From: Candidatus Omnitrophota bacterium
GTDB lineage: Bacteria > Omnitrophota > Gorgyraeia > Gygaellales > Profunditerraquicolaceae
DNA: 64,000 nucleotides
NCBI GenBank assembly: GCA_041651115.1
Contig: JBAZJY010000001.1
Coordinates: forward strand, 517,165 to 581,164
Reading direction: 5' to 3'
The notes beneath the pieces were generated by a model. It was not told the DNA's origin and did not search any database. It saw only the letters and a program-made list of their open reading frames with translations. Made by a program: the position numbers and the translations under genes. Positions 1-64,000 of this stretch are shown here, piece after piece (positions within the stretch are counted from its first letter, which is position 1; every line of letters starts with the position of its first letter).

Positions 1-555
1 CAGGTTTTAAGCGGCCTTGCCGAAGTGATCAAATACGGCGCAATCAAAGACCCCGGGCTTTTCCGTTACTTGGAAAAAAATCTTAAAAAAATAATTGCGA
101 AAAACAGCGCGGCGCTTGAATTGATCGTCAGCCGCTCAAGCACAATAAAAGCAAAGATCGTGGAGGCTGATGAAAGAGAAGAGAAGGGCTTACGGACGAT
201 CCTTAACTTCGGCCACACAATCGGCCATGCCATTGAGGCAGCAGGAGACTATAAGCGTTATAACCACGGGGAGGCGATTGCCCTGGGCATGCTGGCAGCC
301 TGCGATATCGGCCTGATGTTGGGCAATATGGATATAGATACGGGAAAAAGGATAGAAAAACTTATTTCGGCAAGCGGGCTTCCGGTAAAAATAAAAAAAA
401 TCCTTCCTCAAAAGATTATCGCTGCGCACTATTACGATAAAAAATTCAGCGGGGCAAAGAATAAATTTGTGATCGCGGAAAAAATCGGCAGGGCAGTGGT
501 GAGAAAAAACATTCCTTTAGATACGATCAAAGCAGCGCTCAAAAACAGATATTGA
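1..555 (+). CDS. aroB: 3-dehydroquinate synthase, C-terminal part (5' end lies outside the window)
   Basis: Metal-binding GHTIGHAIE motif and DHQS-like C-terminal domain; the ORF runs off the window start. Confidence 0.7.
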   Translation, partial: QVLSGLAEVIKYGAIKDPGLFRYLEKNLKKIIAKNSAALELIVSRSSTIKAKIVEADEREEKGLRTILNFGHTIGHAIEAAGDYKRYNHGEAIALGMLAACDIGLMLGNMDIDTGKRIEKLISASGLPVKIKKILPQKIIAAHYYDKKFSGAKNKFVIAEKIGRAVVRKNIPLDTIKAALKNRY

Positions 556-984
556 TTAGAAAGACCTTACGTTGGAAGTAAGCTTAAAAGATTTATCGCC
601 GTCCTGTAATTCCACAATGTCTTGAGCTATCCGCACCACGGTTATTCCTTCAATCTTATCGCCTTCCTTAACGATGCGGTTATTGATCAAGGCATAGCTT
701 GACCCGGGTGAAAATACAACGCCGTTTAAGACAAGCGCCGGCTGATCGGTTTTCTTTACTGCTGCCGGTTCTTTTTTCATTGCCTTAACCATAGGCAACG
801 CGGTAGCCGCTATCGCAGAAACCCTGGCAATGGAAGCGGGGCGGGAAACTGTAGAAACAGGAGAGGAAGCTGCGGGTTTTTGCGCGGCGGCAAAACGGTC
901 AAAAAGCAGCTTTGCCGAATAAGAGCCTAAAATCGCGCAGATAACACATAATAAATAAAATTCTACTTTCTTCTTGTCCGCCAT
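556..984 (-). CDS. hypothetical membrane-anchored protein (possible PilP/GspC-like beta-domain)
   Basis: ORF with an N-terminal TM helix after a probable start at MADKKK (cat at 982-984); Pro/Ala/Ser linker; C-terminal beta-rich domain. Confidence 0.35.
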   Translation of the reverse strand: MADKKKVEFYLLCVICAILGSYSAKLLFDRFAAAQKPAASSPVSTVSRPASIARVSAIAATALPMVKAMKKEPAAVKKTDQPALVLNGVVFSPGSSYALINNRIVKEGDKIEGITVVRIAQDIVELQDGDKSFKLTSNVRSF

Positions 985-1029
985 AATGGAGTTATTATAC
1001 CAGAAAATAGAAAAAAAGGAAACGCTTTC

Positions 1030-1058
1030 TTGACATATCAAGAATAATATGTTATATT
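1030..1058 (+). promoter_or_regulatory. sigma-70-like promoter TTGACA-N17-TATATT upstream of the PilZ operon
   Basis: ttgaca at 1030-1035, a 17-nt spacer, tatatt at 1053-1058; 19 nt upstream of the ORF at 1077. Confidence 0.45.
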
Positions 1059-1076
1059 CGTTTTGTAGCTAACATC

Positions 1077-1436
1077 ATGAGGCGAAAGGACATGCCGGTA
1101 AGCTGGACGGAAAAGAGGCGTTCCCCCCGTATAAGCATCAAAGTCCCCCTGCGTTATCAGATTCGCGGAAGGCCGGAATTCAGTAGCGCGATCAGCGGCG
1201 ACATGAGCATCGGCGGATTAGGCTTCTTAAACGACGAGTTTATCGCTCCAAATAACTGGCTGAATATTGAGATCAACCTCCTGCCGGAAGTGATCAGCAC
1301 TACGGCAAGGGTTATCCGTTCCGATTCCCTGCCGCGTTCCGACAAGTACCGGTTGGGCCTGGAATTCAGCGGTATGGACTACCGGCAAAAACGGTTTTTG
1401 ACCGATTATATCAATCAACGTAGAAGCAGTAGTTAA
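1077..1436 (+). CDS. PilZ domain protein (c-di-GMP binding)
   Basis: RxxxR (RRSPRISIK) and D-x-S-x-G-G (DMSIGGLGF) PilZ signature motifs. Confidence 0.65.
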   Translation: MRRKDMPVSWTEKRRSPRISIKVPLRYQIRGRPEFSSAISGDMSIGGLGFLNDEFIAPNNWLNIEINLLPEVISTTARVIRSDSLPRSDKYRLGLEFSGMDYRQKRFLTDYINQRRSSS

Positions 1437-1446
1437 GGGAGAAAAA

Positions 1447-1629
1447 ATGGCGGCGGAAGCAGTAAAAGAAGAGTCAAAGGCGGCACCCGTAGAAAAACAG
1501 ACAAATTGTCTTGGCTGCAATAAGCCAATGAAACGGATAAAAAGATATTACCGCAACGGTAAATTCTATTGCACAAAGAAATGCTGGCTTAAAGCGACAA
1601 AAACAAAAGATAAAGAAGAGGCCAAATAA
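1447..1629 (+). CDS. small zinc-ribbon protein
   Basis: CxxC...CxxxC arrangement; SD-like gggag upstream; sits between two PilZ genes. Confidence 0.4.
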   Translation: MAAEAVKEESKAAPVEKQTNCLGCNKPMKRIKRYYRNGKFYCTKKCWLKATKTKDKEEAK

Positions 1630-2012
1630 TGATCAACCGCATCAAAAAAGAAAAAAGGCTGCACCCGCGCATAGATCACCGGCTGCCCTTAAAAATAGCG
1701 GTAAACGGTTATGACTTTTCAACCACTACCGAAAACGTCAGCTGCACTGGCGCGTATTGCTGTGTGAAAAAATACGTGCCGCCCTTTACCAAGATCGCGG
1801 TAAAAATGACCTTACCGGTAAAAACTGCCGGCGGCATAGAAAAATATACCGTTGACTGCAAGGGCGTAATTGTCAGGACCGACGATGAAAGCTCAGACGG
1901 CTTTAATATCGCCATATTCTTTAATGAAATAAACGAAGCGCAAAAAAGAAAGATCGCCCATTACATCAGCCAGTTCCTTCCTCAGCAGGCAACCGCAGTA
2001 AGCGCCCAATAA
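1629..2012 (+). CDS. PilZ-like domain protein
   Basis: RLHPRIDHR and NVSCTG motifs resemble the PilZ RxxxR / (D/N)xSxxG signatures; start overlaps the upstream stop (ATGA). Confidence 0.5.
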   Translation: MINRIKKEKRLHPRIDHRLPLKIAVNGYDFSTTTENVSCTGAYCCVKKYVPPFTKIAVKMTLPVKTAGGIEKYTVDCKGVIVRTDDESSDGFNIAIFFNEINEAQKRKIAHYISQFLPQQATAVSAQ

Positions 2013-2024
2013 GCAAGCCCGCGT

Positions 2025-2558
2025 ATGGGTAGAATAAAAAATCCCTCGCCCGTAAAACTGATCGCCGGCTTCATTTTCCAAAACAAAAATACTTTTACTA
2101 ATGCCAAAGCCTGCCTTTTGCGGCAATTCGGCAAGGCTGATTTTGAGAGCCCGCGCCTGGCGTTTAATTATACGGATTATTACAAAAAAGAGATCGGGGA
2201 CGGCCTTTACCGTAAGTTCTTGAGTTTTGAAAAGCTGATCGATCCGTCAAAGCTGGCAGAGATTAAAATATTCGCTAACCGCATTGAAAAAAAATTCAGT
2301 AAAGACGGCTGCCGCAGGATAAATATTGACCCCGGCTATCTTGACTTAGCCAAACTTGTCCTTGCTACAACCAAGGATTATTCTCACCGCATATATTTAA
2401 AGAAAGGCATTTACGCGGAGATCACTCTGTCTTATCAGGGAAAAGATTTCCGGCCATTGCCATGGACGTATCCGGATTACCAAACCGCGGAATATATCCG
2501 GATCTTTAACCAGATAAGAGGCCTTTATGCCCGGCAAACAAACCTCCGAAAAGACTGA
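2025..2558 (+). CDS. conserved hypothetical protein (possibly DUF4416-like)
   Basis: 177-aa ORF immediately upstream of and overlapping the radical SAM gene. Confidence 0.4.
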   Translation: MGRIKNPSPVKLIAGFIFQNKNTFTNAKACLLRQFGKADFESPRLAFNYTDYYKKEIGDGLYRKFLSFEKLIDPSKLAEIKIFANRIEKKFSKDGCRRINIDPGYLDLAKLVLATTKDYSHRIYLKKGIYAEITLSYQGKDFRPLPWTYPDYQTAEYIRIFNQIRGLYARQTNLRKD

Positions 2559-3522
2559 ACAATACCCATCCTACCTGGACGCTTTCCAAAACGGGACGCT
2601 GGAACGCATATCCGGCCTTGCCTTTAAACTGCTGGAGTCCTGCGCCATATGCCCGCGTAAGTGCAAAGTAAACCGGCTCAAGGGGCAAACGGGCTTCTGC
2701 AAAACCGGACTGGAACCGGTCGTATACAGCAGCCTGCCGCACCACGGCGAAGAACCGCCGATATCAGGCAAGCGCGGCTCAGGCACGATATTTTTTTCCG
2801 GCTGCAATATGGCTTGCGTTTACTGCCAAAACTACGAATTCAGCCAAGCAATAGATGGCAAGCCCGCCAGCGATGAAGAACTGGCAAACTTGATGCTCAA
2901 GCTGCAGGATTCTGGCTGCCACAACATCAATCTCGTTACCCCTACTCATGTTATGCCGCAAATACTCAAGGCGCTGCTGCTGGCAATACCAAAAGGCCTG
3001 CGCATACCATTAGTGTATAATACCGGAGGTTTTGAATTGCCGGCGATCATCAGGCTATTAGACGGGATCGTAGATATTTACCTTGCGGATATGCGCTATG
3101 CAGACAGCCGGATGGCAATAAAATATTCCTTTGCCGCTGATTATGCCCGCTTTAACCGGGAGTCAATCGCAGAAATGCACAGGCAAACAGGGATTGCTGA
3201 ATTCGGCGAAAATGGTATCATAAAGAAAGGCCTGATCGTCAGGCTGCTGGTAATGCCGGAAAATATTTCCGGCACGGAAGAAACAATAAAATTTATCGCG
3301 GAAAATATTTCAAAGGATACCTACATCAGCCTGATGAGCCAATATACGCCGTTCTATAAAGCATCCGGCATAAAAGAGCTTTCCCGGCGCATAAGCCGCG
3401 AGGCATACAGCTCTGCCCAAGCCGCAATGGAAAAATACGGGCTTTATAACGGCTGGACGCAGGATAGCGGCGGGCTTGACAGGTTTGCCGGAGTGAACAT
3501 CAAAAACGCTTTTTCTGAATAG
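2527..3522 (+). CDS. radical SAM protein, PflX-like (PFL-activating-enzyme homolog family)
   Basis: CNMACVYC (Cx3Cx2C) radical-SAM cluster motif plus an N-terminal CxxCxxxC...C cluster; about 330 aa. Confidence 0.7.
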   Translation: MPGKQTSEKTEQYPSYLDAFQNGTLERISGLAFKLLESCAICPRKCKVNRLKGQTGFCKTGLEPVVYSSLPHHGEEPPISGKRGSGTIFFSGCNMACVYCQNYEFSQAIDGKPASDEELANLMLKLQDSGCHNINLVTPTHVMPQILKALLLAIPKGLRIPLVYNTGGFELPAIIRLLDGIVDIYLADMRYADSRMAIKYSFAADYARFNRESIAEMHRQTGIAEFGENGIIKKGLIVRLLVMPENISGTEETIKFIAENISKDTYISLMSQYTPFYKASGIKELSRRISREAYSSAQAAMEKYGLYNGWTQDSGGLDRFAGVNIKNAFSE

Positions 3523-3523
3523 A

Positions 3524-5068
3524 ATGATACCTGAAAATCTCGGAAAATTACTGGAAAACAGCGCGGAAAAATTTCCCCTGCGCAACGCAATCATTTTTGG
3601 CAGCAAAAAGATCAACTACCGGGAGCTGGATGAATCCACCAGCCGCGTTGCTTCAGGCTTGCTCAAATTAGGCATTACAAAACAGGATAAAGTCGCCATT
3701 TTTTTAGACAACTGCCCGGAATTCATCATCAGTTACTTTAGTATCCTTAAAGCAGGGGCAGTGGTTGTGCCGATCAATTATATGTTTAAGATCGAGGAAG
3801 CCAGGTTTATCCTGGAGGATAGCGAAGCAATCTGCCTGATCACTTCCCGGCCATACATAAACATGGCGGAAGAACTCCTGCTCAGATTAGACAGCCTAAA
3901 ACATATTATTACTACCGTCAAAATAAAAGACGAGATCCCCGACCTGCACACCCTGAAAAAAGAACCGAAAACCGAAATCGCGCAGATCAATTCCGCTGAC
4001 CCGGCAGTGATCTTATATACTTCCGGTACTACCGGCCATCCCAAAGGCGCGGTATTATCCCACTATAACCTGATCGCAAATGCCATTGACTCAAAAAACG
4101 CCATTAGGAGCACCGCTAAAGACACTTTTATCTGCCTGCTGCCGCTATTCCATTCCTTTGCCGCGACAGTCTGCATGAACCTGCCGCTTTCTACGGGAGC
4201 AAAGATCGTGTTGATGAAATCGCTCAGGCCCTTTAAACGCGTGATCCGGGCGATCAGGCGCAACCGCGTAAGCATATTTGTCGGCATACCGTCAATGTAT
4301 AACATAATGAAAGACATTAAGCTTCCCAGGATACTGCATACTCCCTTGATAAAATTATTTAATCCGGTCAGAGTCTGCATATCCGGTGCAGCAGCGCTGC
4401 CGGTAGAAACATTTAACGCCTTTGAAAATAAACTACGTATGCCGCTTCTGGAAGGATACGGCCTGACCGAAGCATCTCCCGTAGTAAGCCTGAATCCCTT
4501 GAACGGAAAAAGAAAAGCCGGCTCGATCGGAAAGGCGCTGTCTAAAAATATCGATCTTAGGATCGTAGATGAGCAGAATAACATATTGGATCCGGAACAG
4601 GTAGGAGAATTACTGGTAAAAGGCCCTAATGTAATGCTGGGATACTATAAAAACCACCGGGCCTCCGAAGAAGTTTTAAAAAACGGCTGGCTTTATACCG
4701 GCGACATGGCTAAATCTGACACCCAGGGCTATTTTTATATCGTAGGCAGAAAAAAGGAAATGGTCAATGTCCGCGGCCTGAACGTCTATCCGCGGGAGAT
4801 AGAAGAGGTGCTTTACCAGAACCCCAAGATAAAAGAAGCGGCGGTGATCGGCATTCCCGATACCCACAAAGGAGAAGTTCCCAAGGCATTTGTGGTCATA
4901 AAAGACGGTGCCGCACTTACCGAGCATGAAGTGATCCATTATTTAAGGGAAAAACTGGCGTCTTATAAGATACCCAAATATGTAGAATTCAGGGGATCCC
5001 TGCCAAAGAATACCACCGGAAAAATACTTAAACGCGTACTGCAAGATGAAGAAAAACATAATAGATAA
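3524..5068 (+). CDS. AMP-dependent synthetase/ligase (long-chain fatty-acid-CoA ligase-like)
   Basis: AMP-binding signature YTSGTTGHPKGA; GYGLTE motif; C-terminal conserved lysine region. Confidence 0.8.
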   Translation: MIPENLGKLLENSAEKFPLRNAIIFGSKKINYRELDESTSRVASGLLKLGITKQDKVAIFLDNCPEFIISYFSILKAGAVVVPINYMFKIEEARFILEDSEAICLITSRPYINMAEELLLRLDSLKHIITTVKIKDEIPDLHTLKKEPKTEIAQINSADPAVILYTSGTTGHPKGAVLSHYNLIANAIDSKNAIRSTAKDTFICLLPLFHSFAATVCMNLPLSTGAKIVLMKSLRPFKRVIRAIRRNRVSIFVGIPSMYNIMKDIKLPRILHTPLIKLFNPVRVCISGAAALPVETFNAFENKLRMPLLEGYGLTEASPVVSLNPLNGKRKAGSIGKALSKNIDLRIVDEQNNILDPEQVGELLVKGPNVMLGYYKNHRASEEVLKNGWLYTGDMAKSDTQGYFYIVGRKKEMVNVRGLNVYPREIEEVLYQNPKIKEAAVIGIPDTHKGEVPKAFVVIKDGAALTEHEVIHYLREKLASYKIPKYVEFRGSLPKNTTGKILKRVLQDEEKHNR

Positions 5069-5492
5069 AATCAAAAAGTTCGGCAAGTATATCTATACAC
5101 AGCTGTTCCTCATTAACGATACGCCCCAGAAGACCGCTGCCGGCTTTGGCTTAGGCGTATTCTTAGGCATCATTCCCGGCACCGGGCCGCTGGCAGCGCT
5201 GTTTTGCGCCATGCTTTTGCGCGTGAACAAGGCAAGTGCATTTTTAGGCAGTATCCTGGTCAATACCTGGATAAATATCGTAACATTCCTGTTGGCAATT
5301 AAAATAGGCTCTGCTATAATGGCTGTTGATTGGAGAACGGTTTATGCGTCATCCGCATTTAAGGTAATCGCTCCGGTCCTGGCCATCGGATATTTTGTGA
5401 TTGCTGCCTGCGCGGGAATCGCCGCGTACCTAATCGTATTGCTGATCTTAAAACTGGTAAAAAATGAACGGTCTCGGGTTAATAAAACGTAA
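5046..5492 (+). CDS. DUF2062-like small membrane protein
   Basis: Polytopic hydrophobic 148-aa ORF overlapping the ligase 3' end. Confidence 0.45.
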   Translation: MKKNIIDKIKKFGKYIYTQLFLINDTPQKTAAGFGLGVFLGIIPGTGPLAALFCAMLLRVNKASAFLGSILVNTWINIVTFLLAIKIGSAIMAVDWRTVYASSAFKVIAPVLAIGYFVIAACAGIAAYLIVLLILKLVKNERSRVNKT

Positions 5493-6414
5493 AATTTCCG
5501 CTGCAAAAGAGATTGCCGTTTCCGGCCACGTAAATCCGGATGGCGATTCAATCGGTTCGCTGCTTTCTTTAGGCTTAGGCCTGGAAAGCCTTAATAAACG
5601 CGTCCAGATGCTTAGCGTAGACGGAGTGCCGCAAAAATATACCGGCCTGCCGGGCGCAAAACGCATCGTCACAAAAATAACCCGGCCGGCGGACCTGGCA
5701 ATCACCGTTGACTGCAGCAATAAAGAGATCCTCGGTTCCGCCTACGGCATGCTCAAAGGCGCAAAAGACATACTGGAGATCGACCATCATGAATTCCGCA
5801 GGCCGTTCGGTAATATAAAGTATATCGAGCCGAAAGCCGCGGCAGTAGGAGAATTGATCTATAGGCTGCTTAAAAAACTGAATATCAACATAACTAATGA
5901 TATCGCGCAAAACCTGCTTACCTCGGTCATTGTAGAAACCGATTCCTTCAGACTGCCTAATGTAAGCCAGTTTACGTTTGAGGTATCGGCAGAACTGATA
6001 AAAAGCGGGGTTGACTTTTACCGGCTTGTAAACACGGTCTTCTGGGCAACGAGAAAGGAATCTGCCGTTCTTGCCGGCATATGTTTATCGCGATGTAAAT
6101 TCCTTAAGGCAAACAGGATAGTCTGGTCAATCATCAGGCAGAGCGATTTCCGTAAAATAAGAGGGAAAGACGAAGACGTAGACGCGGTTGCCGACCAGAT
6201 GCGCGCGATCAAGGACGTAGAGATCGCAGTGCTGCTGCGCGAAAAAAAGAAAGGCCTGCTAAGGGTCAGCCTGCGCTCTAAAGACAAAGTCAATATCGCC
6301 CAGATCGCCGAATATTACGGGGGCGGCGGGCATTTTGACGTTGCCGGCTGCACAATACCCGATAATCCTAAAATAATCCGCCAGCTTTTGGCAATGGCGA
6401 AGAAACTGTTATGA
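5464..6414 (+). CDS. nrnA: DHH-family phosphoesterase (NrnA-like oligoribonuclease / pAp phosphatase)
   Basis: DGDSIGS, DHH and GGGH motifs in DHH/DHHA1 order. Confidence 0.7.
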   Translation: MNGLGLIKRKISAAKEIAVSGHVNPDGDSIGSLLSLGLGLESLNKRVQMLSVDGVPQKYTGLPGAKRIVTKITRPADLAITVDCSNKEILGSAYGMLKGAKDILEIDHHEFRRPFGNIKYIEPKAAAVGELIYRLLKKLNINITNDIAQNLLTSVIVETDSFRLPNVSQFTFEVSAELIKSGVDFYRLVNTVFWATRKESAVLAGICLSRCKFLKANRIVWSIIRQSDFRKIRGKDEDVDAVADQMRAIKDVEIAVLLREKKKGLLRVSLRSKDKVNIAQIAEYYGGGGHFDVAGCTIPDNPKIIRQLLAMAKKLL

Positions 6415-6620
6415 TGAAACGAATATATCTATTTTTTCTCTGCATTGCGATTTCCGGTTGCGCCGGAACAGCAGTCCAGAAACAACGTGAAGGAGCGCAT
6501 CTCTGGCAAACGATCCAACAAAGAGACGAAGAAATTATTGAGCTTAAAAAAACCATCGCCGCACAAGAAGCAGAAATAGAAGAGATGAAGAAGAAACTGG
6601 GTAATTTCGGGGTATTTTAA
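6411..6620 (+). CDS. small lipoprotein with coiled-coil tail
   Basis: Signal peptide plus lipobox-like AISGCAG; start overlaps the nrnA stop. Confidence 0.35.
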   Translation: MMKRIYLFFLCIAISGCAGTAVQKQREGAHLWQTIQQRDEEIIELKKTIAAQEAEIEEMKKKLGNFGVF

Positions 6621-6643
6621 TAAACTAGGAAAGGAAACTTCAA

Positions 6644-7393
6644 ATGTATAAAGTTGTTCTTTTAAGGCACGGCGAAAGTATATGGAACAAGGAAAACCGG
6701 TTTACCGGCTGGACTGACGTGGACCTTTCGGAAAAAGGCATTGCTGAAGCGAAAAAAGCCGGCCAGCTCTTAAAAAACGAAGGCTTTGTGTTTGACATTG
6801 CTTTTACCTCCGTATTAAAACGGGCGATCCGCACACTCTGGATCACACTTGATGAAATGGACCTGATGTGGATACCCGTGCAAAACTCATGGCGGCTTAA
6901 TGAACGGCATTACGGCAGTTTACAAGGATTGAATAAATCCGAAATGGCGCAAAAATTTGGCGAAGACCAGGTACTGATCTGGAGAAGAAGCTACGATATC
7001 AGGCCTCCGGCATTGGAAAAAAGCGACCCCCGTTGCCCGGGAAATGACCCCCGCTACAAGCAGCTCGAGCCAAAAGATATCCCGCTTACCGAGTGCCTTA
7101 AAGACACCGTAGTAAGATTCCTGCCTTACTGGCACGAAGTGATTGCTCCGGTAGTCAAATCAGGCAAAAAGGTGATCATTGCCGCTCATGGGAATAGCCT
7201 GCGCGCGCTGGTAAAATACCTGGATAATGTTTCTGATGATGCCATTGTGCAGTTGAATATCCCTACCGGTATCCCCTTAGTCTATGAGCTTGACAATAAC
7301 CTCAAGCCCATAAAGAACTACTACCTCGGTAACCCTGAAGAAGTCGCCAAAGCTATGGCTTCGGTGGCAAGCCAAGGCAAGAAAAAACAATAA
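6644..7393 (+). CDS. gpmA: 2,3-bisphosphoglycerate-dependent phosphoglycerate mutase
   Basis: [18 protein letters not shown] catalytic-His motif; full-length 249 aa; SD aggaaagg upstream. Confidence 0.9.
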
Positions 7394-7398
7394 TTCCC

Positions 7399-8154
7399 AT
7401 GTCCAAACTTAAGGTCATTTTTCTAATCCTGACCCTTGTTTTTGCCTTATTTTTTATCAAAGATAGGGCTGGCAGGGGCACTGGACAACCTGTTACCTCC
7501 CTCAAAGACAAAAATGGCCCCAGCGAGCGAATAGAGAAGGGGATAGGGGAAAAAATGACCTATGATGTCAAATTGGGAGCGATTAACCTTGGAAAGTCGG
7601 TTTTTACCCATTTGCCTAGCATAGAAGTAAATGGCAGGGTACTAAGCGTAATGGTCTTTGAAACCAGCCTGGCGCGGTTTAAAGACACTGAAGTGATCTA
7701 TGCTGATCCGCAAACCATACTCCCGGTAAAGGTCGAACGGGATATCTCAAAGTGGTTTAGCCGGGAAAAGATCACGGAAGAATATGATCAGGAGGCTTTC
7801 AGCGTTACCATAAAGAAACAAGGCAGCAGCCGGCCCCTGGTATTTAAAAAAGACAGCCCGATCCATAATGCTGTACTTTTACCCCAATATATCCGCTATT
7901 TTCAAGAATTGCTGGATGTTGAGGGAGTCATAATTGCCAACCTTCCCAACCGCCGCTATGAGATCAGGAGGGTTTCTACGGAAGAAATTAAAGTCCCGGC
8001 AGGCATCTTTAAAACCTACCATTTAAGCAGTACGCCAAATCACATAGATATCTGGATCAGCGCGGATGACCGCAGGATCCCGGTTAAAATAAAGAGCAAT
8101 AATCTGGCTTTAGGGTATGTACTGGTTTTGAAGGAATATACCCCTGGAAATTAG
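7399..8154 (+). CDS. hypothetical exported protein (DUF3108-like)
   Basis: N-terminal signal/TM peptide; 251 aa; immediately follows gpmA. Confidence 0.4.
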   Translation: MSKLKVIFLILTLVFALFFIKDRAGRGTGQPVTSLKDKNGPSERIEKGIGEKMTYDVKLGAINLGKSVFTHLPSIEVNGRVLSVMVFETSLARFKDTEVIYADPQTILPVKVERDISKWFSREKITEEYDQEAFSVTIKKQGSSRPLVFKKDSPIHNAVLLPQYIRYFQELLDVEGVIIANLPNRRYEIRRVSTEEIKVPAGIFKTYHLSSTPNHIDIWISADDRRIPVKIKSNNLALGYVLVLKEYTPGN

Positions 8155-8628
8155 CCGATTTTAGCCCCGGGAATACCTAAAAACAACCCTTCCGATATGC
8201 CCAAAAATACCCTAAAATTAGCCCCAAAATCGCCAATTTTAGGCCCAAAAACAGCCATTTATAGCCAACACCCAGTCTGATTGAACCATTGCCAGAAGCC
8301 TTAAAAATGACAGAAAAATGCTTGCCTCTCTTCTTGCTTTTTTTAATAAAATGAAGGGAGGCATCTAACTTGAAATTCCTGAAACTAAGGAATCCGCTCA
8401 TATTAAAATATTATAATCTAATTAAGCTTTCGCAGCCGGATGTTTTGCTTAAAAAAACCCGGTAAGTTTAAGTAAACGAAAACTGGGTTATGCACAAGGA
8501 AATTTTGAATTATCCTAACCCATTGGGCAATCACTGATTATACCATGTTTCTCCAATATGCTCAAGTTAACATAATATACATTATAGGAAGTTGAGCTAT
8601 AGGGTGATTTAGGGGTTATTTAAGGTTT

Positions 8629-9000
8629 TTAAGCGGATTTAGCTTGCTTCTCTGGCGGTTTTTCTGCTGCTGGCTGGGTATTTTGGGGGCTATTTTTGTG
8701 GCTGCTAAGGATATAATTACCGCCTTGTATGCGGATTATTTTACCGTTTACAATGGCATCTGCTACGGTTTTCCGGGCCCTCTCTAAAACCCGGCTAAAT
8801 GTCTGCTGGGATATATTCATTGATTTAGCGGCCTCTTTTTGGCTGATTCCGGTATGGTCAAACAGCCTGATCGCTTCATACTCATCAATGCGTAAATTGA
8901 CCTCATCAGGCCTGCCGGGCTTGCCCCTTGGGCTAAACTGGCTGATCCTTGGGTCTATCCTTACGATCCTGTATTTTCGTGGCCTTCCGCGTGGTCTCAT
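8629..9000 (-). CDS. DUF134/UPF0251 family DNA-binding protein
   Basis: N-terminal MRPRGRPRKYR, conserved F.P.G core and C-terminal HTH (ISQQTFSRVLERARKTVADAI) typical of UPF0251. Confidence 0.65.
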   Translation of the reverse strand: MRPRGRPRKYRIVRIDPRISQFSPRGKPGRPDEVNLRIDEYEAIRLFDHTGISQKEAAKSMNISQQTFSRVLERARKTVADAIVNGKIIRIQGGNYILSSHKNSPQNTQPAAEKPPEKQAKSA

Positions 9001-9093
9001 CGTCAGCGATTTACTTAAACTTACCGGCTTTTAACGCCCCATTTAAAACGAGTACATACTCATAATACCACCCGCCCCAACCGCTTGTCAAGA

Positions 9094-9165
9094 ACAAAAA
9101 AAGTAGGGACAGACACTACTTTTTTTCTTACGCACTTATAAAAAAGTAGTGTCTGTCCCTACTTT
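9094..9165. repeat. GTAGGGAC-family palindromic element, inverted pair upstream of rpoN
   Basis: aaaaagtagggacagacactacttttt at 9094-9125 and its exact reverse complement at 9139-9165, separated by a 13-nt spacer. Confidence 0.8.
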
Positions 9166-9182
9166 TGTGCTATACTTATACC

Positions 9183-10475
9183 ATGGAATTAAGGCAAAAA
9201 ATTGAACTAAGAAAGCACCTTATTCCAGAGCTCAGCCAATCTCTTAATATTCTTGCCCTGCCTTTGTTTGAGGTCCAAAACCTCATTGCTGAAGAACTGG
9301 AAAATAACCCCCTGCTGGAAGAACTAAGCCGGCCGGCTAGCCAAAGGTCTAAGCTGGTAGGCCCGGACTGGGACTTCCAAATGGACCTGATCACCCAAAA
9401 ACCCACCCTGCAGGATATGCTGCTCAGGCAGCTGGGCATGTTTACCAATACTGATGAAGAGTTCAGGATCGGCCAGGAAATTATCGGAAATATTGATGAA
9501 CACGGCTACCTGAAAGCCACGCCTGAAGAGCTTTCCGCCAGCCTGAATATGGCCCCGGAAAAGGTAGAAAAAGTCCTAAAATTGGTGCAGGAATTTGAAC
9601 CTGCGGGAGTCTGCGCCAGGACGCTTTCTGAATGCCTGCTGATCCAGCTAAGGCTATCCAACCAGGATGACCCCCTGCTATTAAAGATCGTAGAATGCCA
9701 CCTTGAGGACCTTGCTAAGAAGAATTACAGCCATATTGCCAAAAGCCTCAAAACCCCCCAGGAAACCCTTGAGCCGCTGATAAAAAAGATCCTCAAACTT
9801 GACCCCAAACCCGGCAGCAACTACTCTCCGCAAGAAGTCCAGCGCGTTATCCCGGATATCTTTATAGACACCCAGGATGAAGAAGAAACCTTAGAAATCA
9901 GCATAAATAACGAAGACATCCCCAGCCTTGCCATTAGCAAAGATTACCGCAAAATGCTCAAAAATAGCGATACGGACAGCAAGACTAAGGAGTTTCTCAC
10001 GGCAAAGCTGCAAAATGCTATGGAACTACTACGGGCGCTTTCAAGAAGGCAGGATACGCTAAGAAAGATCGTGGAAGCGGTTGCGGAGATCCAAAAAGAA
10101 GCAATGACCGAAGACTTATCGCGGCTTAAGCCCCTTACTTTTAGCGAAGTAGCAGAAAAGATCGGTATGCACGAATCAACCGTATGCCGGGCAGTAATGA
10201 ATAAATACGTGAAAACGCCTTACGCGGTAGTGGCGCTAAAGGATTTCTTCACCAGCCACGTGCACAACCAGGACGGCGAATCGGTTTCTTCAAATTTTGT
10301 GAAAAGGCAGATCAAAGAATTGATTGATGGGGAAAATAAAAAGCAGCCGCTGAGTGATGATGATCTTGCAAAACTTTTATCAGAAAAAAACAACCTGAAA
10401 GTTGCCCGCCGCACAGTTGCCAAATACCGCGAAGAACTCAAAATCTTGTCTTCTATCTACCGAAAAGAAAGGTAA
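9183..10475 (+). CDS. rpoN: RNA polymerase sigma-54 factor
   Basis: C-terminal RpoN box ARRTVAKYRE; HTH; glutamine/leucine-rich N-terminus; start moved to MELRQK (9183) to clear the upstream hairpin. Confidence 0.9.
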   Translation: MELRQKIELRKHLIPELSQSLNILALPLFEVQNLIAEELENNPLLEELSRPASQRSKLVGPDWDFQMDLITQKPTLQDMLLRQLGMFTNTDEEFRIGQEIIGNIDEHGYLKATPEELSASLNMAPEKVEKVLKLVQEFEPAGVCARTLSECLLIQLRLSNQDDPLLLKIVECHLEDLAKKNYSHIAKSLKTPQETLEPLIKKILKLDPKPGSNYSPQEVQRVIPDIFIDTQDEEETLEISINNEDIPSLAISKDYRKMLKNSDTDSKTKEFLTAKLQNAMELLRALSRRQDTLRKIVEAVAEIQKEAMTEDLSRLKPLTFSEVAEKIGMHESTVCRAVMNKYVKTPYAVVALKDFFTSHVHNQDGESVSSNFVKRQIKELIDGENKKQPLSDDDLAKLLSEKNNLKVARRTVAKYREELKILSSIYRKER

Positions 10476-10500
10476 AAAGTAGGGACAGACACTACTTTTT
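10474..10500. repeat. third copy of the GTAGGGACAGACACTAC element (self-complementary AAAAAGTAG/CTACTTTTT ends) between convergent rpoN and the activator gene
   Basis: Identical 27-mer to 9099-9125; overlaps the stop codons of both flanking genes; plausible bidirectional terminator hairpin. Confidence 0.7.
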
Positions 10501-11910
10501 ATTCAGCAGATCAAAATGCCGCATCTTCTTATAAAGCGTGGTGCGGTTGATGCCTAATTTCTTCGCGGCTTCATTCCTATTCCACTTCACCGAATCTAAG
10601 GCCCTGACCAACAGGTCTCTCTCCGGCTCTTTTAAGGCATCTTTAAGCTTACAGCTGTCATATTCATCACCACCGCTATGCGGCATAGGATGCTTATGTT
10701 TAAGGCCATACAGGGGTTCCGGCAGGTCGTGCGGATTGATTACCGGGCCCTTGGTCAAAATAACCGCCCGTTCAATCACATTTTCCAGTTCCCGGACATT
10801 GCCCGGCCAATTATACTGCGTCAAAAGAGCAAGCGCCTCGCTTGATACGCACTCAATCTTGCGCTTGGTATTCTTAGAAAACTTCTTTATAAAATCCTCA
10901 AGCAGGAGCGGAATATCTTCCTTGCGTTCGCGTAAAGGCGGAACATCAACAGAGATAATATTCAGGCGATAATAAAGGTCTTTACGGAACTTACCCTGGG
11001 CGATCAGATCCATAAGACTCTGGTTCGTAGAGGCAATTACCCGCACATCCACCTTTATTGTCTTGGTATCTCCTACCCTCTCAAACTCCCCTTCCTGCAA
11101 AACCCGCAATAACTTGACCTGCAAGGCAGGCGAAAAGGCGTCAATTTCATCCAAAAATATCGTCCCGCCGTTAGCTAGCTCAAAACGGCCGATCCTATCC
11201 TTTATTGCCCCGGTAAACGCTCCCTTTACATGGCCGAACAATTCGCTCTCAAGCAGGGTCTCGGTGAGCGCGCCGCAGCTTACTTCCACAAACGGCTTAG
11301 CCTTCTCTATCTCATTACAATGATGAATAGCATGGGCGATCATGCGCTTACCTGTGCCGGTTTCTCCGTGGATAAGCACAGTTGCCCGCGTGCCGGACAC
11401 TGCCTCAATCAAAGAATAGATCTTCTGCATGCTCGGGCTTTTACCTACAATATTATGAAAATTTTCCCGGCAGGAATGCGAAAGTTGCTCTTTAAGTTTT
11501 ATGTTTTCTTCCGCGATATCGCGTTGCTTAAACAATCGCTCAATAACGATCTTTATTTCGTTATCCACAATCGGCTTGGCAATGTAATCGTAAGCGCCTT
11601 CTTTCATAATTTCTACGGCAGATTCTATGCTGGCTTGGCCGGTAATAAGTATAACCGGGATTTTAAGTTTGGCGGACTTGATGTGCTTTAATAACTGCAG
11701 GCCGTCCATATGCGGCATCTTGATGTCGCTAATCACCAGATCCACCGGACTTTCATGCAGCGCAGCCATGGCTTCCTTGCCGTTTGCAACAGTTTTCACG
11801 CTGTAGCCTGTATGGCTAAGCAATTCGCCAAGCGAATTCCTTACCAATGGCTCATCATCAACTATCAGGATATGAAACCTGCCGTTAGAATCAGAATTAC
11901 GCATTTTCAA
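10492..11910 (-). CDS. sigma-54-dependent Fis-family response regulator (NtrC family; PrsR-like)
   Basis: Receiver domain (ILIVDDEP), AAA+ domain with GETGTGK Walker A and GAFTGA sigma-54 contact motif, C-terminal Fis HTH. Confidence 0.85.
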   Translation of the reverse strand: MKMRNSDSNGRFHILIVDDEPLVRNSLGELLSHTGYSVKTVANGKEAMAALHESPVDLVISDIKMPHMDGLQLLKHIKSAKLKIPVILITGQASIESAVEIMKEGAYDYIAKPIVDNEIKIVIERLFKQRDIAEENIKLKEQLSHSCRENFHNIVGKSPSMQKIYSLIEAVSGTRATVLIHGETGTGKRMIAHAIHHCNEIEKAKPFVEVSCGALTETLLESELFGHVKGAFTGAIKDRIGRFELANGGTIFLDEIDAFSPALQVKLLRVLQEGEFERVGDTKTIKVDVRVIASTNQSLMDLIAQGKFRKDLYYRLNIISVDVPPLRERKEDIPLLLEDFIKKFSKNTKRKIECVSSEALALLTQYNWPGNVRELENVIERAVILTKGPVINPHDLPEPLYGLKHKHPMPHSGGDEYDSCKLKDALKEPERDLLVRALDSVKWNRNEAAKKLGINRTTLYKKMRHFDLLNKK

Positions 11911-13063
11911 AATAAGTTTTGGGGATTATGACCGTGAATTTCGTGCCCTTGCCTAAAGTGCTTTGCACGTTGATGTGGCTTCCGTACCTGCTTATGATCT
12001 CCTGGCAGATCGCCAGGCCAAGGCCAGTGCCTTTATCCGCCTTCTTGGTAGTAAAGAACGGCTCAAAGATGCGGTCTAATAATTCAGGGGATATGCCTGC
12101 GCCGGTGTCTTGAAAGCTAACCTCAAGAGACATGCCATTCAGGCGAGTAGAAACCTCAAGCTGGCCGCCGGAAGGCATGGCATCCAGCGCGTTCTTTATG
12201 AGATTGGTGAACACATGCGCCAACCCCATATCCAATATCCGGGGCAAGCCATGGCCGTATTCTTTTTTTATCGTAATATTCGCATTTAATTTTGTGGAAA
12301 GCGCGCCTAAAGAATCATCAAGCAACTGATGCGGATCAACGCATAAGCGTTTATCCGCGCTTGAAGCATCGGAGTGACGGGAAAATTGCAGCAGCGATTT
12401 TGTAATGCCGGCAATACGGCTTAATCCGGATTTTACTTCCAAAACATATTCCTTTGCTCCGGGGTTGCCTTCTATCTTTTCCAACAGCATATTCGTATAT
12501 CTGATGATGCCATCAAGCGGGCTGTTTATTTCATGGATAGCTCCGGCAGCAAGCTTTCCCACGGAAGCATATTTTTCCTTTGATTCAATGTAATTGTTAA
12601 GGCTGTCGGCAACGCAAGCCGCGTATTTGGCGATCGCGTAGGCGACTTTCAGGTCTTCTTCCGAAAACGGCTTTCCGTTGGATTTATCCGTGAGATTGAT
12701 TAAACCAAGCAGGCCGCAGCGCCCGGAAACCGGTATGGAAATAAAGGAATTCGTGTGGTAATGCTTGTAGCCGTTGCGCCGAAAACGCGAATCCGCATTG
12801 ATATTTTTTACGAGCACCGGCTTCTGCATCCCCGCGATCCTGCCGGAAACCCCCTCGCCTACTTTCTGCCTTAAGCCATAGAGGAAAAGGTTGTTTGAAT
12901 TATGGTATTCGTTTAAAACCAGCTCTTTGCGCTGGGAGTCAAATAAAAAAAGCGACCCGCCATCTGCGCCGGTCGCCGACATTATTTCTTTAAGCGCGCT
13001 GCTTAACTGATTTTTCTGGACAGTATTAATTTCGTTCTGGCAGCGGATACTTGTATTGTTCAT
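11897..13063 (-). CDS. sensor histidine kinase with N-terminal GAF domain, no TM segment
   Basis: H-box HEINSPL, N/G boxes (GTGLGLAI); start overlaps the upstream gene. Confidence 0.8.
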   Translation of the reverse strand: MNNTSIRCQNEINTVQKNQLSSALKEIMSATGADGGSLFLFDSQRKELVLNEYHNSNNLFLYGLRQKVGEGVSGRIAGMQKPVLVKNINADSRFRRNGYKHYHTNSFISIPVSGRCGLLGLINLTDKSNGKPFSEEDLKVAYAIAKYAACVADSLNNYIESKEKYASVGKLAAGAIHEINSPLDGIIRYTNMLLEKIEGNPGAKEYVLEVKSGLSRIAGITKSLLQFSRHSDASSADKRLCVDPHQLLDDSLGALSTKLNANITIKKEYGHGLPRILDMGLAHVFTNLIKNALDAMPSGGQLEVSTRLNGMSLEVSFQDTGAGISPELLDRIFEPFFTTKKADKGTGLGLAICQEIISRYGSHINVQSTLGKGTKFTVIIPKTYFENA

Positions 13064-13905
13064 TTTCCCCCAGCCTCCTTTAGTAAGGCCTCTGCTGACT
13101 TAAGGAATCTGCTCTGGGGGTAATCTTTGATCAACTGCTCAAGGACCTGTTTTGCCTTTACGTTATCTTTCAGCTCGTTTTTATAAATCAATGCGATCCT
13201 AAGCAATGCCCCGTCACCGGGAACCTTGCCTTTGAATTTTTCAATCGTGGCGTTAAACGCGGCGATCGCCGCCGGCCAATCCTTAAGCGCCATATAACAC
13301 TGGGCGATCAGCGCCTCGGCTTGATAAGCAGCGGGTGAGCCGGCATATTTATCTGCCAATTGCCGGTAATGCGCAATTGCTTCCTGAAAAGCAGTGATCA
13401 TTTTATCCGGCTGATACTTTATTTTATAATGCTGGGCAATGTAAACCGGGGTGGAAAAACCCCTAAGCGTTAACGGATACTCTTTAATGATTGTCTTATA
13501 TTGCTCCAAAGCCGGGCCCCACTTCCCTTCTATTTCATAAGAATTTCCGGCCAGAAACACGGCTTCCGAACAAATCGCCTGCGACTTACTGTATTTATCC
13601 AGCACTGCCTTTAGCTGAACCCTTGCCTTATCATATTCTTCTTTAACCATGTAAAGTCGGGCAATAACAAATTCTGATTGCAGGGATAGTTGATTATTGG
13701 GAAACTTCTTGATGAAAGCCTGAAATAATCCGGCTACCCTCTCCAGCTCCATCGGCGGAGACGCAGCAGGGTTGGTAAATACCTTTTCTGCCCGTTTCTG
13801 CAGGCCCCAGAAACGCTTTTCAATAGCATATTGGTCATTGCCAAGGCCGGAAAAAATAACCACAGCCAGGAAAATAACAATAAAGACAAGAAATAGTTTT
13901 TTCAT
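13060..13905 (-). CDS. TPR-repeat exported protein
   Basis: Signal peptide plus multiple TPR-like helical repeats; translationally coupled to the kinase. Confidence 0.6.
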   Translation of the reverse strand: MKKLFLVFIVIFLAVVIFSGLGNDQYAIEKRFWGLQKRAEKVFTNPAASPPMELERVAGLFQAFIKKFPNNQLSLQSEFVIARLYMVKEEYDKARVQLKAVLDKYSKSQAICSEAVFLAGNSYEIEGKWGPALEQYKTIIKEYPLTLRGFSTPVYIAQHYKIKYQPDKMITAFQEAIAHYRQLADKYAGSPAAYQAEALIAQCYMALKDWPAAIAAFNATIEKFKGKVPGDGALLRIALIYKNELKDNVKAKQVLEQLIKDYPQSRFLKSAEALLKEAGGK

Positions 13906-14789
13906 TTTGTACCTATTTTTTCTTCATTCATCAAATAAAGGCAGGTTGTAGAAACTGTAACCAGCAAATCTATTACCAGCGAGCTAATAAGGCTGCCTAA
14001 GATCAAAAGCAGTAAAACCGATTCCGGAAAGAACTTAGTGATCAAAATACTGCTCTTAGACTGCAAGATGGATATGGGAATGTAAACAAACATTGGCAGG
14101 CTGACTAATATAAGCGTACGGATGAAGAACTTTCCGAAGAGGCCAAAAGACTTAATCATGGATTTAAAAAGCTTATTCTTTCCAATAATTATGAATGGTA
14201 TCGCATAAACAAAGGCGGCTTGGATAAAAGCCGCAAGTATGAAATTCAGGCACAACAAACCCGGCCCTAACCAAAGCTTTGCCCCAACGAAAAAAAGCCG
14301 TTGGCGGCCGCTGACAAAATATTTTACCAAGCCCCACACCGCGAACTTCTGCAGAAAATAGAATAATAAGGTAAAGATAAGCACAATTGCGAAAAGGTCA
14401 AAATAGCGTTTTAGTGAAGCCTTGAAAGAATCCTTTAGGTGAATTTGTTTCTTATTATAAACATCGGAAATCATTGCCACTGCCATACCGGTCAGTAAAG
14501 AGCCAAAAACTACTCCAATTACCATCCGGCTAAGCGAAGAAAGCTGTGACAATAAAAGAAAATTCATTGGATAATGCAAGAACTCTTCACCCCAGAAAGT
14601 ACGAATAGGCGGGCCAAAAAGCAGCTTTAGCGGCATGCGCGGCGCCAGGTAAAGGACGGCTAAAGAGATGAAATCAAAAATGAAAAAGATGAAGAAAGGA
14701 ATAAAAATGGCAGAATTCTTCCGGAGATAGCCGATTGCTGCGGCATATACCTTGCCTGTTGATAACGGATCGGATTTTTTAGATTTCAT
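13902..14789 (-). CDS. polytopic membrane protein, hypothetical
   Basis: Six or more hydrophobic segments; first gene of the membrane protein / TPR / HK / RR operon. Confidence 0.45.
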   Translation of the reverse strand: MKSKKSDPLSTGKVYAAAIGYLRKNSAIFIPFFIFFIFDFISLAVLYLAPRMPLKLLFGPPIRTFWGEEFLHYPMNFLLLSQLSSLSRMVIGVVFGSLLTGMAVAMISDVYNKKQIHLKDSFKASLKRYFDLFAIVLIFTLLFYFLQKFAVWGLVKYFVSGRQRLFFVGAKLWLGPGLLCLNFILAAFIQAAFVYAIPFIIIGKNKLFKSMIKSFGLFGKFFIRTLILVSLPMFVYIPISILQSKSSILITKFFPESVLLLLILGSLISSLVIDLLVTVSTTCLYLMNEEKIGTK

Positions 14790-14838
14790 TCAGGTTTACC
14801 TTAGGAGTGTTTACTTTTTTATACACAACGGACTCAAA

Positions 14839-14865
14839 GTATAACATTTTTAAACGTTTTGTCAA
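14839..14865 (-). promoter_or_regulatory. sigma-70-like promoter TTGACA-N17-TATACT on the minus strand for the membrane/TPR/HK/RR operon
   Basis: Minus-strand TTGACA (+14860-14865), a 17-nt spacer, TATACT (+14839-14844); about 50 nt upstream of the start at 14789. Confidence 0.45.
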
Positions 14866-14902
14866 GGGTGAAAGGGCTTATTTTTACTGCGGTTAGAATA
14901 AA

Positions 14903-14941
14903 AAAAGGGGTAAATCATTTTGTGATTTACCCCCCTTTTTC
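14903..14941 (-). terminator. rho-independent terminator downstream of the PEP-CTERM gene array
   Basis: ggggtaaatca...tgatttacccc hairpin followed by a T-run on the minus strand. Confidence 0.55.
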
Positions 14942-15000
14942 GGCACTTTCGAAAATGCACCTATTAGGGGGCATTTCAGAAGTTATTTAAGAAGAAAAGC

Positions 15001-15612
15001 TTAAGCTTTCTTTCTTCCTAATCCAAATAACCCTAAAATACCCATACCTAATAACACCATGCTGCTCGGTTCAGGAGTTGCCGGAGCATACGTCTTGATA
15101 GTGGCGATACCGCCATCTATAAGCTGTGTGCTGCCCCATGTGTAGTTCTTAGCGTTAGTCTGCACCCAAAAAACCGGTGAAGTCTCGCCCGGATCAACCT
15201 CCAGACCTGCTGGATGATTGAAGCCGATTGTACCGCCGGAAGAATTTCTTTCCATCTCCCAGTTAGCCACTAAGACGTCAACATCAGTAGTGAAACCTGA
15301 AAAGTTGGTAATTGACATCCTATGGATTGCATCTCTACCAGCAACTAGATCATTATCGAATTGATATGTAAAGAGCATCCCAGTGTCATTTTTGAAAACC
15401 TGCTGGGTTAATGTGCCGGTGAACATTATGTTCGTCAGCGCATCTACGCCAGTGAAGTCTTCCACGAGCGTAAAAAGCAAAGTCCCGCTCGGCACAGCCG
15501 CTCCGGTTGAAAGAGAATCTCCTGCTCCCGGCATAAGCGAAACTGCTTGCGCGGATGCGGAAATACCTAAGACCAAAGCGCACATCACGATTGCTATTAA
15601 TAACTTCTTCAT
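15001..15612 (-). CDS. PEP-CTERM sorting-domain protein
   Basis: Signal peptide; C-terminal TPEPSSMVLLGMGILGLFGLGRKKA (PEP motif + TM + basic tail); SD GGAGGTGAAAC upstream. Confidence 0.8.
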   Translation of the reverse strand: MKKLLIAIVMCALVLGISASAQAVSLMPGAGDSLSTGAAVPSGTLLFTLVEDFTGVDALTNIMFTGTLTQQVFKNDTGMLFTYQFDNDLVAGRDAIHRMSITNFSGFTTDVDVLVANWEMERNSSGGTIGFNHPAGLEVDPGETSPVFWVQTNAKNYTWGSTQLIDGGIATIKTYAPATPEPSSMVLLGMGILGLFGLGRKKA

Positions 15613-15665
15613 TTTTGTGTTTCACCTCCCTCTTTGTAATATTTTTGCTGCTAAAAAGAGAAAAA

Positions 15666-16271
15666 TTAAGCTTTTCTCCTTTTAATGCCAAACAACCCTA
15701 AAGCACCCATCCCTAGCAATACCAAACTTGCCGGTTCGGGAGTAGCTACGGGGTCTATCTTGTTAACTATAAGGTTGTCAATTTCAGTTTCACCTGTCCA
15801 GTTATCGTGAAAATACAATTCATATACCGGAGAGGCAAAAGTGTAAGTGCTAAGATGACCACTTACATTTTGGTTATTGGATGGTGTGTTATTAAGAAAA
15901 AACTCAACCCCATCGGCTTCTGCATGGAAAGTCAAATCCTGTTCTCTAGCCCAGTCAAATTCAACCGAACTGATTGGATCAGCAAACTGGATGCGAAATC
16001 CATGTATAACCCCTTGTCCGCCGACAGTCGCGTTTTCAATGTGTCCGTCAGGACCTAAAAGGTCACCTTCATTGGTCGGGCTCGATTCAGCTCCTATAAC
16101 GGTTACCGTAGAGCCATACAATGTGGACATATAGGTTCCAATGGCTGCCGCGTTAGAATTAGCAAGTAGGGCGGGAGCATTGAAATCAAATGTCACCAAT
16201 GTAGCATGCGCTGTTCCGGCAAAACCGAAAGCAAAACAAACAGCCGCTAAAATTACTAACAGTTTCTTCAT
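15666..16271 (-). CDS. PEP-CTERM sorting-domain protein
   Basis: C-terminal ATPEPASLVLLGMGALGLFGIKRRKA; signal peptide; strong SD. Confidence 0.8.
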   Translation of the reverse strand: MKKLLVILAAVCFAFGFAGTAHATLVTFDFNAPALLANSNAAAIGTYMSTLYGSTVTVIGAESSPTNEGDLLGPDGHIENATVGGQGVIHGFRIQFADPISSVEFDWAREQDLTFHAEADGVEFFLNNTPSNNQNVSGHLSTYTFASPVYELYFHDNWTGETEIDNLIVNKIDPVATPEPASLVLLGMGALGLFGIKRRKA

Positions 16272-16275
16272 TTTT

Positions 16276-17001
16276 TTATTTCACCTCCTTCGTTTTATTG
16301 ATTTTATTATCGCGTTTACCGCGTAATAAGCCTATTCCCAGCAAGCCTAACCCCAGCAGCGAGACGCTGGCGGGTTCAGGCGATGCAGGGTTAAGATGAA
16401 CGATCATGTCTTGATAATCTGTATCATTATTCCCGGACAGGCTTAAATCTTCAAAACAAATCAGGTATCCGTAATATTGGCTGCCGAATTGCGAATAGCC
16501 GCTCAAATCAAATACTATTGCCTGAAGATTATCATTCAAATTATCAGCGGTATTCGTATAATAATAATTTCCGCTGCCATTGGCATCTATCCAAAAACCA
16601 AGGCTGTTTGCATTGTTGAAATTGGCGCTTGCACTGATCGAATCAGGACCGCTAAAAATTTCTGTCGAGAGCTGTCCATCATACCAGCCAAAACGGTTAT
16701 TATTTTTATAGCCTGCGACTTCCGCTATAATCTCGGCAGAATATCCGTGCGCTGCCTGCCACAAAGTATCTTTATAAACACCGTAGCTACCCGATGTCCC
16801 TAATCCAGAAACGTCATTGTAAACATCCTGCGCCAAGGCAGTATAGCCGGCAGAAGATAAAACCGACCAGAGCTCGGAATGATCCCATGACGCGCCGTAG
16901 TTACCATTCAGGGATATCGGAGTTCCGGAAAAACTCGCGAACGCTATCTGCGATAATCCGATAACCAGGCCGATAACTAATATAATGATGCGATTTTTCA
17001 T
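16276..17001 (-). CDS. PEP-CTERM sorting-domain protein
   Basis: C-terminal SPEPASVSLLGLGLLGIGLLRGKRD; signal peptide; Gly/Ser/Tyr/Asn-rich body. Confidence 0.8.
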   Translation of the reverse strand: MKNRIIILVIGLVIGLSQIAFASFSGTPISLNGNYGASWDHSELWSVLSSAGYTALAQDVYNDVSGLGTSGSYGVYKDTLWQAAHGYSAEIIAEVAGYKNNNRFGWYDGQLSTEIFSGPDSISASANFNNANSLGFWIDANGSGNYYYTNTADNLNDNLQAIVFDLSGYSQFGSQYYGYLICFEDLSLSGNNDTDYQDMIVHLNPASPEPASVSLLGLGLLGIGLLRGKRDNKINKTKEVK

Positions 17002-17618
17002 TATTTTTTTCTTTTTAAACCGAACAATCCTAATAAACCTAATCCCAGCAGCGAAACGCTGGCAGGTTCAGGAGTGGCTGCGGTAGTAATGGTAAACGAA
17101 ACACCTGTGTTATAATAGTGGCAATCCGGATCAACACCAAAACCAAAATTAGCCCTATTCGATGCGTGCGGTGAGTTAATATAGCTGGTAAGCTCATCAA
17201 GTAAGCCCAGGGAAGCAAAATCATAAACCAGGTTAAACCCGGTTGCACTGCCACCTGCGGGATCAGACCAGACGCCGACTAATGTACCCTGCCCATTGAA
17301 ATAATCGCCGTTGCCATCCGAGCCTGACCTTACGCCGGTTCTCGGATTATCCAAAAGATGGACATACAAATGATCCTCATTTACGCCGGATTCATTTGTC
17401 CAGTCCCAAATATTATTGAAGGTGAGCGTAGCTCCGGTGATCTTCTGGCCTGCAGGAATATTGTTCCAATTGATTCCCCAGGTATAATAGTGGCCATGGT
17501 CAAGATCGCCTAAGTCAACAGGGTTTGGGGCAAAGGTGTATGTATTCGCATGAGCTAAATTAACAAAACCAAAACTTAATAAAACCGCCAATAACAGAAA
17601 CTTGGTCCTCGTAATCAT
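17001..17618 (-). CDS. PEP-CTERM sorting-domain protein
   Basis: C-terminal TPEPASVSLLGLGLLGLFGLKRKK; signal peptide. Confidence 0.8.
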   Translation of the reverse strand: MITRTKFLLLAVLLSFGFVNLAHANTYTFAPNPVDLGDLDHGHYYTWGINWNNIPAGQKITGATLTFNNIWDWTNESGVNEDHLYVHLLDNPRTGVRSGSDGNGDYFNGQGTLVGVWSDPAGGSATGFNLVYDFASLGLLDELTSYINSPHASNRANFGFGVDPDCHYYNTGVSFTITTAATPEPASVSLLGLGLLGLFGLKRKK

Positions 17619-18334
17619 TTTTTTCTCCTTATCCCAAGTAGTCCTAACAATCCTATACCTAATAACGAAATACTCGCAGGTTCAGGCGTTACCGATCCTT
17701 TTACATAATCGTTTGCGCAGGTAGCAGTAGCGTAATGCACGTTGAACGCGCTATCATTAAAGCCGTTTGATCCGGTAATATCAAACTGCGCGCGAATGAC
17801 AAAATCCGGTATGCCGTTAAATCTATCGTGCGTTAAATCGTTCCAGTATCTGGCAACGCTGGACGAATTTGCCAATAGGCTTCCGGAAGCTATGGTTACT
17901 ATCTGATTGGTATTATAGGTGAGGCCAGCTACGGCATAGTGATTAGACAAAAACCAATTATTAACGTTGTATAAGCTGCCAGCTATCAAACCGTCGTGTG
18001 ACGTAACCGCAAGGCCGTATTCATAAATACCATCTGAATCCGCATCTATTGCCAAATCGCCGGGAAATGTTTTCCAGCTGCCGACAGTTACGGTTTCATC
18101 CGTAGGATAATTACCATCATTGGGATAATTAGTATAAATATCAAAAGTAAGGTTATTACCGGAACGAAAAACATTAATGCCATAAAGCTCAAAAACTGCA
18201 TCCCCTACCCTGTCAACCGGGCCATTCTGCCAATTAGTAGGATTATCAATAAGGTCATTGATCGTATAGGCAAATGCCATATTGCTTAATGCCAGAAACC
18301 CGATAAAAGCTAATAAAATAATTCTCTTTATCAT
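17615..18334 (-). CDS. PEP-CTERM sorting-domain protein (first gene of the array)
   Basis: C-terminal TPEPASISLLGIGLLGLLGIRRKK; signal peptide. Confidence 0.8.
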   Translation of the reverse strand: MIKRIILLAFIGFLALSNMAFAYTINDLIDNPTNWQNGPVDRVGDAVFELYGINVFRSGNNLTFDIYTNYPNDGNYPTDETVTVGSWKTFPGDLAIDADSDGIYEYGLAVTSHDGLIAGSLYNVNNWFLSNHYAVAGLTYNTNQIVTIASGSLLANSSSVARYWNDLTHDRFNGIPDFVIRAQFDITGSNGFNDSAFNVHYATATCANDYVKGSVTPEPASISLLGIGLLGLLGIRRKK

Positions 18335-18404
18335 TTTTTCTTCTCTTTAGGGTTTTACAAATAGACTTAGAAAGCGGTTTCTTTGCTTCCTATATATGCA
18401 TATA

Positions 18405-18421
18405 TAGCATTTTCCGTGCCA
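18405..18421 (-). promoter_or_regulatory. candidate sigma-54 (-24/-12) promoter TGGCACGGAAAATGCT driving the PEP-CTERM array
   Basis: Minus strand reads TGGCAC-N5-ATGC, with GG and GC at consensus spacing; about 70 nt upstream of the start at 18334; rpoN and an enhancer-binding protein are encoded nearby. Confidence 0.5.
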
Positions 18422-18669
18422 ACTATAAGATTTTATAAAGACTTTTTTAAATTATCTTAAGATTATTGTTTACAACGAGTTGCAGCAAGAAAATTTCTTA
18501 TCTTTTAATAGTGGCAGATTTCCAAAAACGTTGATAAGCGAAGTTGTTTACCAATTTAAACACTACCAGCCTAAAAGCATATTTTCACCATAACTAATTG
18601 AAAATAAATAACTTACTATAAATACGGAAGTCAACAAAACGTATCTAATTAGCAACGAAAACAAACGTC

Positions 18670-19296
18670 CTACGGCACATACTTCTTTATTAATGGCTCA
18701 ATTTCGCTGCAGAACGCCTTAATGCGGTTAAAAGCAGGAGATTGATCATCATCCTTTAGGGTTGCGGAAATCCTGATCATTGCCGAAGATGTCTTCTTCC
18801 TGAACATATGATCAATCGCAGCCTTAAGCTGCTGCCGAAAATAGCTGTAGGTGCTAAAATCTGTTGACTTAAACCAATAGACCACTAACTGCCGGAAATC
18901 TTTGTTTTCAATAACAAATCTGTTGGCACTGATAGAATCGGTTACCGGAACAACTGACTTCTCCGTGATTGTATTTGCTCCGCCGCCGGTATAACAGATC
19001 TCCGGAGGATGCGCTGCCTTTCTGTTATCCTGCGAATAAATTATATAAAGATTAACTTTATCCGCGGTTTTCTGATTTATATAATCCCTCATGATCAGGT
19101 TCCTTGTTTCAAGTATCTCGTAATCACGCTCACGCAAAGGAATGTCTGTCCCCTTCCACTCCCCTATTGTCATGGGAAAACTTGCCATTTGAACTTCGGG
19201 TGAGTTACTGCGTCCGAATGACGAATATGACAAAAAGCCCACAGCACATGCCAGCGCCAGCACACAAATAACAATGATAAAATTTTTATTGCTCAT
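18670..19296 (-). CDS. exosortase-associated EpsI-family protein
   Basis: About 200 aa, single N-terminal TM, immediately downstream of the exosortase as in XrtA/EpsH-EpsI loci. Confidence 0.55.
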   Translation of the reverse strand: MSNKNFIIVICVLALACAVGFLSYSSFGRSNSPEVQMASFPMTIGEWKGTDIPLRERDYEILETRNLIMRDYINQKTADKVNLYIIYSQDNRKAAHPPEICYTGGGANTITEKSVVPVTDSISANRFVIENKDFRQLVVYWFKSTDFSTYSYFRQQLKAAIDHMFRKKTSSAMIRISATLKDDDQSPAFNRIKAFCSEIEPLIKKYVP

Positions 19297-19305
19297 AAAT
19301 CACCC

Positions 19306-20118
19306 CTACTCTAATAATTTTCCCACCAGCATTAATCCTAAGAACGCAAAGACAAACACCAAAAGACCCATTGTATCGTGGAAAACACCCATTGCATATT
19401 TTTCCCCGTATATTTCACTCACTAAGGACAAAGATACTATCCTGATAATATTCGTCGCAACGGCAATTGGTATTGAAGAAATAAATAGTATTGTTCTTTT
19501 TGTCTTTGAAAGATCGCTAAAATACGCCATTAATGCGCCCAGGGCGATCAATGCAATTAATGATCTGATACCGGAGCAAGGATCCTCAACCATTAACCGC
19601 GAATGTGCTGTCTTTATTAAACTACCCTCTAGTATTGCCGGAACGCCTAATTTATTAATGATCAGCGTAGATGCCTGCGCGGCAAATATCTTCAACCGGA
19701 AACTCATATTTGCAATCGCAACCAGGGGTAAAGGTATCATAAAAGCAAGAAATGAGATCGGAAAAATCAATTGCCTTAAATAATCCTTGCCCAAAAATAT
19801 CAATACCAACCCGATTAACACCGGGAGCAAGGAAAACCCGGAAGTAAAATTCACCTGCCAGAGCATACTTACCAAATGCACAGCCATACCGCCGAGAAAA
19901 AAGATCCATCCGGAAGCAGCAGGATGAATTTTTAACTTGCTTAATTTATCCCGTTTAAGCCAAACTAAAAAAATACTGATAAACGGGACCAAAAACCCGT
20001 GGCTATAATAAGTATCTGCGACCGACCATCTGCCGATCATCCATTTAAATGCCGGGATATAAGAAAGTCCGACGATAGCGGCAATTACGGAGAGCTTTAT
20101 CAAGTCAGGCTTTTTCAT
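19306..20118 (-). CDS. exosortase (EpsH/Xrt family)
   Basis: Polytopic membrane protein with the N-terminal YYSHGFLVPFIS motif (exosortase YSHG signature); adjacent to EpsI and PEP-CTERM genes. Confidence 0.7.
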   Translation of the reverse strand: MKKPDLIKLSVIAAIVGLSYIPAFKWMIGRWSVADTYYSHGFLVPFISIFLVWLKRDKLSKLKIHPAASGWIFFLGGMAVHLVSMLWQVNFTSGFSLLPVLIGLVLIFLGKDYLRQLIFPISFLAFMIPLPLVAIANMSFRLKIFAAQASTLIINKLGVPAILEGSLIKTAHSRLMVEDPCSGIRSLIALIALGALMAYFSDLSKTKRTILFISSIPIAVATNIIRIVSLSLVSEIYGEKYAMGVFHDTMGLLVFVFAFLGLMLVGKLLE

Positions 20119-21173
20119 TATGTCCTCTCTTTTTTCTTGGTAAAATCAAGAAAACCAAGATTAGTTACTGCTCTTAAAGTTACTATTGCCGTAACGATCA
20201 ACGCGATAAATGCCCAGATACCCTGCATTCCGCTTAGGCCGATCGCGATCAAGCCAAAACAAAGTGTAAGAAAATATAGCTTAACGACTGCTTCCCGCTG
20301 CGAGCCTTCCTGAAAAAGCAGCTGGTGATGGATATGTTCTTTGTCCGGCTGAAATAACTTATTGCCCTTGATCATCCGCCGTAGGATCGCAATGCCTGTA
20401 TCTATTGCCGGAACGCCCATCGCAATGATCGGAACAAAAAAAGTAACAAAAGTTGCGCCCTTTTGCGCGCCTTCAATAGAAATTAGTGAAATAACAAAGC
20501 CAAGGAACATACTTCCGGTATCTCCCATAAATATCTTTGCCGGATAAAAATTATGCGGCAAGAATCCCAATGCGCTGCCGCAAAGCGCGATTGACAGAAC
20601 AGCGACGATCGGGTTGCCGGCTTTAACCGCGGCAAAAAACAGGCTTCCGGAAATGATCGCTCCTACTCCCGCTGCTAAACCGTCTAAACCATCAAGCAGG
20701 TTAATTGCATTGGTAAACCCAACTATCCAGAAAAGCGTCAAGCCAATGCCCAACAATGTCGGCGCGTCAAAATGGCCGCCGAACGGATTACTCACTCTTA
20801 TAATGTTAAAGCCTGCCAAAGAAGCGATCATCGCTGCCGAAAGTTGATAAAATAACTTTCTGCGCGCGCTCAAACCCTTAGTATCATCAGCTACGCCTAC
20901 TAAGAATATAATAAAGGAGCTTCCTAAAAGCCCCCAGAATTTAACCTGATGAAAAGATATACCGGCGTTGGCAGCAAAAAAGAGCAGCGAAACCACAAAT
21001 CCCACATAGATAGCGATCCCGCCTGCGCGCGGCATTGGCTTACGATTTACCCTTCTTGCATCAGGATAATCCATCCATCCCATTTTCAGGCTCAATAGCC
21101 TTACCAAAGGAGTCAAGAGAAAGGTAACGCCACTTGCCAACAATAAAACAGGTATATAAGGTTTAAAGTTCAT
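20118..21173 (-). CDS. undecaprenyl-phosphate sugar-1-phosphate transferase, MraY/WecA family (priming glycosyltransferase)
   Basis: VGVADDTKGL and NAINLLDGLDGLA motifs of the WecA/MraY family; start placed at MNFKPY (4-nt overlap with the upstream GT2 gene). Confidence 0.75.
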   Translation of the reverse strand: MNFKPYIPVLLLASGVTFLLTPLVRLLSLKMGWMDYPDARRVNRKPMPRAGGIAIYVGFVVSLLFFAANAGISFHQVKFWGLLGSSFIIFLVGVADDTKGLSARRKLFYQLSAAMIASLAGFNIIRVSNPFGGHFDAPTLLGIGLTLFWIVGFTNAINLLDGLDGLAAGVGAIISGSLFFAAVKAGNPIVAVLSIALCGSALGFLPHNFYPAKIFMGDTGSMFLGFVISLISIEGAQKGATFVTFFVPIIAMGVPAIDTGIAILRRMIKGNKLFQPDKEHIHHQLLFQEGSQREAVVKLYFLTLCFGLIAIGLSGMQGIWAFIALIVTAIVTLRAVTNLGFLDFTKKKERT

Positions 21174-22342
21174 TTTTTCACCATCCCTGCTGCCTGCCTT
21201 GTAGTCAAGGCCTTTTCCCACATCCTGGTCTGCTGATTGCGCAGCGAACGGTATAAAGCGATCATTGCCGCGAAATTCACCAGGCAAAAATAAAACGGAA
21301 TATAGAATATTTTTATTTTTCGTTTATGCCTTAAGAAAAGTCCTATGATTGCCAATCCATAAAAGAATGCCTGGAGAAAGAAAAATACGGCATAAAATCC
21401 GTTGTCTATAAGTAAAATATTACTTAAAAATGTCATGGTCAAAAAGAAAGAAACGCACCAACGCAGTAATTTATGGAACACGAATTCAAACAATCCTAAT
21501 GGCCCCAGCCGAAACAGCGCCTTCCTTAGTTTTATTGCCGCCTTGAATCCCTGGGCAACGATGCGTACCTTCTGATTAAATTCTTCTTTTACGCTCTGCG
21601 TAGCAACCTCAAAGACAACTGCCCTTGGCTCATATACGACTTTATAGCCTTTTGCCAGAATTAAGATCGGAATACTGAAATCATCAGCTACTTCAGGGTC
21701 GGGAAATGGGTACAATTCTTTTCTTACTGCCTGTATTGAGCCATTAGTTATGAGTAATTTACCAAGCCTACTTTCATATTTTTTGATGAAATTTTCATAT
21801 TTCCAATACAAATTCTCGCCTTTGCTTACCGAGGTCTTATCTGCCGTAGTATATGTAAGTTTACCACATACACAGCCAACTTTCTCATCAGCAAAACTAT
21901 GCACCAACTCAAACAAAGTATTATTACGCAGTATTGTATTGGCATCGGATAAAAACAATATCTCTCCTTGCGCTTCAGGCACTGCCTTATTTAGTGTCGC
22001 TACCTTACCTGCCCGCTCTTTAAAATCAAGTACCTTAATACGCGCATCTTTATGCCCTAAGATTATTTCTTTAGTCCTGTCAGTGCAGCCATCTAAAGCA
22101 AAAATAATCTCCAGTTTATCCTTAGGGTAGTCAAGGTGAAAAAGATTATCTATTTTACCCCCTATCACATCTTGCTCATTATGAAGAGCAATAATCAGAC
22201 TTACAAAAGGCGTTATATCCTCTTTTTTCGGCTTACATCCTCTGGTCTTTGCGATAATATAGATAATCAGAGGGTAAACAAAATAAATAAACGCCGTTAC
22301 CCCCAGCGAAAACCAAAATATCGTTTTAATTAAATGTTCCAT
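21170..22342 (-). CDS. membrane-bound family 2 glycosyltransferase
   Basis: GT-A fold with DGCTD (DxD) motif, N- and C-terminal TM segments. Confidence 0.75.
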   Translation of the reverse strand: MEHLIKTIFWFSLGVTAFIYFVYPLIIYIIAKTRGCKPKKEDITPFVSLIIALHNEQDVIGGKIDNLFHLDYPKDKLEIIFALDGCTDRTKEIILGHKDARIKVLDFKERAGKVATLNKAVPEAQGEILFLSDANTILRNNTLFELVHSFADEKVGCVCGKLTYTTADKTSVSKGENLYWKYENFIKKYESRLGKLLITNGSIQAVRKELYPFPDPEVADDFSIPILILAKGYKVVYEPRAVVFEVATQSVKEEFNQKVRIVAQGFKAAIKLRKALFRLGPLGLFEFVFHKLLRWCVSFFLTMTFLSNILLIDNGFYAVFFFLQAFFYGLAIIGLFLRHKRKIKIFYIPFYFCLVNFAAMIALYRSLRNQQTRMWEKALTTRQAAGMVKK

Positions 22343-22350
22343 TGTCTATA

Positions 22351-22429
22351 TAGGGACGGTTCTGCGGGCAAAGGGAAAAGTGTCCTGTTTTTTAGGGACA
22401 CTTTTCGCTTTGGCCCAGAACCGTCCCTA
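22351..22429. repeat. nested TAGGGAC-family palindromic element
   Basis: Outer arms tagggacggttctgcgggcaaag / ctttggcccagaaccgtcccta with inner arms aaaagtgtcc / ggacactttt; overlaps the last 11 codons and stop of the GT4 gene at 22392. Confidence 0.75.
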
Positions 22430-23558
22430 ACGATTTAAATACTACTTTCCAATCATACTTTTCTTCAACAAGCCTGCGTCCATTCTCCCCCAATTTCAAC
22501 CGCAAACCTTCATCCTGCAATAATTCTATAACTGCCTGCGCAAAATCTTTTGGATTATCTCTAATCAAAAGGTGCTCCGCGTCTTTTACCTCCAGCCCTT
22601 CGCAGCCTACAGAAGTCGTAACTATCGCTTTCCTCATACTCATTGCCTCTAAGATCTTCAGACGTGTACCGCTGCCGATCCTAAGTGGTACGATATAAAC
22701 AGAAGCTTTACCCATAAACTCGCGCACGTCATCTACAAACCCGGTAACCAAAATATTATTATCTCTTTGCGCCAATGATTTAATTCTGGCTGACGGCCTA
22801 TCGCCTACTATCCAAAGTTTTACTTCTGGGACAATCTTTTTGACCACTGGCAGAATTTGCTCGCTAAAATAAACAAGGCCATCTTCATTAGGATACCATC
22901 CGATCTGCCCGGTATAAACTAGGGTATTCGCTTCAACCGGATATGACCCGGGGCTAAAATATTGCAGATCAACACCATTATTAACCGTGATTACCCTTTC
23001 TTCACCAACAACAGCCTCTATCGCTTTCTTATCAACATCAGAACAGGCAATACAATAATTGAATTTACCCCACATCTTTTTCTGCAGCAGCTTAAATTTA
23101 AGATATTCCATATAAGCGAATATTTTCTTAAAGATATTGCGCTCTAAACGCGCGTACCTTCCGGCTATTGTCGCTTCAATATTATGTTCATAAAGCACCT
23201 TAACGCCGGTTACGTCAAAAGGAATATTTAAAGATCTATGAATCCCATCACAAATAATAAGATCAACCGGATTTTCCTTGCAGCGCTGTCTGATTTCCTG
23301 TCTAACCTTATTATCCGTTCTTATTTTCACCGAAAAAGGGACAAGCGAAAGCAGGCTTGAGATAAAAATTATAACTTTTTGAATGATATTCTTCTTCAAC
23401 TCGCCATTAACGAGGGCAACATCATTGGAGACGGATCCCCGAAGGGGGCCTGTCCCCTTCTTCAAATAATCAACAAGATAATAATTCCGCTTTTTATATC
23501 CATTAACCGGCGGACTAGGATTATCTCTAACCAGAAATATTGCTCTCATATTATTCAA
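22392..23558 (-). CDS. family 4 (GT-B) glycosyltransferase
   Basis: C-terminal GT1/GT4 motif RIGSGTRLKILEAMSMRKAIVTT..GCEGLEV. Confidence 0.8.
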   Translation of the reverse strand: MNNMRAIFLVRDNPSPPVNGYKKRNYYLVDYLKKGTGPLRGSVSNDVALVNGELKKNIIQKVIIFISSLLSLVPFSVKIRTDNKVRQEIRQRCKENPVDLIICDGIHRSLNIPFDVTGVKVLYEHNIEATIAGRYARLERNIFKKIFAYMEYLKFKLLQKKMWGKFNYCIACSDVDKKAIEAVVGEERVITVNNGVDLQYFSPGSYPVEANTLVYTGQIGWYPNEDGLVYFSEQILPVVKKIVPEVKLWIVGDRPSARIKSLAQRDNNILVTGFVDDVREFMGKASVYIVPLRIGSGTRLKILEAMSMRKAIVTTSVGCEGLEVKDAEHLLIRDNPKDFAQAVIELLQDEGLRLKLGENGRRLVEEKYDWKVVFKSLGTVLGQSEKCP

Positions 23559-25362
23559 TTAACTCCAATTTAATATCATCAAACCACGCCGTACCCTTGC
23601 CTACCAATTGTGCATCCAGATATTGAACCGTATTTCCTTCCCGCGGACTAAAAACTACCTCTACCTGCTTCCAATCTCCCGTACCATATAGCCCATCTGT
23701 TCCGAAGTAGCCGTCATCGCCGCCTTCGTACTTAACTTTAATACGAACAAAAGCAGAGTTTCCTACATCTTTAGTTTTTATCCAAGCTGAAAACTTATAC
23801 TTGTATTCTGGTTTTAGAGTAAAATTGGGGCTTTGCACTGCGACACCTACCGACCCCCATCCCTCATCTGGACCGCCCTGTATTTTCACCGAAAACTTTC
23901 CGCTGTGCCTGACTGAAGAATCAATGCTCGCCCTGCTTTTACCTTTCCATGCCTGCAACGCCCATTTTTGCTGGCCATCCTCAAAATCTCCATTAGGGAT
24001 AGGTATCGATACTGCTTTTTGAATTGCCTCGCCGATATTGGAAACTTTTTCTTTTTTAGGTGTCAATAAACCGTCAAATTCAGGCGTAAAATCCGTAAGT
24101 CCCAAAGCATACGCATATACCATTTTATTAGCCTGGGTTATTAGCTGCACTGCTTCAGTGTATGGCTCATCCTGATCATTAACTAGTCCCCAATTGGCGG
24201 CTTTTGCGTCATAGCACTTCCTTGGCGGGTCAAAATACTGAAACCAATGCATCCCTACGATCTCAGGATATGCAGCAACCTTGGCCATATACCTCCAATA
24301 ACTTACGCCTCTGTCTCGCTGAGTTCTCACAACACCATACGGCAAGCCCGTATCCTGCGCTGCAATCAAAACGCCAAGCATAATTGGTTTCTGAACATAT
24401 TTATATATTTCCCCAATTGTTTCATCAAATTTTTGATCAATCACATATCCTTGGTTTAAACCGTAAGCACTTATAGCAAATATATCACAGTATTTGCCAA
24501 TCCCCGCCACAACTTCCGGATAAAAACGCGTTGGCCTACTACCCAGAATCATATGATATTTATCATATTCCCTTAAGGTATCATGTAGGATTTTTGAAAA
24601 CTGCTCTGCAATAACCCTTAAGAATTCAAGCTTATCCTGTTCGGTGGCCTGACCGCTTTCTCCATATTTAGCCTTTATAAACTCAAGCCATGCCTTTTTC
24701 CCTGGCCTTGAGTCATCTAAAGCTATAAAATCATCAGTTAGTGATCCTCTCCTGACTTTACTACCGTACCATGCAGGTTCATCCGCTAAAAAATAACCCA
24801 ACAACCATGGATCATCAATCAGGTATGGCTGGTTTTTGAATACGGACTCCATTTTTTCCTTACAGCCATCTTTAAAATCCTGAGAAAATACATCGGGAAA
24901 ATAGCCATAGTTACCCTTTGGAATCACATTTTCTGCTTTATTGGATAAATTAATTCCAATCACATAGGTTAATCCTGGCTCCCTGTAAATACTCTCCGAT
25001 GACCAATCGCCAATAGTATTAAACCCCCATTTATAAAGCTGCATCCGGGTAGCATTTGCCCACCCATGTTCATTTCCATATTTTTTAAAACATGCGTCTC
25101 GATATACACGCTTATCCGTTCCTGTCTCAGGAATGCCCCCAATCCTTACGCAATACATTCCGATAGACCAAAATGCATTACCTTCCGGAGTGATTATCCA
25201 CCAACGATTATTTATTTTTTCGGTATGAAACACTCCTGTCTTGAAACCTTTGACACCAGCCCATCCGCCATATTTATCAAATTTTTCTTCTCCAGCAGAT
25301 ACATTACGAATGGCAAAAAACAATGATAAGCTAATAATTAAGCTAACTATAATTTTTTTCAT
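23551..25362 (-). CDS. secreted putative polysaccharide hydrolase with C-terminal CBM4/9-like carbohydrate-binding domain
   Basis: Signal peptide (start at MKKIIVSL); C-terminal NGDFEDG...W beta-sandwich signature; N-terminal TIM-barrel-like GH region is unclassified. Confidence 0.5.
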   Translation of the reverse strand: MKKIIVSLIISLSLFFAIRNVSAGEEKFDKYGGWAGVKGFKTGVFHTEKINNRWWIITPEGNAFWSIGMYCVRIGGIPETGTDKRVYRDACFKKYGNEHGWANATRMQLYKWGFNTIGDWSSESIYREPGLTYVIGINLSNKAENVIPKGNYGYFPDVFSQDFKDGCKEKMESVFKNQPYLIDDPWLLGYFLADEPAWYGSKVRRGSLTDDFIALDDSRPGKKAWLEFIKAKYGESGQATEQDKLEFLRVIAEQFSKILHDTLREYDKYHMILGSRPTRFYPEVVAGIGKYCDIFAISAYGLNQGYVIDQKFDETIGEIYKYVQKPIMLGVLIAAQDTGLPYGVVRTQRDRGVSYWRYMAKVAAYPEIVGMHWFQYFDPPRKCYDAKAANWGLVNDQDEPYTEAVQLITQANKMVYAYALGLTDFTPEFDGLLTPKKEKVSNIGEAIQKAVSIPIPNGDFEDGQQKWALQAWKGKSRASIDSSVRHSGKFSVKIQGGPDEGWGSVGVAVQSPNFTLKPEYKYKFSAWIKTKDVGNSAFVRIKVKYEGGDDGYFGTDGLYGTGDWKQVEVVFSPREGNTVQYLDAQLVGKGTAWFDDIKLELIE

Positions 25363-26575
25363 ATATCCTTTCCAATGCTGTGGACATAAAAATAAAAAAC
25401 CAGAGAATCCGATCCTGTTGCGCATGCAAGAAGATCCCAGCAATTAAGAACCCAACTAATCCGAGATAAAACCCTTTAGCGTACCCACCAAGATCAGATT
25501 TAGATTTTATTATTCGATTTAAACCCCTAAAAGTATAAAAAATTATACCCAAAAATAGAAAAATCCCGATTGTCCCTAACTCTGCCATCATCTCAAGATA
25601 CATATTATGCGCCCGACCCGGATAAACTGGCGCATAATTACGATTTTCATAATAATAATTTCCTACCCCAATACCAAACAAAGGGTGAGCTAGGAATATT
25701 CTCCAAGCAGCTTGAGATAAATAGTACCGACGCGTAGTAGAATCAATATCGCCTTCACCAGTACCATATGCATTAGCGCTTACTTGTATTTTTCCGAAAC
25801 GCTCACGTAACGTTTGGGGCATCGCACTTAGAAAAATCGCTACTGTAATGCAAACTAATATAATTGTAATTATTTTCCTTTTGGCTTTGAAAACTAAAAT
25901 TAAAAACATCCCTCCTAGACCAACCATACCACCACGAGAAACTGTAAAGACTAATGCAAATAAGATCGTGGCTGCTATTCCAGATAAAATTATTTTTAAA
26001 ACTTTATTTTTTTCAACTAAAAACATATAGAATGTAACCGCAATAAATGGCAGGGTCATAATGGCAAATTCGTTTGGACCGTAACCTGTTCCTCCCGCTC
26101 TGCCTAACCCTGAATAAGATAGCACAGTTTGAATGCAAATAAAAAACATCGCGATTGCGATAAACCAAAGTACTAACTTGAATTGCTTAATTTTATGTAG
26201 CAAAATGATTATAGCTACCCCTAGAATCGCACTTGAAGTAAACATCGTGAAATTTTCTCGGGAAGCAAATCCCGGTTGGGTAACACCGGAAATGAACACC
26301 CAAATTAAAAACAGAAAAAAGTAGCGTATTTGTGGCTTTTTAAAAAAATTCCAGGCTCCACTTCTCCCGCCGTAATGCATTAAAGTTGATATAAAGGTCA
26401 GGCTTCCGATAATTTTAATCGGAGTCACCATGGTAAATAACCCAAGGAAACTGCCTCCTAATGTTTGTTGCGTTGATATAGGAATCAAAATAACCGTAAG
26501 CGCCAAACCAAATATTGGGCTTGCGAAGATTCCTATCGCTAACACTATGCCAACTACAATAAAAATCAGGTTCAT
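25343..26575 (-). CDS. O-antigen ligase/polymerase-like membrane protein (exosortase-locus associated)
   Basis: About 10 TM segments with a central periplasmic loop, Wzy/WaaL-like topology. Confidence 0.6.
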   Translation of the reverse strand: MNLIFIVVGIVLAIGIFASPIFGLALTVILIPISTQQTLGGSFLGLFTMVTPIKIIGSLTFISTLMHYGGRSGAWNFFKKPQIRYFFLFLIWVFISGVTQPGFASRENFTMFTSSAILGVAIIILLHKIKQFKLVLWFIAIAMFFICIQTVLSYSGLGRAGGTGYGPNEFAIMTLPFIAVTFYMFLVEKNKVLKIILSGIAATILFALVFTVSRGGMVGLGGMFLILVFKAKRKIITIILVCITVAIFLSAMPQTLRERFGKIQVSANAYGTGEGDIDSTTRRYYLSQAAWRIFLAHPLFGIGVGNYYYENRNYAPVYPGRAHNMYLEMMAELGTIGIFLFLGIIFYTFRGLNRIIKSKSDLGGYAKGFYLGLVGFLIAGIFLHAQQDRILWFFIFMSTALERIYEKNYS

Positions 26576-28845
26576 TCTTTCACCTTGCTTACTACGATTG
26601 AATACAATTGTTCGGTTCTATCTATTTGCTTCCTGATATCAAATCTTTCTTCAATGTGCCTTCTTGCATTTTCTCCAAAACCTTTAGCTAATTCTCTATT
26701 CTTAAGAAATATTTCAATCCCTTCTTTTAGGGCTATGCTATCTTTAGCAGGAACAATAAGCCCTGTTTTATCATTAACTACCGCTTCCGGACTACCGTCA
26801 ACATTAGTTGCGATTACCGGCTTGCCCATCGCACCCGCTTCCAGCGCCACTAATGGGAGCCCTTCGTATAATGAAGGTAAAACTAACAAATCAATCTCCT
26901 TTAATACATTCTCAATATCTCTTCTGTATCCCACAAATTCTACCCTCTCGGAGATTCCCAACCTTTTAGCTTGCCTCTCAAGCTCATTTCTTAAACTGCC
27001 ATCACCTGCTATTAAGAATTTTACATCATCGTATTTACCATCCAAGAGACTAACTGCATCCAAAAAATATTTATGCCCTTTTTGCGGCTCTAACCTGCCG
27101 ATTACCCCTATCGTAAATAGGGACTGTCCCCGTAGGGGACTGTCCCTATTTACAGAAGGCTTGAACCTTGCCAGGTCAATCCCGTTATGAATAACTTCTA
27201 TTTTCTTCTCATCTAATTCTTTTTCATTGACCAGATAACTTTTTACCGCATTAGAAACCGCGATAATCTTATCCACAAAACGATAAAAAAATCTATCTAC
27301 AAAATATGACCTTTTAATTCCTTTTCGCCACGCCTCCCTTAAATGGCTAGTATCTATTACGACCGGGATACCCGCTAATTTTGCCAATGGCGCGGCAAAA
27401 CGAGTGGCAAAAAATAAATGTGAATGCACAATATCCGGTTTTTCTTCTTTAAGAATACCCATGAACTTCTTTATTTCACTTAAATTACGCCAACGCCTTA
27501 TATCAACAGAATAAAATTTTATTTGTAGCCTTTCCAGATCCGGCTTTATTTGCTCGATCAGTTGCCGCGGACATATAAGAATCGGTTCAAACTGCGTCTT
27601 ATCCAATCCTTCAATTAACCGTAGCACATGTTCCTCTACCCCCGCCCTTACTACTGAATTAAGGAAATACAATACTTTTAGGGACTGTCCCCGTAGGGGA
27701 CTGTCCCTAAAAGCCATCAACTTAAAGAAATCTTTTACATCGTCTATCTTTTGCTCTATCTTTTGGTTACTCACCAATACTGCATCCATCGTGCTATTTT
27801 TAATATCAAACCCATGCATTCCTTGTGGCTGCCTGTTCCCCATAAAACTCGGGTTTATCACTACCCCGGCATCCATCAAAAATATAACTTCGCCATACAT
27901 ATCATTGCTGAAATCAATGCCCAATTCTTTGATTTCATTTTCCGGTAATATCCGGCCATAGCTCTTGGTTTTGAGCACATCTAGGATCGCGCTTTTGGCT
28001 TTCTGATTAAAAAACCAGAAACGCGCCATAGTGGAATCATAAAATGGAACATAATCATTCGGGGCCGTAAATCTAAGCTTCTCGATCTCTGCTTTAAGGT
28101 TTTCACTCTTTTCCACTGGGGCCATGCCATGGTCAGAGAAGATATATAGATTTACATGCCTTGACTTGTCTTTTGCGATCCGGTAAAGGTCCTTGATCTC
28201 TCCTTCATATCCATCTATCGCAGCATTAACCTTTGCCCTATCTTTGCAGGACGAATGCAATAAGGCATCAAATTCTGACAAATACAAGAAATAAAAATCA
28301 CTTTCGCGCTTTTCAATGCTTTCCTTTGCGCCGGTAATGATCTCTTTATCTTTAAGCGGATATGCGAAACAACGGTAACCAGCTCCTTCTTTTTCCAAGA
28401 TATCAAAGATGGTTTCTGCCTCTTCTATACCTTTAGAAGCGTAGATGTTCTTTCTCTCACAGATATCATACAAATAAAGCTGCGCAACAGGAATAAGATA
28501 TGTTTCAAAATAACCCGTATAGCCCATCAAGTGCTTGGATATTTCTTCAATAATTTTGCGCGTTATCCGTAAATTCAAAACTGCATCCGGAAGCCAAAGC
28601 AGCGCCTTAGTCCATCTAAATGGCGAAGTCTTAGGTGAATAAAAATAAAGTGACCAGTGTTTGTGCTCCTGCGGATACTTGCCGGTCAATATTGAAGGGA
28701 TGACCCCGCTGGAAAAGCCCAAAATGCTTTTTACCGGCATTTTCGTAACCGCGATATTATTTAAAAAATGCCTATCCCGGATATATTCCCATCCTAGGGC
28801 ATCAATAAGGATAAATATATTAGTTATTTTATTCGTGTTTTCCAT
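26572..28845 (-). CDS. fusion protein: alkaline-phosphatase-superfamily phosphodiesterase domain + family 4 glycosyltransferase
   Basis: N-terminal half has the AlkP/nucleotide-pyrophosphatase-like ILIDALGWEY motif; C-terminal half (from KVLYFLNSVVRAGVEEHV) is GT-B with EGLPLVALEAGAMGKPVIAT; two in-frame repeat-encoded RDSPLRGQSL peptides. Confidence 0.7.
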   Translation of the reverse strand: MENTNKITNIFILIDALGWEYIRDRHFLNNIAVTKMPVKSILGFSSGVIPSILTGKYPQEHKHWSLYFYSPKTSPFRWTKALLWLPDAVLNLRITRKIIEEISKHLMGYTGYFETYLIPVAQLYLYDICERKNIYASKGIEEAETIFDILEKEGAGYRCFAYPLKDKEIITGAKESIEKRESDFYFLYLSEFDALLHSSCKDRAKVNAAIDGYEGEIKDLYRIAKDKSRHVNLYIFSDHGMAPVEKSENLKAEIEKLRFTAPNDYVPFYDSTMARFWFFNQKAKSAILDVLKTKSYGRILPENEIKELGIDFSNDMYGEVIFLMDAGVVINPSFMGNRQPQGMHGFDIKNSTMDAVLVSNQKIEQKIDDVKDFFKLMAFRDSPLRGQSLKVLYFLNSVVRAGVEEHVLRLIEGLDKTQFEPILICPRQLIEQIKPDLERLQIKFYSVDIRRWRNLSEIKKFMGILKEEKPDIVHSHLFFATRFAAPLAKLAGIPVVIDTSHLREAWRKGIKRSYFVDRFFYRFVDKIIAVSNAVKSYLVNEKELDEKKIEVIHNGIDLARFKPSVNRDSPLRGQSLFTIGVIGRLEPQKGHKYFLDAVSLLDGKYDDVKFLIAGDGSLRNELERQAKRLGISERVEFVGYRRDIENVLKEIDLLVLPSLYEGLPLVALEAGAMGKPVIATNVDGSPEAVVNDKTGLIVPAKDSIALKEGIEIFLKNRELAKGFGENARRHIEERFDIRKQIDRTEQLYSIVVSKVKE
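27118..27148. repeat. 31-nt tandem-REP-like palindrome TAGGGACTGTCCCCGTAGGGGACTGTCCCTA inside the GT4 interdomain linker, in frame
   Basis: Identical to the copy at 27679-27709; translated on the minus strand as RDSPLRGQSL. Confidence 0.85.
27679..27709. repeat. 31-nt tandem-REP-like palindrome at the AlkP-GT4 domain junction, in frame
   Basis: Exact duplicate of 27118-27148 with AT-rich inverted flanks. Confidence 0.85.
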
Positions 28846-29690
28846 TGTCTGATTATGGTTTCTCTTTGCTTTTTGTCTGAATATTTATCTGAAAAGTATA
28901 ACCCTGCTGCCTTCCGATAAATCAGAAACTGCGATATTTTGCCCAAGCTTAAAAGGTTAAGCCAGTACCTAACCTTATCTAAAATCCCTAACTCTTCTGC
29001 CCATACTTTTTTAAAATATACCCTTAATTCCTGCCATCTGCTTAAAGCTTCTTTTTTTCCAATACCGTCATTGCGAGAATGCGTAGCGCCCGAAGCAATC
29101 TGCTTACCAATAGACGCAAACGCCTCCTCCACTTTATTTAAAAACCCCGTATTGTTATCCTTATGAATTTTGCAAAACTCTCTTATTTTTTCCGGATAAA
29201 GGCTTTTGTATTTTTTATGCAATACTAAAAGTACATTTATCAATTGGACATATCCTTTATTGAATTCATACTGGCTGACTGACTGATCACCCTCTATCCG
29301 GCTTAATAGGATCAACTGCTCAACAATACGATTATTTAGAAGTATAAATCCATCTACCCGGAATATAGAATCATAAGAATAATCCGGAATTAATTCTAAT
29401 ATATTTTTGTCGCCATATAATACTTTACCGAATTTGCGCACTTCAACGGTATAGATATACGGCTTAAGCCGTTTAAGATGCCTACGTGTTGTAAAGCCGA
29501 GAGAAACATCTCTCCCAAGATCGGGCTTCTTCGCTGAACCCAGATCCTTCACTACTGCCCAAAATTCAATATCGCTTACCCCCTCAATCCCTTCGCCTCT
29601 TGCAAAGCTGCCCACCAGAATTAAAGTATCAAGATTACCTTCCAACTTTTCTGTTATTTCGTTTGCGTATTTATTAATAAGTTTTTCCAT
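28824..29690 (-). CDS. nucleotidyltransferase-domain protein (Pol-beta-like NTase fold)
   Basis: GSFARGEG...SDIEF (GS-x(n)-DxE) NTase motif; start trimmed to MEKLINKY. Confidence 0.45.
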   Translation of the reverse strand: MEKLINKYANEITEKLEGNLDTLILVGSFARGEGIEGVSDIEFWAVVKDLGSAKKPDLGRDVSLGFTTRRHLKRLKPYIYTVEVRKFGKVLYGDKNILELIPDYSYDSIFRVDGFILLNNRIVEQLILLSRIEGDQSVSQYEFNKGYVQLINVLLVLHKKYKSLYPEKIREFCKIHKDNNTGFLNKVEEAFASIGKQIASGATHSRNDGIGKKEALSRWQELRVYFKKVWAEELGILDKVRYWLNLLSLGKISQFLIYRKAAGLYFSDKYSDKKQRETIIRQWKTRIK

Positions 29691-30252
29691 TGATGACCAC
29701 ATCCGCCCATTTCTTCTGCGGCTCAACATATTTCCTCTGCATTGGCAGCACATCGTTAAAATACCTGAAGCAAACAGACTCAACAGTTTCTCCACGCTCC
29801 TTAGTGTCTCTTTTTAGCCGCCTAGCCAAACAAACCGCATTACTTGTATCAATGTAAATCTTATAATCAAACATCTGCCTTAGTTTCTTATCAAAAAAAG
29901 GCATCAATCCTTCCACTATGATGACCTGTTTAGGATTAATTTTTTTAACTTTTTTTAAACGTCTGCTCTGCACAAAATCATATAAAGGCATACAAACCGG
30001 CATACCATTTTTTAAATAATCTAGGTGCTTAATTAATAGCCTTAAGTCAAATGCCTTAAGGTCGTCAAAGTTTATCTTTTTACGCTCTTTTTTATTTAAA
30101 TGCGACCAATCCTTATAGTAATTATCCTGACAGATAATAACTACCTTGTTATCTTTGAATTTTTTCTTAAGCTTATTGGCAAACGTAGTCTTGCCAGACG
30201 CCGTAGAGCCGGCGACCGCGATTATTTTACAGAGCGAGCGGTATCTTCCCAT
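29674..30252 (-). CDS. uridine kinase / phosphoribulokinase-family P-loop kinase
   Basis: Walker A AGSTASGKTT at the N-terminus, Udk-like length. Confidence 0.6.
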   Translation of the reverse strand: MGRYRSLCKIIAVAGSTASGKTTFANKLKKKFKDNKVVIICQDNYYKDWSHLNKKERKKINFDDLKAFDLRLLIKHLDYLKNGMPVCMPLYDFVQSRRLKKVKKINPKQVIIVEGLMPFFDKKLRQMFDYKIYIDTSNAVCLARRLKRDTKERGETVESVCFRYFNDVLPMQRKYVEPQKKWADVVINGKTY

Positions 30253-31376
30253 AATTTTATCATTGAGCTTATATCGCCTATTTCATCAACCCTGGATTGT
30301 ACGAAAGCGTATCCTTTTTCGCCAAAAGATTTTGCCAAGTCTGGCCTATCCAAGAGGAAAGTAATCTTCTCCGCAAAAGCCTGCGGATCCTTCCTTTTTA
30401 CAACGAATCCGGTCTCACCATTTACCATCCATTCTCTTAGGCCGGATACATCAGTACTTACAATCGGCTTCTTGGATAATATCGCCTCCACGATTACCGT
30501 AGCCCTTCCTTCAAATATTGAAGGAAGAACAAAAATATCGCTTGCAGCATAAAATTGCGGGATAAGCTGATGCTCTATGGCGCCGGCAAAAATAACATTG
30601 GAAGAAATACCCATCTTTTTAGCCAAATCCTTTAAAAATGCCTCCTTCGGCCCTTTACCAGCTATCAAAAGTAGTGTATTTGGCTTCTTTTTTAGGATTA
30701 TCGCAAATGCCGAAAAAAGATTCGGAATGTCTTTTTGGTCAACTAGCCTCCCAACGAACAGCAATATTTGCTCAAACCCCTTATTCAAATACTCCTGCCT
30801 AATCTTAGAACCATCAGTTGCATTAAAACGCTTCAGGTCGGAATGCACCGAAATTAAAGATATACGATCCTGCGCCACTCCATATTTTTCTAATTTTTCT
30901 TTTGTTTCACTGGCAACTACCCTGATCGTATCCGACCGCTTGCAGATAAATTTGCCTAAAGCGTTAAATAAGACATTAACCGGCCTCATTTTTATCCAGT
31001 ATTCATTATCAACAAAATCAATGTGCGCCTGAATATTAAGCGGTATTTTAAACTTCTTCTTCAGCAAATATCCGGTAAAGCCGGTTGTAAACGGGTCTTC
31101 CGCGGTTATAGCGTCTATTTTGTTTTCTCTGCAGATAGCTGAACAGATTTTATACGCATCATAAATAAAAGCGAGCTTATTCCGTGAATTTGTCGGATAT
31201 ACCCAGAGGTTATCTGCCCACTGTTCGGGCTTTAAGTTTAAATTCTTGGGAGAATAAACAATCAACCTTAAAGAACCAAGTTGCTTCGCATAGTCAAATT
31301 GGCGCTCGCGCACATCCCCACGTACACTGTCTTTTTTTAACATTAAATAATCTAAACCAATTGCTAAAAGATGCAT
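30222..31376 (-). CDS. family 4 glycosyltransferase
   Basis: GT-B; LFVGRL...KG and EGRATVIVEAILSKKPIVSTDVSG motifs. Confidence 0.75.
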   Translation of the reverse strand: MHLLAIGLDYLMLKKDSVRGDVRERQFDYAKQLGSLRLIVYSPKNLNLKPEQWADNLWVYPTNSRNKLAFIYDAYKICSAICRENKIDAITAEDPFTTGFTGYLLKKKFKIPLNIQAHIDFVDNEYWIKMRPVNVLFNALGKFICKRSDTIRVVASETKEKLEKYGVAQDRISLISVHSDLKRFNATDGSKIRQEYLNKGFEQILLFVGRLVDQKDIPNLFSAFAIILKKKPNTLLLIAGKGPKEAFLKDLAKKMGISSNVIFAGAIEHQLIPQFYAASDIFVLPSIFEGRATVIVEAILSKKPIVSTDVSGLREWMVNGETGFVVKRKDPQAFAEKITFLLDRPDLAKSFGEKGYAFVQSRVDEIGDISSMIKLWEDTARSVK

Positions 31377-32549
31377 TTATCCCTTTTTATTCGCCTGTTC
31401 CGTAAAAAATTGCTCCACTATTTTTAATAGATTACGCTTAAAATCAGCGATGGAAAATTTATCAATGTTTATTTTAAGCTCGGCTCTGACTTTATCTTGT
31501 AATTGCTTATCAGAAATAATAGCGGAAATTTTTCTTACGGCATCATCCTCATCTATAAAGCCGAGAAACTCTTTGGCGCTGCCAACTATTTCCAGATGTC
31601 CGCCCTCTGCGGGGACAAACGTAATACATCCGGCCTTAATTAATTCGGCAATAGAAATCCCAAAATGTTCTTTTTTTGCATGAATACCATACTTACATTG
31701 CGCAATAATCTCTAACATCTTATTCCGAGAAACCGCCCCTTCATAAATTATCCAATCCTTATTCTTTTCCAGTAACTTTCGGAATTCAATATCATAGTTA
31801 CTGCCTTCTCCCCGTATCCTCCCAATCAGCCGCAGTGTTATATCAAACCCGGATTTTCTAACCTTACCCAAAATAGAAATAATTTCCGCTATCTTTTTAT
31901 CCGGCGAAATAATGCCTACATAGACAAAATCATTCTTTCTTGACTCCCAATCTACATTAAAAAAATCATCGGGAACAGAAGGGTATAACGTCATAGTCCG
32001 ACAGCCATAAATTGAGTTAACAATTTTTCCGGTCCAATCAGAATTAACTAAAGTTAAATTATTCAATACGCCTAGCAGATCATATCCAGAAATAAATTTT
32101 CCCAACAAAAGATATATTTTTCTGATAATAGAATCCTTATAATACCATTTGTCAATCATCAGGTTATACTTGGCATTTTGACCGATATCCATACTGGGAA
32201 AATGGATATACTGGATTCCCTTCCGTCCAAAATCCATTTCATTGTAGGTGCTGAACATAAGGTCGTATTGCGCTGCGTTTTTCTTGCAATATCTCATTAA
32301 AAAATGCTGCTTTAATAACCGGCCCTTGGCAGAATTTTTGATAAAAGAGGGCATATTTACTACTTTAACTTTGATGTTTTCTTTGTTCAAAGATGTGCCG
32401 TATAAGCTATTTATTTTTTTAAGGTCGGGCTCTTTACAAAGTATAAAATCAACCAAAAATTCATACCGCAGCGTATCTGCTATCCACGCAGCAACTGTAT
32501 CCGGGCCGCCTAAACCAAGCTCAGGATGAACAAGGGCAATTTTTTTCAT
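31377..32549 (-). CDS. family 4 glycosyltransferase
   Basis: GT-B architecture, C-terminal E...E region (AELIKAGCITFVPAEGGHLEIV). Confidence 0.7.
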   Translation of the reverse strand: MKKIALVHPELGLGGPDTVAAWIADTLRYEFLVDFILCKEPDLKKINSLYGTSLNKENIKVKVVNMPSFIKNSAKGRLLKQHFLMRYCKKNAAQYDLMFSTYNEMDFGRKGIQYIHFPSMDIGQNAKYNLMIDKWYYKDSIIRKIYLLLGKFISGYDLLGVLNNLTLVNSDWTGKIVNSIYGCRTMTLYPSVPDDFFNVDWESRKNDFVYVGIISPDKKIAEIISILGKVRKSGFDITLRLIGRIRGEGSNYDIEFRKLLEKNKDWIIYEGAVSRNKMLEIIAQCKYGIHAKKEHFGISIAELIKAGCITFVPAEGGHLEIVGSAKEFLGFIDEDDAVRKISAIISDKQLQDKVRAELKINIDKFSIADFKRNLLKIVEQFFTEQANKKG

Positions 32550-32551
32550 AA

Positions 32552-33685
32552 TTAATTTTTAGTTTCAAATTTATTAATAAGATTATATATCTTTTCAGTA
32601 GTTTGCTGCCAAGTAAATAGAGAAGAAATTCTTTCTTTTCCAGCATTGCCAAATGCGTTAGACAACTCAGAATTGCTAAGAAGTTTGATTATTGCGCCTG
32701 AAATCTGTTCAATATTGTGCGGCTCAACCAATATTCCGGTTTTACCATCAACTATCGCTTCAGGAATGCCACAGCAATTACTTCCTATAACAGGCTTTCC
32801 CTTTGCGCTTGCTTCAAGAAAGCATATTGCAAGACCTTCTAACGTACTTGGCATAATAAATAAATCGCAAAGCTCATAATAGTCGTTTACGCTGTTGCTA
32901 TCAACAAATCCCGTAAATATTACCTGATCAGTTAATCCTAAATCTCTAGATAACCTTTGTAATCTGTTATAATCAGGCCCCCTTCCTGCAATAACATACT
33001 TGATGTCGGGTATCTCTTTAATAATGGCCGGCAATGATCGAATTACATCTCCTTGCCCTTTATAATCAACCAGGCGCGCCAGAGTCAGGATTATTTTTTC
33101 TTGCTTTAAACCAAACTTTTTTTTCAGGCTTTCGCTATCTCCGGCAGATGTAAATTTTTCAATGCTTATTCCCGGGTTGACAACGAATACTTTTGACAAA
33201 GGAACGTTGGCATGGGCTGCTATCTGATTCTTAGTATAATTGCTCGGAGTCACAATAAAATCTGCCCTGCGCGCGTAAAACGAAAACAGAGCTCTCTTTA
33301 TTCCCTTGTCATATATTATCGGTTCTTCGCAATGCATAATCGAAAAGAATCTAAAGGGAATAAATAACCTTATCAAAGCGCCTGAAATATGCGATTCCAA
33401 ATCAGGTAAAACAACAAGTTCTGGTCTATGTCTAAACAATACCCATAAAAGCGTTACCGCTCCCAGAAAGACATTCAGCTTTTTTGATTTATACTTATTA
33501 AAGAAACGGCTAATTCTAAAATTCTGATTTTCATCGGGATATTCAGTATTGCCAAGTGCATATTTTCTGGCAAAAACCGTTATGTTAAACCCCTTCAAAG
33601 CCAGCGCCCGGGCAACCTCATAAGTATACAAAGATCCGCCGCTTATATAAGGGGGATAACTTTCAGCAAGAAAAATTATTTTCAT
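32552..33685 (-). CDS. family 4 glycosyltransferase
   Basis: EGLAICFLEASAKGKPVIGSNCCGIPE GT1/4 motif. Confidence 0.75.
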   Translation of the reverse strand: MKIIFLAESYPPYISGGSLYTYEVARALALKGFNITVFARKYALGNTEYPDENQNFRISRFFNKYKSKKLNVFLGAVTLLWVLFRHRPELVVLPDLESHISGALIRLFIPFRFFSIMHCEEPIIYDKGIKRALFSFYARRADFIVTPSNYTKNQIAAHANVPLSKVFVVNPGISIEKFTSAGDSESLKKKFGLKQEKIILTLARLVDYKGQGDVIRSLPAIIKEIPDIKYVIAGRGPDYNRLQRLSRDLGLTDQVIFTGFVDSNSVNDYYELCDLFIMPSTLEGLAICFLEASAKGKPVIGSNCCGIPEAIVDGKTGILVEPHNIEQISGAIIKLLSNSELSNAFGNAGKERISSLFTWQQTTEKIYNLINKFETKN

Positions 33686-33693
33686 ACTAAATT

Positions 33694-34380
33694 TTACTGG
33701 ATTTTTTTTATTATTATTGCCGGGTTTCCCCCGACAATCGTAAATGGCTCCACGTCTTTGGTAATCACGCTTCTGGCAGCGATAACAGCGCCTCTGCCGA
33801 TCTTGACACCTTTACAGATAAAAGCCCCTTCGCCTATCCAGACATCATCTTCTATCATTATAGGCTTGATTTCTTCTCCCGTGACAGGCAAGCGCTCTCT
33901 GCGATCTTGCCATCCTAACGGATGACCATCGTGATCAGAGATATAGACACGCGCCGCGATTAAACAATATTTTCCGATCTTTATCTCCTTGCCTACGCCT
34001 ATCCTTACCTGTGGGCCGATAAATGTGCTGTCGTCGATTTCTAACACCGGATTTTTATTTACCTTATATCCCTGGAACCCGGCGTCACCATGAATTGTCA
34101 CATCATCGCCGACTATTATTTTTATGTTTTCATTAACAAAGGGTAACCCATCTATTAAATTAAGATTACCACCCACCCTAAAACAAATAGATTTAAAAAG
34201 CGGAGTATAGTAAAACACTTTTAAAAACCATCTCCATAATTCCAAGCGAATTTTCCTTTCCCACCAAAAAGTTTTGTGCAAGGGGGTAATACAAGGAAAA
34301 CTAAAATTCTTATAGACCGAACCTAAAAATTCGTAGAACCTATTTTCTTTCCTTCTTATTTTTAAAATCAAGTTATTCAT
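33694..34380 (-). CDS. hexapeptide-repeat acetyltransferase (WcaF/CysE-like)
   Basis: Left-handed beta-helix hexapeptide repeats (IGVGKEIKIGKYCLIAARVYISDHDGHPLG). Confidence 0.7.
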   Translation of the reverse strand: MNNLILKIRRKENRFYEFLGSVYKNFSFPCITPLHKTFWWERKIRLELWRWFLKVFYYTPLFKSICFRVGGNLNLIDGLPFVNENIKIIVGDDVTIHGDAGFQGYKVNKNPVLEIDDSTFIGPQVRIGVGKEIKIGKYCLIAARVYISDHDGHPLGWQDRRERLPVTGEEIKPIMIEDDVWIGEGAFICKGVKIGRGAVIAARSVITKDVEPFTIVGGNPAIIIKKIQ

Positions 34381-34381
34381 T

Positions 34382-35557
34382 TCATTTTCCCCGGTTAGTG
34401 ATCAAATTCTCATAAAGCTTAAGGTGTTTCGTTAAAAAAATCCTAGCACTAAAATTATTTTCAACTAATGTTCGACCGGCCAACCCCATACGCATCCTAG
34501 TTTCTGTATTATTGATCAGATCCTTAATCTTCTCTGCTAAAGAATAGTAGTTACCCCTTTCAAATATTAAACCGTTAATCCCATTTTTTATAACTTCATT
34601 TTTTACGATAGGTATATCAGTCCCAATAACAGATTTTCCAGACGCCCAAGCCTCCAAAAACGTTAAACCAAAACCTTCACTTATCGATGGCAATACAAAA
34701 ATATCACAAGCGGCATAATATTTTGGTAGATTATCCACCGTAATTTTATTTAAAAAAAATATTTTCTTTTCTAAACCTAAGTTATTATTTTGACAATATT
34801 TCTTTAGATCATTTTCAAGGGGACCATTACCAATTATAAGACAAAACATATTATCATCTCTCATGTGCTTGATTGCTTTTAACAATGTAAGAACATCCTT
34901 TGTAGTAACTAATCTTCCAACGAATAATAATACAACGCTATTTTTAGGTATGTTCAACTCTTTACGCACTATCTCTCCAGAGACGCCTAGATTAAATTTC
35001 TCAATATTGACATACGGAGAAATAACTTTGATGTAATTCGAATCAATTTTAAATCGTTCGATAAGAGCATCTTTAAGGGTATTTGTGTTTACTACAAAAT
35101 TTTTGTAGTTCCTTAAAGAACTTTTTGCTATCTTCTCATGATATCTAGGTCTTTCCTCATTGAAAAAGTTTAAAAGGTTAAGGTGGAATGTCATAACAAT
35201 GGGCTTCTTATAATTAGCACCTATAATGCTACCAACTAGGCCCGCAGAATAGGGATTATGCGTATGAATTATGTCTACCTTATTTATTATCTGTTTAAGT
35301 GCTTTATAAAGGCGTTTATACCGAACATAATAAGTTACGCGAAATTCTAATCTGTTCTTCCAGAAGTTGCCAAATGGCTTTATCTCATGTAAGTTAAAAT
35401 TATACTTATTTCTATTAGAGCTACTTGATGGACATACAACAGTTATATCATTGCCAGCTTCCTGCAAAATACTTGCTAAATCACTCGTATATTGCTCCAC
35501 GCCGCCTAAATTTTCAGGAGGTAAGCCACAATCATTGACTATGGCAATTTTTAACAT
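34382..35557 (-). CDS. family 4 glycosyltransferase
   Basis: FVGRL, EGFGLTFLEAWASGKSVIGTD motifs. Confidence 0.75.
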   Translation of the reverse strand: MLKIAIVNDCGLPPENLGGVEQYTSDLASILQEAGNDITVVCPSSSSNRNKYNFNLHEIKPFGNFWKNRLEFRVTYYVRYKRLYKALKQIINKVDIIHTHNPYSAGLVGSIIGANYKKPIVMTFHLNLLNFFNEERPRYHEKIAKSSLRNYKNFVVNTNTLKDALIERFKIDSNYIKVISPYVNIEKFNLGVSGEIVRKELNIPKNSVVLLFVGRLVTTKDVLTLLKAIKHMRDDNMFCLIIGNGPLENDLKKYCQNNNLGLEKKIFFLNKITVDNLPKYYAACDIFVLPSISEGFGLTFLEAWASGKSVIGTDIPIVKNEVIKNGINGLIFERGNYYSLAEKIKDLINNTETRMRMGLAGRTLVENNFSARIFLTKHLKLYENLITNRGK

Positions 35558-36480
35558 TTAACAATAGCCCCTCTCCTATGGCGCGTAAATATGTTTTTAA
35601 TACACGCGAATATACCGGTAACCTTTCCTATGAAATAAATAAAAATGAGTAGCAGCCGCGTAAAACTAGGCTGCTTAATCAACGCAGGGATTCCGGTATG
35701 ATCCGTAAATAGGAAAAATAAACTACGAAATATACTAAAATTAATAAACATAAAATAAGTTCCATTTCGTGCAATATAAAAATTTGTCCTAAAGCTGCGA
35801 AGATTCCGCTGTATTTTTTCTCTAGGTGCAAAATGATGCTCAATAAGCATGTCTGAATTATAAACCACGTGATACCCTAGTTTTTTAATTCGGACACAAA
35901 GGTCAGTCTCTTCGAATACATTTGTTCCTATATAATACGTATCGTACCCACCCATTAATTCCAAGAGGTGCCTTCTTATCGATATATTGCCTCCCCGTAA
36001 ATGATCGACTTCAATAACATGCGAAATTTGCATATTAAAATTGTTAATTCTTTTTCCACTAAATGTCAACCGGCCAATTTCCCTATTACCACCTATTTGA
36101 ATTAACGGATTTGGGTCATTAATATCAATAACCCTGCCTCCCACAGCACCAATATTATCATTTGAATAACTATCCAAACAGGTCTTTATCCAATCTTTCT
36201 GTACGAGTGAATCATCATCTAGAAACGCTAAGATATCTCCTCTTGCCTTGCATATACCAATATTTTTTGACTTTGGTCTTTGGTTAAAACCATTTAAAAA
36301 TTTATAATATCCAACAAAATTGTAATTATTTTTTATTAGATTCTCGGTATCTAATTGAGAAGATGCATCGACAACAATAATCTCATATGGAATAGGATTC
36401 TGCCTTAATAAGCTGTCAATACACCTACGGACCCATTCGGGTCTATTGCGAGTAGGTATTACTACGCTAAATTTTAACAC
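35551..36480 (-). CDS. family 2 glycosyltransferase
   Basis: SVVIPTRNRPEW and LDDDS (DxD) GT-A motifs. Confidence 0.75.
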   Translation of the reverse strand: MLKFSVVIPTRNRPEWVRRCIDSLLRQNPIPYEIIVVDASSQLDTENLIKNNYNFVGYYKFLNGFNQRPKSKNIGICKARGDILAFLDDDSLVQKDWIKTCLDSYSNDNIGAVGGRVIDINDPNPLIQIGGNREIGRLTFSGKRINNFNMQISHVIEVDHLRGGNISIRRHLLELMGGYDTYYIGTNVFEETDLCVRIKKLGYHVVYNSDMLIEHHFAPREKIQRNLRSFRTNFYIARNGTYFMFINFSIFRSLFFLFTDHTGIPALIKQPSFTRLLLIFIYFIGKVTGIFACIKNIFTRHRRGAIVKC

Positions 36481-37376
36481 TTTATTTTTACTCCATTACA
36501 GTAGATATTTTTTTGAAATGGCCAAAATATAACACCAAATATGAATCCCCGCAGTAAATAAATTAATTTAACTAATGCCGCTTTTCTTGTTTCTCCCCTA
36601 GCAAAAAAAGATTTATAAAGATTCTCGCAGGTATGCCAATATACTCGTTTCAAAGCGTAATAATCCTTGATCAGTATTGTGTATTTAGCCCAAAGGAAAC
36701 CAACTCCGTACCAATCCCTTTTTAATTGAATGAGCTGCTTGCTATTCGTATTACGCTGCCGATAAAAAACTACGATATCTTTGGAGTGTTCTACCTTTAT
36801 ATTATTCCGCATACACCGATAGATAAAATCTGTATCTTCAGCGCTTCCACCAAACTTAGAACCAACCCCAATCCGATGGTCAAATAATCCAATTTTCAAA
36901 AATACATTTTTGCGCATAGCCATATTACCACCATTCCCCATTAATAGCTCACGTGGCGGATGATATGTGGCGGAACGGTAAACATCTTTTAACTGATCTC
37001 CTTCCTTAAACTTTACCAGCCACCCCAAAACTACATCTATTTCCGCATCACATAAAAATTTCTTATAAATGGCAGATAGCCAATATCGAGAGGGGACATC
37101 GTCATCATCTATTATTGCCAAAATATCACCTTGAGCTTCGATTATCCCCTTATTCAGAGCGCATGATCTACCTCTTTGTTTTTCAAAATGATATTTTATT
37201 CGATTGTTACGAATCGCTAAATTCTTAACAATATCTTTTGTATCATCAGTTGAGTTATTATCAACCACTAACAGTTCGAATGAAATCGAATCTATGGGCT
37301 CTTGGCCTAGAATAGTTTCAATAACATTCTTTAGAGAAGAAGACCTGTTATGAGTAGGTAAGACTATGCTTATCAT
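36474..37376 (-). CDS. family 2 glycosyltransferase
   Basis: SIVLPTHNRSSSL and IIDDDD GT-A motifs. Confidence 0.75.
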   Translation of the reverse strand: MISIVLPTHNRSSSLKNVIETILGQEPIDSISFELLVVDNNSTDDTKDIVKNLAIRNNRIKYHFEKQRGRSCALNKGIIEAQGDILAIIDDDDVPSRYWLSAIYKKFLCDAEIDVVLGWLVKFKEGDQLKDVYRSATYHPPRELLMGNGGNMAMRKNVFLKIGLFDHRIGVGSKFGGSAEDTDFIYRCMRNNIKVEHSKDIVVFYRQRNTNSKQLIQLKRDWYGVGFLWAKYTILIKDYYALKRVYWHTCENLYKSFFARGETRKAALVKLIYLLRGFIFGVIFWPFQKNIYCNGVKIKC

Positions 37377-38877
37377 CGCGCTTTATAAAATGTTTTAAAA
37401 ACAAATTCTTTTCATGTTTAGTAAATCCCATCTGAAATATTACTATTGCATATAGCAATAAAGAAATAATGAACAATAAAAATACTACTATATAGTTCGT
37501 AATAGACAGGACATTCATAATAAAAATTAATAAAGCTAATACGAAAATTGCCTTTAATGTCGCGATTACTAGAGTCTTCAGAAATTTCGATATTTTAAGA
37601 TCTACCACTTTGCATAAATAATACGGTTGTATGGTCAAATTAAATACAGCCATTGGAATCGCTGTGCCTAATGCAACACCGATAAGACCATATTTAGAGG
37701 CGAGAAGAATACTAAGCAGCAAGTTGATGGCGCCCTCAATAATATTGCAATATGCATAAAATTTATGTTTAGAGATTCCATATAAAACTCCATATGCGGG
37801 ACTCTGCATGAGTTCTATGGTTTGGCCAAAAAGTAAAATAAATAAAACTGGTAACCCAATTAAAAATTGTTTACCTACCCAAAGTTTTATTATCAATGGA
37901 GCATAAAAGGCCAACATGGTAGAAATAAATAAAGAGGTAAATATACTTATTTTTAGAAAAAAAAGATATTTTTGCCTAATCGATTCGTAATTATTTTGCG
38001 ATTCATATTGACTAAATATCGGCTGCGTAATCTGCAATGCATTTTCAATAAAACTTTTAAAATACCTAATCAACCTAACGGGAATAGCATAATATGCTAT
38101 GGAACCGATCCCCAACATTACGGAAATTACGAAATTATCCAAACTATATCTTAATAATGACGCGACTTGATTTATAAAACTAAATATACTGTAGCTTACA
38201 ATCGATCGAATCAATTTTAAGTCTATAAATTTCACAGTTATTGATAACGCCGGAAATGCTTTTTTCGCAAGAAAGAACTTAATTAAATATCCAATCAATA
38301 CAAGGATAGTTACAACGCTTGCGAGACCAATTATCCCATATCCTTTTGTTAGAACATAAATCACTAATACAGGTTTAATCAATTCAGTAGCAATTTCCAC
38401 CATAGACGCCTGGTCAAAGCGTAAAAAAGAATGCAGCACCGATGTAAAAACTCTTAATGGAAGTGTCAGGGAGAAGTTTAATCCCAGTATTAGAAAAACT
38501 ATCTGAAATGTTGCAATATCTTCAATATTTTTAACGTACTTTGCTGAGCCAAAAATAATCAGCAATGTTGTTATCAACAGTAATATTCCAAGCGACAGAA
38601 ATAAAAAAAACGTTGTATTAACTACTCTATTTATTGAATTATCATCTTTTTTAACGGTAAGAGAGGACACAAATCTAACAATTGCAGATGACAAACCTAA
38701 ATCAAAAAGACCATAAAAACCCAAAAATGACCCTACAAGTTCCCAAATACCAAATAGCCTGGTTCCTACGTGCTTTATAATTAGTGGCGTAAGGACAAAA
38801 CCTACTATAGCGGCAATAAAAAAATAAGAGCAGCGAAAAAATGATCCCGCAATTAATGTCTTCGGCTTATCTCTCAT
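37348..38877 (-). CDS. polysaccharide flippase (Wzx / MOP superfamily)
   Basis: 509 aa, about 12-14 TM segments, typical Wzx layout within a GT cluster. Confidence 0.65.
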   Translation of the reverse strand: MRDKPKTLIAGSFFRCSYFFIAAIVGFVLTPLIIKHVGTRLFGIWELVGSFLGFYGLFDLGLSSAIVRFVSSLTVKKDDNSINRVVNTTFFLFLSLGILLLITTLLIIFGSAKYVKNIEDIATFQIVFLILGLNFSLTLPLRVFTSVLHSFLRFDQASMVEIATELIKPVLVIYVLTKGYGIIGLASVVTILVLIGYLIKFFLAKKAFPALSITVKFIDLKLIRSIVSYSIFSFINQVASLLRYSLDNFVISVMLGIGSIAYYAIPVRLIRYFKSFIENALQITQPIFSQYESQNNYESIRQKYLFFLKISIFTSLFISTMLAFYAPLIIKLWVGKQFLIGLPVLFILLFGQTIELMQSPAYGVLYGISKHKFYAYCNIIEGAINLLLSILLASKYGLIGVALGTAIPMAVFNLTIQPYYLCKVVDLKISKFLKTLVIATLKAIFVLALLIFIMNVLSITNYIVVFLLFIISLLLYAIVIFQMGFTKHEKNLFLKHFIKRDDKHSLTYS

Positions 38878-39559
38878 TTCTAGATATCTTTCCTAACAAT
38901 TTAATAATCATTAATTTTGTTATTAACAAAAAGGCTACACAAAATAAAAGTGCAGCTAACATTTCTAATCCTTCCTCAGCAATAACTTCAATTTGATAAA
39001 TTTGCGGATATCCTTTTTTTAAATAATATTGCCCTACTAATTCTAACACAAACGTGGATAACCATAAGATGCTCGCTCCGAATATAAATTTAAATGATGC
39101 TCTTGATAACTGATATAGATATTTAAGGAAATCTTTCAAAAAAAATAAACCACCGAGTAAGAATGGAATATATACTATCATCCATAAATCATGAGATGCC
39201 TTCGTATTTAAAAAAACTAGTTTCAATTTATCATGTAGACGTTCATGAATATATGCCACCTCATCCATCGAAAGGAATAAAAATACACCAGAAATTAATA
39301 GCCATACCCAGGACTTATTAAATATTCTTTCAGATTTTTTAATAAGTTTGCGGTTTAAAATATAGTTAATTCCTGTAATTATCGAAACCAAAAATAACAG
39401 TTGCGAAGAAAACCAGGTAGGAATATTTCCTTCTTGATCAAGATCAAACAAGGTATATGGTAAAAAAATATGTAATGCCATAAGAGCACAAATAATAGAG
39501 AATAGGCTACCAATCATAAAATATAAGTAGCGTGAAATTTTTTGTTCGATATTCATCAT
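38867..39559 (-). CDS. hypothetical membrane protein
   Basis: Six hydrophobic segments; no recognisable motif. Confidence 0.4.
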   Translation of the reverse strand: MMNIEQKISRYLYFMIGSLFSIICALMALHIFLPYTLFDLDQEGNIPTWFSSQLLFLVSIITGINYILNRKLIKKSERIFNKSWVWLLISGVFLFLSMDEVAYIHERLHDKLKLVFLNTKASHDLWMIVYIPFLLGGLFFLKDFLKYLYQLSRASFKFIFGASILWLSTFVLELVGQYYLKKGYPQIYQIEVIAEEGLEMLAALLFCVAFLLITKLMIIKLLGKISRNER

Positions 39560-39578
39560 AATTTCTGATAGGTTATTC

Positions 39579-40502
39579 TTAAAAGAAATCGTTAAAATAG
39601 CTAACTGCGCATTTTAGACCTTCTGTAAAGGTAACGGTTGGCTGATAGCCAAGTTTTGCCTTGATCTTGGAAATATCCGCGAGGGTACGGAAGACATCCC
39701 CTGCCCTGATGGGCAGGAGCTTGGGTTGGATACTTTTACCTGTGATTTTGTTGAGCGTAGTAACGATGTCTAAGACTGTAGTATCAACTCCAGAGGCGAC
39801 GTTAAAGATATCGTGGGAAACGCCCGCTTTAGTAGCAGCAAGGATATTGGCGTCTACGACGTTGTCAATGTAGACAAAGTCCCTTGATTGCTTGCCAGTG
39901 CCGAAAATAGGCGGCTGCTGGTCATTAAGCACGCAATTAATAAACTTAGGGATAACTACGGCATACTCGTCGTCCAGCGCCTGGCGCGGGCCAAAGACGT
40001 TGAAATAACGCAGGCATACGGTCTCCAGGTTAAAAAACTCGGAAAATATACGGCAATAGTATTCACCGGTAAGCTTACTTAAGGCATAGGGTGAGATCAA
40101 TAGCGGAAGGTCTGTTTCCTGCTGGGGGAATTTATCGGTATCCCCATATATTGAGCTTGAAGAGGCAAAAACAAAACGTTTTACCTTATGTTTGGCTGCT
40201 GCCTGAAGCAGATTCAAGGTACCCTGAATGTTCACGTCATTGTAGCTGTCAGGATCCTTTAAGGAACCGGGAACAGAGCGCAGAGCAGCTTGATGAATGA
40301 CGTAATCCATGCCTTCGCAGGCTTTGTCGCAAGTGGATTTGTTGCGGATGTCGCCTTCAATTAATTCTACAGGAAATTTTAAATTATCATGTTTACCGCT
40401 GGAGAAGTTATCGAGGACACGAACAAAATGTTTTTCTTTTACTAATCTTTCAGCTATATTTGAGCCTATAAAACCGGCGCCGCCGGTAACTAAGAACTTC
40501 AT
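39579..40502 (-). CDS. NAD-dependent sugar epimerase/dehydratase (UDP-GlcNAc/Glc 4-epimerase-like, WbpP/TviC family)
   Basis: N-terminal VTGGAGFIGSN Rossmann motif; YxxxK catalytic region (YALSKLTGE). Confidence 0.8.
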   Translation of the reverse strand: MKFLVTGGAGFIGSNIAERLVKEKHFVRVLDNFSSGKHDNLKFPVELIEGDIRNKSTCDKACEGMDYVIHQAALRSVPGSLKDPDSYNDVNIQGTLNLLQAAAKHKVKRFVFASSSSIYGDTDKFPQQETDLPLLISPYALSKLTGEYYCRIFSEFFNLETVCLRYFNVFGPRQALDDEYAVVIPKFINCVLNDQQPPIFGTGKQSRDFVYIDNVVDANILAATKAGVSHDIFNVASGVDTTVLDIVTTLNKITGKSIQPKLLPIRAGDVFRTLADISKIKAKLGYQPTVTFTEGLKCAVSYFNDFF

Positions 40503-40514
40503 TGTATCTCCTTT

Positions 40515-41303
40515 TTACAGATACCGGTAAATGTAGCCGGGAATGTGGTATTGGATATTGGTCAGAATGTAACCGATGAGTTTGGCTTGAGACTGAAGGA
40601 TCAACTGTTCGCTGTGCTTGATTATGCCCTTCTGGGTCTTCTCTGCCTTTACCACCATGATCACGCCGTCAGTTTGCGCGCCCAGCAACCCTGCGTCGGT
40701 TACCGGGATGATCGGAGGGGTATCAAAAATTACGTAGTCGTATTTCTCCTTAAGCAGGCTAAGGAGATTTTTCATTTTTTGCGAGCCTAAAAGCTCGGAA
40801 GGATTATGGGGGATTTTTCCTGCCGGCAGGATGATCAAGTTGTCTATGCCGATATGCAGCATAGCCTCATCAATGTTGGTGCCGTTGGCAATTAAATCAG
40901 CCAGCCCGGTTTCCGCTTTTACCCCGAGATATTTGCTAAGGCTGGCGCGACGCATATCCGCGTCTACCAGAAGGATCTGCTTTTTGTTCAGGTCGCGCGC
41001 CATAGAGATAGCCAGATTAATAGCGGTAATAGTTTTACCTTCGGCATGATTAGAGCTGGTTATCGTGATCGTCTTTAGCGGATGCTTGGAGCTGATCGCC
41101 TGAAGATGCGTGCGCAAGGTGCGGTATTGCTCGGAAACCGGTGAATGCGGATCGTAAAAAGCCACGATACGCGGGTCAATACTGGAATCCGTGGTCTTCT
41201 TGGCAACGAATTCGTATTTGACTTCGGCTTTTTTCTCTATTTTTTCAATTCTCTGCAATCTCTCTTCGGCTGCTTTTTTTAATGCGTCGGTAATTTTGCC
41301 CAT
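40515..41303 (-). CDS. exopolysaccharide tyrosine autokinase (CpsD/EpsG-like P-loop ATPase)
   Basis: Walker A SSNHAEGKTITAINLA, Walker B LLVDADMR, C-terminal Tyr-rich tail YHIPGYIYRYL. Confidence 0.65.
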   Translation of the reverse strand: MGKITDALKKAAEERLQRIEKIEKKAEVKYEFVAKKTTDSSIDPRIVAFYDPHSPVSEQYRTLRTHLQAISSKHPLKTITITSSNHAEGKTITAINLAISMARDLNKKQILLVDADMRRASLSKYLGVKAETGLADLIANGTNIDEAMLHIGIDNLIILPAGKIPHNPSELLGSQKMKNLLSLLKEKYDYVIFDTPPIIPVTDAGLLGAQTDGVIMVVKAEKTQKGIIKHSEQLILQSQAKLIGYILTNIQYHIPGYIYRYL

Positions 41304-41326
41304 TTAATCTCCTTCAGTCCCTACTT

Positions 41327-42169
41327 TTAAATCGAATCGGGTATCTGAATATCCAAAGGTTTATAATGGAAGTCGCGTTCTTTGGCGACTTCGTTAATGA
41401 TATCCGCGGTGATCTGCTTTGCCTCGCTCACATAGCCGGATAAGAGCGCGCTGTCAGCAAGGATATTGATCAGGCGCGGGGTACCGACTGAATGCTTATA
41501 TAGCGCTTCAATTGCCTCCGGAGTGAAAAGCTCCTGGCTGTTTGGATTAACAAGGCTAAGGCGATGTTTAATGTATTTTTCTGTCTCTTCCCTGTTTAAA
41601 CTATTTAAGTGGCAGTAAACCATGATTCTCTGGCGGAATTGTTCAAGCTTGGGATTCTCAAGTTTTGCCTTAAGCTGTGGCTGGCCCATCAGAATGATCT
41701 GGATGAGCTTTTCCTTCTCGGTTTCAAGGTTTGAGAGCATCCTTACTTCTTCTAAGACCGTAGGGGTGAGATTTTGCGCTTCATCAATAATCAAGACAAT
41801 ATTCATATCAGCGCGCAGCTGCTGAATAAGATATTTATTGAGCTGGGATAATAATTTTTGCTTTGTGCCGGGCTTATAATCCACATCCAGCTCTTCCAGT
41901 ATCTCCGTAACCAACTCCCTACAGGTTAAGTGAGTATTAGTGATCAACGCTACCTTAGTATTCAAATTAAGCTTATTAAGCAGAGCCCTGCAAACCGTGG
42001 TCTTTCCCGCGCCGATCTCTCCGGTGATGACAATGAACCCCTTTCTTTCATTGATCGCATAGATCAGGCTATTCAACGCCTCCGTATGCTTGGCGCTGGG
42101 AAAGAAAAATTTTGAATCGGGCGTAGTATTAAACGGTTTTTCGCTAAAGTTATAAAATTGTTCGTACAC
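41327..42169 (-). CDS. ExeA-like AAA ATPase (PEP-CTERM locus secretion ATPase subfamily)
   Basis: Walker A ITGEIGAGKTTV, Walker B IVLIIDEAQNL; size and neighbourhood match the PEP-CTERM-associated ExeA-type ATPase. Confidence 0.65.
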   Translation of the reverse strand: MYEQFYNFSEKPFNTTPDSKFFFPSAKHTEALNSLIYAINERKGFIVITGEIGAGKTTVCRALLNKLNLNTKVALITNTHLTCRELVTEILEELDVDYKPGTKQKLLSQLNKYLIQQLRADMNIVLIIDEAQNLTPTVLEEVRMLSNLETEKEKLIQIILMGQPQLKAKLENPKLEQFRQRIMVYCHLNSLNREETEKYIKHRLSLVNPNSQELFTPEAIEALYKHSVGTPRLINILADSALLSGYVSEAKQITADIINEVAKERDFHYKPLDIQIPDSI

Positions 42170-42171
42170 GC

Positions 42172-43506
42172 TTATCTCCTAACAAATGAGAATAACAGGG
42201 CCGCGATGATTAACGCAAGCGATGACAATGAAACAACAATTGCCAGCTTTTTTCTCCAGTTCTTTTCTTTATCTATCTCTTCCTGCGTAGTGATGCGCGA
42301 TATCCCGCCTAAAACAGGAAACTTTAAATTATCTTTAGCATCGGCAATGTCTAAAATGGACTGGTCAAGGAATTCACCTGCTAAAACAAGGCCTACTCCT
42401 ACGCCTGCGCCTAAAAGCAGGCCCATAAATATGATCATAGCCTTATTGGGCTTTGCCGGCCGATAAGGAAGCCGTGGCGGGTCAATCACAGTGTAACGCG
42501 TGCCTTGCCTTGACGCTTCCAAGCGCTGGGTGATCTTGGCGGTTTCTAATTTTTGAAGCAGCATATTGTAAATATTTTCGTTGACATTTTTATCCCGGGC
42601 AAGCACGGAATCATACTTATCCATCAGCATTAATTTATAGATCGCGGCATTAGGATCGGTAGCGCCGTTATCGACGCCAAGATACGCAGCTCCTCCGGAG
42701 GTAGTTTCCTGACTAATGACCTTATCCAGTTCCTGCTGCAGCGCCTTATATGCCGGATCGTCTTTTAGCGGAGCAGTGGCAACTTTAAACTCGCCTGATT
42801 CCAGTTCTTTTTTGGCAATATCCAGTTTCTGGCGCAGTTCTCTGACTAATGGATGCTGTTCAGTAGAATCAACCAGCAGGTTCTTAAGCTGTTCTTCCAA
42901 ATCGGAAACCTCCGACTCTTTGATTTTTCTTTTATATACATCAAGCTGTTCCTTGATAAACTCAATCGCCACGTCGGTTTCCTTGGTCTGCGTGCGCATG
43001 TTTTCATCAACCAGGTTGTCGCTTAGGGTCTGGGTAATACGCTGGGTTTGGCGCGGTTCATCGCCAAAATAAGATATCCTGATAATCGTAGGCATATTTT
43101 GCGCGTGCGAGCTCGGGCCGCGCATCTGCACGCTGATATTTTTCCGTAAACCTAAAATAAGGTTTTCAAACTGCTGCTGCGTCTGGATATTTTTTGCCAG
43201 GTCCAGCTTCTTGGTCAATTCTACAAGACTGTTCCATCCCAAGAGCATTTCTTTTATGGTCTGCATCCTTTGGATGGCGGAAGTAGAAACTGCCAGATCC
43301 TGGATCAGCGGGTTAATGATCTTTTCTTCCTCAACCAGGATCAGCGTATAAGCTTCATAGCGCGGCGGCATAACAAAAGCAGCAACAATGCCCAAAACCA
43401 GGCCGATGAACGCCGGGTAAATTACCGTCCATTTACGCCTGAAAAATATCTTTAAGTATTCTAGGGGGTGTGTAACTTTAGCAGTTTCTTGATTTTCCAT
43501 ATTCAT
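42172..43506 (-). CDS. polysaccharide chain-length determinant protein (Wzz/GumC-like, PEP-CTERM locus type)
   Basis: N- and C-terminal TM helices flanking a long coiled-coil periplasmic domain. Confidence 0.65.
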   Translation of the reverse strand: MNMENQETAKVTHPLEYLKIFFRRKWTVIYPAFIGLVLGIVAAFVMPPRYEAYTLILVEEEKIINPLIQDLAVSTSAIQRMQTIKEMLLGWNSLVELTKKLDLAKNIQTQQQFENLILGLRKNISVQMRGPSSHAQNMPTIIRISYFGDEPRQTQRITQTLSDNLVDENMRTQTKETDVAIEFIKEQLDVYKRKIKESEVSDLEEQLKNLLVDSTEQHPLVRELRQKLDIAKKELESGEFKVATAPLKDDPAYKALQQELDKVISQETTSGGAAYLGVDNGATDPNAAIYKLMLMDKYDSVLARDKNVNENIYNMLLQKLETAKITQRLEASRQGTRYTVIDPPRLPYRPAKPNKAMIIFMGLLLGAGVGVGLVLAGEFLDQSILDIADAKDNLKFPVLGGISRITTQEEIDKEKNWRKKLAIVVSLSSLALIIAALLFSFVRR

Positions 43507-43511
43507 CTCTC

Positions 43512-44276
43512 TTATTTAGTGACGAGGTTACTAATCGCGCTCTTAGCGGTAGATGCGCCTTCCGGAGCTGCGCTCATGCCTGAAACAGTCGCGGTTACAG
43601 GATTAATTATGCGCACGATCTTAGCCATAACAGTGCTGGGCACGTACAATACGTCTCCCGGGCGCATATCATAGTTATATTTTAAGTTCCCGCCGTAAAG
43701 CACGGCGTAAAGGTCCACTGCGCGGGTCTTCATATTACCGTTATTATCCGGGGTAATGATGCGGCACTTGCGCATTGCCGCTGCCAGCGTAGGCAGGCCT
43801 GCCTGCACTACCGCTTCCCTGACCGGGATGGTTTCCGAACGCATATAGTATTTGCCGGGCTTGGCAACTTCTCCCAAAACGTAAATCACTTTACTCTTAT
43901 ACTCTACTACTGCCACGTTGATCTCCGGGTTGATGACGTAGACGGAAACTACCTCCTTAAGTTTATCTTCCAGTTGTTTTTTGGTCAGGCCGTTGACGTC
44001 TATGTCTCCGACAAACTTATACTGGAGCTTTCCCTCAAGGTTGATCGGGTAGATGCCGCTGAATTCAGGATGGCGCATTACGCTAACCTCAACAATGTCA
44101 TCCGGGCCTAAAGTGTAACGCAAAGGGTCAAAACCTGATTGCGGGGTGTTTGCGGACGCTTCCTGCGCTACGGGTACTGATGGAAGAGAGATAGTTATCT
44201 CCTCCTCTGCCTGAACTATGCCAAAAAGGGCTAAAATCGCTAAAATCAGGATAAAAAACTTAAAGTTGTTTTTCAT
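43512..44276 (-). CDS. polysaccharide export protein (Wza/EpsE-like, SLBB domain)
   Basis: Signal peptide (start at MKNNFKFF), PGD..YVP polysaccharide-export motif region; first gene of the roughly 29-kb minus-strand locus. Confidence 0.65.
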   Translation of the reverse strand: MKNNFKFFILILAILALFGIVQAEEEITISLPSVPVAQEASANTPQSGFDPLRYTLGPDDIVEVSVMRHPEFSGIYPINLEGKLQYKFVGDIDVNGLTKKQLEDKLKEVVSVYVINPEINVAVVEYKSKVIYVLGEVAKPGKYYMRSETIPVREAVVQAGLPTLAAAMRKCRIITPDNNGNMKTRAVDLYAVLYGGNLKYNYDMRPGDVLYVPSTVMAKIVRIINPVTATVSGMSAAPEGASTAKSAISNLVTK

Positions 44277-44472
44277 TGCCGCTCTCCTCATATATAATTG
44301 TTTCCTTAAAGTCGCGTAATCGCCGGAAGTCGTCCTTATCATAGACGCGCCATCCGCGCCAATCGCGCTTGGGCCGGCTAACCTTGCCGGATTTTTCCCA
44401 GCGGATGATCGTCTTGGGCGTTACCTTGATCCTTCCTGCCACATCCGTAATCGTCATTTTACCGTTACTCAA
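44260..44472 (-). CDS. excisionase-family (HTH_17/MerR-like) DNA-binding protein
   Basis: TITDVAGRIKVTPKTIIRWEKSGK helix-turn-helix resembling Xis/AlpA-type binders. Confidence 0.5.
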   Translation of the reverse strand: MSNGKMTITDVAGRIKVTPKTIIRWEKSGKVSRPKRDWRGWRVYDKDDFRRLRDFKETIIYEESGNEKQL

Positions 44473-44520
44473 CTTAAGCCTCCTTGTAATAATTAGGTAT
44501 TTTGTATTATTAAGTCTTAT

Positions 44521-44560
44521 TATGTCCGGGTATGTCCGGGTATGTCCTAAAACGTCCGTA
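44521..44560. repeat. tandem 10-bp direct repeats (TATGTCCGGG x2.5 plus a degenerate copy) in the leader of the EPS export operon
   Basis: tatgtccggg tatgtccggg tatgtcc taa aacgtccgta; one-helical-turn periodicity. Confidence 0.7.
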
Positions 44561-44573
44561 TATTACTTATAAT

Positions 44574-44589
44574 AGCACATTCTGTGCCA
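44574..44589 (-). promoter_or_regulatory. candidate sigma-54 promoter TGGCACAGAATGTGCT
   Basis: Minus strand has GG/GC at -24/-12 spacing; about 100 nt upstream of the HTH gene and the export operon. Confidence 0.4.
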
Positions 44590-44832
44590 AATCAAAGGAA
44601 ATTTGGAAAAATTTTTAATTTGAGTTGTAAGTTATTGATTTAATTGAAGATATTATATTGCTGGCGTAGCAACCTAATACGTGGATTTTAGGGCTATAAG
44701 CGGATTTAAAAAATCATGATTATATTAAGCAACGATGAAAACGGCACAAAAGGCATAGACCGGAAAATATCCCAGTCTAACCATTTGTGCCACAAAAAGA
44801 TAGGATTAATGTCTACTTAAATAAACAAATTG

Positions 44833-45075
44833 TTACGAAGTTTTAGAATATAGCCCAGCATAGAGATCAAGGACCTGCCGGATCATGCATTGGTACTTTT
44901 GATGATGCTGCCGGGCAGCTCGCTTGAAAAATTCTATGCTTTTGCGGCTTAAGGAAATCGTGATTTTCGCGCTTTCTTCCGGGAAAATAAGCTCCTCCGG
45001 AGGCGGCAAAAAGTCCTTCACTCTTGTCAATTTCCCAATCGGCATATTCTCATCGTATTCATTCTTCTTTCTCAT
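44833..45075 (-). CDS. brnA: BrnA-family antitoxin
   Basis: MRKKNEYDENMPIGK...DFLPPPEEL matches the BrnA (COG3514) N-terminal consensus; RHH-like C-terminus. Confidence 0.6.
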   Translation of the reverse strand: MRKKNEYDENMPIGKLTRVKDFLPPPEELIFPEESAKITISLSRKSIEFFKRAARQHHQKYQCMIRQVLDLYAGLYSKTS

Positions 45076-45244
45076 AGTATTTCGCCCCTTTCCTCCAATG
45101 CCCTGCCCCAATTATCCGGATTTTACCTTCCCGATACGTAAACCTTACCGTAAGAATCCTTCCTTCTACTTTCCCAATGCAGAACAACCGCTCCTCCGCG
45201 GCTGAATGCTTAGTATCAACAAAGTATATGCTAAATATGGTTAA
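45059..45244 (-). pseudogene. brnT: BrnT-family (DUF497) toxin remnant, N-terminally truncated
   Basis: Frame overlapping the brnA start encodes ...EERLFCIGKVEGRILTVRFTYREGKIRIIGAGHWRKG, which matches the BrnT C-terminal half; an in-frame stop lies upstream and no start codon is present. Confidence 0.4.
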
Positions 45245-45339
45245 TTGTCAATACAATTATATGTATAATATGCCATATTTAGCTGCCTCCTTCCTTTATA
45301 TCAATAGACGGAGCAGCAGGATAAATCTAACGGATATTT

Positions 45340-45774
45340 TTACTTAATGTTGTCGGAGATAAGTTCCGTCATATGCGCTTTCAAGAATTTGGCTATAGCG
45401 CTAACTGTCTCATCCTTAAATCCCGGAGGACTTTGGGCTACCCACATCGTAAAATTATACAGTTCTTGCGTGTCTACTTTGAGCCATTTTTTATTTTTGT
45501 GTAAAAATACGAATAGTGTCGTCATTGCGATGCGCTTATTGCCGTTTTGAAAAGGATGATTTTTGACCATTAGATACAATAATACGCTTGCCTTCGTAAC
45601 AAGCGTTGGATAAAGAGACTTCCCGCCGAAAGTCTGGAATGGGGCCGACAGACAGCTTTCCAGCGCATTGGCAAAACGTGTAGAGAAATCCGGGATCGGC
45701 TCGTTAAAAGACATCAGCGCCTTAGCCAGCCTGAAAGATATATACTCAACTTCCTTTGCAGTCAAACCCTTCAT
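45340..45774 (-). CDS. doc: Doc/Fic-family toxin (death-on-curing)
   Basis: Fic/Doc active-site motif HPFQNGNKR; 144 aa. Confidence 0.75.
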   Translation of the reverse strand: MKGLTAKEVEYISFRLAKALMSFNEPIPDFSTRFANALESCLSAPFQTFGGKSLYPTLVTKASVLLYLMVKNHPFQNGNKRIAMTTLFVFLHKNKKWLKVDTQELYNFTMWVAQSPPGFKDETVSAIAKFLKAHMTELISDNIK

Positions 45775-46032
45775 TTATTCCCTGCCTAAGCGTTTCAAGA
45801 CCTCACCGTAATCATTTACGGTCTTTCTTACGGCAGCATCTATCTGCCGTTTGGCGCTTACGCTTAAGGCCTTGCCGGTAATCGCGTCAAGATATTTACG
45901 GGGAATAGCATAATTTCTGCCTATACGGACTGCTTTGATTTGCCCGTTTTTAACCTTCTTAAAGACCGCAATTCTGCTTAAACCAAGAATGTTGGCCAAC
46001 TCTGGTATACTGATATATTGCTTGCTCATCAT
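45775..46032 (-). CDS. excisionase-type HTH (HTH_17) protein, probable Doc-neutralising antitoxin
   Basis: N-terminal HTH (ISIPELANILGLSRIAVFKKVKNGQIKAVRIGRNYAIP); stop codon abuts the doc start with zero spacing. Confidence 0.55.
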   Translation of the reverse strand: MMSKQYISIPELANILGLSRIAVFKKVKNGQIKAVRIGRNYAIPRKYLDAITGKALSVSAKRQIDAAVRKTVNDYGEVLKRLGRE

Positions 46033-46112
46033 CCATTACCTCTTTCTTAAACAGATTAACCTATGTTAACCGACCATGTATAGGTTAACATAAAAATACC
46101 CGGGAGTCAAGA

Positions 46113-47747
46113 TTATTTGTTACTACGGCGGGGGCGTTTGAACTCAAAGATCTCAATGGCTTCAAGGATGAGCAGGAGCGCCAGGAAAAGCAGGATTGCG
46201 CCAATAAAGCCGATCAGGCTTACCTTATATTGTAGGATGACTAGCAATAAGGCCCAGAGCGTCATTACCAGCATAAAAACCATGGGGATGACCACAAACC
46301 AAATGTGCTTGCCCTTCTTCTTTAGCCACACTGCCACAACCATCAGGGCCAAGCCTGCCAACAGCTGGTTAGTTGCGCCAAAAATCGGCCAAATGATCTT
46401 CCAGGCAGGGACGATGTTGCCGCTTGGATCCTTAATATTAATCAGCACAAAGAACGCCGGCAGGATAAGAGTAATTAGTGTTGCCAGATAGCGCGTACGT
46501 CTGCCCTCAATGTTGAAAATCTCCTGGAAGATATAACGCGCCAGGCGAGTGGCAGTATCCAGCGTGGTAAGAATAAAAGCAGATAATGCCAATAAGCCAA
46601 AAGAAGCGCCAATCTTTTCCGGAATGCCAAAGACAGATAAGAATTTAGCCATACCGGCGCCATAAATTGCCAGCGGTGCTTTAGCTGCCAAGGGGTCCCC
46701 TCTGCCAATAACCATTACCGTGGCTAATGCAATGATTGCGACCAATCCTTCAACAAGCATGGCGCCGTAACCAATCGGCAGGGCGTCAGCTTCTTTTTTT
46801 AGTTGTTTAGAGGTCGTGCCGCTGGCAACTACAGCATGAAAGCCGCTGATCGCTCCGCAGGCAACAGTTACAAAGAGTATGGGAAACATTGGGCCGATAT
46901 CCTGAACGTTCCAGGCGGTAAATGCCGGGTAATTAAGCGGCAGGCCGCCAAGAAGGATCCCGAAAAAACCTCCGAACAACGACGCGTAAAGCAGAAAACT
47001 GCAGAGATAATCCCGCGGCTGTAACAATATCCAAACCGGGGTAATTGAAGCGACAAAGCAATAAACGATCAATACGAGATCCCAGGTTTTGGCCTGGTCT
47101 CCCAGGAGCGTCGGAACATTGTTTAAGGGTATTTTCTGGCCTACCCAGATGAAAAAAAATACTAACGGCACAAATATCAAAGAAGCCCATTTTAAGGACA
47201 TTTTCAGCCGATACAAGGAAAATCCAAAACCTATTGCCGCCAGTATAAAAAATAAAGACGAGGTAGCTACTCCCCCGTCAAGTTTGAAAGTGTTAGCTGT
47301 CAGGTCGGTAAAAACAGTCAGGACATATACCAGGCTTAGCCAGATGAAGGCCAGCATCAGATGGTATGCCCGCTTGGACATGTAGGTATTGGCGATCTCG
47401 GCAATAGAGCGGCCGCGATTACGGATAGAAATGATCAGGCTGGAAAAATCGTGGATACCACCGATAAAGATAGAGCCGATAACCACCCAAAGCCAGACCG
47501 GCCCCCAACCAAAAGCAATACCGGCAATGATCGGGCCTAAAACCGGTCCCGCGCCTGCAATTGACGAGAAATGATGTCCGAATAGTACGGGCGCGGGAGC
47601 AGGCACATAGTCCACTCCGTCATACATCGCATGCGACGGCGGATGATTTTTATTATTCAGCTCAAAATGCGCTTTAAGGAAGAAGCCATATCTTCTATAA
47701 GCCAAAACGAACAGAACGCAGGCTAGCAAAAATATGGCGGTGAGCAC
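46113..47747 (-). CDS. cstA: carbon starvation protein A (peptide/pyruvate transporter family)
   Basis: Conserved CstA N-terminal region (HHFSSIAGAGPVLGPIIAG...WGPVWLWVVIGSIFIGGIHDF); 544 aa; about 16 TM segments. Confidence 0.9.
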   Translation of the reverse strand: MLTAIFLLACVLFVLAYRRYGFFLKAHFELNNKNHPPSHAMYDGVDYVPAPAPVLFGHHFSSIAGAGPVLGPIIAGIAFGWGPVWLWVVIGSIFIGGIHDFSSLIISIRNRGRSIAEIANTYMSKRAYHLMLAFIWLSLVYVLTVFTDLTANTFKLDGGVATSSLFFILAAIGFGFSLYRLKMSLKWASLIFVPLVFFFIWVGQKIPLNNVPTLLGDQAKTWDLVLIVYCFVASITPVWILLQPRDYLCSFLLYASLFGGFFGILLGGLPLNYPAFTAWNVQDIGPMFPILFVTVACGAISGFHAVVASGTTSKQLKKEADALPIGYGAMLVEGLVAIIALATVMVIGRGDPLAAKAPLAIYGAGMAKFLSVFGIPEKIGASFGLLALSAFILTTLDTATRLARYIFQEIFNIEGRRTRYLATLITLILPAFFVLINIKDPSGNIVPAWKIIWPIFGATNQLLAGLALMVVAVWLKKKGKHIWFVVIPMVFMLVMTLWALLLVILQYKVSLIGFIGAILLFLALLLILEAIEIFEFKRPRRSNK

Positions 47748-47750
47748 TCT

Positions 47751-47933
47751 CTATGAGCAGTCGGGGCGCCAGCAGCAGCTCATCTGGCCGCATCTATCAC
47801 GATAGCCCGTGGCAAAACATTGGGAGTTACCCTCTTGCTTTTGTATGCCGCGGATAAGTTCTTTTTTGGAATACTTCCAGGTGTCCTTGATGCCTTTTTG
47901 TCTTGCCCTTTTTTCAATTTCTGAAAGCCTCAT
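47751..47933 (-). CDS. small Cys-rich hypothetical protein
   Basis: 60 aa with a C-terminal CxxxxxxxC..CC cluster; 3 nt upstream of cstA. Confidence 0.3.
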   Translation of the reverse strand: MRLSEIEKRARQKGIKDTWKYSKKELIRGIQKQEGNSQCFATGYRDRCGQMSCCWRPDCS

Positions 47934-47948
47934 TTCTACTACCCCTCC

Positions 47949-48341
47949 TTATGCTTTATAAACTACGTCGTGCTGCCTAACCCGGGAATTGACCAATAAA
48001 CCGATCTCATCCCCCTTCTTCGCAGAATTTACCGGCACGCGGTCAATCTGCATTGAATCTACGTTTTGCGTAAAGTCGGTGGTGTGGCCCTTTATTTTAA
48101 CTACCACCCCCGCTGTCAAAGGAACCTTTAGTTTGATCACTGCTGCCCGGACATGAGGAAAATAATGCGTAACTATGCCGATAACGTCTTTCTTGGCCTT
48201 AGCCTTTGCCTTGGGATTTTTTGCCTTAATCTTAGGCCTTAGTTTCGGCTTTGCCTTGACTTTTCTCTTAACTGTTCTCTTTACGGCTTTTTTCTTCGTA
48301 GCTTTCTTTTTTACGGGCTTTTTCTTCTTTTTAGTTGCCAT
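47949..48341 (-). CDS. lysine/alanine-rich (histone-H1-like tail) protein with C-terminal beta-barrel-like domain
   Basis: Start moved to MATKKKKKPVKKK (GGAGG SD upstream); about 50-aa KKAK-repeat tail followed by an 80-aa folded region. Confidence 0.45.
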   Translation of the reverse strand: MATKKKKKPVKKKATKKKAVKRTVKRKVKAKPKLRPKIKAKNPKAKAKAKKDVIGIVTHYFPHVRAAVIKLKVPLTAGVVVKIKGHTTDFTQNVDSMQIDRVPVNSAKKGDEIGLLVNSRVRQHDVVYKA

Positions 48342-48358
48342 CCGTCCTCCCCTTCTTA

Positions 48359-48679
48359 TTAGAGTACGATTTTTTCGGCAAGATCCGTAACAATCGGGAT
48401 GCGGCAGTAATTGCCCAGCAAAGACTGCAGAGATCCCCATAAAAGCGCCAGGAGATAAATATAAGAAGCCCAGTGCCAGACAAATTGCCCTACACCGGGA
48501 ATAACATTAAAAAGAAACGCGCCTACAAGAAAAATGAACAGAACCAGGCCTTGCTTACCATGGTAAACGCAAAATTTATTATCTTTCTTTAAGATCAGCG
48601 GCAAAATGCAGAGAAAGCCCCAGTAGGCGACTACCGCGAAAATCTTTCCCTCTTCTATTTCCTTACTATTCTTCTCCAT
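48359..48679 (-). CDS. DUF4870-like small membrane protein
   Basis: Two TM hairpins with a conserved YHGKQGLVLFI-type motif. Confidence 0.45.
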   Translation of the reverse strand: MEKNSKEIEEGKIFAVVAYWGFLCILPLILKKDNKFCVYHGKQGLVLFIFLVGAFLFNVIPGVGQFVWHWASYIYLLALLWGSLQSLLGNYCRIPIVTDLAEKIVL

Positions 48680-48698
48680 AGCCTGACCCCTAAAACAG

Positions 48699-49808
48699 TC
48701 ACTTCCCTTCTTCTATCTCAAGAAGCGAATTCATCTGGCCAAAGGGATTGACCTGCCTGCGGGGATTTCCGGCGTCTTCCGTCCAGTTGCCGTCAACCAC
48801 AAAGCGATACTGATATTGTCCGGCTTTAAGGCTTACTTTTTTAACCCACGTGCCGTTAGAGCGTTCCATGCGGCTTTTTTCATCCGGCTGCCAGTTGTTA
48901 AAATCGCCTACCAGGTGCACTTCATTGGCATCGGGCGCGGGAAGCGAGAAAATGATCTCGCTAAGTTTGGGCATCCTTTCTTTGACGATTTCATCCATTT
49001 TCTTTTCCAGGGGCTTGCACGCAACAGGCGCGGGAGTTTCCGGGCTGCTCCCTGATTCCTGGATGATCAGCTCACGCGCAAGGCTGTAGTAATCCTTGGC
49101 CCCGCGGCAATATTTATCATAATTTAACACGTAGGTGCCTTCAGTCTGCGCTTCTTTTAGCTTTACGTTTACGTGGATGATGTTGCTAAAAAGCTTGTTC
49201 TTAAAATCCGCGCGGATCTTTTCCAATACCTTAAACGAATGGCGCAGCCGGGAATCAAAATTCGTTACCAGGACTTTATATTCAACGTTGTGGTTTAAGC
49301 GGTCCTTGACTAGGTTAACGATGTCCACCAATTGCGCCAGGCCTTCAAGCGAGAACCTGCTTGCTTCAACCGGGATAATAATCTCCGAAGACGCGCGGAT
49401 GGCGTTTATGGTAAGGATGCCTAAATTAGGCGGGCAATCAATCAGGCAATAGTCATACTTCATGCTGAAGCCATTCAGCGTATCCATCAGGCGGGATTCC
49501 CTGCCGATCTCACCCGCGAGTTCCTGCTCAAGTGTGCTCAAGACAACGCCGGAAGGCGCAATGTCAAAATTGTCCGTTACATTCTGGATGATATCGTGAA
49601 GTTTGGCTCTTTTATTGGTCAGCTTGGAAAGGACGTTGTAAATCGTCAGGTTTGCTTTAATGTTCAAGCCGAGAGTAGCGTGAGACTGCGGGTCAAGGTC
49701 AATCAATAAAACTTTACGGTTATTGCTTGCCAGCGACGCAGCTAAATTTATCGCCGTAGTTGTTTTGCCGCAGCCGCCCTTCTGATTCGTGATGGAGATT
49801 ATACGCAT
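48699..49808 (-). CDS. ParA/MinD-family ATPase fused to a C-terminal CBM48 (AMPK-beta-type glycogen-binding) domain
   Basis: Deviant Walker A KGGCGKTT with a Soj/ParA-like N-terminal 255 aa, then a Pro/Ser linker and [11 protein letters not shown]...[16 protein letters not shown] (CBM48/E-set signature). Confidence 0.75.
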
Positions 49809-49825
49809 TATCGACCCCTCCTAGA

Positions 49826-50389
49826 TTAGCGTAATACTCTAATGTTATCTATATAGACCACGTCCTTTTTATCCTTCGCGTTCCATTCCTCCACGATAAA
49901 CGAGACTTTGGTTATCTCATTCCAATAGCTTATGCCGTGGAATTCGGAAAATTTTACGGCGTAATTATTCCATCTGTGGGGTATGTCTTTAAGATAAAGG
50001 CTGGATCTTTCGTTGAAGGAGTTGGTGAATTCTACTTTGAGCGAAATTTTGTCGGCGTAATTGCTTTTTTTCAAAGCAAAGGCAAGCGTATTGTAATGAG
50101 AGAGATTGAGACGGTTAAGATCTAAGGAAAAAATCTCTTTTCTGGCGGGGTTGAAATTAAAGTTAATTTTCGCCGTATCGGGATACAAAATAAGCGCGAC
50201 CTCAGGCGCTCCAACAGAATTCCTGCCATTCAGGGCAGCGAATGAAAAAAAACCAAGCAAAATTACGACCGCAGAACCGGTGAAGATATATCTATTGAAC
50301 TTATGCTTTTTTTTGTTTTTTTTCTTTTTACTGGATGAAGCGTCGAGATAGATATTTGCAAGATGTTCGTAAATATCTCTCTTGTCCAT
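49826..50389 (-). CDS. hypothetical single-pass membrane protein with Lys-rich N-terminus
   Basis: KKKKNKKKHK cytoplasmic segment, one TM, and a roughly 130-aa beta-rich extracytoplasmic domain; lies between the GH57 and ParA-CBM48 genes. Confidence 0.45.
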   Translation of the reverse strand: MDKRDIYEHLANIYLDASSSKKKKNKKKHKFNRYIFTGSAVVILLGFFSFAALNGRNSVGAPEVALILYPDTAKINFNFNPARKEIFSLDLNRLNLSHYNTLAFALKKSNYADKISLKVEFTNSFNERSSLYLKDIPHRWNNYAVKFSEFHGISYWNEITKVSFIVEEWNAKDKKDVVYIDNIRVLR

Positions 50390-50426
50390 TATGCAAAGTT
50401 ATACCATAAAAGGGGTTAGATGTCAA

Positions 50427-51983
50427 TCATAAACTATTATTCAAATACGCCGGATGCGGTTTGCCGATGATCTGATAAAAATTACGCGCGTGCATGCGGA
50501 ATAATTTATCAAAATCTCCGTTGGGGTCTTCGCCATACCACCAGAACCAGTCGCTTCCTTCCAAAACGCGCATTTGTTTCCACGCCAGCTTAATGTCAAT
50601 GCCGTCTGAACCTTCCTTCTCTATTCTTTCAAGTTCGGAGCGCGCTTCAGTCAGGCTTTCCCACGCGCGATTCTTATGCGGGTTGCCGATCCATTTGCCG
50701 AACTCGCCGTAAATCCATGAGCCCGGGGCAAGGCGCTTGATCTCATGCTCTGCCGGATGTGATTTTAAATATTCCTGCGGCGTGGTTGCGGTAACGAATT
50801 TGGCGCTGGATAAATTTTCATAAAGCAGCTCAAGAAAATCATGGCCGTCATTGGCATAATATTCCCATGCGTTCTCACCGTCCATTGCGATCGTAACAAG
50901 AATATCCTGGTTCTTAAAAGCGGCTGCGATATTTTCCAAATGCTTCATAAAATCGGCAACCGCGGACTTTGAATCCCAGCGATGATAAACAAAACCGATA
51001 AGGTCGGAAAGATTGCGGTCGCGGAAAATAATGCTTAGCTGTCCCTCTTTGCCCTTTAAGAGGTGCGGCTTATATAAAGCGCGGGTATCCCGCTTTTTAA
51101 GGCCCAATGACCTGAATAATATGCCTTCATCGGCAACAATCCATTTAATCCCGGATTCCATAATGAACGGTAATATGTGCCGGCTTACCGCTTCTTCCGA
51201 AGGCCACATGCCCGCCGGCGCCATACCGAAACGCGCCTTGTAGAATTCCACTGCTTCGTCAATTTGCGCTTTGGCATCCTGCGGCCAGCTGAATTGGACC
51301 TGCGGCAGCGTGGTTTTGATATTTGCCTCTTTGGCAGTCTTGGTATTATAAAGCAGCGGCAGTATTGGATGGTAATACGGGCTGATAGAGGCCTCAATCT
51401 GGCCCTTTGCGATGAATTCCTTATAAACGGGGATAACGCCGGAAAGGATCTCTAACTGGGTATTTAAGACAATGGTCTTATCTTCTTCATTGTAGAACCG
51501 GCCTTTGCCAACGATCTTTTTTAATGCCGGGATATTGCGGCGGAAATACGGGTCAAACCAGGCAAGGTTAAACCAAACCTGCAGGTCAAGGAAGTCTTGA
51601 GTGGTAAAATTCTTGCTGGCCTTATGTTTTAGATAAAGCTCGTAGTAACGCGGATGTACTGCAATACACTTTTCAGGGTTAATGCTGAAGAAACGGCTAA
51701 GTAGGAATTCTTTATCCTGTTGGTCAAGCTTATCCGCCGGCTTAAGGGTAAGCTCAAAAAATTTGTCCTTTACTTCGCCGCTAACGTAATCTTCTACCTG
51801 TTCTACCAGCGAAGGCACAAGATTGAATGTCTGGCGCACTGCCGGATACTTATCCAGCATTTTAACCATATCAAGGTAGTCTTTGATGCCGTGCAGCCGC
51901 ACCCAAGGCACATCAGTCTCCTTGGTAAGGAGATTCTTGTAGTACGGCTGATGCATGTGGAAGATAAAGGCGAGGTATAGCAT
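50427..51983 (-). CDS. glycoside hydrolase family 57 enzyme (alpha-glucan branching/amylase-type)
   Basis: N-terminal FIFHMHQPYY GH57 signature; 518 aa as in GH57 branching enzymes. Confidence 0.85.
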   Translation of the reverse strand: MLYLAFIFHMHQPYYKNLLTKETDVPWVRLHGIKDYLDMVKMLDKYPAVRQTFNLVPSLVEQVEDYVSGEVKDKFFELTLKPADKLDQQDKEFLLSRFFSINPEKCIAVHPRYYELYLKHKASKNFTTQDFLDLQVWFNLAWFDPYFRRNIPALKKIVGKGRFYNEEDKTIVLNTQLEILSGVIPVYKEFIAKGQIEASISPYYHPILPLLYNTKTAKEANIKTTLPQVQFSWPQDAKAQIDEAVEFYKARFGMAPAGMWPSEEAVSRHILPFIMESGIKWIVADEGILFRSLGLKKRDTRALYKPHLLKGKEGQLSIIFRDRNLSDLIGFVYHRWDSKSAVADFMKHLENIAAAFKNQDILVTIAMDGENAWEYYANDGHDFLELLYENLSSAKFVTATTPQEYLKSHPAEHEIKRLAPGSWIYGEFGKWIGNPHKNRAWESLTEARSELERIEKEGSDGIDIKLAWKQMRVLEGSDWFWWYGEDPNGDFDKLFRMHARNFYQIIGKPHPAYLNNSL

Positions 51984-52018
51984 TAGGTGATAGGTGTTAG
52001 GTAATAGGTGTTAGGTTT
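51984..52018. repeat. array of five tandem TAGGTNN heptamers abutting the GH57 start codon
   Basis: taggtga taggtgt taggtaa taggtgt taggttt; an inverted copy lies at 52404-52431 and a direct copy at 63273-63307. Confidence 0.85.
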
Positions 52019-52031
52019 AAAGTGATGGATA

Positions 52032-52403
52032 TTAAGCATATTTCCCGAGTGAATTCTTAAGACCGTTTAACATTTTACCACATTCATTATATTCTTGCAC
52101 AAAATAATTATATTTATCTTCCGCAACATATTGCTTCTTAAAGGCAATTGATATATGATGTCTGGTTTCCTGAATTTCTCCTTGCGCCCGGTTAATACCC
52201 TCTAAATAAATATTTAAATGTTTATTATTCCAACCTTCGGCAAGATTCGCAGGGGCTGAATTAGAAGATCTTCTTAATTGGGAGCCTAACTCATACTTTT
52301 CAAAATCAGGAAATTCCTGTGTTAAAGCAGAAACCTCCAAATGTAGCTTACATAATTTTTGATAAACGTCTAAATCCTCAAAGCTATTTATTTGATTTTT
52401 CAT
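52032..52403 (-). CDS. four-helix-bundle protein (TIGR02436; 23S rRNA intervening-sequence-type protein)
   Basis: DLDVYQKLCKL...SAPANLAEG signature of the family; 123 aa. Confidence 0.75.
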   Translation of the reverse strand: MKNQINSFEDLDVYQKLCKLHLEVSALTQEFPDFEKYELGSQLRRSSNSAPANLAEGWNNKHLNIYLEGINRAQGEIQETRHHISIAFKKQYVAEDKYNYFVQEYNECGKMLNGLKNSLGKYA

Positions 52404-52431
52404 ACCTGGTATCTGACACCTAGCACCTAAA
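52404..52431. repeat. inverted heptamer array (ACCTNNN x4) immediately upstream of the four-helix-bundle gene
   Basis: acctggt atctgac acctagc acctaaa is the reverse complement of TAGGTNN units. Confidence 0.7.
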
Positions 52432-52478
52432 AAAAAGCCCCCAGAGGTTTAAGCCTCCAGGGGCTTTTTTATTACATA
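52428..52478 (-). terminator. rho-independent terminator of the porin gene (strand-specific)
   Basis: Minus-strand RNA GCCCCUGGAGG-CUUAAA-CCUCUGGGGGC followed by a U-run, 11 bp including two G-U pairs; the plus-strand version has C-A mismatches. Confidence 0.6.
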
Positions 52479-52485
52479 AACGCTA

Positions 52486-53925
52486 TTAGAATGTTACCTT
52501 CATTGAACCGATGACTTCAGTTGCTGTGTTGTCATTCCTATTGGAAAGGGCATTACCCGCCCAATAGACACCGGTCAAAAGGGAGAACTGAACATCTTCG
52601 GTATAATCATAGGTAGCCGTGACATCCAATTCTTGACCTAATCCGCCCTTTTTGGTAAAAACGAGGTTCTGTCCAGGTCTTGCAACACTCGTAGCTACTA
52701 GACCGTTGGTAGACCTCTTTGCCAGCCAATAACCATAATATTCGCCTTTTAAGGTGATATCTTCCATAGGCTTCATTGAACCTTTGATACCAGCTATATG
52801 CTGATTGGTCTGGTTCCATAACACATTATGGATATTGCCGAACGTCTGGTTCTCATACATCGGGTCCCATCCGCGGCGATGGCCTGCGTTGGTATCATAG
52901 TTGTCGCTGTCACCGCTAAAATAGGCATACAAAGCAGTCAAAGAAGGTGTATATTTGACTTTTTTAAAATCATAGGTCAACGACGTTTCCAAAGCCCAAG
53001 CTTTAAGGGCTACGGTCGGCTGAGCCGCAGTATTGGTGTTATATCTACCAAACTGATATGCAACTTCCAACTGATACATAAGATTCTCGATGGGCGTAGT
53101 AGATACGCGGGCACCGATAACATCTGTACGAGTAGGCTTATTAATGTTAGTATTCGCTTTTCTGTCAACGTTTCTTTCAAACCAGTATGCCTCTACCTTG
53201 GTGTTCTTGGTGAGATCATAACCGGCATTCACGCCATAAAGATTGGTGTCATCGTAGCTGTTGGTAACTGCCTCTGCGATCTTTGCGCCGATGATGTCAA
53301 TCACCAAAGGATCATAATTAAGGGTAGCGCGAATAGCATCAAACGACTTACGGGCGCTCAGGTCTGCGTTTAACCTGTTAGCGCTGGTGGTACCCACCAC
53401 GTTACTGAACGGGCTGGCTGAACTAACCGCGTTATTAGTATCAGGATCGCCGACTATCATTTCGTTTCCAAAGTGCAGTTCCTGGCGACCAACTGTCATT
53501 GTCAGAGGAGAATACAAAAACTCTTTCAAAGTCACATAAGCCAAGTCAAGATCAATGTCTGTGTTGACATTTCTGTCTGAACTGGCTGCGACTGAACCCG
53601 TATTCTCTGTTTCGCTACCCCAATATCTTTCGTTGAGTATCCTTACGGTGGTAGAAACATTGTCTGTAAGATCAGCATCAACTCTTACGCGGGCAATGCT
53701 AGCAAGAAAAGTATCCGGATACGTTCCTGTTGTACCGGTTCCGGCGGCCTTGCTATTATTAAGCTCAAGCTGGCGAGCAACACCAAGCACGGTGATGTCT
53801 CCGCTTACTTTAACATTTTGAACTTCTGCGTATGCGGTAAATGTGAGGCCTACCACAAACGCCAAAGCCAAAACTAATATCAAGCGTTTACTCATTTGTG
53901 TAACCTCCTTTAAAATTCCAAACAA
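52486..53925 (-). CDS. outer-membrane beta-barrel porin-like protein
   Basis: Signal peptide, alternating amphipathic beta-strands, C-terminal ...KVTF aromatic terminus. Confidence 0.55.
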   Translation of the reverse strand: MFGILKEVTQMSKRLILVLALAFVVGLTFTAYAEVQNVKVSGDITVLGVARQLELNNSKAAGTGTTGTYPDTFLASIARVRVDADLTDNVSTTVRILNERYWGSETENTGSVAASSDRNVNTDIDLDLAYVTLKEFLYSPLTMTVGRQELHFGNEMIVGDPDTNNAVSSASPFSNVVGTTSANRLNADLSARKSFDAIRATLNYDPLVIDIIGAKIAEAVTNSYDDTNLYGVNAGYDLTKNTKVEAYWFERNVDRKANTNINKPTRTDVIGARVSTTPIENLMYQLEVAYQFGRYNTNTAAQPTVALKAWALETSLTYDFKKVKYTPSLTALYAYFSGDSDNYDTNAGHRRGWDPMYENQTFGNIHNVLWNQTNQHIAGIKGSMKPMEDITLKGEYYGYWLAKRSTNGLVATSVARPGQNLVFTKKGGLGQELDVTATYDYTEDVQFSLLTGVYWAGNALSNRNDNTATEVIGSMKVTF

Positions 53926-54206
53926 TATATTTAACTAGGTATTTAAGTGTTGCCTAGATTATTTCTATCTATTTTTATATCACTGGATTTGTGTATGACT
54001 TCGGGCTATTTTTATGTTCATCGCCTCCCTTCTGCCCAACATTAAAGCCATATCCAGTGGTATAACCGATTTTCTCCCTTTTAACATATAAACCTTTACT
54101 TGTCAAGGGTTTTTTAATAAAACCAGGGTTTATATTATGTAACTCCTTTAAATTCAGATATTTAGGAGATTTGTTTCTTTTTTTATTCAAGAGCACTGCT
54201 AGCTGC

Positions 54207-54233
54207 TAGGGACGTCCTTTCAGGTACCACCCT
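54207..54233. repeat. REP-like element copy (CTAGGGACGTCCTTTCAGGTACCACCCT) overlapping the AbiEii stop codon
   Basis: Shares the GGGACGTCC...GGTACCACCCT core with 56435-56460, 57148-57173 and 60295-60320. Confidence 0.75.
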
Positions 54234-54891
54234 GCAAGGCCGCTTTTATCTTCATCTCCAAAATAGCGAATTTTTTTGCAGTGTAATACCTACGCTCATC
54301 TTCCTCCAATAAAGAACCCAGCTTTACGGAGTAATCTTTTGCAGTAAAAGACGTTACCCCTCTTAACAGTCTTTCCAAAACCTCGGCAGGCTCATCCAGC
54401 GCTGCGCCTTTTTTCAAAAGAAACTCAATGTCAAAGGCGTCACGGATCTCTTTTCTGTCTAAAAGCGCCCGGATTTTTGCCGTCAGCATATCCTTTAAAG
54501 ACAGGGCATTCAAAATAACCTGCACGTTTGAATACTTGCTGTATGCGATGGACCGTTCTGATTTTACGGCCTTAAGCTCTTTTCTGATCTCCAGCTTCAG
54601 GGCCCGCGGAAAATTTTTTGACCGGATCTCAAAAAGTATTGTATAAAATTTATCCGTTGCGTCTTTTACCGTATAATAGCGGCTAAGGCAATCCTTTAGA
54701 TTGCGGAATAATTTTTGGGCATCGGTTTTTTTATTGAGCCAAAAATCCAAATCTACGGAAAACCGGTTTAAACCGTAACAGAGCCTAAGCATTGTGCCTC
54801 CGCCAAAAACAAGCCCGCTCAATAATTTTGCGCTGTTTAGCCGATCCAAAACCTCTAATTCAAATTGTTCCTGTTTTATGAGATCCCGCAT
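54220..54891 (-). CDS. AbiEii/DUF1814-family nucleotidyltransferase toxin
   Basis: LVFGGGTMLRLCYGLNRFSVDLDF NTase motif characteristic of AbiEii. Confidence 0.7.
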   Translation of the reverse strand: MRDLIKQEQFELEVLDRLNSAKLLSGLVFGGGTMLRLCYGLNRFSVDLDFWLNKKTDAQKLFRNLKDCLSRYYTVKDATDKFYTILFEIRSKNFPRALKLEIRKELKAVKSERSIAYSKYSNVQVILNALSLKDMLTAKIRALLDRKEIRDAFDIEFLLKKGAALDEPAEVLERLLRGVTSFTAKDYSVKLGSLLEEDERRYYTAKKFAILEMKIKAALQGGT

Positions 54892-55466
54892 ATTTTCCCC
54901 GCTATCTGCCTTGTTTTAAGTGGGTATGCTTTTATTATTTTTTTTAACCTCTGCATATCCAACCTTTCAATATTCAAAGATGCGAAGTCCAATTTATATT
55001 TGCCGAAAGAAAAAAGATAAACGGCATCCATAAAAGCTTTTTCTTTTGTGGCGATAAAAATATTGTCTTTTCTGATAAAATCAAAATAGACTGTTTTTTT
55101 AACTTTGTGATAGTTGAATATTACTCCCTTTATTTCAAAACGCTGGGAGCGTTTTAGGGAAATACTTTCAAAAAAATTCCGCGGAGACTGGGTTGTAACT
55201 TCATAAAACGATAAAGCAGTCATTAAAGATATGTATGAAGGCACCTGCAGGTAATTGGAAAGCGCGAAAAAATCTTCCCGCCTAAAGTTGCCCCAATTCT
55301 GATCCAAGACGTAAAAATTATTTTTAAGCCTTATAAAAACGCCGGATTTTACGTAGCGGCTGGCAAGGACCCGGGCTGATTCAAGGCTAATGCCGGCAAT
55401 ATTTGCCAGATTGGCTATTGTAAAGTAGGGCTTTTCCTGTAACCGGCGAAGCTGCGCGTATTTCAT
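54876..55466 (-). CDS. AbiEi-family antitoxin/transcriptional regulator
   Basis: N-terminal AbiEi_4-like wHTH (FTIANLANIAGISLESARVLASRYVKSGVF); overlaps the abiEii start. Confidence 0.65.
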   Translation of the reverse strand: MKYAQLRRLQEKPYFTIANLANIAGISLESARVLASRYVKSGVFIRLKNNFYVLDQNWGNFRREDFFALSNYLQVPSYISLMTALSFYEVTTQSPRNFFESISLKRSQRFEIKGVIFNYHKVKKTVYFDFIRKDNIFIATKEKAFMDAVYLFSFGKYKLDFASLNIERLDMQRLKKIIKAYPLKTRQIAGKICGIS

Positions 55467-55558
55467 TTGTTTTCCCCCAAAGCCTGATATTTACTAAGTA
55501 TACATAATTAACATCTACGATAAGTATATATCCCTAGTAATCCTTTGTCAAGCTTATT

Positions 55559-55789
55559 TTATTCAACCACGCCAAGGGTTTCGCCGACACTTACAGTGTC
55601 GCCTTCGCTAAAGATGACCTCGGAAAGCGTGCCTGAACAGGGGCTGGGCAGGTTAAAGGTGGCCTTATCAGTGGCAAGCTCAACTAAGTCGTCTTTCTCA
55701 TTTACCTTATCTCCGACTTTATAATACCAATAAGAAACCGTCGCTTTGGTGATGCCTTCGCCTAATTCCGGTAAGATGACTTTTGTCAT
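55559..55789 (-). CDS. stand-alone lipoyl/biotinyl attachment-domain protein
   Basis: 76 aa with the LVELATDKA lipoyl-lysine motif; overlaps lipB by 4 nt. Confidence 0.6.
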   Translation of the reverse strand: MTKVILPELGEGITKATVSYWYYKVGDKVNEKDDLVELATDKATFNLPSPCSGTLSEVIFSEGDTVSVGETLGVVE

Positions 55790-56433
55790 ATTAAAGCCTC
55801 CTCCTTTTCTTTCAAGAATACATTTGTGAATTTCGCGGTTAATCCGGCTTTCAGCGCATTGACCTCAACCTGCCTGCCTAAAGCCGTTTCCAAAGAAACC
55901 ATTTCTATGTCCATGCCGCAAGGCCGGATCAAAGAATAGTTTTTCAGGTCATCATTCTTTATGTTTATGCTCATGCCGTGGAAAGTTATCCAGTTCCTTA
56001 CGCAGATGCCGATAGAAGCGATTTTTTTGCTGCCGAACCAAACACCGGTAAGCCCAAGCCTTCTTGTTGCGGTAATTCCGAAATCGGATAAAAAATCAAT
56101 GGCAGTTTCTTCAAGCTGTCTTAAAAAAAAGTGGATGTCTTTCTTAAAATAATTCAGGTTGAATACCGGATAAATAACAAGTTGGCCCGGGCCGTGATAA
56201 GTAACATCCCCGCCTCTTTCAACTTCAATAAGCTGGATGCCTTTTGCCTGTAATTCGTCTTTACCGATAAGGATATTTTTACGGCTTGCTTGCCTGCCTA
56301 AGGTGATCACCGGATTATGGAAACAGGTTATCAGGCAGGAATTATATGCACCTTTTTTAACGTCGGAAAAAACCAGCCTTTGGCATTCCAAAGCTTCGTT
56401 ATAATCTATTAAACCTAAATCAACCGTTCTCAT
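55786..56433 (-). CDS. lipB: octanoyltransferase (lipoyl(octanoyl) transferase)
   Basis: LipB-like fold with HGPGQLVIYP and conserved Cys/Lys region; 215 aa. Confidence 0.8.
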   Translation of the reverse strand: MRTVDLGLIDYNEALECQRLVFSDVKKGAYNSCLITCFHNPVITLGRQASRKNILIGKDELQAKGIQLIEVERGGDVTYHGPGQLVIYPVFNLNYFKKDIHFFLRQLEETAIDFLSDFGITATRRLGLTGVWFGSKKIASIGICVRNWITFHGMSINIKNDDLKNYSLIRPCGMDIEMVSLETALGRQVEVNALKAGLTAKFTNVFLKEKEEALI

Positions 56434-56434
56434 T

Positions 56435-56460
56435 GGGGACGTCCTTTAAAGTACCACCCT
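56435..56460. repeat. REP-like 26-mer (GGGGACGTCCTTTAAAGTACCACCCT) downstream flank of the RAYT
   Basis: Inverted relative to 57148-57173; overlaps the RAYT stop codon and abuts the lipB start. Confidence 0.8.
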
Positions 56461-57049
56461 ATCTGATCTTAAACACTTTATCTACAATGAGGTCGTAAGG
56501 CCTGTCCTCGGATACATATTTGATATAGGCCTCTTGCCTCTTCTCTTGTATATGGGCCAATCCCGAATAGAGCAAATTAGGCATAATTATTATATCATCG
56601 GTAGAGCCGTAAGCATAGTAAGAAAAACTGCTCCATTTATATCTTGATAAATTATCAACTATTCCTGCACGCAGAGGATTCCGTTCAATATACCTTGCGC
56701 ATTCTAAAAGATAAGCATCATTATTTATGGAGCGGCTCTTATACCGGTTCTGAAAGATAAACCCGACAGAACCATAACGCTTGCGGAATGTAACCGCATA
56801 TACCTGCAGAATTGATTGCATAAATTTTGGTAGATCCGATGCTTTAATAGCTTTAAGCAGCAGGTGTATGTGGTTTGGCATAATGCAGTAATTGGTTATC
56901 TTGACTTCGTAGGAGTGCTGGTATTGCTTAAGTATTGCCAAAAAGTATTCATAGTCATGCTTGCACCTAAACAGGCGCCTACGGTCAATACCCCTTGTAA
57001 CTATATGATAATACCCTCCGTCTATCAAGGCTCTACTTACTCTTGGCAT
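56459..57049 (-). mobile_element. IS200-like Y1 HUH transposase, REP-associated (RAYT) type
   Basis: HUH motif PNHIHLLL and catalytic-Tyr helix ARYIERNPLRAG (Y-x3-NP); 196 aa; flanked by inverted REP-like 26-mers. Confidence 0.75.
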
Positions 57050-57147
57050 ATAGATTCCTCCTTCTAATTAAATAGACGAAAGAAAAAGGAAAATCTAACA
57101 AAGAAATTTTTAGTTGGTTAAAATGACGGGATTAGAAAACTCTGAAA

Positions 57148-57173
57148 AGGGTGGTACCTGGAAGGACGTCCCC
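57148..57173. repeat. REP-like 26-mer (AGGGTGGTACCTGGAAGGACGTCCCC) upstream flank of the RAYT
   Basis: Reverse-complement orientation of the 56435 copy; ends 2 nt before the lpdA stop codon. Confidence 0.8.
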
Positions 57174-57175
57174 TG

Positions 57176-58468
57176 CTATTTGAGCGCTTCGTGGATGCCT
57201 TCGGACAGGCTGGGGTGGGCAAAGATCGTATCGCGGATCTGCGATACGGATAATTTATTGGAAACTGCCAGGCCGGCAATCGCAATGAGCTCTGCCGCGG
57301 AAGGCCCGAGTATTGCGCAGCCAAGCACTACTCCGGATTTTGCCTCTGAAATAAATTTAATGAAACCGTCTGCTTCATCCATAATCCTTGCCATGCCGGA
57401 AGCCATAAAATCAAATTTATGCAGCTTCACTTCAATACCCTTGGCAATTGCTTCTTCTTCACTCATTCCCACGCTTGCTGCCTGGGGATCGGTAAAAATG
57501 CAGCTGGGCACGACCTGGTTATCGCACTTTTTTGGCTTGGCAGAATCTGCGATGTTCTCTGCCGCAATAACTCCTTGGTAAGCGGCATAATGCGCAAGCA
57601 TTAACTTTCCTGTGCAGTCTCCGGCGGCGTAAATATTAGGAATATTTGTCCTAAGATATTCATCAACGACGATCTTTCCTTTTTCAGTTACTACACCGAT
57701 AGATTCTAAGCCTAACCCTTGCGTATCCACTGCCCTGCCCACGGCAAGCAGCACCAAATCATAATTATTAAAATCCGCGGGCTGCGCCTCGGCATTAGTG
57801 CTTACCTTGATGCCTTTCTTTTTAAAAGATTGCTCAAGCTTGCGGCTAATGTCTTTATCCATTCCCGGCAAAAGCTGGGGCATTTTTTCAATCACTGTAA
57901 CCGTTATGCCAAGGCCGGCAAATAAGCCGGCGAATTCACAGCCAATCACCCCGCCGCCAATAATAAGAAGTGTCTTAGGAAGTTCCCTTAACTGCAGGAT
58001 CTCGTCGCTGGAAATAACTTTCTTACCATCAAGCTTGATCTGGCGTAATTCTGCCGGCGTTGAGCCACAGGCAATAAGAATAAATTTCGCGGACAGCTCT
58101 TTGCCGCCTGCTTTTACGGAATTCGCGGAAATGAGTTTTGCTTCGGCGTTGATGAAATCCACGCCCTTAAGCATAAATGCCATGCCTGCTGAAAGCTGCT
58201 GAATAATTTTATCTTTTCTGGATTGGATTTCGGGAAAATTTATTGCGGGGTTTGTAACTTCTATACCGAAGGTTTTTGATTTTTTTGCCAGGGAGTAAAC
58301 TTTGGCTGACTGGATAAGCGCCTTGGTGGGGATACAGCCGCGGTTAAGGCAGGTGCCGCCGATTTGGCTGTTCTCAATTACGGCAACTTTCAGGCCGGAG
58401 TCTTTGGCTTTTAAAGCCGCGTTAAACCCTGCCCATCCACTGCCGATGATGATCAAATCGTAATTCAT
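57176..58468 (-). CDS. lpdA: dihydrolipoyl dehydrogenase
   Basis: FAD motif GSGWAG, redox-active disulfide GGTCLNRGCIPTK, NAD motif GGGVIGCE, C-terminal HAHP-like region. Confidence 0.8.
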   Translation of the reverse strand: MNYDLIIIGSGWAGFNAALKAKDSGLKVAVIENSQIGGTCLNRGCIPTKALIQSAKVYSLAKKSKTFGIEVTNPAINFPEIQSRKDKIIQQLSAGMAFMLKGVDFINAEAKLISANSVKAGGKELSAKFILIACGSTPAELRQIKLDGKKVISSDEILQLRELPKTLLIIGGGVIGCEFAGLFAGLGITVTVIEKMPQLLPGMDKDISRKLEQSFKKKGIKVSTNAEAQPADFNNYDLVLLAVGRAVDTQGLGLESIGVVTEKGKIVVDEYLRTNIPNIYAAGDCTGKLMLAHYAAYQGVIAAENIADSAKPKKCDNQVVPSCIFTDPQAASVGMSEEEAIAKGIEVKLHKFDFMASGMARIMDEADGFIKFISEAKSGVVLGCAILGPSAAELIAIAGLAVSNKLSVSQIRDTIFAHPSLSEGIHEALK

Positions 58469-59382
58469 TTGATCTCTTTATACTGTTCCTTTAATTTAGC
58501 TGCGCAAGCCTGCAGGCTGCTAAGTTCCTCTGTATTCAATTCCAATTCAATTACTTTTTCAATGCCGCTCTTGCCTAATTTGCAGGGTGAACCTATGCAA
58601 ACGTCTTTAATGCCGTATTCGCCGTTTAAGTAAGCGGAAACCCCGACTACGCGGCTATGGCCCCTGGCAATGATACCGGCCAGCTCTGCGATCGCTGCCG
58701 AAGGCGCGAAATAAGCGCTGCCTGAACCAAGTAAAGAAACGATCTCTTTGCCCCGGTCAAAAGTACGAGCGGCCAATTCACGGGCCTTATCACTACCCAC
58801 GATCTTATCAAGGCTTGAGCCTTTTACTTTTGTAAAGCGAGTTAAAGGCATCATACCTTCGCCATGGCTGCCGATCACACAAGGCTCTATCTCGGTTACC
58901 GGAATATTGAGTTCATTGCTAATGAGATTAGCAAAGCGCGAAGCATCCAGTGTAATACCCATGCCAAATACTTTACTTGGGGCAAAACCCGTAACCTGCA
59001 AGGCAAGCCGGGTCATTAAATCAAGGGGATTGGTGACGATGATTACGATTGCCTGCGGACTAAGCGATTTTATATTTAAGCAAACGTCTTTTAGGATCTG
59101 CGCGTTCTTATTCAGCAGGTCCTCGCGCGTCATTCCAGGCTTGCGCGCCAAGCCTGCGGTAACGATCACGATATCAGAACCGCTGATCCCATTAATATCA
59201 TCTGTGCCGGTAATGTTAAAGTCGGACTTTAACAATAGCCGGCTATCGTCCATATCAAAGGCCTTACCTTGCGCAATACCCTTGGCAATATCCACCAAAA
59301 AAATATCGCCTAACCCATCCTGGGCAAGGCGCATTGCAGTTAAACCGCCGACATTACCAGCTCCGATAACGGATATTTTCAT
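58465..59382 (-). CDS. mdh: malate dehydrogenase (LDH-like MDH)
   Basis: [13 protein letters not shown] Rossmann motif, catalytic TNPLD and GSHGE regions. Confidence 0.8.
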
Positions 59383-60443
59383 TTTAATTTTGCAATAATT
59401 GCGTCTGCCATTTCCGCAGTACCCACGCTTGAGGGGTCGTCGCGACGCGGCTTTAAGTCATAAGTCACGGACTTGCCTTCGGCAATCACCTGCTTGACTG
59501 CGGTTTCCAGCCGATTAGCAGCTTCTTTTTCCCCGATATGCTCAAGCATCAATACTCCGGATAAGATCATTGCCGTAGGATTGACTTTATTCATACCGGC
59601 ATACTTTGGCGCTGAACCATGCACTGCCTCAAATACTGCCATTTCATTGCCGATATTGGCGCCGGGAGCAATGCCTAATCCGCCGATCAGGCCGGCGCAA
59701 AGATCGGAAATAATATCGCCGTAAAGGTTAGGCAGTACCAGGACATCGTAATTCTCCGGACGCTGCACTAATTGCATTGACATATTATCCACGATCGCGT
59801 CTTCAAAGGCAACCCTTCCGGTATATTCTTGAGCAACTTCCTTTGCGACTTTCAGAAATAGCCCGTCGGTAAATTTCATAATGTTTGCTTTATGCACGGC
59901 AGTGACTTTTTTACGGTTATGCTTTAAGGCATATTCAAAGGCAAACTTAACGATGCGTTCGGAAGCAGTCCTTGAGATTGGTTTGATGGAAATGCCGGAA
60001 TCCGGACGGATCTTTTTTTTATTGTATTTGGCGATCTCTTGGATCAAGTGCTCGGTTTCCGGCTTGCCCTCTTCAAATTCAATACCGGCGTAAAGGTCTT
60101 CGCTGTTCTCCCTGATAATCACCAGGTCAATATTCTTGTAGTGGCTCTTTACTCCTGCGTATGATTTAGCCGGCCTGACGCAAGCATATAAGTCTAATGC
60201 CTGCCGGATCGCCACGTTAACCGAACGGAAGCCACTGCCGACAGGCGTCGTTATCGGGCCTTTTAGCGCGACTTTTGTCTTTTTTACGCTCTCAAGGGTG
60301 GTACCTGGAAGGACGTCCCCGTATTTTTCGAGCACCTCTTCCCATTCAATCTTCACGCCGGTAGCGTCAATGCAGCGCTTTGCTGCCAACGCCACTTCAG
60401 GGCCAATGCCGTCTCCCGGTATTAAAGTGATCTTATAAGCCAT
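59379..60443 (-). CDS. isocitrate/isopropylmalate dehydrogenase-family enzyme (Icd-like)
   Basis: [45 protein letters not shown] motifs; most similar in pattern to prokaryotic IDH. Confidence 0.75.
60295..60320. repeat. REP-like 26-mer identical to the RAYT flank, located inside the icd/leuB-like CDS in frame
   Basis: AGGGTGGTACCTGGAAGGACGTCCCC, 26/26 identity with 57148-57173; encodes GDVLPGTTL. Confidence 0.8.
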
Positions 60444-60444
60444 T

Positions 60445-60945
60445 TTAGACTTTCAGTTGTCCGTGCTTTTTAAAATAATGCACTACCCCGCCTTCCTGCA
60501 ATAGTGCCTGCATGAACGGCGGCAAAGGCTTGACCTTTAATTCTATTCCTTTGGTGATATTTCTCAATATGCCGTTATCAAGATCGATCTCCAGCTCATC
60601 ATTCTCGGCAATCTTATCAGTATCCACTTCTACCAGCGGCAAGCCGATGTTAAAGGCATTGCGGTAAAAAATGCGGGCAAAGCTTTTTGCCAGCACTGCC
60701 ACAATGCCGGATTCCTTGATTACCAGCGGCGCCTGCTCGCGGGAAGAGCCCATGCCAAAGTTAGAGCCGGCAACAAGCAACGATCTTCCGGCAATGATCT
60801 TTTTGGGGAACTCCGGGTCAATATCTTCCATTATGTGCTTTGCCAGTTCCTTCATATCCGTAATGGAGAACTTATAACGCCCGGAGATAATGAAATCCGT
60901 ATTAATGTTATCGCCTAATCTGATTGACTTGCCCGCTATCTTCAT
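60445..60945 (-). CDS. leuD: 3-isopropylmalate dehydratase / aconitase-family small subunit
   Basis: 166 aa archaeal-type LeuD with [14 protein letters not shown] motif. Confidence 0.75.
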
Positions 60946-60954
60946 CGCTTTAAG

Positions 60955-62001
60955 TTATAACTGTTTGAACTCGTCGGTATTTTTAACTTTTGACATTGCC
61001 ACGTCTAAAGTTATCTGCTTCTGGTTATAAAGATCCTTTAATGACTTATCCATTGTCTTCATTCCGTATTGGCTGCCGGTTTGCATGATCGTGGGGATCT
61101 GCTCAATCTCCTGCTCGCGGATAAGGTTGCGGATGGCAGGCGTGCCGATCATAATTTCCGTAGCCAAGACCCGGCCTTGGCCTGACGCGTGCGGCAGGAG
61201 CAGCTGCGATACAACCCCCTGAAGGCAGTCTGCAAGCTGAAGCTTAACCTGCTGCTGCTGGTGCGAAGGGAATACGTCAATGATCCTTTCAATAGTCTGC
61301 GGCGCGTCCGGAGTGTGCAGCGTGGCAAGCACCAAGTGGCCGGTTTCCGCCGCGGTAAGCGTAGTGGAAATAGTCTCTAAGTCACGCATTTCACCGACTA
61401 CAATAACGTTAGGGTCCTGGCGCAGCGCGTGCCTCAACGCTTCGGCAAATGAGCGCGTATCGGCGTAAACTTCTCTTTGCTTGATAATACTCTTTTTATT
61501 CTTATGCACGAATTCAATCGGGTCTTCAATGGAAACCATCAAACATTCCCGTTCGTTGTTTATCTGGTCTATCATTGCCGCCAAAGTCGTGGTCTTACCC
61601 ATACCTGTAGGGCCGGTAACCAATACTAATCCGTTGCCGCGGCGGGCAAGCTCCGTGATTATCGGCGGCAAGTTAAGGTCTTTTGCCGTAGGCACGTTAA
61701 GCGGCACGCGCCTGAATGCCGCTTCCACAGCGCCTTTCTGCATATGGGTATTCACCCTGAATCTGTCCATACCGGGAAGCGCAAGAGAAAAATCCAGTTC
61801 CAGGTCGCGCTCAAATATCTCTTTCTGCGGATTAGTCAGGACGCTGTAAATAATGCGTTTTAGATCCAATTTTGTCATTGGGGGAAAAGCAGTGCGCATC
61901 AGCTTTCCGTCAATGCGCAAAATAGGAGGTTCGTTTTCCGTAAGGTGCAGATCCGAGGCTTTTTTGTCAATGCACATCGTCAATAACTCGCTTAGTTCCA
62001 T
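60955..62001 (-). CDS. pilT: type IV pilus retraction ATPase PilT
   Basis: ASDLHL, Walker A GPTGMGKTTT, Asp box, His box; 348 aa. Confidence 0.85.
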   Translation of the reverse strand: MELSELLTMCIDKKASDLHLTENEPPILRIDGKLMRTAFPPMTKLDLKRIIYSVLTNPQKEIFERDLELDFSLALPGMDRFRVNTHMQKGAVEAAFRRVPLNVPTAKDLNLPPIITELARRGNGLVLVTGPTGMGKTTTLAAMIDQINNERECLMVSIEDPIEFVHKNKKSIIKQREVYADTRSFAEALRHALRQDPNVIVVGEMRDLETISTTLTAAETGHLVLATLHTPDAPQTIERIIDVFPSHQQQQVKLQLADCLQGVVSQLLLPHASGQGRVLATEIMIGTPAIRNLIREQEIEQIPTIMQTGSQYGMKTMDKSLKDLYNQKQITLDVAMSKVKNTDEFKQL

Positions 62002-62016
62002 ACTACCTCCTTAAGG

Positions 62017-63270
62017 TTATAGATATTTCCTCGGGTCGGTAATTTTTCCTTCAATGCTGGAAGCAGCCACAGTTGCCGGAGACGCCAGATAAATAAAAGC
62101 ATTGGGATTACCCATCCTGCCCTTAAAATTCCTGTTGGCGGTAGAGATCACGTTTTCTCCGTCGGCAGGAATGCCGTTATGCGTGCCGACGCATGGGCCG
62201 CAGCCGGGCGCGACAATTACCGCGCCTGACCTGATAAATGTATCAACGATACCCGCCTCAAGCGCCGCAAGATAGATCGGCCTTGATGCCGGGGCAATAA
62301 TAAATCTTACCGAGGGATGCACTTTCCTGCCCTTCATAATGGAGGCGGCAACCTTAAGGTCGCTTAGCCTGCCGTTAGTGCAGGTGCCCAGGTACGCTTC
62401 GTTTATCTTAACGTCTTTTAAGCCGGAAGCCGCGGCAGTATTGTCTACGGTATGCGGCTTGGCAACCTGCGGCTTAAGCCACGAAATATCGTATTCAATC
62501 ACCCGTTCATATTTTGCGTCTTTATCCGCGGATACGGCAGCGATCTTTTTTTGCGGCCGGATACTTTCTTTGATCCATGCAACGGTAATTTTATCTACCG
62601 GCATAAAACCGGCTTTCGCGCCCATCTCAACTGCCATATTACACATTGTAAAACGGCCGTCCATATTCATCCTGTCAATTACCGGGCCGCAAAATTCAAC
62701 CGCCTTATATGTGGCGCCGTCTGCCTTCAAGTCTCCGATTATGTAAAGGATAATATCTTTGGCAAAAATCCCTTTAGGCACTTTTCCCTTAATTACTATC
62801 TTAAAGGTTTCCGGGACCTTAAACCAGTTTTTCCCCGAGGCAAGCGCGATCGCCAGGTCTGTTGAGCCAACGCCGGTGGAAAAAACACCCATTGCCCCGT
62901 ATGTACAAGTGTGCGAATCTGCCCCGAGCACCAGGTCGCCGGGCATGATCTCGCCGGATTCAGGGATCACCTGATGGCAAACCCCGCAGCCAATGTCAAA
63001 AAGCCCTGTCCTGTAATCCTGCGAAAATACCCGCATTTTCTTATGGACTTTAGAAACCCCTTCACTTGGCGAAGGCGCGCTGTGGTCAATGACCATGCAG
63101 AACCTTGTCTTAAAGCCTTCCAGGCCCATTTCCTTGACGCGGTCAATGATGATCGAAGAAGTGCCGTCCTGGCCAAACGCAAAATCAATGTTACATACGG
63201 CAAAATCTCCGGCCCTTAAATCCCTCCCGCAGTGATTGCTGAGTATTTTTTCGGCTATTGTTTTACCCAT
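62017..63270 (-). CDS. leuC: 3-isopropylmalate dehydratase / aconitase-family large subunit
   Basis: 417 aa archaeal-type LeuC; Fe-S ligand motifs (GCGVCH, CTNGR). Confidence 0.8.
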   Translation of the reverse strand: MGKTIAEKILSNHCGRDLRAGDFAVCNIDFAFGQDGTSSIIIDRVKEMGLEGFKTRFCMVIDHSAPSPSEGVSKVHKKMRVFSQDYRTGLFDIGCGVCHQVIPESGEIMPGDLVLGADSHTCTYGAMGVFSTGVGSTDLAIALASGKNWFKVPETFKIVIKGKVPKGIFAKDIILYIIGDLKADGATYKAVEFCGPVIDRMNMDGRFTMCNMAVEMGAKAGFMPVDKITVAWIKESIRPQKKIAAVSADKDAKYERVIEYDISWLKPQVAKPHTVDNTAAASGLKDVKINEAYLGTCTNGRLSDLKVAASIMKGRKVHPSVRFIIAPASRPIYLAALEAGIVDTFIRSGAVIVAPGCGPCVGTHNGIPADGENVISTANRNFKGRMGNPNAFIYLASPATVAASSIEGKITDPRKYL

Positions 63271-63272
63271 AT

Positions 63273-63307
63273 TAGGTGTTAGGTCTTAGGTGCTGGGTGT
63301 TAGGTGA
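63273..63307. repeat. array of five tandem TAGGTNN heptamers abutting the leuC start codon
   Basis: taggtgt taggtct taggtgc tgggtgt taggtga, same orientation as 51984-52018. Confidence 0.85.
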
Positions 63308-64000
63308 CTATTTGTTTAGCCATGCCTCAATTCTGCTCAAGCCTTTATCAAGCTCTTCAATACTTGCGGCAAAGCTGATACGGATATAATCGTCCCTGCC
63401 GAATGCCGCCCCGGGGATTACCGCTACCAGTTTTTCAGAGAGCAGCCGGTCGGCAAAAACAAGAGAATCAAGTTTTGTTTTGGAAATGTTACAAAAAATA
63501 TAAAACGCGCCCTCGGGCTTGACCACGCTGATCCTTTTGATCTTCGCCAGTTTTTCCAGGCAAAAATCCCTTCTCTTCTGGAATTCCGCAGCCATCTCTT
63601 TTACAAAGCCTTCTCCGGAAGCAAGCGCTGCCACTGCCGCTTTTTGGGCAATGGAAGCGGGATTAGAAGTGGAATGGTCCTGCAGTTTTGCGACCGCATC
63701 CACGATATCCTGCGGCCCGGCAAAATAGCCGATGCGCCAGCCGGTCATAGAATAGCTTTTTGACATGCCGTTTACGGTAAGCGCCAGGTCGTAAATATCC
63801 TTGTCAAAGCCGGCGATAGAAACGTGCTTCAGGCCGTCAAAAATGATCTTTTCGTATATTTCGTCGCTGATCACGAATATCTTTTTTGCGACGCAGATCG
63901 CGGCGATCTCCCTAAGCTCTTCTTCGATGTAAACTGTCCCGCAGGGGTTGGAAGGGCTGTTTAAGATCAATACTTTAGTCTTGGCGGTAATATGCTTATA
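63308..64000 (-). CDS. class I/II pyridoxal-phosphate aminotransferase (aspartate-aminotransferase-like), C-terminal part; N-terminus lies outside the window
   Basis: NPCGTVY, SKSYSMTGWRIGY (PLP-lysine motif), C-terminal domain; the ORF runs off the window end. Confidence 0.7.
   Translation of the reverse strand, partial: YKHITAKTKVLILNSPSNPCGTVYIEEELREIAAICVAKKIFVISDEIYEKIIFDGLKHVSIAGFDKDIYDLALTVNGMSKSYSMTGWRIGYFAGPQDIVDAVAKLQDHSTSNPASIAQKAAVAALASGEGFVKEMAAEFQKRRDFCLEKLAKIKRISVVKPEGAFYIFCNISKTKLDSLVFADRLLSEKLVAVIPGAAFGRDDYIRISFAASIEELDKGLSRIEAWLNK

Follow-up and report, generated by a model that had tools for sequence, protein, structure and literature searches.

REP-Like Palindromic Repeats Lie in Frame in Two Interdomain Linkers of a Phosphodiesterase-Glycosyltransferase Fusion Gene of Omnitrophota

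Introduction

The question raised by this locus is how the same 31-nt palindrome came to be present twice, and in frame, within one gene encoding a multidomain glycosyltransferase (GT). The gene is found in a 64,000-nt stretch of DNA from a Candidatus Omnitrophota bacterium, hereafter the window, and an original prediction made from the sequence alone had read both copies as inserted repeats, each adding ten residues to the protein. Precedents have been documented: GTAG REPs can be found within genes, a gene with two inserts among the examples (Di Nocera et al. 2013, PMC3733652), and REPINs are mobilized by RAYTs (Bertels & Rainey 2011, PMC3116915, PMC3337134; Bertels et al. 2017, PMC5581495). 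REPs that lie in frame within genes have been described before in other bacteria, and neither a new kind of element nor a new system is described here. The locus extends the in-frame insertion of REPs to an uncultivated phylum, Omnitrophota, and provides a case in which selfish palindromes have been put to use as the interdomain linkers themselves of a multidomain enzyme, instead of being just appended to existing ones. Here, we propose that the 31-mers are probably copies of a REP/REPIN-type repeat, mobilized by a RAYT, which entered the linkers in the ancestor of the clade and has been renewed since then.

Results

Two Copies of a 31-nt Palindrome in the Host Gene

An exact search of the whole window found the 31-mer TAGGGACTGTCCCCGTAGGGGACTGTCCCTA, as read on the plus strand, at positions 27118–27148 (copy 1) and 27679–27709 (copy 2). 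No further match was detected in the window, even when up to three mismatches were allowed, and 100 shuffled sequences gave none; the chance expectation for the exact pair was 0. Both copies are located within a minus-strand gene (26572–28845) that was assigned, by Pfam and NCBIfam, to a PEP-CTERM/exosortase polysaccharide locus, and that encodes a 757-aa fusion of a phosphodiesterase-like and a GT4 protein. Translation showed that both copies, read on the minus strand, encode the same decapeptide, RDSPLRGQSL, as residues 567–576 (copy 1) and 380–389 (copy 2), and that the copies, separated by 561 nt or 187 codons, share the reading frame. The palindromes extend beyond the 31-mer with flanks that are specific for each copy, GTAAA/TTTAC for copy 1 (41 nt, 27113–27153) and CTTT/AAAG for copy 2 (39 nt, 27675–27713); the TTTAC flank corresponds to conserved Phe-Thr codons and is kept in the ortholog DNA. 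The positions, the frame, the common peptide, and the inverted flanks were all as the original prediction had given them, and so was the placement of the copies, since the Pfam boundaries (Phosphodiest, 10–347; Glyco_transf_4, 402–560; Glycos_transf_1, 577–729) set copy 1 in the GT-B interdomain linker and copy 2 at the junction of the phosphodiesterase-like and GT4 halves.

The phosphodiesterase-like domain is of type I, the GT4 half gave fold matches to PglA, MshA, BshA, and HepE, and the same fusion was found in about 30 Omnitrophota orthologs, with Wzy_C, CBM_4_9, EpsH, and EpsI as conserved neighbors. In the predicted structure, both peptides were in coil of low confidence. Copy 1 would be in the loop preceding the first strand of the GT-B C-domain, with pLDDT values below 50 at residues 567–573 and coil up to the strand at 577–582; copy 2 would be between a helix (370–378) and a strand (389–394), with pLDDT below 50 at 381–385. 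Most of each linker consists of the Pro/Gly/Ser/Arg-rich decapeptide, for which disorder is predicted, and the repeats are probably nearly neutral for the enzyme. The junction copy was also considered as the cause of the gene fusion, and this was rejected because the fusion is present in all the approximately 30 orthologs, including the element-free ones. Similarly, the 561-bp GT4 N-domain was considered as a mobile cassette between direct repeats and dropped, as the domain is found in all the orthologs, element-free ones included, and the ortholog alignment gave no sign of cassette exchange.

When folded, each extended palindrome formed one hairpin with a single central mismatch, with a free energy of about −31 kcal/mol as RNA and of −16 to −18 kcal/mol as DNA (z-scores of −7 to −9.6; for copy 1, −18 kcal/mol and −9.6). 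The stem has 14 bp in the 31-nt core and 18–19 bp with the flanks, counting one mismatch, and the 31-mer has the size and shape of a REP, i.e., a GC-rich imperfect palindrome of 20–40 bp able to form a stem-loop. It is composed of two GGGGAC-N-GTCCCC arms separated by a 3-nt loop (G-N-A or T-N-C), and either strand can fold into the hairpin. The copies had been described as a tandem REP doublet with GTAG in every unit, and this needs correction: the units are not arranged head to tail, but as an inverted doublet that gives one long hairpin with compensatory changes between the arms, and GTAG precedes the second half-unit only, the first being preceded by ATAG or TTAG; the central GTA is one variant of the G-N-A loop. 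Four of the six frames are open in the 31-mer when the TA ends are included, and five of six in the 27-nt core. A consensus scan found no terminator-like tail at either copy, and no Rfam match at gathering thresholds was obtained in the whole window.

Occupancy of the Linkers in Orthologous Proteins

Protein alignment together with ortholog DNA showed related hairpins at the same sites, and in the same frame, in P0003, P0002, P0005, P0006, P0009, and, in the protein alignment, P0019, with GDSPLRGQSP as the corresponding peptide in close orthologs. The junction peptide of P0005 is GDSPRRGLSP, which corresponds to the opposite loop orientation, again in frame, in line with the idea that either orientation is tolerated. 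The occupying sequence varies by lineage, and both sites of one genome usually carry the variant of that genome; at least five hairpin families, one of them a nested hairpin, fill the two sites across the clade, and the 3' boundary is similar among the GGGGAC-type copies. In the sister lineages P0006 and P0009, the variants differ from the window copies, and a third site is occupied where the phosphodiesterase domain ends. No hairpin was found at either site in P0007, which branches inside the occupied clade, or at the junction in P0006, and more than 20 more distant orthologs had no repeat-family peptide at these sites, except for a partial match in P0022. The 15–22 kb ortholog loci contained few other GC-rich hairpins of this kind, and in two of them (L028 and L030) both longest stems fall in the host gene.

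A recent event private to this lineage, in which an element-free gene received two independent 30-nt inserts of ten residues each, would be a simple account of the window copies, and the 100% identity of the two over 31 nt, the different variants in the sister lineages P0006 and P0009, and the presence of the TA-ended subtype at unrelated loci in other Omnitrophota-like contigs are consistent with it. Moreover, a lineage-private insert did occur in the neighboring GT gene (see below). However, both sites are filled by related hairpins in the closest orthologs, which indicates that occupancy predates this lineage. The comparison set as a test by the original prediction, a clean 10-aa gap in orthologs lacking the element, gave no such gap at either site: the element-free orthologs carry unrelated linker residues of similar length, indicating that the peptide replaces the linker instead of being simply added to it. 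The GT-B linker has 15 aa here versus 11 aa as the commonest length in the element-free orthologs, a net gain of 4 aa, and the junction linker has 12 aa versus 7–57 aa; without the element the latter would be reduced to 2 aa, when every ortholog has at least 7. We thus regard a private double insertion as unlikely, and the proposed simple 10-aa insertion holds only in part.

A decayed copy of the same hairpin superfamily was found at 23433–23457 on the minus strand (coding strand, GGGGACAGGCCCCCTTCGGGGATCC), in frame within the neighboring GT gene (22392–23558), where it encodes GTGPLRGS. Five orthologous GT proteins lack just these 8 aa, a clean gap that would suggest active insertion in this lineage and is taken as support for the proposal made here. 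The 64 kb therefore contain only two intact copies and one decayed copy, all intragenic and in GT genes of a low-GC polysaccharide island, and this small number counts against the proposal.

Distribution of the Hairpin Family

The 31-mer was found in six metagenome stretches, and its 27-nt core in 27 stretches of species-representative genomes, about ten of them from Omnitrophota, often with further units adjoining. The core was unchanged in several other phyla, with Actinomycetota, Planctomycetota, and Proteobacteria among the carriers, and identical in genomes of 40% and 64–73% GC; the search of viral contigs gave no match to the 27-mer. In low-GC contigs, 24 of 50 clusters were intergenic, 9 were at ORF ends, and 17 were inside long ORFs, and related contigs had up to 12 units in 14.7 kb. 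The intragenic copies included those in an RmlB-like gene, a RecG-like gene, a gene for a membrane protein, and the C-terminus of a tgt-like gene; another copy was placed about 30 nt after a tRNA gene, and a tRNA adjoining one copy was the sole Rfam match in the related loci. The GGGGAC...GTCCCC hairpin superfamily is, accordingly, dispersed in Omnitrophota contigs, mostly in intergenic regions and at gene ends, with some copies in frame. REPINs are usually lineage-specific, and the identity of the 27-mer across phyla is unlike this and speaks against a REPIN.

Among 52 doublets, the loop was GTA/TAC in 38, GCA/TGC in 11, and GAA/TTC in 3, and GTAG was the tag of 54 of the 142 single units; the lack of conservation of GTAG in the family, where GCA and GAA loops occur, also counts against the proposal. 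In some copies (L037, L014, and L034) the arms were about 29 nt apart, not 3 nt. Arm-to-arm covariation was analyzed in 11 copies from six genomes, where 11 of 18 pairs changed on both sides, and none of 500 shuffles in this test of compensatory changes reached the observed scores. The arms, therefore, pair as two inverted REP units forming a hairpin, as in a REPIN. Many family copies had copy-specific palindromic flanks, which elements with fixed ends would not yield, and this also fits a REPIN poorly.

These data bear on whether RDSPLRGQSL could be a native ancestral motif, or a protein-level internal repeat, with the DNA identity being incidental. The GDSPLRGQSP of the close orthologs could be taken in this sense. 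Nevertheless, what is identical is the DNA sequence, which is palindromic, the 27-mer is also found in different frames, between genes, and in other phyla, the distant orthologs have unrelated residues, and the peptide is predicted to be disordered. In practice, these observations refute a native motif, which we consider very improbable, and bear out the claim that the peptide derives from a DNA repeat. An assembly artefact could be suspected because the source is a metagenome-assembled genome (MAG), but the ORF is unbroken, the same arrangement was recovered in independent assemblies of other samples, the core is also present in the isolate genome of Pseudoduganella, and assemblers are not misled by a repeat as short as 31 nt; an artefact is thus hardly credible.

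A different possibility is that the hairpins are nucleic-acid structures selected at domain boundaries, with the repeat families as mere raw material; they might act in ribosome pausing for the co-translational folding of the three domains, in mRNA processing or stability, or in DNA recombination. The very stable stems in the mRNA, the compensatory changes that keep pairing, the use of unrelated hairpin sequences (at least five) at the same two boundaries, and the occupied third site of P0006 and P0009 are in agreement with this. However, P0007 has no hairpin at the two sites and P0006 none at the junction, more than 20 distant orthologs, the partial match in P0022 aside, do without the repeat-family peptide, the copies have neither a terminator-like tail nor an Rfam match, and the same element occupies ordinary intergenic positions elsewhere. 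Domain boundaries are also simply the places where insertions are tolerated. Taken together, we consider selection for structure quite improbable as the explanation. The location of the hairpins exactly at domain boundaries could nonetheless reflect such selection, and in this respect it is a point against a REPIN.

The RAYT Gene and Its Flanking Repeats

A gene for a RAYT (REP-associated tyrosine transposase, of the HUH/Y1 type) of 196 aa was found in the same genome, at 56459–57049 on the minus strand and 29 kb from the 31-mers. The protein matched Pfam Y1_Tnp (4.6e-19) and NCBIfam REP_Tyr_transpos (81.7 bits, with a cut-off of 80), and phmmer with the E. coli RayT as the query recovered it with E = 9e-4. 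More than 500 homologs were obtained; the top matches had about 196 aa, and those with a named source were from Omnitrophota. This candidate mobilizing enzyme is likely the one that moves the 31-mer. In the other loci examined, including 33 that carry the core, no RAYT was found.

The gene is bracketed by inverted repeats, AGGGTGGTACTTTAAAGGACGTCCCC downstream (56435–56460) and GGGGACGTCCTTCCAGGTACCACCCT upstream (57148–57173), both in gene orientation. These are inverted 26-mers that start with GGGGACGTCC and end with GGACGTCCCC, and in four Omnitrophota genomes, i.e., the window and three others, the flanks of the RAYT gene start with GGGGACGT and end with ACGTCCCC; in the orthologs they follow the arrangement GGGGACGTTCCCC-AAAG-GGACACCCT ... 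AGGGTGTCCC-TTT-GGGGA(N)CGTCCCC. The GGGGAC..GTCC start of the upstream repeat resembles the arms of the 31-mer, and the GGGGAC/GTCC(CC) ends are all that the flanks and the 31-mer have in common, the rest being different; this, like the lack of a RAYT in the other loci, is a point against the proposal. Two more copies of this flank type were found in the window, and L041 had six dispersed copies of its own flank type.

Discussion

In the reading that we prefer, REP/REPIN-type repeats would have entered two permissive linkers in the ancestor of the clade and would then have been renewed by re-insertion into an existing hairpin, by ectopic conversion, or by a template-switch 'palindrome correction', the last of which would explain the copy-specific inverted flanks. 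The repeats would persist because most frames are free of stops, any flexible peptide can be accommodated in the loops, and the operon is so tightly packed that intergenic space is almost lacking. The locus provides a tractable case for the in-place renewal of REP-like hairpins, with two sites, several families, and agreement within genomes, and accounts for the length variation and the odd Pro/Gly/Ser/Arg-rich segments of proteins annotated as 'glycosyltransferases' in these MAGs.

A bolder account would treat the domain boundaries, two sites and in some genomes three, as places that repeatedly receive hairpins, with the linker peptides being continually rewritten. New hairpins might arrive by retargeting into the loop or center of an existing one, or might be regenerated by template switching, and the agent is possibly the RAYT, acting on single-stranded hairpins. 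The element would be a pan-phylum module (GGGGAC-N-GTCCCC arms and a G-N-A triloop) held constant across very different genomes through recognition by a conserved enzyme, and the hairpins could also serve to pause translation between domains. As a whole, this account seems to us rather improbable.

Like GTAG REPs and REPINs, the element is a short GC-rich palindrome with GTAG at one arm, its doublet gives one larger hairpin, and most of the family copies fall between genes or at gene 3' ends, while a minority is in frame inside genes, sometimes twice in the same one. In contrast to them, the arm spacer of the 31-mer is only 3 nt, GTAG merely represents one G-N-A loop variant, several phyla have the 27-nt core in identical form, and many copies have palindromic flanks of their own; the last two features bear on how such elements spread. 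As in REPIN-RAYT systems, where the transposase gene is usually single copy, the genome has a RAYT gene with related inverted repeats on both sides, but here these share only their ends with the 31-mer. The GGGAC/GTCCC stem family is absent from the REP-encoded peptide families in the supplement of PMC3733652, and literature matches to the motif sequences were only unrelated eukaryotic or viral primers.

The original prediction had drawn a parallel with Rickettsia palindromic elements (RPEs) and with Correia elements, and this is best kept as an analogy, as the intragenic GTAG REPs (PMC3733652) are the closer precedent; RPEs are mentioned there and in PMC1779305, and Correia elements and bacterial MITEs have been reviewed (PMC10969869). 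The RPEs were reportedly the subject of work by Ogata and colleagues in 2000. They are palindromic repeats found in frame within genes, tolerated in surface loops and common to the orthologs of related species; RPE-1 has about 100–150 bp and encodes 30–50 residues. RPEs are not known to be linked to RAYTs. The 31-mer is similar to them in its in-frame palindromic insertion in loops and in being shared by orthologs of related species, but with its 31 nt and ten residues, another sequence family, and a host from a different phylum, Omnitrophota, it does not qualify as an RPE.

Correia elements have about 100–155 bp, with 26-bp terminal inverted repeats, and duplicate a TA target. Like these and other MITEs, the 31-mer is a small non-autonomous inverted repeat that can be in, or fuse to, ORFs, and the window copies are bounded by TA. 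It has only 31 nt, however, and its TA ends are stem pairs, indistinguishable from the palindrome and not a separable direct duplication, so it is neither a Correia element nor a Tc1-mariner-like MITE. A TA target-site duplication was rejected, because removal of the 29 nt made up by the element and one TA breaks the reading frame and the orthologous copies have G/C in the place of TA.

Two identical palindromic repeats lie in frame in a glycosyltransferase gene

The original prediction had described two identical palindromic repeats in frame within one glycosyltransferase gene, and exact searching, translation of the ORF, and folding confirmed it. The 31-mer TAGGGACTGTCCCCGTAGGGGACTGTCCCTA was found as an exact match at 27118-27148 and 27679-27709 (plus-strand coordinates); no further match was detected in the 64-kb window with up to 3 mismatches allowed, and 100 dinucleotide-preserving shuffles of the window gave zero 31-mer matches. 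The 11-nt half-unit GGGACTGTCCC was confined to these copies, except for one match with a single mismatch at 23446. Both copies lie within the minus-strand ORF 26572..28845 (757 aa), spaced by 561 nt, i.e., 187 codons, and in their shared frame are translated to RDSPLRGQSL, at residues 380-389 and 567-576. Either copy folded as a single long hairpin with a 3-nt loop and one central mismatch; the folding energy was about −31 kcal/mol for the mRNA and −16 to −18 kcal/mol for single-stranded DNA (z −6.9 to −9.6). The palindromes were lengthened by copy-specific flanks, GTAAA...TTTAC (27113-27153) and CTTT...AAAG (27675-27713).

In the host protein, Pfam assigned a type I phosphodiesterase-like domain to residues 10-347, Glyco_transf_4 to residues 402-560, and Glycos_transf_1 to residues 577-729. 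Its top NCBIfam match was the PEP-CTERM/XrtA-system glycosyltransferase family, and its sequence was 100% identical to that of a database protein of a Candidatus Omnitrophota MAG (647-kb contig). The same two-part architecture was observed in about 30 Omnitrophota orthologs, indicating that the fusion is old. An AlphaFold2 model based on the ortholog alignment (mean pLDDT 87.6) showed only three internal segments with pLDDT below 50, 381-385, 509-511, and 567-573, two of which are the repeat-encoded peptides. The junction peptide, at the boundary of the phosphodiesterase-like and GT4 halves, came after helix 370-378 and before strand 389-394, the first of the GT4 N-domain, and the linker peptide lay in coil ahead of strand 577-582, the first of the C-domain. 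The GT4 half superposed on solved GT-B enzymes, e.g., PglA, MshA, BshA, and HepE. The Pfam domains and low-pLDDT coils thus bear out the earlier placement of the peptides in the GT-B interdomain linker and at the junction.

The operon around the host gene is tightly packed, with overlapping genes. The polysaccharide/exosortase island at about 18000-40000 has 33-41% G+C, against 45-49% in its flanks, which is consistent with horizontal acquisition, and all three GGGGAC-type copies of the window lie inside it. Four to five repeated segments of 58-77 nt at 15007-17699, spaced by some 610-1330 nt, look like the PEP-CTERM sorting signals at the C-termini of a series of paralogous minus-strand genes, in keeping with the exosortase (EpsH/EpsI) genes of the orthologous loci.

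Both sites are occupied in most of the closest orthologs

Most members of the closest-ortholog clade, defined by a tree as proteins P0001-P0009 plus P0019, had hairpins at the same two sites. P0003 carried GGGGACAGTCCCC-TGC-GGGGACAGTCCCC at both, encoding GDSPLRGQSP, and P0002 carried GGGGACGG(G/T)TCCC-NNN-GGGAACCGTCCCC at both. The junction loop of P0005 was flipped to GTA (GDSPRRGLSP) and its linker held a variant copy, while P0006 had a tandem copy in the linker and a further one at a third site, the end of the phosphodiesterase domain. In P0009, the linker had P0002-type arms whose loop enclosed a second hairpin, and the junction had an unrelated CCCCTCCCC...GGGGAGGGG hairpin; P0004 and P0008 had yet other hairpins. 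The GGGGAC-type copies were in one frame throughout and had a similar 3' boundary: ...GTCCCC was followed in the linker by the conserved Phe codon within one base, and at the junction by one codon and AAA ATA CTT. This shared occupancy, frame, and boundaries contradict a recent, private double insertion in this lineage. A CACGCAC tandem repeat was also seen in P0008.

Within one genome both sites usually carried the same variant, and between genomes both sides of the stem changed. Double changes affected 11 of 18 stem pairs (11 copies, 6 genomes), and none of 500 shuffles reached the observed values. Given these compensatory changes, and the recurrence of unrelated hairpins at the same sites, selection for mRNA or DNA structure at domain boundaries is a possible, though unlikely, alternative. 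It is weakened by P0007, which is nested within the occupied clade, and by more than 20 more distant orthologs, all of which lack these hairpins or their peptides; in addition, neither a terminator-like tail nor an Rfam match was found for the hairpins, and insertions simply survive at domain boundaries.

The commonest length of the GT-B linker was 11 aa in element-free orthologs versus 15 aa in the host protein. The junction linker ranged from 7 to 57 aa across orthologs and measured 12 aa in the host protein, or 2 aa without the element. The repeat-encoded peptide therefore replaced linker residues and did not simply add ten. The ten-residue ortholog gap proposed as confirmation of insertion was thus not found as such: the derivation of the peptide from a DNA repeat held, simple addition did not, and the closest clade shared the occupancy. 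The junction segments of distant orthologs (e.g., LLRPASGGTRNDT and QISAD...HAIRNTQYAIR) resemble what we take to be translations of other repeat families, and presumably repeat-like peptides (…ASVASLPRNDT, LLRPASGGTRNDT, QISADLEQISADI, and HAIRNTQYAIR) are found in linkers or C-termini of P0009, P0022, P0026, P0031, and P0008 (alignment A1; loci L033, 12424-12470, and L045). Across the whole ortholog family, the junction linker seems to accumulate repeats. Within the 15-22 kb ortholog loci, GGGGAC/GTCCCC-type or similarly long GC-rich-stem hairpins were concentrated in the host gene, and for loci L028 and L030 the two longest of the stems found were both within its ortholog.

The single-mismatch match at 23446 belongs to a decayed GGGGAC-type copy at 23433-23457 (coding strand GGGGACAGGCCCCCTTCGGGGATCC), in frame within the second glycosyltransferase gene of the locus (22392..23558, minus strand). 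Five orthologous proteins had a clean 8-aa gap exactly at this site, and thus in-frame insertion of this repeat superfamily happened in this lineage.

The repeat family is distributed across phyla

The inner 27-nt core of the 31-mer, GGGACTGTCCCCGTAGGGGACTGTCCC, was unchanged in 27 stretches from species-representative genomes. Carriers included about 10 Omnitrophota MAGs, one Actinomycetes MAG with seven copies over four contigs, other Actinomycetota, Planctomycetota, and Aminicenantes MAGs, and Gamma- and Betaproteobacteria, including the isolate Pseudoduganella; the core was absent from viral contigs. Core-bearing contigs had 39%-73% G+C, often with additional units (halves of the doublet) close by, and six further stretches of metagenome DNA carried the TA-ended 31-mer. 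Of 50 unit clusters from low-GC contigs, long ORFs contained 17 and ORF ends 9, and the remaining 24 were intergenic or fell in short ORFs. One copy, upstream of a radical-SAM (RlmN-like) ORF, had an A-tract on one side and a T-tract on the other; another lay about 30 nt past a tRNA gene (locus L024), and others overlapped the stop codons of tgt-like and plsX-like genes. In-frame copies were found in genes for a RecG-like helicase and a membrane protein of 481 aa, and an RmlB-like dehydratase carried one in its first Rossmann loop.

The core is stop-free in 5/6 frames and the TA-ended 31-mer in 4/6. An ancestral peptide motif was rejected on the core distribution, ortholog DNA, frame openness, and linker lengths, and an assembly artefact on grounds that included the ortholog DNA. 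Across 52 doublets the loop was GTA/TAC in 38, GCA/TGC in 11, and GAA/TTC in 3, so GTAG is one variant of a G-N-A loop. Complementarity past the core averaged 3.1 nt in low-GC contigs versus 0.37 nt in controls, and the palindromic extension was up to 9 nt long within coding sequence; the window copies had 7 and 6 nt.

The RmlB-like case, at 957-983 of L016 (Omnitrophota MAG JAPLMA010000012.1), is a doublet with a TGC loop (…FVRLLLK-GQSPAGTVP-SIVIVDKL…) and a perfect 9-nt palindromic extension into the coding flanks (CTATTGAA/TTCAATAG). Orthologous proteins of about 255 aa, encoded on different contigs, contain unit-derived QGQSPSGTVP (L016, 3103-3113) and WGQSPQGPVP (L038, 5949-5959) at the same position, a second case of ortholog-shared occupancy. 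In a subfamily from L017, L023, L024, L036, L037, and L034 the ends are conserved and non-palindromic, TGCCAGTA-[doublet]-ACGACAAG, and some members have an inter-unit spacer of about 29 nt, the classic REPIN layout.

By its contexts, frames, and loops, the element fits a REP/REPIN-type repeat. Its structure, its organisation as a doublet, and a REP-associated tyrosine transposase (RAYT) gene in the window support the class membership, whereas the variable GTAG tag and the RAYT flanks, which share only their ends with the 31-mer, speak clearly neither for nor against it. Di Nocera et al. (PMC3733652) described GTAG REPs whose dimers fold into one larger stem-loop, including intragenic in-frame copies and two inserts in one gene, and the 31-mer behaves like these. 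It resembles Rickettsia RPEs by analogy only, since size and structure exclude membership of both the RPE and Correia families. New here are the phylum and this particular stem family, the repeat-encoded peptide in place of native linkers, lasting hot-spot occupancy with turnover among hairpin families, and core identity across phyla.

Collectively, the 31-mers are probably REP/REPIN-like selfish palindromes that occupy both permissive interdomain linkers of a multidomain enzyme; their occupancy would be ancient within the clade, with the hairpin sequence renewed lineage by lineage. Renewal could proceed by re-insertion into a hairpin already present, by ectopic conversion from other copies, or by templated palindrome correction, the last of which would also explain the copy-specific palindromic flanks.

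A RAYT gene and other repeats in the window

The sole phmmer match of E. coli RayT among all window ORFs was a 196-aa product encoded at 56459..57049 (minus strand), with Pfam Y1_Tnp at 4.6e-19 and NCBIfam REP_Tyr_transpos at 81.7 bits (cut-off 80). Its homologs number more than 500; those listed at the top are of about 196 aa, and those named by source among these are from Omnitrophota. Inverted 26-mers bracket the gene, at 57148-57173 and 56435-56460, and three orthologous RAYT genes of other genomes have the flanks GGGGACGTTCCCC-AAAG-GGACACCCT ... AGGGTGTCCC-TTT-GGGGA(N)CGTCCCC, with six dispersed copies of its own flank type on one of these contigs. The 31-mer is tied to the RAYT-associated repeats by shared GGGGAC...GTCCCC ends, but their sequences otherwise differ, and no RAYT was found in the other fetched loci, including 33 with the 27-nt core; we therefore infer only tentatively, and with some doubt, that this RAYT specifically mobilises the 31-mer.

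Two more copies of the RAYT-flank type were observed, at 54209-54233 and 60294-60320. The latter, with 27/27 identity to the RAYT upstream flank, lies inside an isocitrate dehydrogenase-family gene (59379..60443) and encodes GDVLPGTTL, which aligned without gaps to the native GTPLPDATL of PDB 6lky_A; this repeat overlies a conserved part of the coding sequence. An AbiEii toxin domain ORF (54220..54891) that lies directly upstream of the RAYT region overlaps an upstream 196-aa ORF (54220-55466 region), and AbiEii genes were also found within polysaccharide loci of the orthologous contigs L028, L031, and L033.

Another hairpin repeat, AAAAAGTAGGGACAGACACTACTTTTT (GTAG...CTAC stem, A/T tracts), occurs at 9098-9124, 9141-9167, and 10474-10500, with a weaker copy at 30667-30691. 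An inverted pair upstream and one copy downstream bracket a 436-aa ORF (9165..10475) that, judged from its sequence, we take to resemble a sigma-54 factor; these repeats look like bidirectional terminator-type REPs. Finally, a short tandem array with the 14-nt unit TAGGTGTTAGGTNA was observed at 51977-52039, and a related copy lay 11 kb from it, at 63273-63307.

Follow-up and report, generated by a model that had tools for sequence, protein, structure and literature searches.

The 64,000 nucleotides of Candidatus Omnitrophota bacterium DNA that we analysed (GCA_041651115.1 JBAZJY010000001.1:517165-581164; hereafter the window) encode a 369-aa protein in which a ParA/Soj-type ATPase is fused to an AMPK-beta-type CBM48 domain (48699..49808, minus strand). 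Judged from its sequence, this fusion may be an orphan ParA with a glycogen-binding domain of its own, which together with a partner protein would link intracellular alpha-glucan to the nucleoid or the envelope; we regard this reading as plausible, if somewhat short of probable. More tentatively, the fusion and its partners could represent a widespread, unrecognised system for the ATP-driven tethering, spacing or segregation of glycogen granules, in which the receptor is built into the ATPase and, in Omnitrophota, a transmembrane partner couples it to the envelope. ParA/MinD ATPases are the general placers of bacteria, acting on chromosomes, plasmids, carboxysomes, chemoreceptor arrays, flagella and division sites, and the subcellular distribution of glycogen is usually treated as passive. 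Glycogen has not, to our knowledge, been counted among the cargos of these ATPases, and storage polysaccharide would, if the reading is true, be the first carbohydrate cargo of the family. No earlier description of a ParA-CBM48 fusion was found in the literature.

The fusion gene lies in a same-strand array, in which it is preceded by genes for a GH57 alpha-glucan hydrolase and for a 187-aa protein (TM190), and followed by genes for a small membrane protein (MP108), a Lys-rich protein (KRICH) and a Cys-rich protein (s60). Intergenic gaps are 37 nt (GH57/TM190), 17 nt (TM190/fusion), 19 nt (fusion/MP108) and 15 nt (KRICH-s60), and no terminator-like site was seen between the array genes. The 15-37 nt gaps and the lack of such intergenic sites fit a predicted operon. 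An earlier sequence-only reading had placed the central genes on one strand and the fusion gene 17-37 nt from its neighbours, which agrees with the positions, the minus strand and the gaps of 37, 17 and 19 nt found here; the cluster reaches past its limits to include KRICH and s60, which are both conserved. For comparison we used 88 loci, of which 87 encode the fusion; among the 80 loci listed, all genomes were metagenome-assembled genomes (MAGs).

The ATPase domain occupies about residues 1-255 (nt 49044-49808, minus strand). Pfam profiles that far exceeded their gathering thresholds included AAA_31, which spans residues 1-176 (E=1.7e-54), and CbiA (2.8e-19), and the nearest relatives in the PDB were the ParA of 8RAY (7e-55) and Thermus Soj (3e-39). 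Its Walker A motif, K10-G-G-C-G-K15-T, is of the deviant type, defined as KGGxxK[ST] (PMC9178275), with both the signature and the catalytic lysine. K10 and K15, D37 and D39 of Walker A', and D124 of Walker B were kept in all 122 fusion representatives. The fusion therefore has, as far as motifs can tell, all catalytic and dimerisation hallmarks of a Soj-like ParA, just as had been claimed for a complete deviant-Walker-A ATPase of the Soj/ParA type. R187 is the equivalent of the DNA-binding R189 of B. subtilis Soj and is Arg in 107/122 representatives; the Soj query was presumably the correct sequence, its R189 falling on the expected DAR motif. Basic residues, as in Soj DNA binding, are also found at positions 216 (K216; K/R in 96/122) and 218 (K218; K/R in 101/122). 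The R189-type arginine is retained, and the fusion may bind DNA.

The family signature NQKGGCGK was matched in at least 594 species genomes. The best 80 of these matches span more than 10 phyla, and every one of them is a full-length fusion. Both domains were found in 132 of the 150 best representatives clustered at 50% identity. Automated annotations name the fusion 'chromosome partitioning protein'. A family of this size is not the one-off assembly artefact that the sequence-only reading had considered as a way in which it could be wrong, and the fusion is an ancient, widespread and separate clade with sequence signatures of its own (KGGCGKT and DPQxH).

The same reading had allowed that the homologues could be plasmid-partition proteins with ParB partners. 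The fusion shares with the ParA of type Ib Soj/ParA-ParB-parS systems the signature Lys of its deviant Walker A, both other Walker motifs (A' and B) and the R189-type Arg, and partner peptides in other phyla (see below) resemble the ParB N-terminal LG(R/K)GL. An ordinary chromosome- or plasmid-partition ParA with an accessory domain, its ParB being encoded elsewhere, would account for an ATPase domain that is nearest to chromosomal Soj/ParA, for partner peptides that imitate the ParB N-terminus and for the automated annotations. Chromosomal parA-parB pairs are, however, normally adjacent, and parB was adjacent to the fusion in 0/87 loci from more than 10 phyla. Neither the window nor any of the 88 loci (87 with the fusion) gave a ParB match in a phmmer search with Spo0J, and the sole match to the pattern GERRxRA was a 100-aa ORF located 5.5 kb from the fusion in one locus (L052). 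Nor was the fusion found on any of 72,556 plasmids. It further differs from partition ParAs in its extra C-terminal CBM48, its KGGCGKT motif, the clade-specific Cys13 (117/122) and His43 (119/122), and its own partner genes, which are unrelated to ParB. We consider a partition role very improbable.

A Pro/Ser-rich linker with a short helix (residues 256-292, nt 48933-49043) joins the ATPase to the CBM48 (residues 293-367, nt 48708-48932; both on the minus strand), as had been proposed, and the motifs quoted at the time were found. When the 369-aa protein was run against Pfam, a check that the sequence-only reading had suggested, AMPK1_CBM (PF16561) matched residues 293-367 with E=2.1e-14 (53.9 bits against a cutoff of 26.8) and CBM_48 (PF02922) matched with 1.3e-7 (32.3 bits against 22.4). 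The AMPK beta1 CBM structure 1Z0N matched the fusion C-terminus with E=1e-10, and the top PDB matches of the domain were all alpha-glucan binders (AMPK beta, SEX4/LSF1, pullulanases and GlgB). Glycogen binding by AMPK beta1 is lost in the mutants W100G and K126Q and weakened in W133L and G147R (PMC6274970). The equivalents of these four residues in the fusion are W306, R335, W342 and G357. Among 131 representatives with 34-58% identity, W306 was kept in 131/131, R335 as K/R in 125/131, W342 in 127/131 and N360 as N/D in 119/131; G357 was invariant in A1. Unless the sugar site were under selection, such near-invariance of glycogen-binding positions would be difficult to account for.

The domain thus belongs to the same CBM subfamily (PF16561) as that of AMPK beta, with equivalents of W100, K126, W133 and G147 conserved. 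There is also a likeness in concept to the eukaryotic glycogen receptors Atg45 and STBD1, whose CBM, according to reports on them (PMC11145338, PMC12913940), couples glycogen to a cellular machine. Unlike AMPK beta, Atg45 and STBD1, the fusion is bacterial, and its CBM sits on a P-loop ATPase of the positioning type rather than on a kinase scaffold or an autophagy receptor.

The GH57 gene of the window (50427..51983, minus strand, 518 aa) matched PF03065 at 8e-60 and aligned end to end with the amylopullulanase AaApu of Aquifex aeolicus (8ZYI/9JLQ; E about 1e-87), from which it differs in being about 40 aa longer and in coming from a mesophilic MAG. Its five GH57 regions (HMHQP, GQIEA, WPSEE, DGENAW and EGSDW) align with those of AaApu, including E256 and D352, so that the Glu/Asp dyad consists of a nucleophile Glu in WPSEE and an acid/base Asp in DGENAW, as described for the conserved regions of AaApu (PMC12106739). 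The first region begins at residue 9, which leaves no room for a signal peptide, and we predict a cytoplasmic, degradative enzyme of the amylopullulanase type. The upstream gene had been read as a branching/amylase-type GH57: an alpha-glucan enzyme of that family it is, but it is closest to AaApu and is no branching enzyme.

The link to glycogen genes had been proposed as a check on the positioning idea, and it held in part. GH57 was present in 16/29 TM190-bearing loci (window aside), usually at -2, and in one more locus (L092), but most other phyla lacked it, as did the majority of the more divergent loci within Omnitrophota; the linkage is restricted to one Omnitrophota subclade, about half of the Omnitrophota loci. 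Several lineages had other alpha-glucan genes close to the fusion. One locus (L043) had GH57 with a GlgA-like gene and another (L072) had GlgB, and PGM/PMM genes were found in 9 loci, mostly phylogenetically related. Of roughly 55 loci outside Omnitrophota, about 3 had definitive glycogen genes within 10 kb of the fusion, a frequency close to that expected by chance. Glycogen synthesis has been reported to be encoded in Omnitrophota MAGs (PMC8542988).

Directly upstream of the fusion, TM190 (49826..50389, minus strand) has a cytoplasmic N-terminal helix (residues 3-19, nt 50333-50383), which is highly conserved, a transmembrane helix (residues 29-54, nt 50228-50305) and an extracytoplasmic CBM11/30-like beta-sandwich (residues 65-186, nt 49832-50197). 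It occupied position -1 of the fusion in 27/29 TM190-bearing loci, and a reciprocal test held in 3 more, which makes it a candidate for the invariant Omnitrophota partner of the ATPase. The single membrane helix of this Lys-rich neighbour had been noted before, with emphasis on a poly-Lys N-terminus; the poly-Lys stretch is in fact juxtamembrane, and the most conserved part is the N-terminal amphipathic helix, (D/E)IYEHLAxIYL. In other phyla the downstream (+1) gene opens with a ParB-like peptide, LGRGL..VSH.FLS, in at least 23/52 other loci. By sequence, then, the fusion comes with a neighbour gene whose product begins with a short conserved helix. The TM190 helix and the LGRGL..SH.FLS peptide are alike at the level of pattern only, and BLAST detected no homology between them. 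Partner bodies are wholly different between phyla: a membrane protein with a CBM-like domain, a ParA-like protein or possibly a NucS-like one.

Such diversity is what would be expected if the CBM48-like domain bound no glycogen, serving instead as a protein-interaction or oligomerisation module or binding another glycan, and if the cargo were defined by the partner (a membrane complex in Omnitrophota, a NucS-like or ParA-like partner elsewhere). The CBM of AMPK beta also makes protein contacts, and the weak linkage to glycogen genes outside one subclade points the same way. Against this stand the AMPK beta1 glycogen-binding positions, invariant or nearly so in the 131 representatives, and the best matches of the domain, which are all alpha-glucan binders; we find this explanation unlikely.

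Returning to the proposed glycogen tether, close organisational parallels are McdA-McdB, PomXYZ, PpfA-TlpT and MipZ, which share with the fusion an orphan ParA, a small, dedicated and adjoining partner and a presumed cytoplasmic cargo other than DNA. McdA differs in its Walker A, SGGQGKT, which lacks the signature Lys present in the fusion (PMC9178275). In McdAB-type systems an adaptor borne by the cargo recognises it, whereas the putative cargo module of the fusion sits on the ATPase, and the Omnitrophota partner is membrane-anchored, so that the activator would not be on the cargo. No McdB-like partner or homology and no carboxysome genes were seen in any locus. Since TM190 is anchored in the membrane with its CBM-like domain outside the cytoplasm, it could not ride a cytoplasmic granule as ParB or McdB ride their cargos. 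The arrangement does not lead directly to a simple granule ratchet of the McdAB style.

This unsuitability of a membrane-fixed TM190 for a cargo ratchet is also one of the arguments for a sensor or regulator of glycogen or energy status in place of a positioning machine. Here ATP-dependent dimerisation would make the CBM48 bivalent, with the fusion on glycogen or masking it at high ATP and freed at low ATP; it could gate degradative enzymes such as GH57, or titrate a ParA-type regulator in the way that Soj regulates DnaA. The CBM is of the AMPK-beta type, known for letting an energy sensor gauge glycogen, and the operon has a degradative amylopullulanase-type GH57; both are consistent with this idea. 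The conserved DNA-binding Arg and ATPase-activating-type partner peptide are, on the other hand, typical of gradient-forming positioning systems, there is no evident output domain or regulatory target, and GH57 is missing from most loci. We think a sensor rather unlikely, if the most credible of the alternatives.

An apparatus for the secretion or handling of envelope polysaccharide, by analogy with the ParA/MinD ATPase BcsQ, the TM-anchored, CBM-like periplasmic subunit BcsB, the outer-membrane channel BcsC/AlgE and the glycoside hydrolase BcsZ, was suggested by an AlgE-like (Alginate_exp) outer-membrane beta-barrel gene (52486..53925, minus strand; PF13372, 1.4e-35), conserved as an upstream neighbour across 19 loci. 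As in BcsQ-BcsB of the cellulose-secretion apparatus of bacteria, a ParA/MinD-family ATPase is combined with a TM-anchored protein whose extracytoplasmic domain is CBM-like; the CBP_BcsQ profile of Pfam matched the fusion ATPase at 2.3e-11, and a glycoside hydrolase lies within the operon. Yet the array has no bcsA-like synthase, and no synthase or glycosyltransferase belongs to the conserved core; the CBM48, of an alpha-glucan-specific type, and the GH57 would both be cytoplasmic, and the fusion loci of other phyla have neither membrane partner nor porin. The Walker A also differs, being KGGCGKT with signature Lys as against RGGVGTT in BcsQ (PMC9178275). In addition, mobile-gene insertions cut the porin off from the core (a 23S-rRNA-IVP gene in the window, toxin-antitoxin and AbiE genes in L007); the porin gene is probably transcribed separately and may or may not belong to the system. 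A secretion role seems very unlikely to us.

Under the proposed tethering of alpha-glucan by the ATPase, an ATP-bound fusion dimer would sit on nucleoid DNA and display two flexibly linked CBM48 modules, which would hold glycogen particles to the nucleoid. The N-terminal peptide of the partner would then act on the fusion as those of ParB, McdB and MinE act on their ATPases, setting off ATP hydrolysis and release. In Omnitrophota, with TM190 fixed in the inner membrane, release would occur at the cell periphery, so that glycogen would be confined to the nucleoid zone or handed to membrane sites; in the GH57 subclade, the apparently co-transcribed cytoplasmic amylopullulanase-type enzyme would supply alpha-glucan processing. 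The net function would be the spatial organisation and inheritance of glycogen, which would weigh most in very small cells with few granules. Active positioning or segregation of glycogen, as the sequence-only reading had also predicted, is thus inferred from domain content. A partial precedent is PhaM, which tethers PHB storage granules to the nucleoid and is not an ATPase: in both cases one protein would bridge storage granule and DNA, with granules inherited along with the chromosome, and the tether proposed for the fusion would differ in being ATP-switched and reset by a partner. With the fusion family, the question of whether carbon stores are actively organised and inherited in bacteria becomes concretely testable. 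As a natural ParA with a cargo adaptor attached, the fusion should be useful for dissecting minimal requirements, and the family defines a set of new partner proteins with ParB-like peptides of the activating type.

Of the remaining array genes, MP108 (48359..48679, minus strand, 106 aa) encodes a small multi-pass membrane protein and was found at +1 in 15/15 Omnitrophota loci that have it, with 48% identity between the window protein and its orthologue in L001. It had been called a DUF4870 protein. A small membrane protein is indeed present, but its family match is weak: the window protein gave a sub-threshold TIC20 match only (E=0.0036), and the L001 orthologue a weak match to PF09685 (MamF_MmsF), which we take to be the former DUF4870. 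KRICH (47949..48341, minus strand, 130 aa) begins at Met34 of a 163-aa ORF; residues 1-50 are a Lys-rich tail that is disordered and resembles histone H1, and after it comes a small beta-barrel of the type found in the C-terminal domain of U32 peptidases and in domain II of translation factors. Conservation of the Cys-rich s60 (47751..47933, minus strand, 60 aa) extends to several Omnitrophota genomes, in which it is the last small gene of the array.

The fusion gene (48699-49808, minus strand), which encodes the 369-aa ParA-CBM48 protein, lies in a tight array with the GH57 gene (50427-51983), the gene for its 187-aa neighbour TM190 (49826-50389), and the gene for the 106-aa membrane protein MP108 (48359-48679). 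All four are on the minus strand, with gaps of 37, 17, and 19 nt, and their positions and spacing are those reported in the sequence-only reading. The array extends beyond the coordinates of that reading to KRICH, a Lys-rich protein (47949-48341, minus strand; 130 aa when started at Met34, as the gene callers do), then to the 60-aa Cys-rich s60 (47751-47933, minus strand), and then to CstA. No terminator-like site was found in the short intergenic gaps by a promoter/terminator scan; as its totals for both kinds of site matched chance expectation, the scan says little beyond this lack of intergenic terminators. TM190, MP108, KRICH, and s60 had no significant family in Pfam or NCBIfam. By eye, the N-terminal half of s60 is Rho_N/SAP-like and its C-terminal half carries the cysteine pattern CxxxxxxxCxxxxCCxxxxC; the protein was found again 3' of the KRICH gene in several Omnitrophota loci, likewise with no family match.

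The proposed fusion of a ParA ATPase to a CBM48 module was borne out by Pfam, with all matches above the curated cutoffs: AAA_31 covers residues 1-176 (E=1.7e-54; CbiA, 2.8e-19) and AMPK1_CBM residues 293-367 (E=2.1e-14; CBM_48, 1.3e-7). The 120 top-ranking homologues, which share 69-100% identity with the window protein, all had both domains, and the organism names attached to these were all Omnitrophota. Of the 150 best cluster representatives in a 50%-identity library, 132 combined an N-terminal ParA domain with a single C-terminal CBM48; these cluster representatives were 34-58% identical to the window protein and had linkers of ~10 to ~290 aa. When one genome per species was scanned with the family's Walker A pattern NQKGGCGK, at least 594 relatives were confirmed among at least 600 such stretches. 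The best 80 of these relatives, every one of them from a MAG, all span residues 1 to ~365 and come from Omnitrophota, Planctomycetota, Myxococcota, Desulfobacterota, Gemmatimonadota, Acidobacteriota, Zixibacteria, Eisenbacteria, Rokubacteria, Margulisbacteria, Auribacterota, and others, and members from Nitrospirota and Krumholzibacteriia were found separately. The presence of both domains across homologues, cluster representatives, and the species scan rules out a one-off fusion or an assembly artefact. Seven further proteins of 568-1812 aa (P0122, P0209, P0228, P0229, P0234, P0260, and P0265) carry 5-18 tandem AMPK-type CBM48 repeats without an ATPase, and their high scores against the query are due to the CBM alone.

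The signature Lys, the catalytic Lys, and the Walker A' and B aspartates that define ParA proteins (PMC9178275) correspond to K10, K15, D37 and D39, and D124, which were invariant among 122 fusion representatives. The nearest solved ATPases are of the chromosomal ParA/Soj type (8RAY, 7e-55; Thermus Soj, 3e-39). R187, an Arg in 107 of the 122 representatives, aligns with R189 of B. subtilis Soj, the arginine for non-specific DNA binding, and R189 fell on the expected motif. K216 is kept as Lys or Arg in 96 representatives and K218 in 101. The alignments show a Soj-derived ParA clade with its ATPase and DNA-binding signature intact. Judged by sequence, this family is a separate clade, marked by Cys13 (KGGCGKT; 117/122) and by His43 in the A' motif DPQxH (119/122). 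The Walker A motif of the fusion protein reads KGGCGKT instead of the usual KGGVGKT, and a cysteine in the P-loop could make the ATPase redox-sensitive.

A Soj-like ATPase of this kind might simply be an ordinary partition ParA. Searching the window and 88 loci, however, phmmer with a Spo0J probe gave 0 matches, and a regex for GERRxRA, the ParB arginine patch, gave a single one, in a 100-aa ORF of one Myxococcota locus that is 5.5 kb away from the fusion gene. With both searches of the window and these loci essentially empty, a ParB partner was ruled out, and the Pfam tables of twelve neighbourhoods listed no ParB either. Among 72,556 plasmids searched with tblastn, the ATPase domain of the fusion matched alone, its C-terminal half matched only CBM48 'isoamylase early set' proteins, and not one plasmid carried the C-terminal part of ParA together with the CBM. 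Since plasmids match the separate domains only, plasmid partition was ruled out as well, which removes the concern that the homologues might be ParB-partnered plasmid-partition proteins. We therefore regard an ordinary partition role as highly improbable.

In the gene neighbourhoods compared, the fusion gene never had a ParB as its partner and always had a lineage-specific neighbour whose product carries a conserved N-terminal helix. ORFs were called and clustered in 87 loci, and the partner counts are lower bounds because ORF calling was crude in high-GC loci. In the Omnitrophota-type clade (loci with a fusion protein 51-100% identical to that of the window), TM190 was present in 29 loci, in 27 of which its gene immediately precedes the fusion gene in the same orientation; it had no indexable position in the other two. 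KRICH occurred in 23 loci of the clade (at +1 or +2 in 21), a membrane protein of ~108 aa was at +1 in 15 of the 15 loci having it, and an AlgE-like porin was found farther upstream in 19. GH57 was present in 16, mostly in the -2 position with the porin on one side and TM190 on the other, and in most of the more divergent loci the porin comes directly before TM190. Reciprocally, starting from TM190 homologues, the fusion gene was the next gene in 3/3 loci, one of which had GH57; it was missing from the other two, which are near-identical places. Insertions (toxin-antitoxin, AbiE, and 23S-rRNA-IVP genes) were seen around this core and none inside it. In the window, a gene for a 23S-rRNA-intervening-sequence (bAvd-like) protein (52032-52403) lies between the porin gene and GH57, and an AbiEii gene (54220-54891) just past the porin overlaps a 196-aa ORF that is AbiEi-like by appearance (region to 55466); the same region in locus L007 holds toxin-antitoxin or AbiE genes. 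The porin side looks like a hotspot of small mobile or defence genes.

TM190 had 516 homologues, of which the named ones were all Omnitrophota and none had a Pfam domain. In 33 homologues (48-79% identical) its most conserved part was the N-terminus, where 11 of residues 1-18 are invariant (K3, I6-Y7-E8-H9-L10-A11, I13-Y14, and A17-S18); the invariants of the C-terminal domain are W140, W156, and E167-E168-W169-N170. In the AlphaFold2 model (mean pLDDT 82), residues 3-19 form a helix, disordered poly-Lys sequence leads to a TM helix (29-54), and residues 65-186 fold into a nine-strand beta-sandwich. From the Lys cluster before the TM helix and the positive-inside rule, we infer a cytoplasmic N-terminus and a CBM-like domain on the outer side. 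A distant relative of TM190, c26, has a weak Pfam match to CBM30 (E=0.0014) and holds the -1 position where the fusion protein is ~39-46% identical to that of the window. Next to such a topology and an AlgE-like porin, a BcsQ/BcsB-type apparatus for envelope polysaccharide deserves mention as the process served by the ATPase. NCBIfam matches to the fusion protein did include BcsQ-type models, alongside partition- and MinD-type models only, and all fell under the equivalog cutoffs; we consider such an apparatus highly improbable.

In other phyla the fusion gene has different company. Two genes without a Pfam match follow it in Myxococcota, Nitrospirota, and Krumholzibacteriia. Of the 52 loci with neither TM190 nor c26 and with sufficient sequence 3' of the fusion gene, at least 23 have a conserved peptide encoded 28-396 nt past its stop codon, and thus at the start of the next gene. 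Its pattern is [RK]-x-L-x-[DE]-[VI]-[SL]-H-Φ-F-[LMI]-[SP], often LGRGLE(D/E)VSHLFLS, with the variant R(D/N)L(S/G)(D/E)VLHYF(L/I/M)P in Myxococcota. The LGRGLE-type peptide resembles the N-terminal LG(R/K)GL..AL peptide of ParB/Spo0J; such ParB-like peptides were found on the gene after the fusion in L039, L043, L051, L055, L057, L060, L062, L086, and other loci. The candidate partner peptides are TM190(1-28) in Omnitrophota and LGRGLEDVSHLFLS elsewhere. For ParB, the N-terminus is reported to stimulate ParA (PMC9178275). Behind the peptide, the partner continues either as a second ParA/MinD-like protein (Pfam AAA_31/CbiA) or as a domain of ~200 aa, whose profile had NucS as its sole, non-significant match in the PDB (E=0.12), a likeness that we take as a lead only. 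These non-ParB partners with a ParB-like peptide look like an undescribed family. BLAST found no homology of the Omnitrophota small proteins to the neighbours in other phyla, and the idea was dropped; the N-terminal peptides are alike at the pattern level only: the TM190 helix D-I-Y-E-H-L-A-x-I-Y-L and the LGRGLE-type peptide have just a hydrophobic and acidic pattern in common.

The top solved match of the CBM was that of AMPK beta1 (1Z0N, E=1e-10); next came the SEX4 and LSF1 glucan phosphatases, pullulanases, and GlgB. Glycogen binding by AMPK beta1 is lost in the W100G and K126Q mutants and reduced in W133L and G147R (PMC6274970). The equivalent sites in the fusion family are W306 (131/131), R335 (Lys or Arg in 125/131), W342 (127/131), and G357, which does not vary among the 38 sequences of alignment A1; the alignment with AMPK agrees with the solved-structure match of the CBM. 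We conclude that the ParA is permanently fused to a CBM48 whose glycogen site is intact by sequence, and that a sugar site kept so well across phyla argues for alpha-glucan binding as the probable selected function of the domain. An AMPK-type module on an ATPase might also make the protein a sensor or regulator of glycogen and energy; the module speaks for this and the conserved DNA-binding Arg against it, and we think such a role doubtful, though worth keeping in view.

Among solved structures, the window GH57 comes closest to those of AaApu, the amylopullulanase of Aquifex aeolicus (E ~1e-87), which degrades glycogen, starch, and pullulan with the catalytic dyad E256/D352 (PMC12106739). The regions corresponding to those of AaApu are HMHQP, WPSEE, DGENAW, and EGSDW, and since HMHQP starts at residue 9 there is no signal peptide and the enzyme is predicted to be cytoplasmic. 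Its sequence places it with the enzymes that degrade or debranch alpha-glucans; the earlier assignment as a branching/amylase-type enzyme held for GH57 but not for branching, which the closest relatives and conserved regions rule out. All flanks were searched for alpha-glucan genes with E. coli GlgA, GlgB, GlgC, GlgP, GlgX, MalP, and MalQ, the window GH57, and a PGM seed. A Thermodesulfobacteriota locus (L043) had a distant GH57 and a GlgA-like gene 2-5 kb away, a Desulfobacterota locus (L072) had GlgB at 1.5 kb, L051 had GH57 at 7.8 kb, and PGM/PMM was 1.6-5.4 kb away in 9 loci, mostly with shared synteny. Linkage to definitive glycogen genes was near chance outside Omnitrophota. GH57 linkage holds in part of the Omnitrophota-type loci. 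Universal synteny with glycogen genes was ruled out, and the linkage, which is lineage-specific, is supportive of an alpha-glucan role. Glycogen synthesis is reported to be widely encoded in Omnitrophota MAGs (PMC8542988), and no glycogen synthase was evident within the 64-kb window. That the CBM binds something other than glycogen would sit easily with the near-chance linkage and less so with the kept glycogen-binding residues, and we judge it unlikely. Eight loci, mostly Myxococcota/'delta' (L004, L040, L047, L050, L052, L071, L079, and L087), share a wider neighbourhood in which a MerR-family regulator precedes the fusion gene, an alpha/beta hydrolase and PGM/PMM follow it, and the opposite strand encodes an ATP-cone/AAA protein; in L004, ArsA-like ATPases and a phasin/PHB-accumulation gene are found within 8 kb as well.

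The reading that we put forward, tentatively and at somewhat less than an even chance, is that ParA-CBM48 and its partner organise glycogen. ATP-bound dimers would bridge nucleoid DNA and glycogen particles via two tethered CBMs, and the partner peptide would reset the ATPase. As the Omnitrophota partner is predicted to be fixed in the membrane, its glycan-binding-like domain facing outward, the reset would there occur at the cell periphery, and the system would then be a tether with spatially patterned release rather than a classical ratchet with a cargo-riding activator. The evidence for all these readings is computational throughout. Literature searches across 7.7 million PMC papers and bioRxiv turned up no account of a ParA-type ATPase tied to glycogen or CBM48; conceptually closest are Atg45 and STBD1, eukaryotic glycogen receptors that bear a CBM. 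A ParA working with a partner is a known class of mechanism; new are the glucan receptor built into the ATPase, the cargo presumed for it, and the partner proteins.

The window also contains a large exosortase/PEP-CTERM exopolysaccharide locus (15001-44342, minus strand throughout). It comprises Poly_export (43512-44342), Wzz/GNVR (42172-43506), an AAA_22 ATPase (41327-42169), many glycosyltransferases, among them a Phosphodiest+GT4 fusion (26572-28845), the exosortase EpsH (19306-20118), and, at 15001-18334, five small secreted proteins in a row, with PEP-CTERM motifs in both of the two scanned. A BY-kinase-like AAA_31 protein (40515-41303) is the second ParA-superfamily protein of the window and is unrelated to ParA-CBM48. 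GC content drops to 33-39% between 24 and 40 kb. The exopolysaccharide block, CstA, and a Fic/HTH pair lie between the s60 gene and a DUF134 gene (8629-9000), and compared with the related genomes L001 and L008 this placement makes them look like an insertion.

Follow-up and report, generated by a model that had tools for sequence, protein, structure and literature searches.

A four-helix-bundle gene bracketed by inverted heptamer arrays: a possible intervening-sequence-type element outside rRNA in an Omnitrophota genome

The window analysed here, a 64,000-nt stretch of a Candidatus Omnitrophota genome, contains a 448-bp unit (51984-52431) made up of a four-helix-bundle (4HB) gene and two arms of heptamer arrays. 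The 4HB gene (52032-52403, minus strand) encodes 123 amino acids and belongs to the TIGR02436/PF05635 family, named "23S rRNA intervening sequence protein". Its ATG is abutted by the 5′ arm (52404-52431, minus strand), and a 13-nt spacer (52019-52031, minus strand) separates its stop codon from the 3′ arm (51984-52018, minus strand), which begins one base past the start codon (cat, 51981-51983, minus strand) of a GH57 glycoside hydrolase gene (50427-51983, minus strand; Pfam PF03065). Upstream of the unit lies an Alginate_exp porin gene (52486-53925) which, from our reading of the sequence, ends in a terminator composed of a hairpin and a T-run (52432-52470, minus strand). The T8 run of this hairpin passes directly into the 5′ arm; a terminator-like site was flagged there in the plus-strand reading, and the hairpin is kept in relatives. 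The unit has no room for a promoter or terminator of its own.

On the plus strand, the 3′ arm reads TAGGTGA TAGGTGT TAGGTAA TAGGTGT TAGGTTT, five clean heptamers that appear on the coding strand as AAACCTA ACACCTA TTACCTA ACACCTA TCACCTA, followed by the GH57 ATG. The 5′ arm is inverted relative to the 3′ arm and comprises two clean and two decayed heptamers (TAGGTGC TAGGTGT CAGATAC CAGGT in the minus-strand reading). In relatives, the 5′ arm at the same position has 4-8 clean units, and the 3′ arm is retained with variable copy number, in most cases starting right at the 4HB stop codon rather than after a 13-nt spacer as here. Copy number differs between contigs whose 4HB proteins are identical. 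A solo array of the 3′-arm type (63273-63307, minus strand) reads TAGGTGT TAGGTCT TAGGTGC TGGGTGT TAGGTGA on the plus strand and TCACCTA ACACCCA GCACCTA AGACCTA ACACCTA on the coding strand, where it is followed by AT and then ATG. This array occupies the entire 37-nt gap between the stop of an aminotransferase gene (63308) and the start of a leuC-like gene (63270), and it is missing at the same junction in three relatives (L238, L239 and L240). Tandem Repeats Finder assigned period 7 to both five-unit arrays, and a generic lag-7 detector run over the 64 kb detected only these two. When TAGGTNNTAGGT was searched for with at most one mismatch, the window gave 10 matches, compared to 2.2 ± 1.5 in shuffled sequence, and none of 100 shuffles reached 10.

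No Shine-Dalgarno (SD) sequence is present before the GH57 ATG or before the ATG adjoined by the solo array. The original prediction had placed a 123-aa TIGR02436-type gene between TAGGTNN arrays, with five tandem heptamers on its 3′ side, in a unit of about 450 bp wedged between the GH57 start codon and the porin terminator, and had pointed to the solo array of five heptamers. Direct reading of the sequence, together with the profile scores given below, bore this out, the unit abutting both neighbours. The reverse-complement array described on the 5′ side is indeed inverted, but with only two clean units it is weaker than had been implied. At the gathering threshold, Rfam returned no family for the arms, no rRNA and no other family anywhere in the window, and at E values up to 10 it gave only weak terminator or leader-like matches between 51850 and 52550; a known RNA family for the arms was rejected on these grounds. 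A promoter inside the arms was likewise rejected, as no sigma-70-like site was found there on the coding strand.

The 4HB gene scored 99.5 bits against PF05635 (cutoff 33.8; E = 1.6e-28) and 89.8 bits against TIGR02436 (cutoff 24). The AF2 model of the protein (pLDDT 93.1) has helices at residues 12-28, 33-59, 63-89 and 95-120, and Foldseek aligned it to 2GSC with a TM-score of 0.86-0.93 and an rmsd of 1.0-1.3 Å, followed by 2RLD and 4DWL. The entries of the solved relatives 2GSC and 2RLD contain five chains each. Compared to relatives, dN/dS of the gene was 0.04-0.13, with dS > 1 (synonymous sites saturated), and the protein is under purifying selection. The number of clusters at 50% identity that match this protein is 5,603; no relative was found on viral contigs.

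The bracketing of 4HB genes by arrays extends well beyond this locus. Among 64 related cassettes, a period-7 array was present at the ATG in 47 and after the stop in 51, corresponding to 73-80% at each end, while roughly 1% would be expected from the background density of arrays in the flanks (1.4 per 10 kb). The lag-7 identity of the 5′ and 3′ flanks was 0.78 and 0.75, respectively, compared to about 0.38 at other lags. The architecture, a 4HB gene between inverted heptamer arrays, is conserved family-wide. Each array unit consists of a conserved 5-nt core and two free positions; the modal length of the 5′ array is five units, within a broad range of 1 to 12, and the TAGGT-first order of array pairs is favoured 41:1. 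Stops in all three frames occur in 72% of the 5′ arms, but in only 23% of shuffles. The bracket is not uniform: in one cassette the arrays are direct rather than inverted (L236), two are ambiguous (L234 and L235), and three have no nearby 3′ arm (L013, L151 and L168); the direct and the missing arrays speak against a stem.

The 71 cassette loci group into 30 flank contexts, and the gene and its inverted arrays recur as one unit. The neighbourhoods include that of accB, cas operons and a CRISPR array, and gene and arms were found in Omnitrophota, a Bacteroidota MAG, cyanobacterial plasmids, Azospirillum and Xanthomonas. Distant 4HB genes from cultured cyanobacteria, Azospirillum and Xanthomonas have the same layout with different heptamers. 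The flanking ORFs are co-oriented with the cassette in 58 of 65 cases upstream and 55 of 59 downstream, at median gaps of 55 and 46 nt. The heptamer core follows the 4HB protein tree across contexts, and where three different cassettes with divergent proteins sit side by side, each has its own matching arms built from a different heptamer. Other cassettes use TAGAT, AAGGT, TGGGT, AAGAT, GAGTGAA, ATGAACN, TCTATAG or AAAAGCT, and mimicry of the SD (UAGGUGA) or of the 16S 3′ tail (CACCUAA) was therefore rejected as a general role.

Relatives with 71-85% 4HB identity share both the synteny and the bracket at the porin–GH57 locus, and since their synonymous sites are saturated, this comparison indicates that the cassette is old here and not a recent insertion. 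The arrays have persisted despite the saturated neutral divergence. Orthologous porin–GH57 loci range from the intact cassette through a 4HB pseudogene with its arms kept (L152) and a solo arm equivalent to the solo array at 63273-63307 (L222) to loci devoid of the cassette (L224-L227). Elsewhere, we found empty hairpins with the same arm sequence adjoining cassettes (L219 and L166), and a single CRISPR array with complete, deleted and empty copies. After decay or deletion of the ORF, what remains can be the arms, an empty hairpin or a solo arm. Beyond the arms, neither the window nor its relatives nor the comparison with the empty loci showed a direct repeat that would mark a target-site duplication; apparent 28-bp target duplications at the locus L221 proved to be CRISPR repeats. 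The 4HB gene is the only ORF in the unit, which contains no transposase or recombinase, and its neighbours are the porin and GH57 genes. The proposal of a mini mobile cassette thus held for the recurrence of the unit and for the tracking of the protein tree by the core, but not as a recent event at this locus, nor with respect to a recombinase. The GH57 loci without the cassette that had been proposed for comparison do exist; the target-site duplications looked for did not turn up.

TAGGTNN arrays without a linked 4HB gene were found at no fewer than 120 genome loci. With a narrow HMM, a 4HB gene was detected near none of 129 pattern-found arrays; in a Pfam scan of 90 small ORFs adjoining arrays, the top families were housekeeping only; and the array pairs enclosing 400-500-nt loops that the genome scan yielded contain no 4HB gene, one of the loops encoding an FmdE-like ORF. 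Of the two observations that together were to speak against the original prediction, one was made, TAGGTNN arrays being widespread without linked 4HB genes; the other was not, since relatives do carry the arrays. Solo arrays are polar: a start follows within 15 nt for 16/123 arrays of the ACCTA type, compared to 5/123 of the TAGGT type, whereas the TAGGT type prevails ≤15 nt after stops (22/123 vs. 5/123). Arrays of several other cores are also present in cassette flanks. TAGGTNN arrays and 4HB genes have a similar, unusual spread across phyla.

In the predicted fold of the 455-nt sense RNA, the MFE and centroid structures are both closed by pairing between the 5′ and 3′ arms (7+7+2+2+4 bp, with the 3′-arm side at 52009-51983), which would enclose the ORF in the loop of a long predicted stem that has the true GH57 start codon at its base. 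The two arms of a cassette, as judged from their sequences, change core together (TAGGT/ACCTA, TAGAT/ATCTA, AAGGT/ACCTT, TGGGT/ACCCA and AAGAT/ATCTT). For 60 cassettes, the mean predicted duplex energy was −36.2 kcal/mol for cognate arms, −29.3 for non-cognate arms and −22.3 for shuffled arms, and the cognate arm ranked best of 60 in 10 cases. Identity at the free positions N6N7 was 0.56 for cognate and 0.47 for non-cognate arms (p = 4e-4). The mismatches between arms displayed no asymmetry indicative of an RNA strand, with 90 G-U-compatible mismatches of the sense type and 104 of the antisense type (p = 0.35), in addition to 313 transversions; pairing in RNA and in DNA is therefore not distinguishable from these data.

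In the explanation that we favour, with a probability of about 0.5, the 448 bp make up an element of the intervening-sequence (IVS) type located outside rRNA, with a selected 4HB gene between co-oriented host genes. Such a unit would be transcribed by read-through from the host operon, and in the transcript its arms would anneal to each other as a stem of about 27 nt. By analogy with 23S IVSs, a double-strand-specific RNase, presumably RNase III, could cut this stem, which would separate the 4HB message from its neighbours and leave GH57 with the 3′ arm as a short, G-poor leader without an SD. The stop-rich 5′ arm may halt incoming ribosomes in all three frames. Consistent with this reading are the membership of the ORF in the IVS-encoded S23p family, the size of the unit (448 bp, compared to 428-444 nt for the Coxiella IVS), the predicted fold, the family-wide bracket, the co-variation of the arms, the co-orientation with host genes, the purifying selection, the series of decayed copies and the three-frame stops. 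Against it, complementarity between the arms reaches only about 78% over a length of about 38 nt, their mismatches lack an RNA-strand signature, and the z-score of the whole-RNA fold is only −1.69. Moreover, a terminator-like hairpin precedes the unit, making read-through an assumption, and a stem alone does not account for the heptamer arrays or for the TAGGT-first order.

The Coxiella IVS has a 28-bp terminal inverted-repeat stem that is cut by RNase III, and IVS excision by this enzyme is known for Coxiella, Leptospira and Salmonella (PMC4990558). The 23S IVSs with an S23p ORF in Leptospira and Coxiella burnetii resemble the present unit in ORF family (PF05635/TIGR02436) and size, in having terminal inverted repeats with a predicted stem of ≈28 bp around the ORF, in lying inside a host transcription unit, and in having an ORF that tends to decay within a retained stem, with ORF-less versions. 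The 23S IVSs are located in helix 9, 25 or 45 of 23S rRNA, whereas the unit described here lies between porin and GH57 genes, and a CRISPR array and cas operons are among the sites of other cassettes. In the present unit, the arms are tandem heptamer arrays of variable copy number and only about 78% complementarity, the ORF is under strong purifying selection, and processing by RNase III is putative.

The arrays themselves resemble known heptamer repeats, namely the intergenic TAACTGA repeats of Beggiatoaceae, Cyanobacteria and Bacteroidetes (PMC4679880), GGGAATC in Xanthomonas and GGGGAYT in Nostoc (PMC4692102), and cyanobacterial STRR. These also have period 7 and 2-14 units, are nearly always intergenic, often end 0-1 nt before an SD-less start codon, and are patchy across phyla with strain-variable copy number; convergent inverted pairs occur, with 70-75 in Xanthomonas. 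The arrays in the window likewise are tandem 7-nt repeats, intergenic, variable in copy number and located at SD-less starts, and differ in their TAGGTNN core. The TAACTGA and GGGAATC papers (PMC4679880, PMC4692102) draw no connection to 4HB genes, but a supplementary table lists a GGGAATC array of four units on the start of XCC0516, which is the solved 4HB protein 2GSC (PMC4692102). REP/REPIN–RAYT systems are similar in that many short, hairpin-forming extragenic repeats exist, ORF-less copies far outnumber the coding one, and one coding "master" has these repeats on both sides, inverted relative to each other. In the present case, the protein is a helical bundle rather than a Y1 transposase, and the repeats are tandem heptamers rather than a single palindrome headed by GTAG. 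Within the window, the RAYT gene (56459-57049; NF047646, 81.7 bits) has no TAGGTNN arrays in its flanks, and a RAYT/REP link was rejected. The accessory protein Avd of diversity-generating retroelements (DGRs), a pentameric helical bundle that contacts RNA, has the same fold (Foldseek TM-scores of 0.77 and 0.87 to 4DWL, plus the 8UB7 RNP). The 4HB protein scored 39.2 bits against the Avd model NF033474, below its cutoff of 80, and we saw neither a template repeat nor a variable repeat nor a reverse transcriptase near the 4HB gene, none of whose called neighbours is a reverse transcriptase.

A reading that is compatible with a hairpin, yet in our view unlikely, is that a 4HB pentamer binds the arrays sequence-specifically, with about one unit per subunit, making them operator or recognition sites in RNA or DNA. 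The protein would regulate itself at its own start codon and control the downstream gene, and ORF-less arrays would be targets in trans. A periodic 5-nt core followed by two free positions suggests a binding site in several copies more than it does a designed helix, and the modal five units match the five chains with which 2GSC and 2RLD crystallise, although copy number ranges broadly from 1 to 12. In the DGR ribonucleoprotein, Avd pentamers are placed on RNA; binding by the 4HB protein is a candidate function. The tracking of protein clades by the core, seen also in the three adjacent cassettes with divergent proteins and different heptamers, would be expected from binding, but simple co-inheritance also predicts core-to-clade tracking. 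The direct-repeat bracket of L236 suits binding sites better than a stem, and the unusual cross-phylum spread is common to arrays and genes; against this, 0 of 129 tested arrays had a 4HB gene nearby. We also doubt that the unit is a DNA mobile element, in which the inverted arrays would be terminal inverted repeats or hairpin/cruciform substrates for a recombinase in trans or for the 4HB protein itself, and ORF-less hairpins and solo arrays would be MITE-like derivatives or footprints. Like MITEs, the cassettes are small, have inverted repeats at both ends, vary in presence among orthologous sites and have ORF-less derivatives, such as the empty hairpins with the same arm sequence beside cassettes. 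The 30 contexts in several phyla, the several copies of the same cassette types inside one CRISPR array, and the solo array that this lineage alone has gained at 63273, in a gap of ≤9 nt, would all fit such an element, and a DNA-level structure would give unbiased arm mismatches, as seen. Unlike in MITEs, the termini are degenerate tandem arrays, and neither a target-site duplication nor a cognate transposase, integrase or recombinase was found in or adjoining the unit; the only mobile-element gene nearby is the RAYT gene, which is not flanked by arrays. Retention of the cassette between porin and GH57 through saturating divergence also argues against mobility, and co-orientation with host genes is unexpected for a DNA transposon unless imposed by selection.

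It is quite unlikely that the arrays are simply a translational or insulating signal, in which TAGGTNN ends upstream frames and the G-poor ACCUAAN before an AUG serves as an SD-independent leader or re-initiation platform, a role that has been put forward for the TAACTGA repeats of Beggiatoaceae. The excess of three-frame stops in 5′ arms, the polarity of solo arrays (ACCTA type before starts, TAGGT type after stops) and the SD-less ATGs next to the 3′ arm and the solo array agree with such a role, as does the finding that the most frequent end point of TAACTGA repeats is 1 nt upstream of an SD-less start codon (PMC4679880); the TAGGT-first order would put outward-facing stops on both strands. 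This would leave the complementarity and co-variation of the arms unexplained, and some heptamer types contain no stop codons (L229 and L231). Coincidence, that is, a 4HB gene lying by chance between two slippage-born heptamer microsatellites, is strongly disfavoured and would surprise us greatly. An over-representation of heptamer repeats is general among bacteria (PMC4692102), arrays of several other cores occur in the flanks at the background density given above, and copy number varies among contigs with identical 4HB proteins, but chance does not account for the fraction of bracketed ends, for arms that are complementary and cassette-specific, for the recurrence of the pattern with other heptamers in distant subfamilies and phyla, or for arrays that outlast saturated neutral divergence.

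Beyond the preferred IVS-type reading, we raise a broader idea, to which we give low credence: the IVS/TIGR02436 4HB proteins may be the missing trans partners of the STRR, TAACTGA, GGGAATC and TAGGTNN repeats, each pentamer recognising its own core. The gene-bearing hairpin would be autonomous and the ORF-less hairpins and solo arrays non-autonomous, as for RAYT and REPIN, and both would colonise units with high transcription (rRNA, CRISPR arrays, and cas and housekeeping operons). Searches of the open-access full-text literature turned up no publication that ties 4HB/S23 genes to heptamer repeats, and the link appears to be undescribed, although an earlier description is possible. S23/IVS 4HB genes and intergenic heptamer repeats are two common features of bacterial genomes that have gone unexplained for about 30 years. 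The arrangement described here couples them physically, with the gene in the loop of a putative heptamer-array hairpin and cores that co-vary with the protein clade, and would carry the IVS concept beyond rRNA, to CRISPR arrays and to operons both ordinary and cas. The system is open to experiments on binding, RNase III processing, and gain and loss in strains. On a practical level, arrays conceal true start codons from gene callers: the GH57 gene was called at 494 aa, 24 codons short of its true start, whereas the N-terminus MLYLAFIFHMHQPYY is conserved in all orthologs.

All genes in the stretch from the porin to the GH57 gene lie on the minus strand, and the features are described here in coding order. 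At the end of the Alginate_exp-type porin gene (52486–53925) stand a G+C-rich hairpin and a run of eight T (52432–52470, by reading of the sequence), and this T-run passes straight into the 5' arm, TAGGTGC TAGGTGT CAGATAC CAGGT (52431–52404). The ATG of the 123-aa four-helix-bundle (4HB) ORF (52403–52032) is immediately 3' of this arm. Thirteen bases beyond its TAA stop codon lies the 3' arm, five heptamers that read AAACCTA ACACCTA TTACCTA ACACCTA TCACCTA on the coding strand (52018–51984), and the GH57 gene begins on the next base. A solo array, of the ACCTA type on the coding strand of its neighbours, occupies the entire gap between an aminotransferase and a leuC-like gene (63273–63307). 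The TAGGTNN-type pattern matched 10 times in the window, compared to 2.2 expected, a number reached in 0 of 100 shuffles, and both Tandem Repeats Finder and a generic lag-7 detector found precisely these arrays. The bracket and arrays of the original prediction were correctly described, except that the arm at the 4HB start has just two clean units.

Judged from the sequence, the ATG at 51983 is the real GH57 start, because the N-terminus that it gives, MLYLAFIFHMHQPYY, is common to all orthologs. Public gene calls place the start 24 codons past this ATG (51912–51983, minus strand), yielding 494 aa rather than 518 aa, apparently because the start is preceded by a heptamer array without a ribosome-binding site. 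GH57 is also shortened in the public calls for three cassette-bearing loci of relatives, L007, L009 and L003 (494, 494 and 501 aa); the calls for L011 and L012 are longer (506 and 515 aa).

Homologs of the 4HB protein with 71–85% identity share the synteny porin, 4HB, GH57, hypothetical gene, then ParA-CBM48. The bracket is kept in all of them, with 4–8 TAGGTNN units leading up to the 4HB ATG and 4–8 NNACCTA units spanning the distance from the 4HB stop codon to the GH57 ATG, while the number of units and the two free heptamer positions vary even among contigs with an identical 4HB protein. The dN/dS ratio of the 4HB gene in this cluster is 0.04–0.13 with dS >1; the gene is thus old at this position and subject to purifying selection, and its arrays were retained or constantly renewed despite saturated neutral positions. 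Orthologous GH57 loci lacking the cassette, a comparison proposed with the original prediction, do exist. At the porin–GH57 junction, L152 (1416–1840) has a 4HB pseudogene, with ATA in place of the start ATG and with internal stops, between two intact heptamer arms, L222 and L223 lack the gene and have a sole 3'-type arm adjoining the GH57 ATG, and L224–L227 have neither the gene nor any array. GH57 identities are 65–73% throughout, with the cassette, pseudogene, solo-arm and empty states interleaved, which implies that the cassette was lost or gained recurrently rather than in a single event. The solo array at 63273 was missing from the same aminotransferase/leuC-like junction in all three relatives compared, where the genes are separated by 9 nt, overlap, or are separated by 64 nt with an unrelated hairpin.

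A metagenome scan with the 4HB alignment as query returned 80 loci, 64 of them with enough flank for array counts; 71 loci were sorted into 30 distinct flank contexts. A period-7 array was present at the 4HB start in 47/64 and past the stop in 51/64, against a background of 1.4 arrays per 10 kb for the same detector elsewhere in these contigs. Lag-7 identity of the flanks was 0.78 and 0.75, compared to ≈0.38 at other lags. The ORFs on either side are co-oriented with the 4HB gene (58/65 and 55/59), at median gaps of 55 and 46 nt that barely exceed the array length. The heptamer core differs by 4HB protein clade, including TAGAT, AAGGT, TGGGT or AAGAT besides TAGGTNN, and for each changed core the downstream arm bears the complement. 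Mean arm duplex energies were −36.2 kcal/mol for cognate pairs, −29.3 for non-cognate pairs and −22.3 after shuffling, and in ten cases the cognate arm ranked first among 60. Cognate arms also agreed more often than non-cognate ones at the two "free" positions (0.56 vs. 0.47, p = 4e-4). At two loci (L013, 3001–3833, and L172), the 3' arm lies 385 nt past the 4HB stop, right before an Aminotran_4 ATG, and the loop holds two tiny called ORFs of 64 and 31 aa.

Distant 4HB members (28–39% identity) have the same design with unrelated heptamers. In a sample of ten, seven brackets, those of cultured cyanobacteria on finished plasmids and of Azospirillum, were clearly inverted, one was direct and two were unclear. 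A second 4HB gene in L225 and L226 likewise has this design. Six more distinct 4HB genes turned up incidentally in the retrieved loci; five of them have it too, and the one in L059 has it in part. In the published table of Xanthomonas campestris GGGAATC repeats, a four-unit array overlaps the start of XCC0516, a gene on which the authors do not comment (PMC4692102); XCC0516 is a solved 4HB homolog, and this array is 6 nt from bccP. The coupling between 4HB genes and heptamers is strong, general and directly testable. The window protein, from a Candidatus Omnitrophota MAG, is a bona fide TIGR02436/PF05635 member by profile matches. Its structure model is a four-helix bundle (pLDDT 93) that superposes on XCC0516 (2GSC) and BT_0352 (2RLD), with the DGR protein Avd more distant.

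Arrays are far commoner than 4HB cassettes. Scanning a single genome of each species for TAGGTNN arrays of four exact units gave at least 120 loci, where ≈1 was expected by chance. The matches listed came from Cyanobacteria, Bacteroidota, Patescibacteria, Fibrobacter, Omnitrophota, Elusimicrobia and some Gammaproteobacteria, and among them 0/129 arrays had an adjacent 4HB gene; the neighbours were ordinary genes, several for ribosomal proteins. Such widespread gene-free arrays are half of what the original prediction had named as evidence against itself. Many of the listed arrays are paired convergently as (TAGGTNN)n–loop–(NNACCTA)n, giving empty hairpins whose loops measure 2–130 nt, and among the matches listed the TAGGT-first order outnumbered the opposite one 41 to 1. 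Solo arrays of the TAGGT type mostly follow stop codons and those of the ACCTA type mostly precede start codons. In L115 (846–1316), such a pair surrounds a ≈135-aa ORF with an FmdE-like FHGHLGP motif and no 4HB gene; the hairpins are therefore able to hold other cargo. The distant cassettes of L225 (420–760) and L226 (517–760) have TCTATAG-type heptamers and are followed by a tRNA gene, past which lie ORF-less hairpins of the same type, two in L225 and one in L226. Other heptamers (AAACAGT, GTGAAAC, TTTCGGA, GATGAAC and CTAAAYA) make up tandem arrays and hairpins in the flanks of L154, L197, L206, L221 and L239 (for instance at 4819–4944 in L239). Several heptamer families can thus be present in one genome.

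Among experimentally studied systems, the nearest is the ORF-bearing intervening sequence (IVS) of 23S rRNA, which is 428–444 nt long, carries an S23p ORF in its loop, and has 28-bp terminal inverted repeats whose stem is cleaved by RNase III (PMC4990558). The window unit is alike in ORF family and size, and in the predicted fold of a 455-nt sense RNA the arms (52430–52404 with 52009–51983) close the MFE structure as well as the centroid, the base of the stem taking in the A of the GH57 AUG. Our reading is therefore that the unit is an element of the IVS type residing in ordinary operons, and we give an IVS-like mechanism a probability of about one half. Starting from the demonstrated architecture, arm co-variation, predicted fold and selection on the 4HB protein, host read-through would supply the cassette transcript, and pairing of the arms would produce a long stem that is probably processed, presumably by cleavage. 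The stop-rich 5' arm would halt incoming translation (all three frames have stops in 72% of cassettes, compared to 23% of shuffles), and the 3' arm would also serve as leader to the gene that follows, with a possible effect on GH57.

Several points count against a pure RNA stem: arm mismatches have no G-U preference on the sense strand (90 vs. 104), arm complementarity is just ≈78%, some brackets have direct repeats or no nearby 3' arm, and a stem does not need a heptamer build. Two other readings therefore stay alive. The arrays may be repeated candidate binding sites for a pentameric 4HB protein. Specific recognition would fit the tracking of protein clade by the heptamer core and the three adjacent cassettes that each keep a separate heptamer; however, both also fit plain co-inheritance. 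Alternatively, the arrays may be the termini of a DNA-level mobile element, as originally proposed. Presence and absence at GH57 loci and the 30 flank contexts favour mobility, but the cassette is old at its site, no recombinase was found with it, and the search for target-site duplications found none in the window or its relatives; for this reason, we rejected transposon as a class for the unit. The original interpretation thus finds support in part. The strict rRNA IVS class was likewise rejected, because the unit lies outside rRNA, as was a DGR component, since the protein scores under the Avd model cutoff and there is no reverse transcriptase near the gene.

Heptamer repeats beside start codons and convergent heptamer pairs were already described for TAACTGA (PMC4679880) and GGGAATC/GGGGAYT (PMC4692102, which also cites three tandem heptanucleotides reported for Calothrix PCC 7601), as were ORF-bearing IVSs (PMC4990558). 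In the open-access papers searched, we found none tying heptamer repeats to ORF-bearing IVS or 4HB genes, and we classify the unit as a variation on these described types, an IVS-type cassette located outside rRNA whose arms are heptamer arrays.

In L221 (1400–3480) and throughout L205, 4HB cassettes are found in a CRISPR array downstream of a Cas2-like ORF, replacing spacers between 37-nt repeats (GTGAGGAACTTAGACCTGATGAATAAGGGATTGCGAC). L221 has three different cassettes side by side, each with a distinct heptamer type; L205 has the same types in full, partly deleted (204–277 nt) and empty-hairpin (129 nt) versions. Distant 4HB genes also occur, all co-oriented, in cas operons: cas10|4HB|cmr3 in Picosynechococcus PCC 7003 (L228, 389–745) and cas6|4HB|cas4 in Pseudanabaena galeata and Anabaena sp. 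90 (L236, 413–772; L237, 398–766). Together, the operons and the array hint that 4HB cassettes prefer, or are linked with, CRISPR loci.

At a distance of 4 kb from the cassette is a REP-associated tyrosine transposase (RAYT) gene (56459–57049, minus strand; NF047646, 81.7 bits vs. a cutoff of 80). It has no flanking TAGGTNN arrays, just two short palindromes nearby (56436–56459 and 57227–57248), and REPIN was rejected as the identity of the unit. At 54220–55466 (minus strand), between the porin gene and lipoyl/biotinyl genes, an AbiEii-type nucleotidyltransferase toxin gene (PF08843) overlaps an upstream 196-aa partner ORF, with which it probably forms an AbiE-like toxin–antitoxin pair. A T2SSE/PilT-like ATPase gene (PF00437; 60955–62001, minus strand) splits the genes for the large (Aconitase) and small (Aconitase_C) subunits of an isopropylmalate/homoaconitate dehydratase, an order conserved in three relatives (L238–L240).
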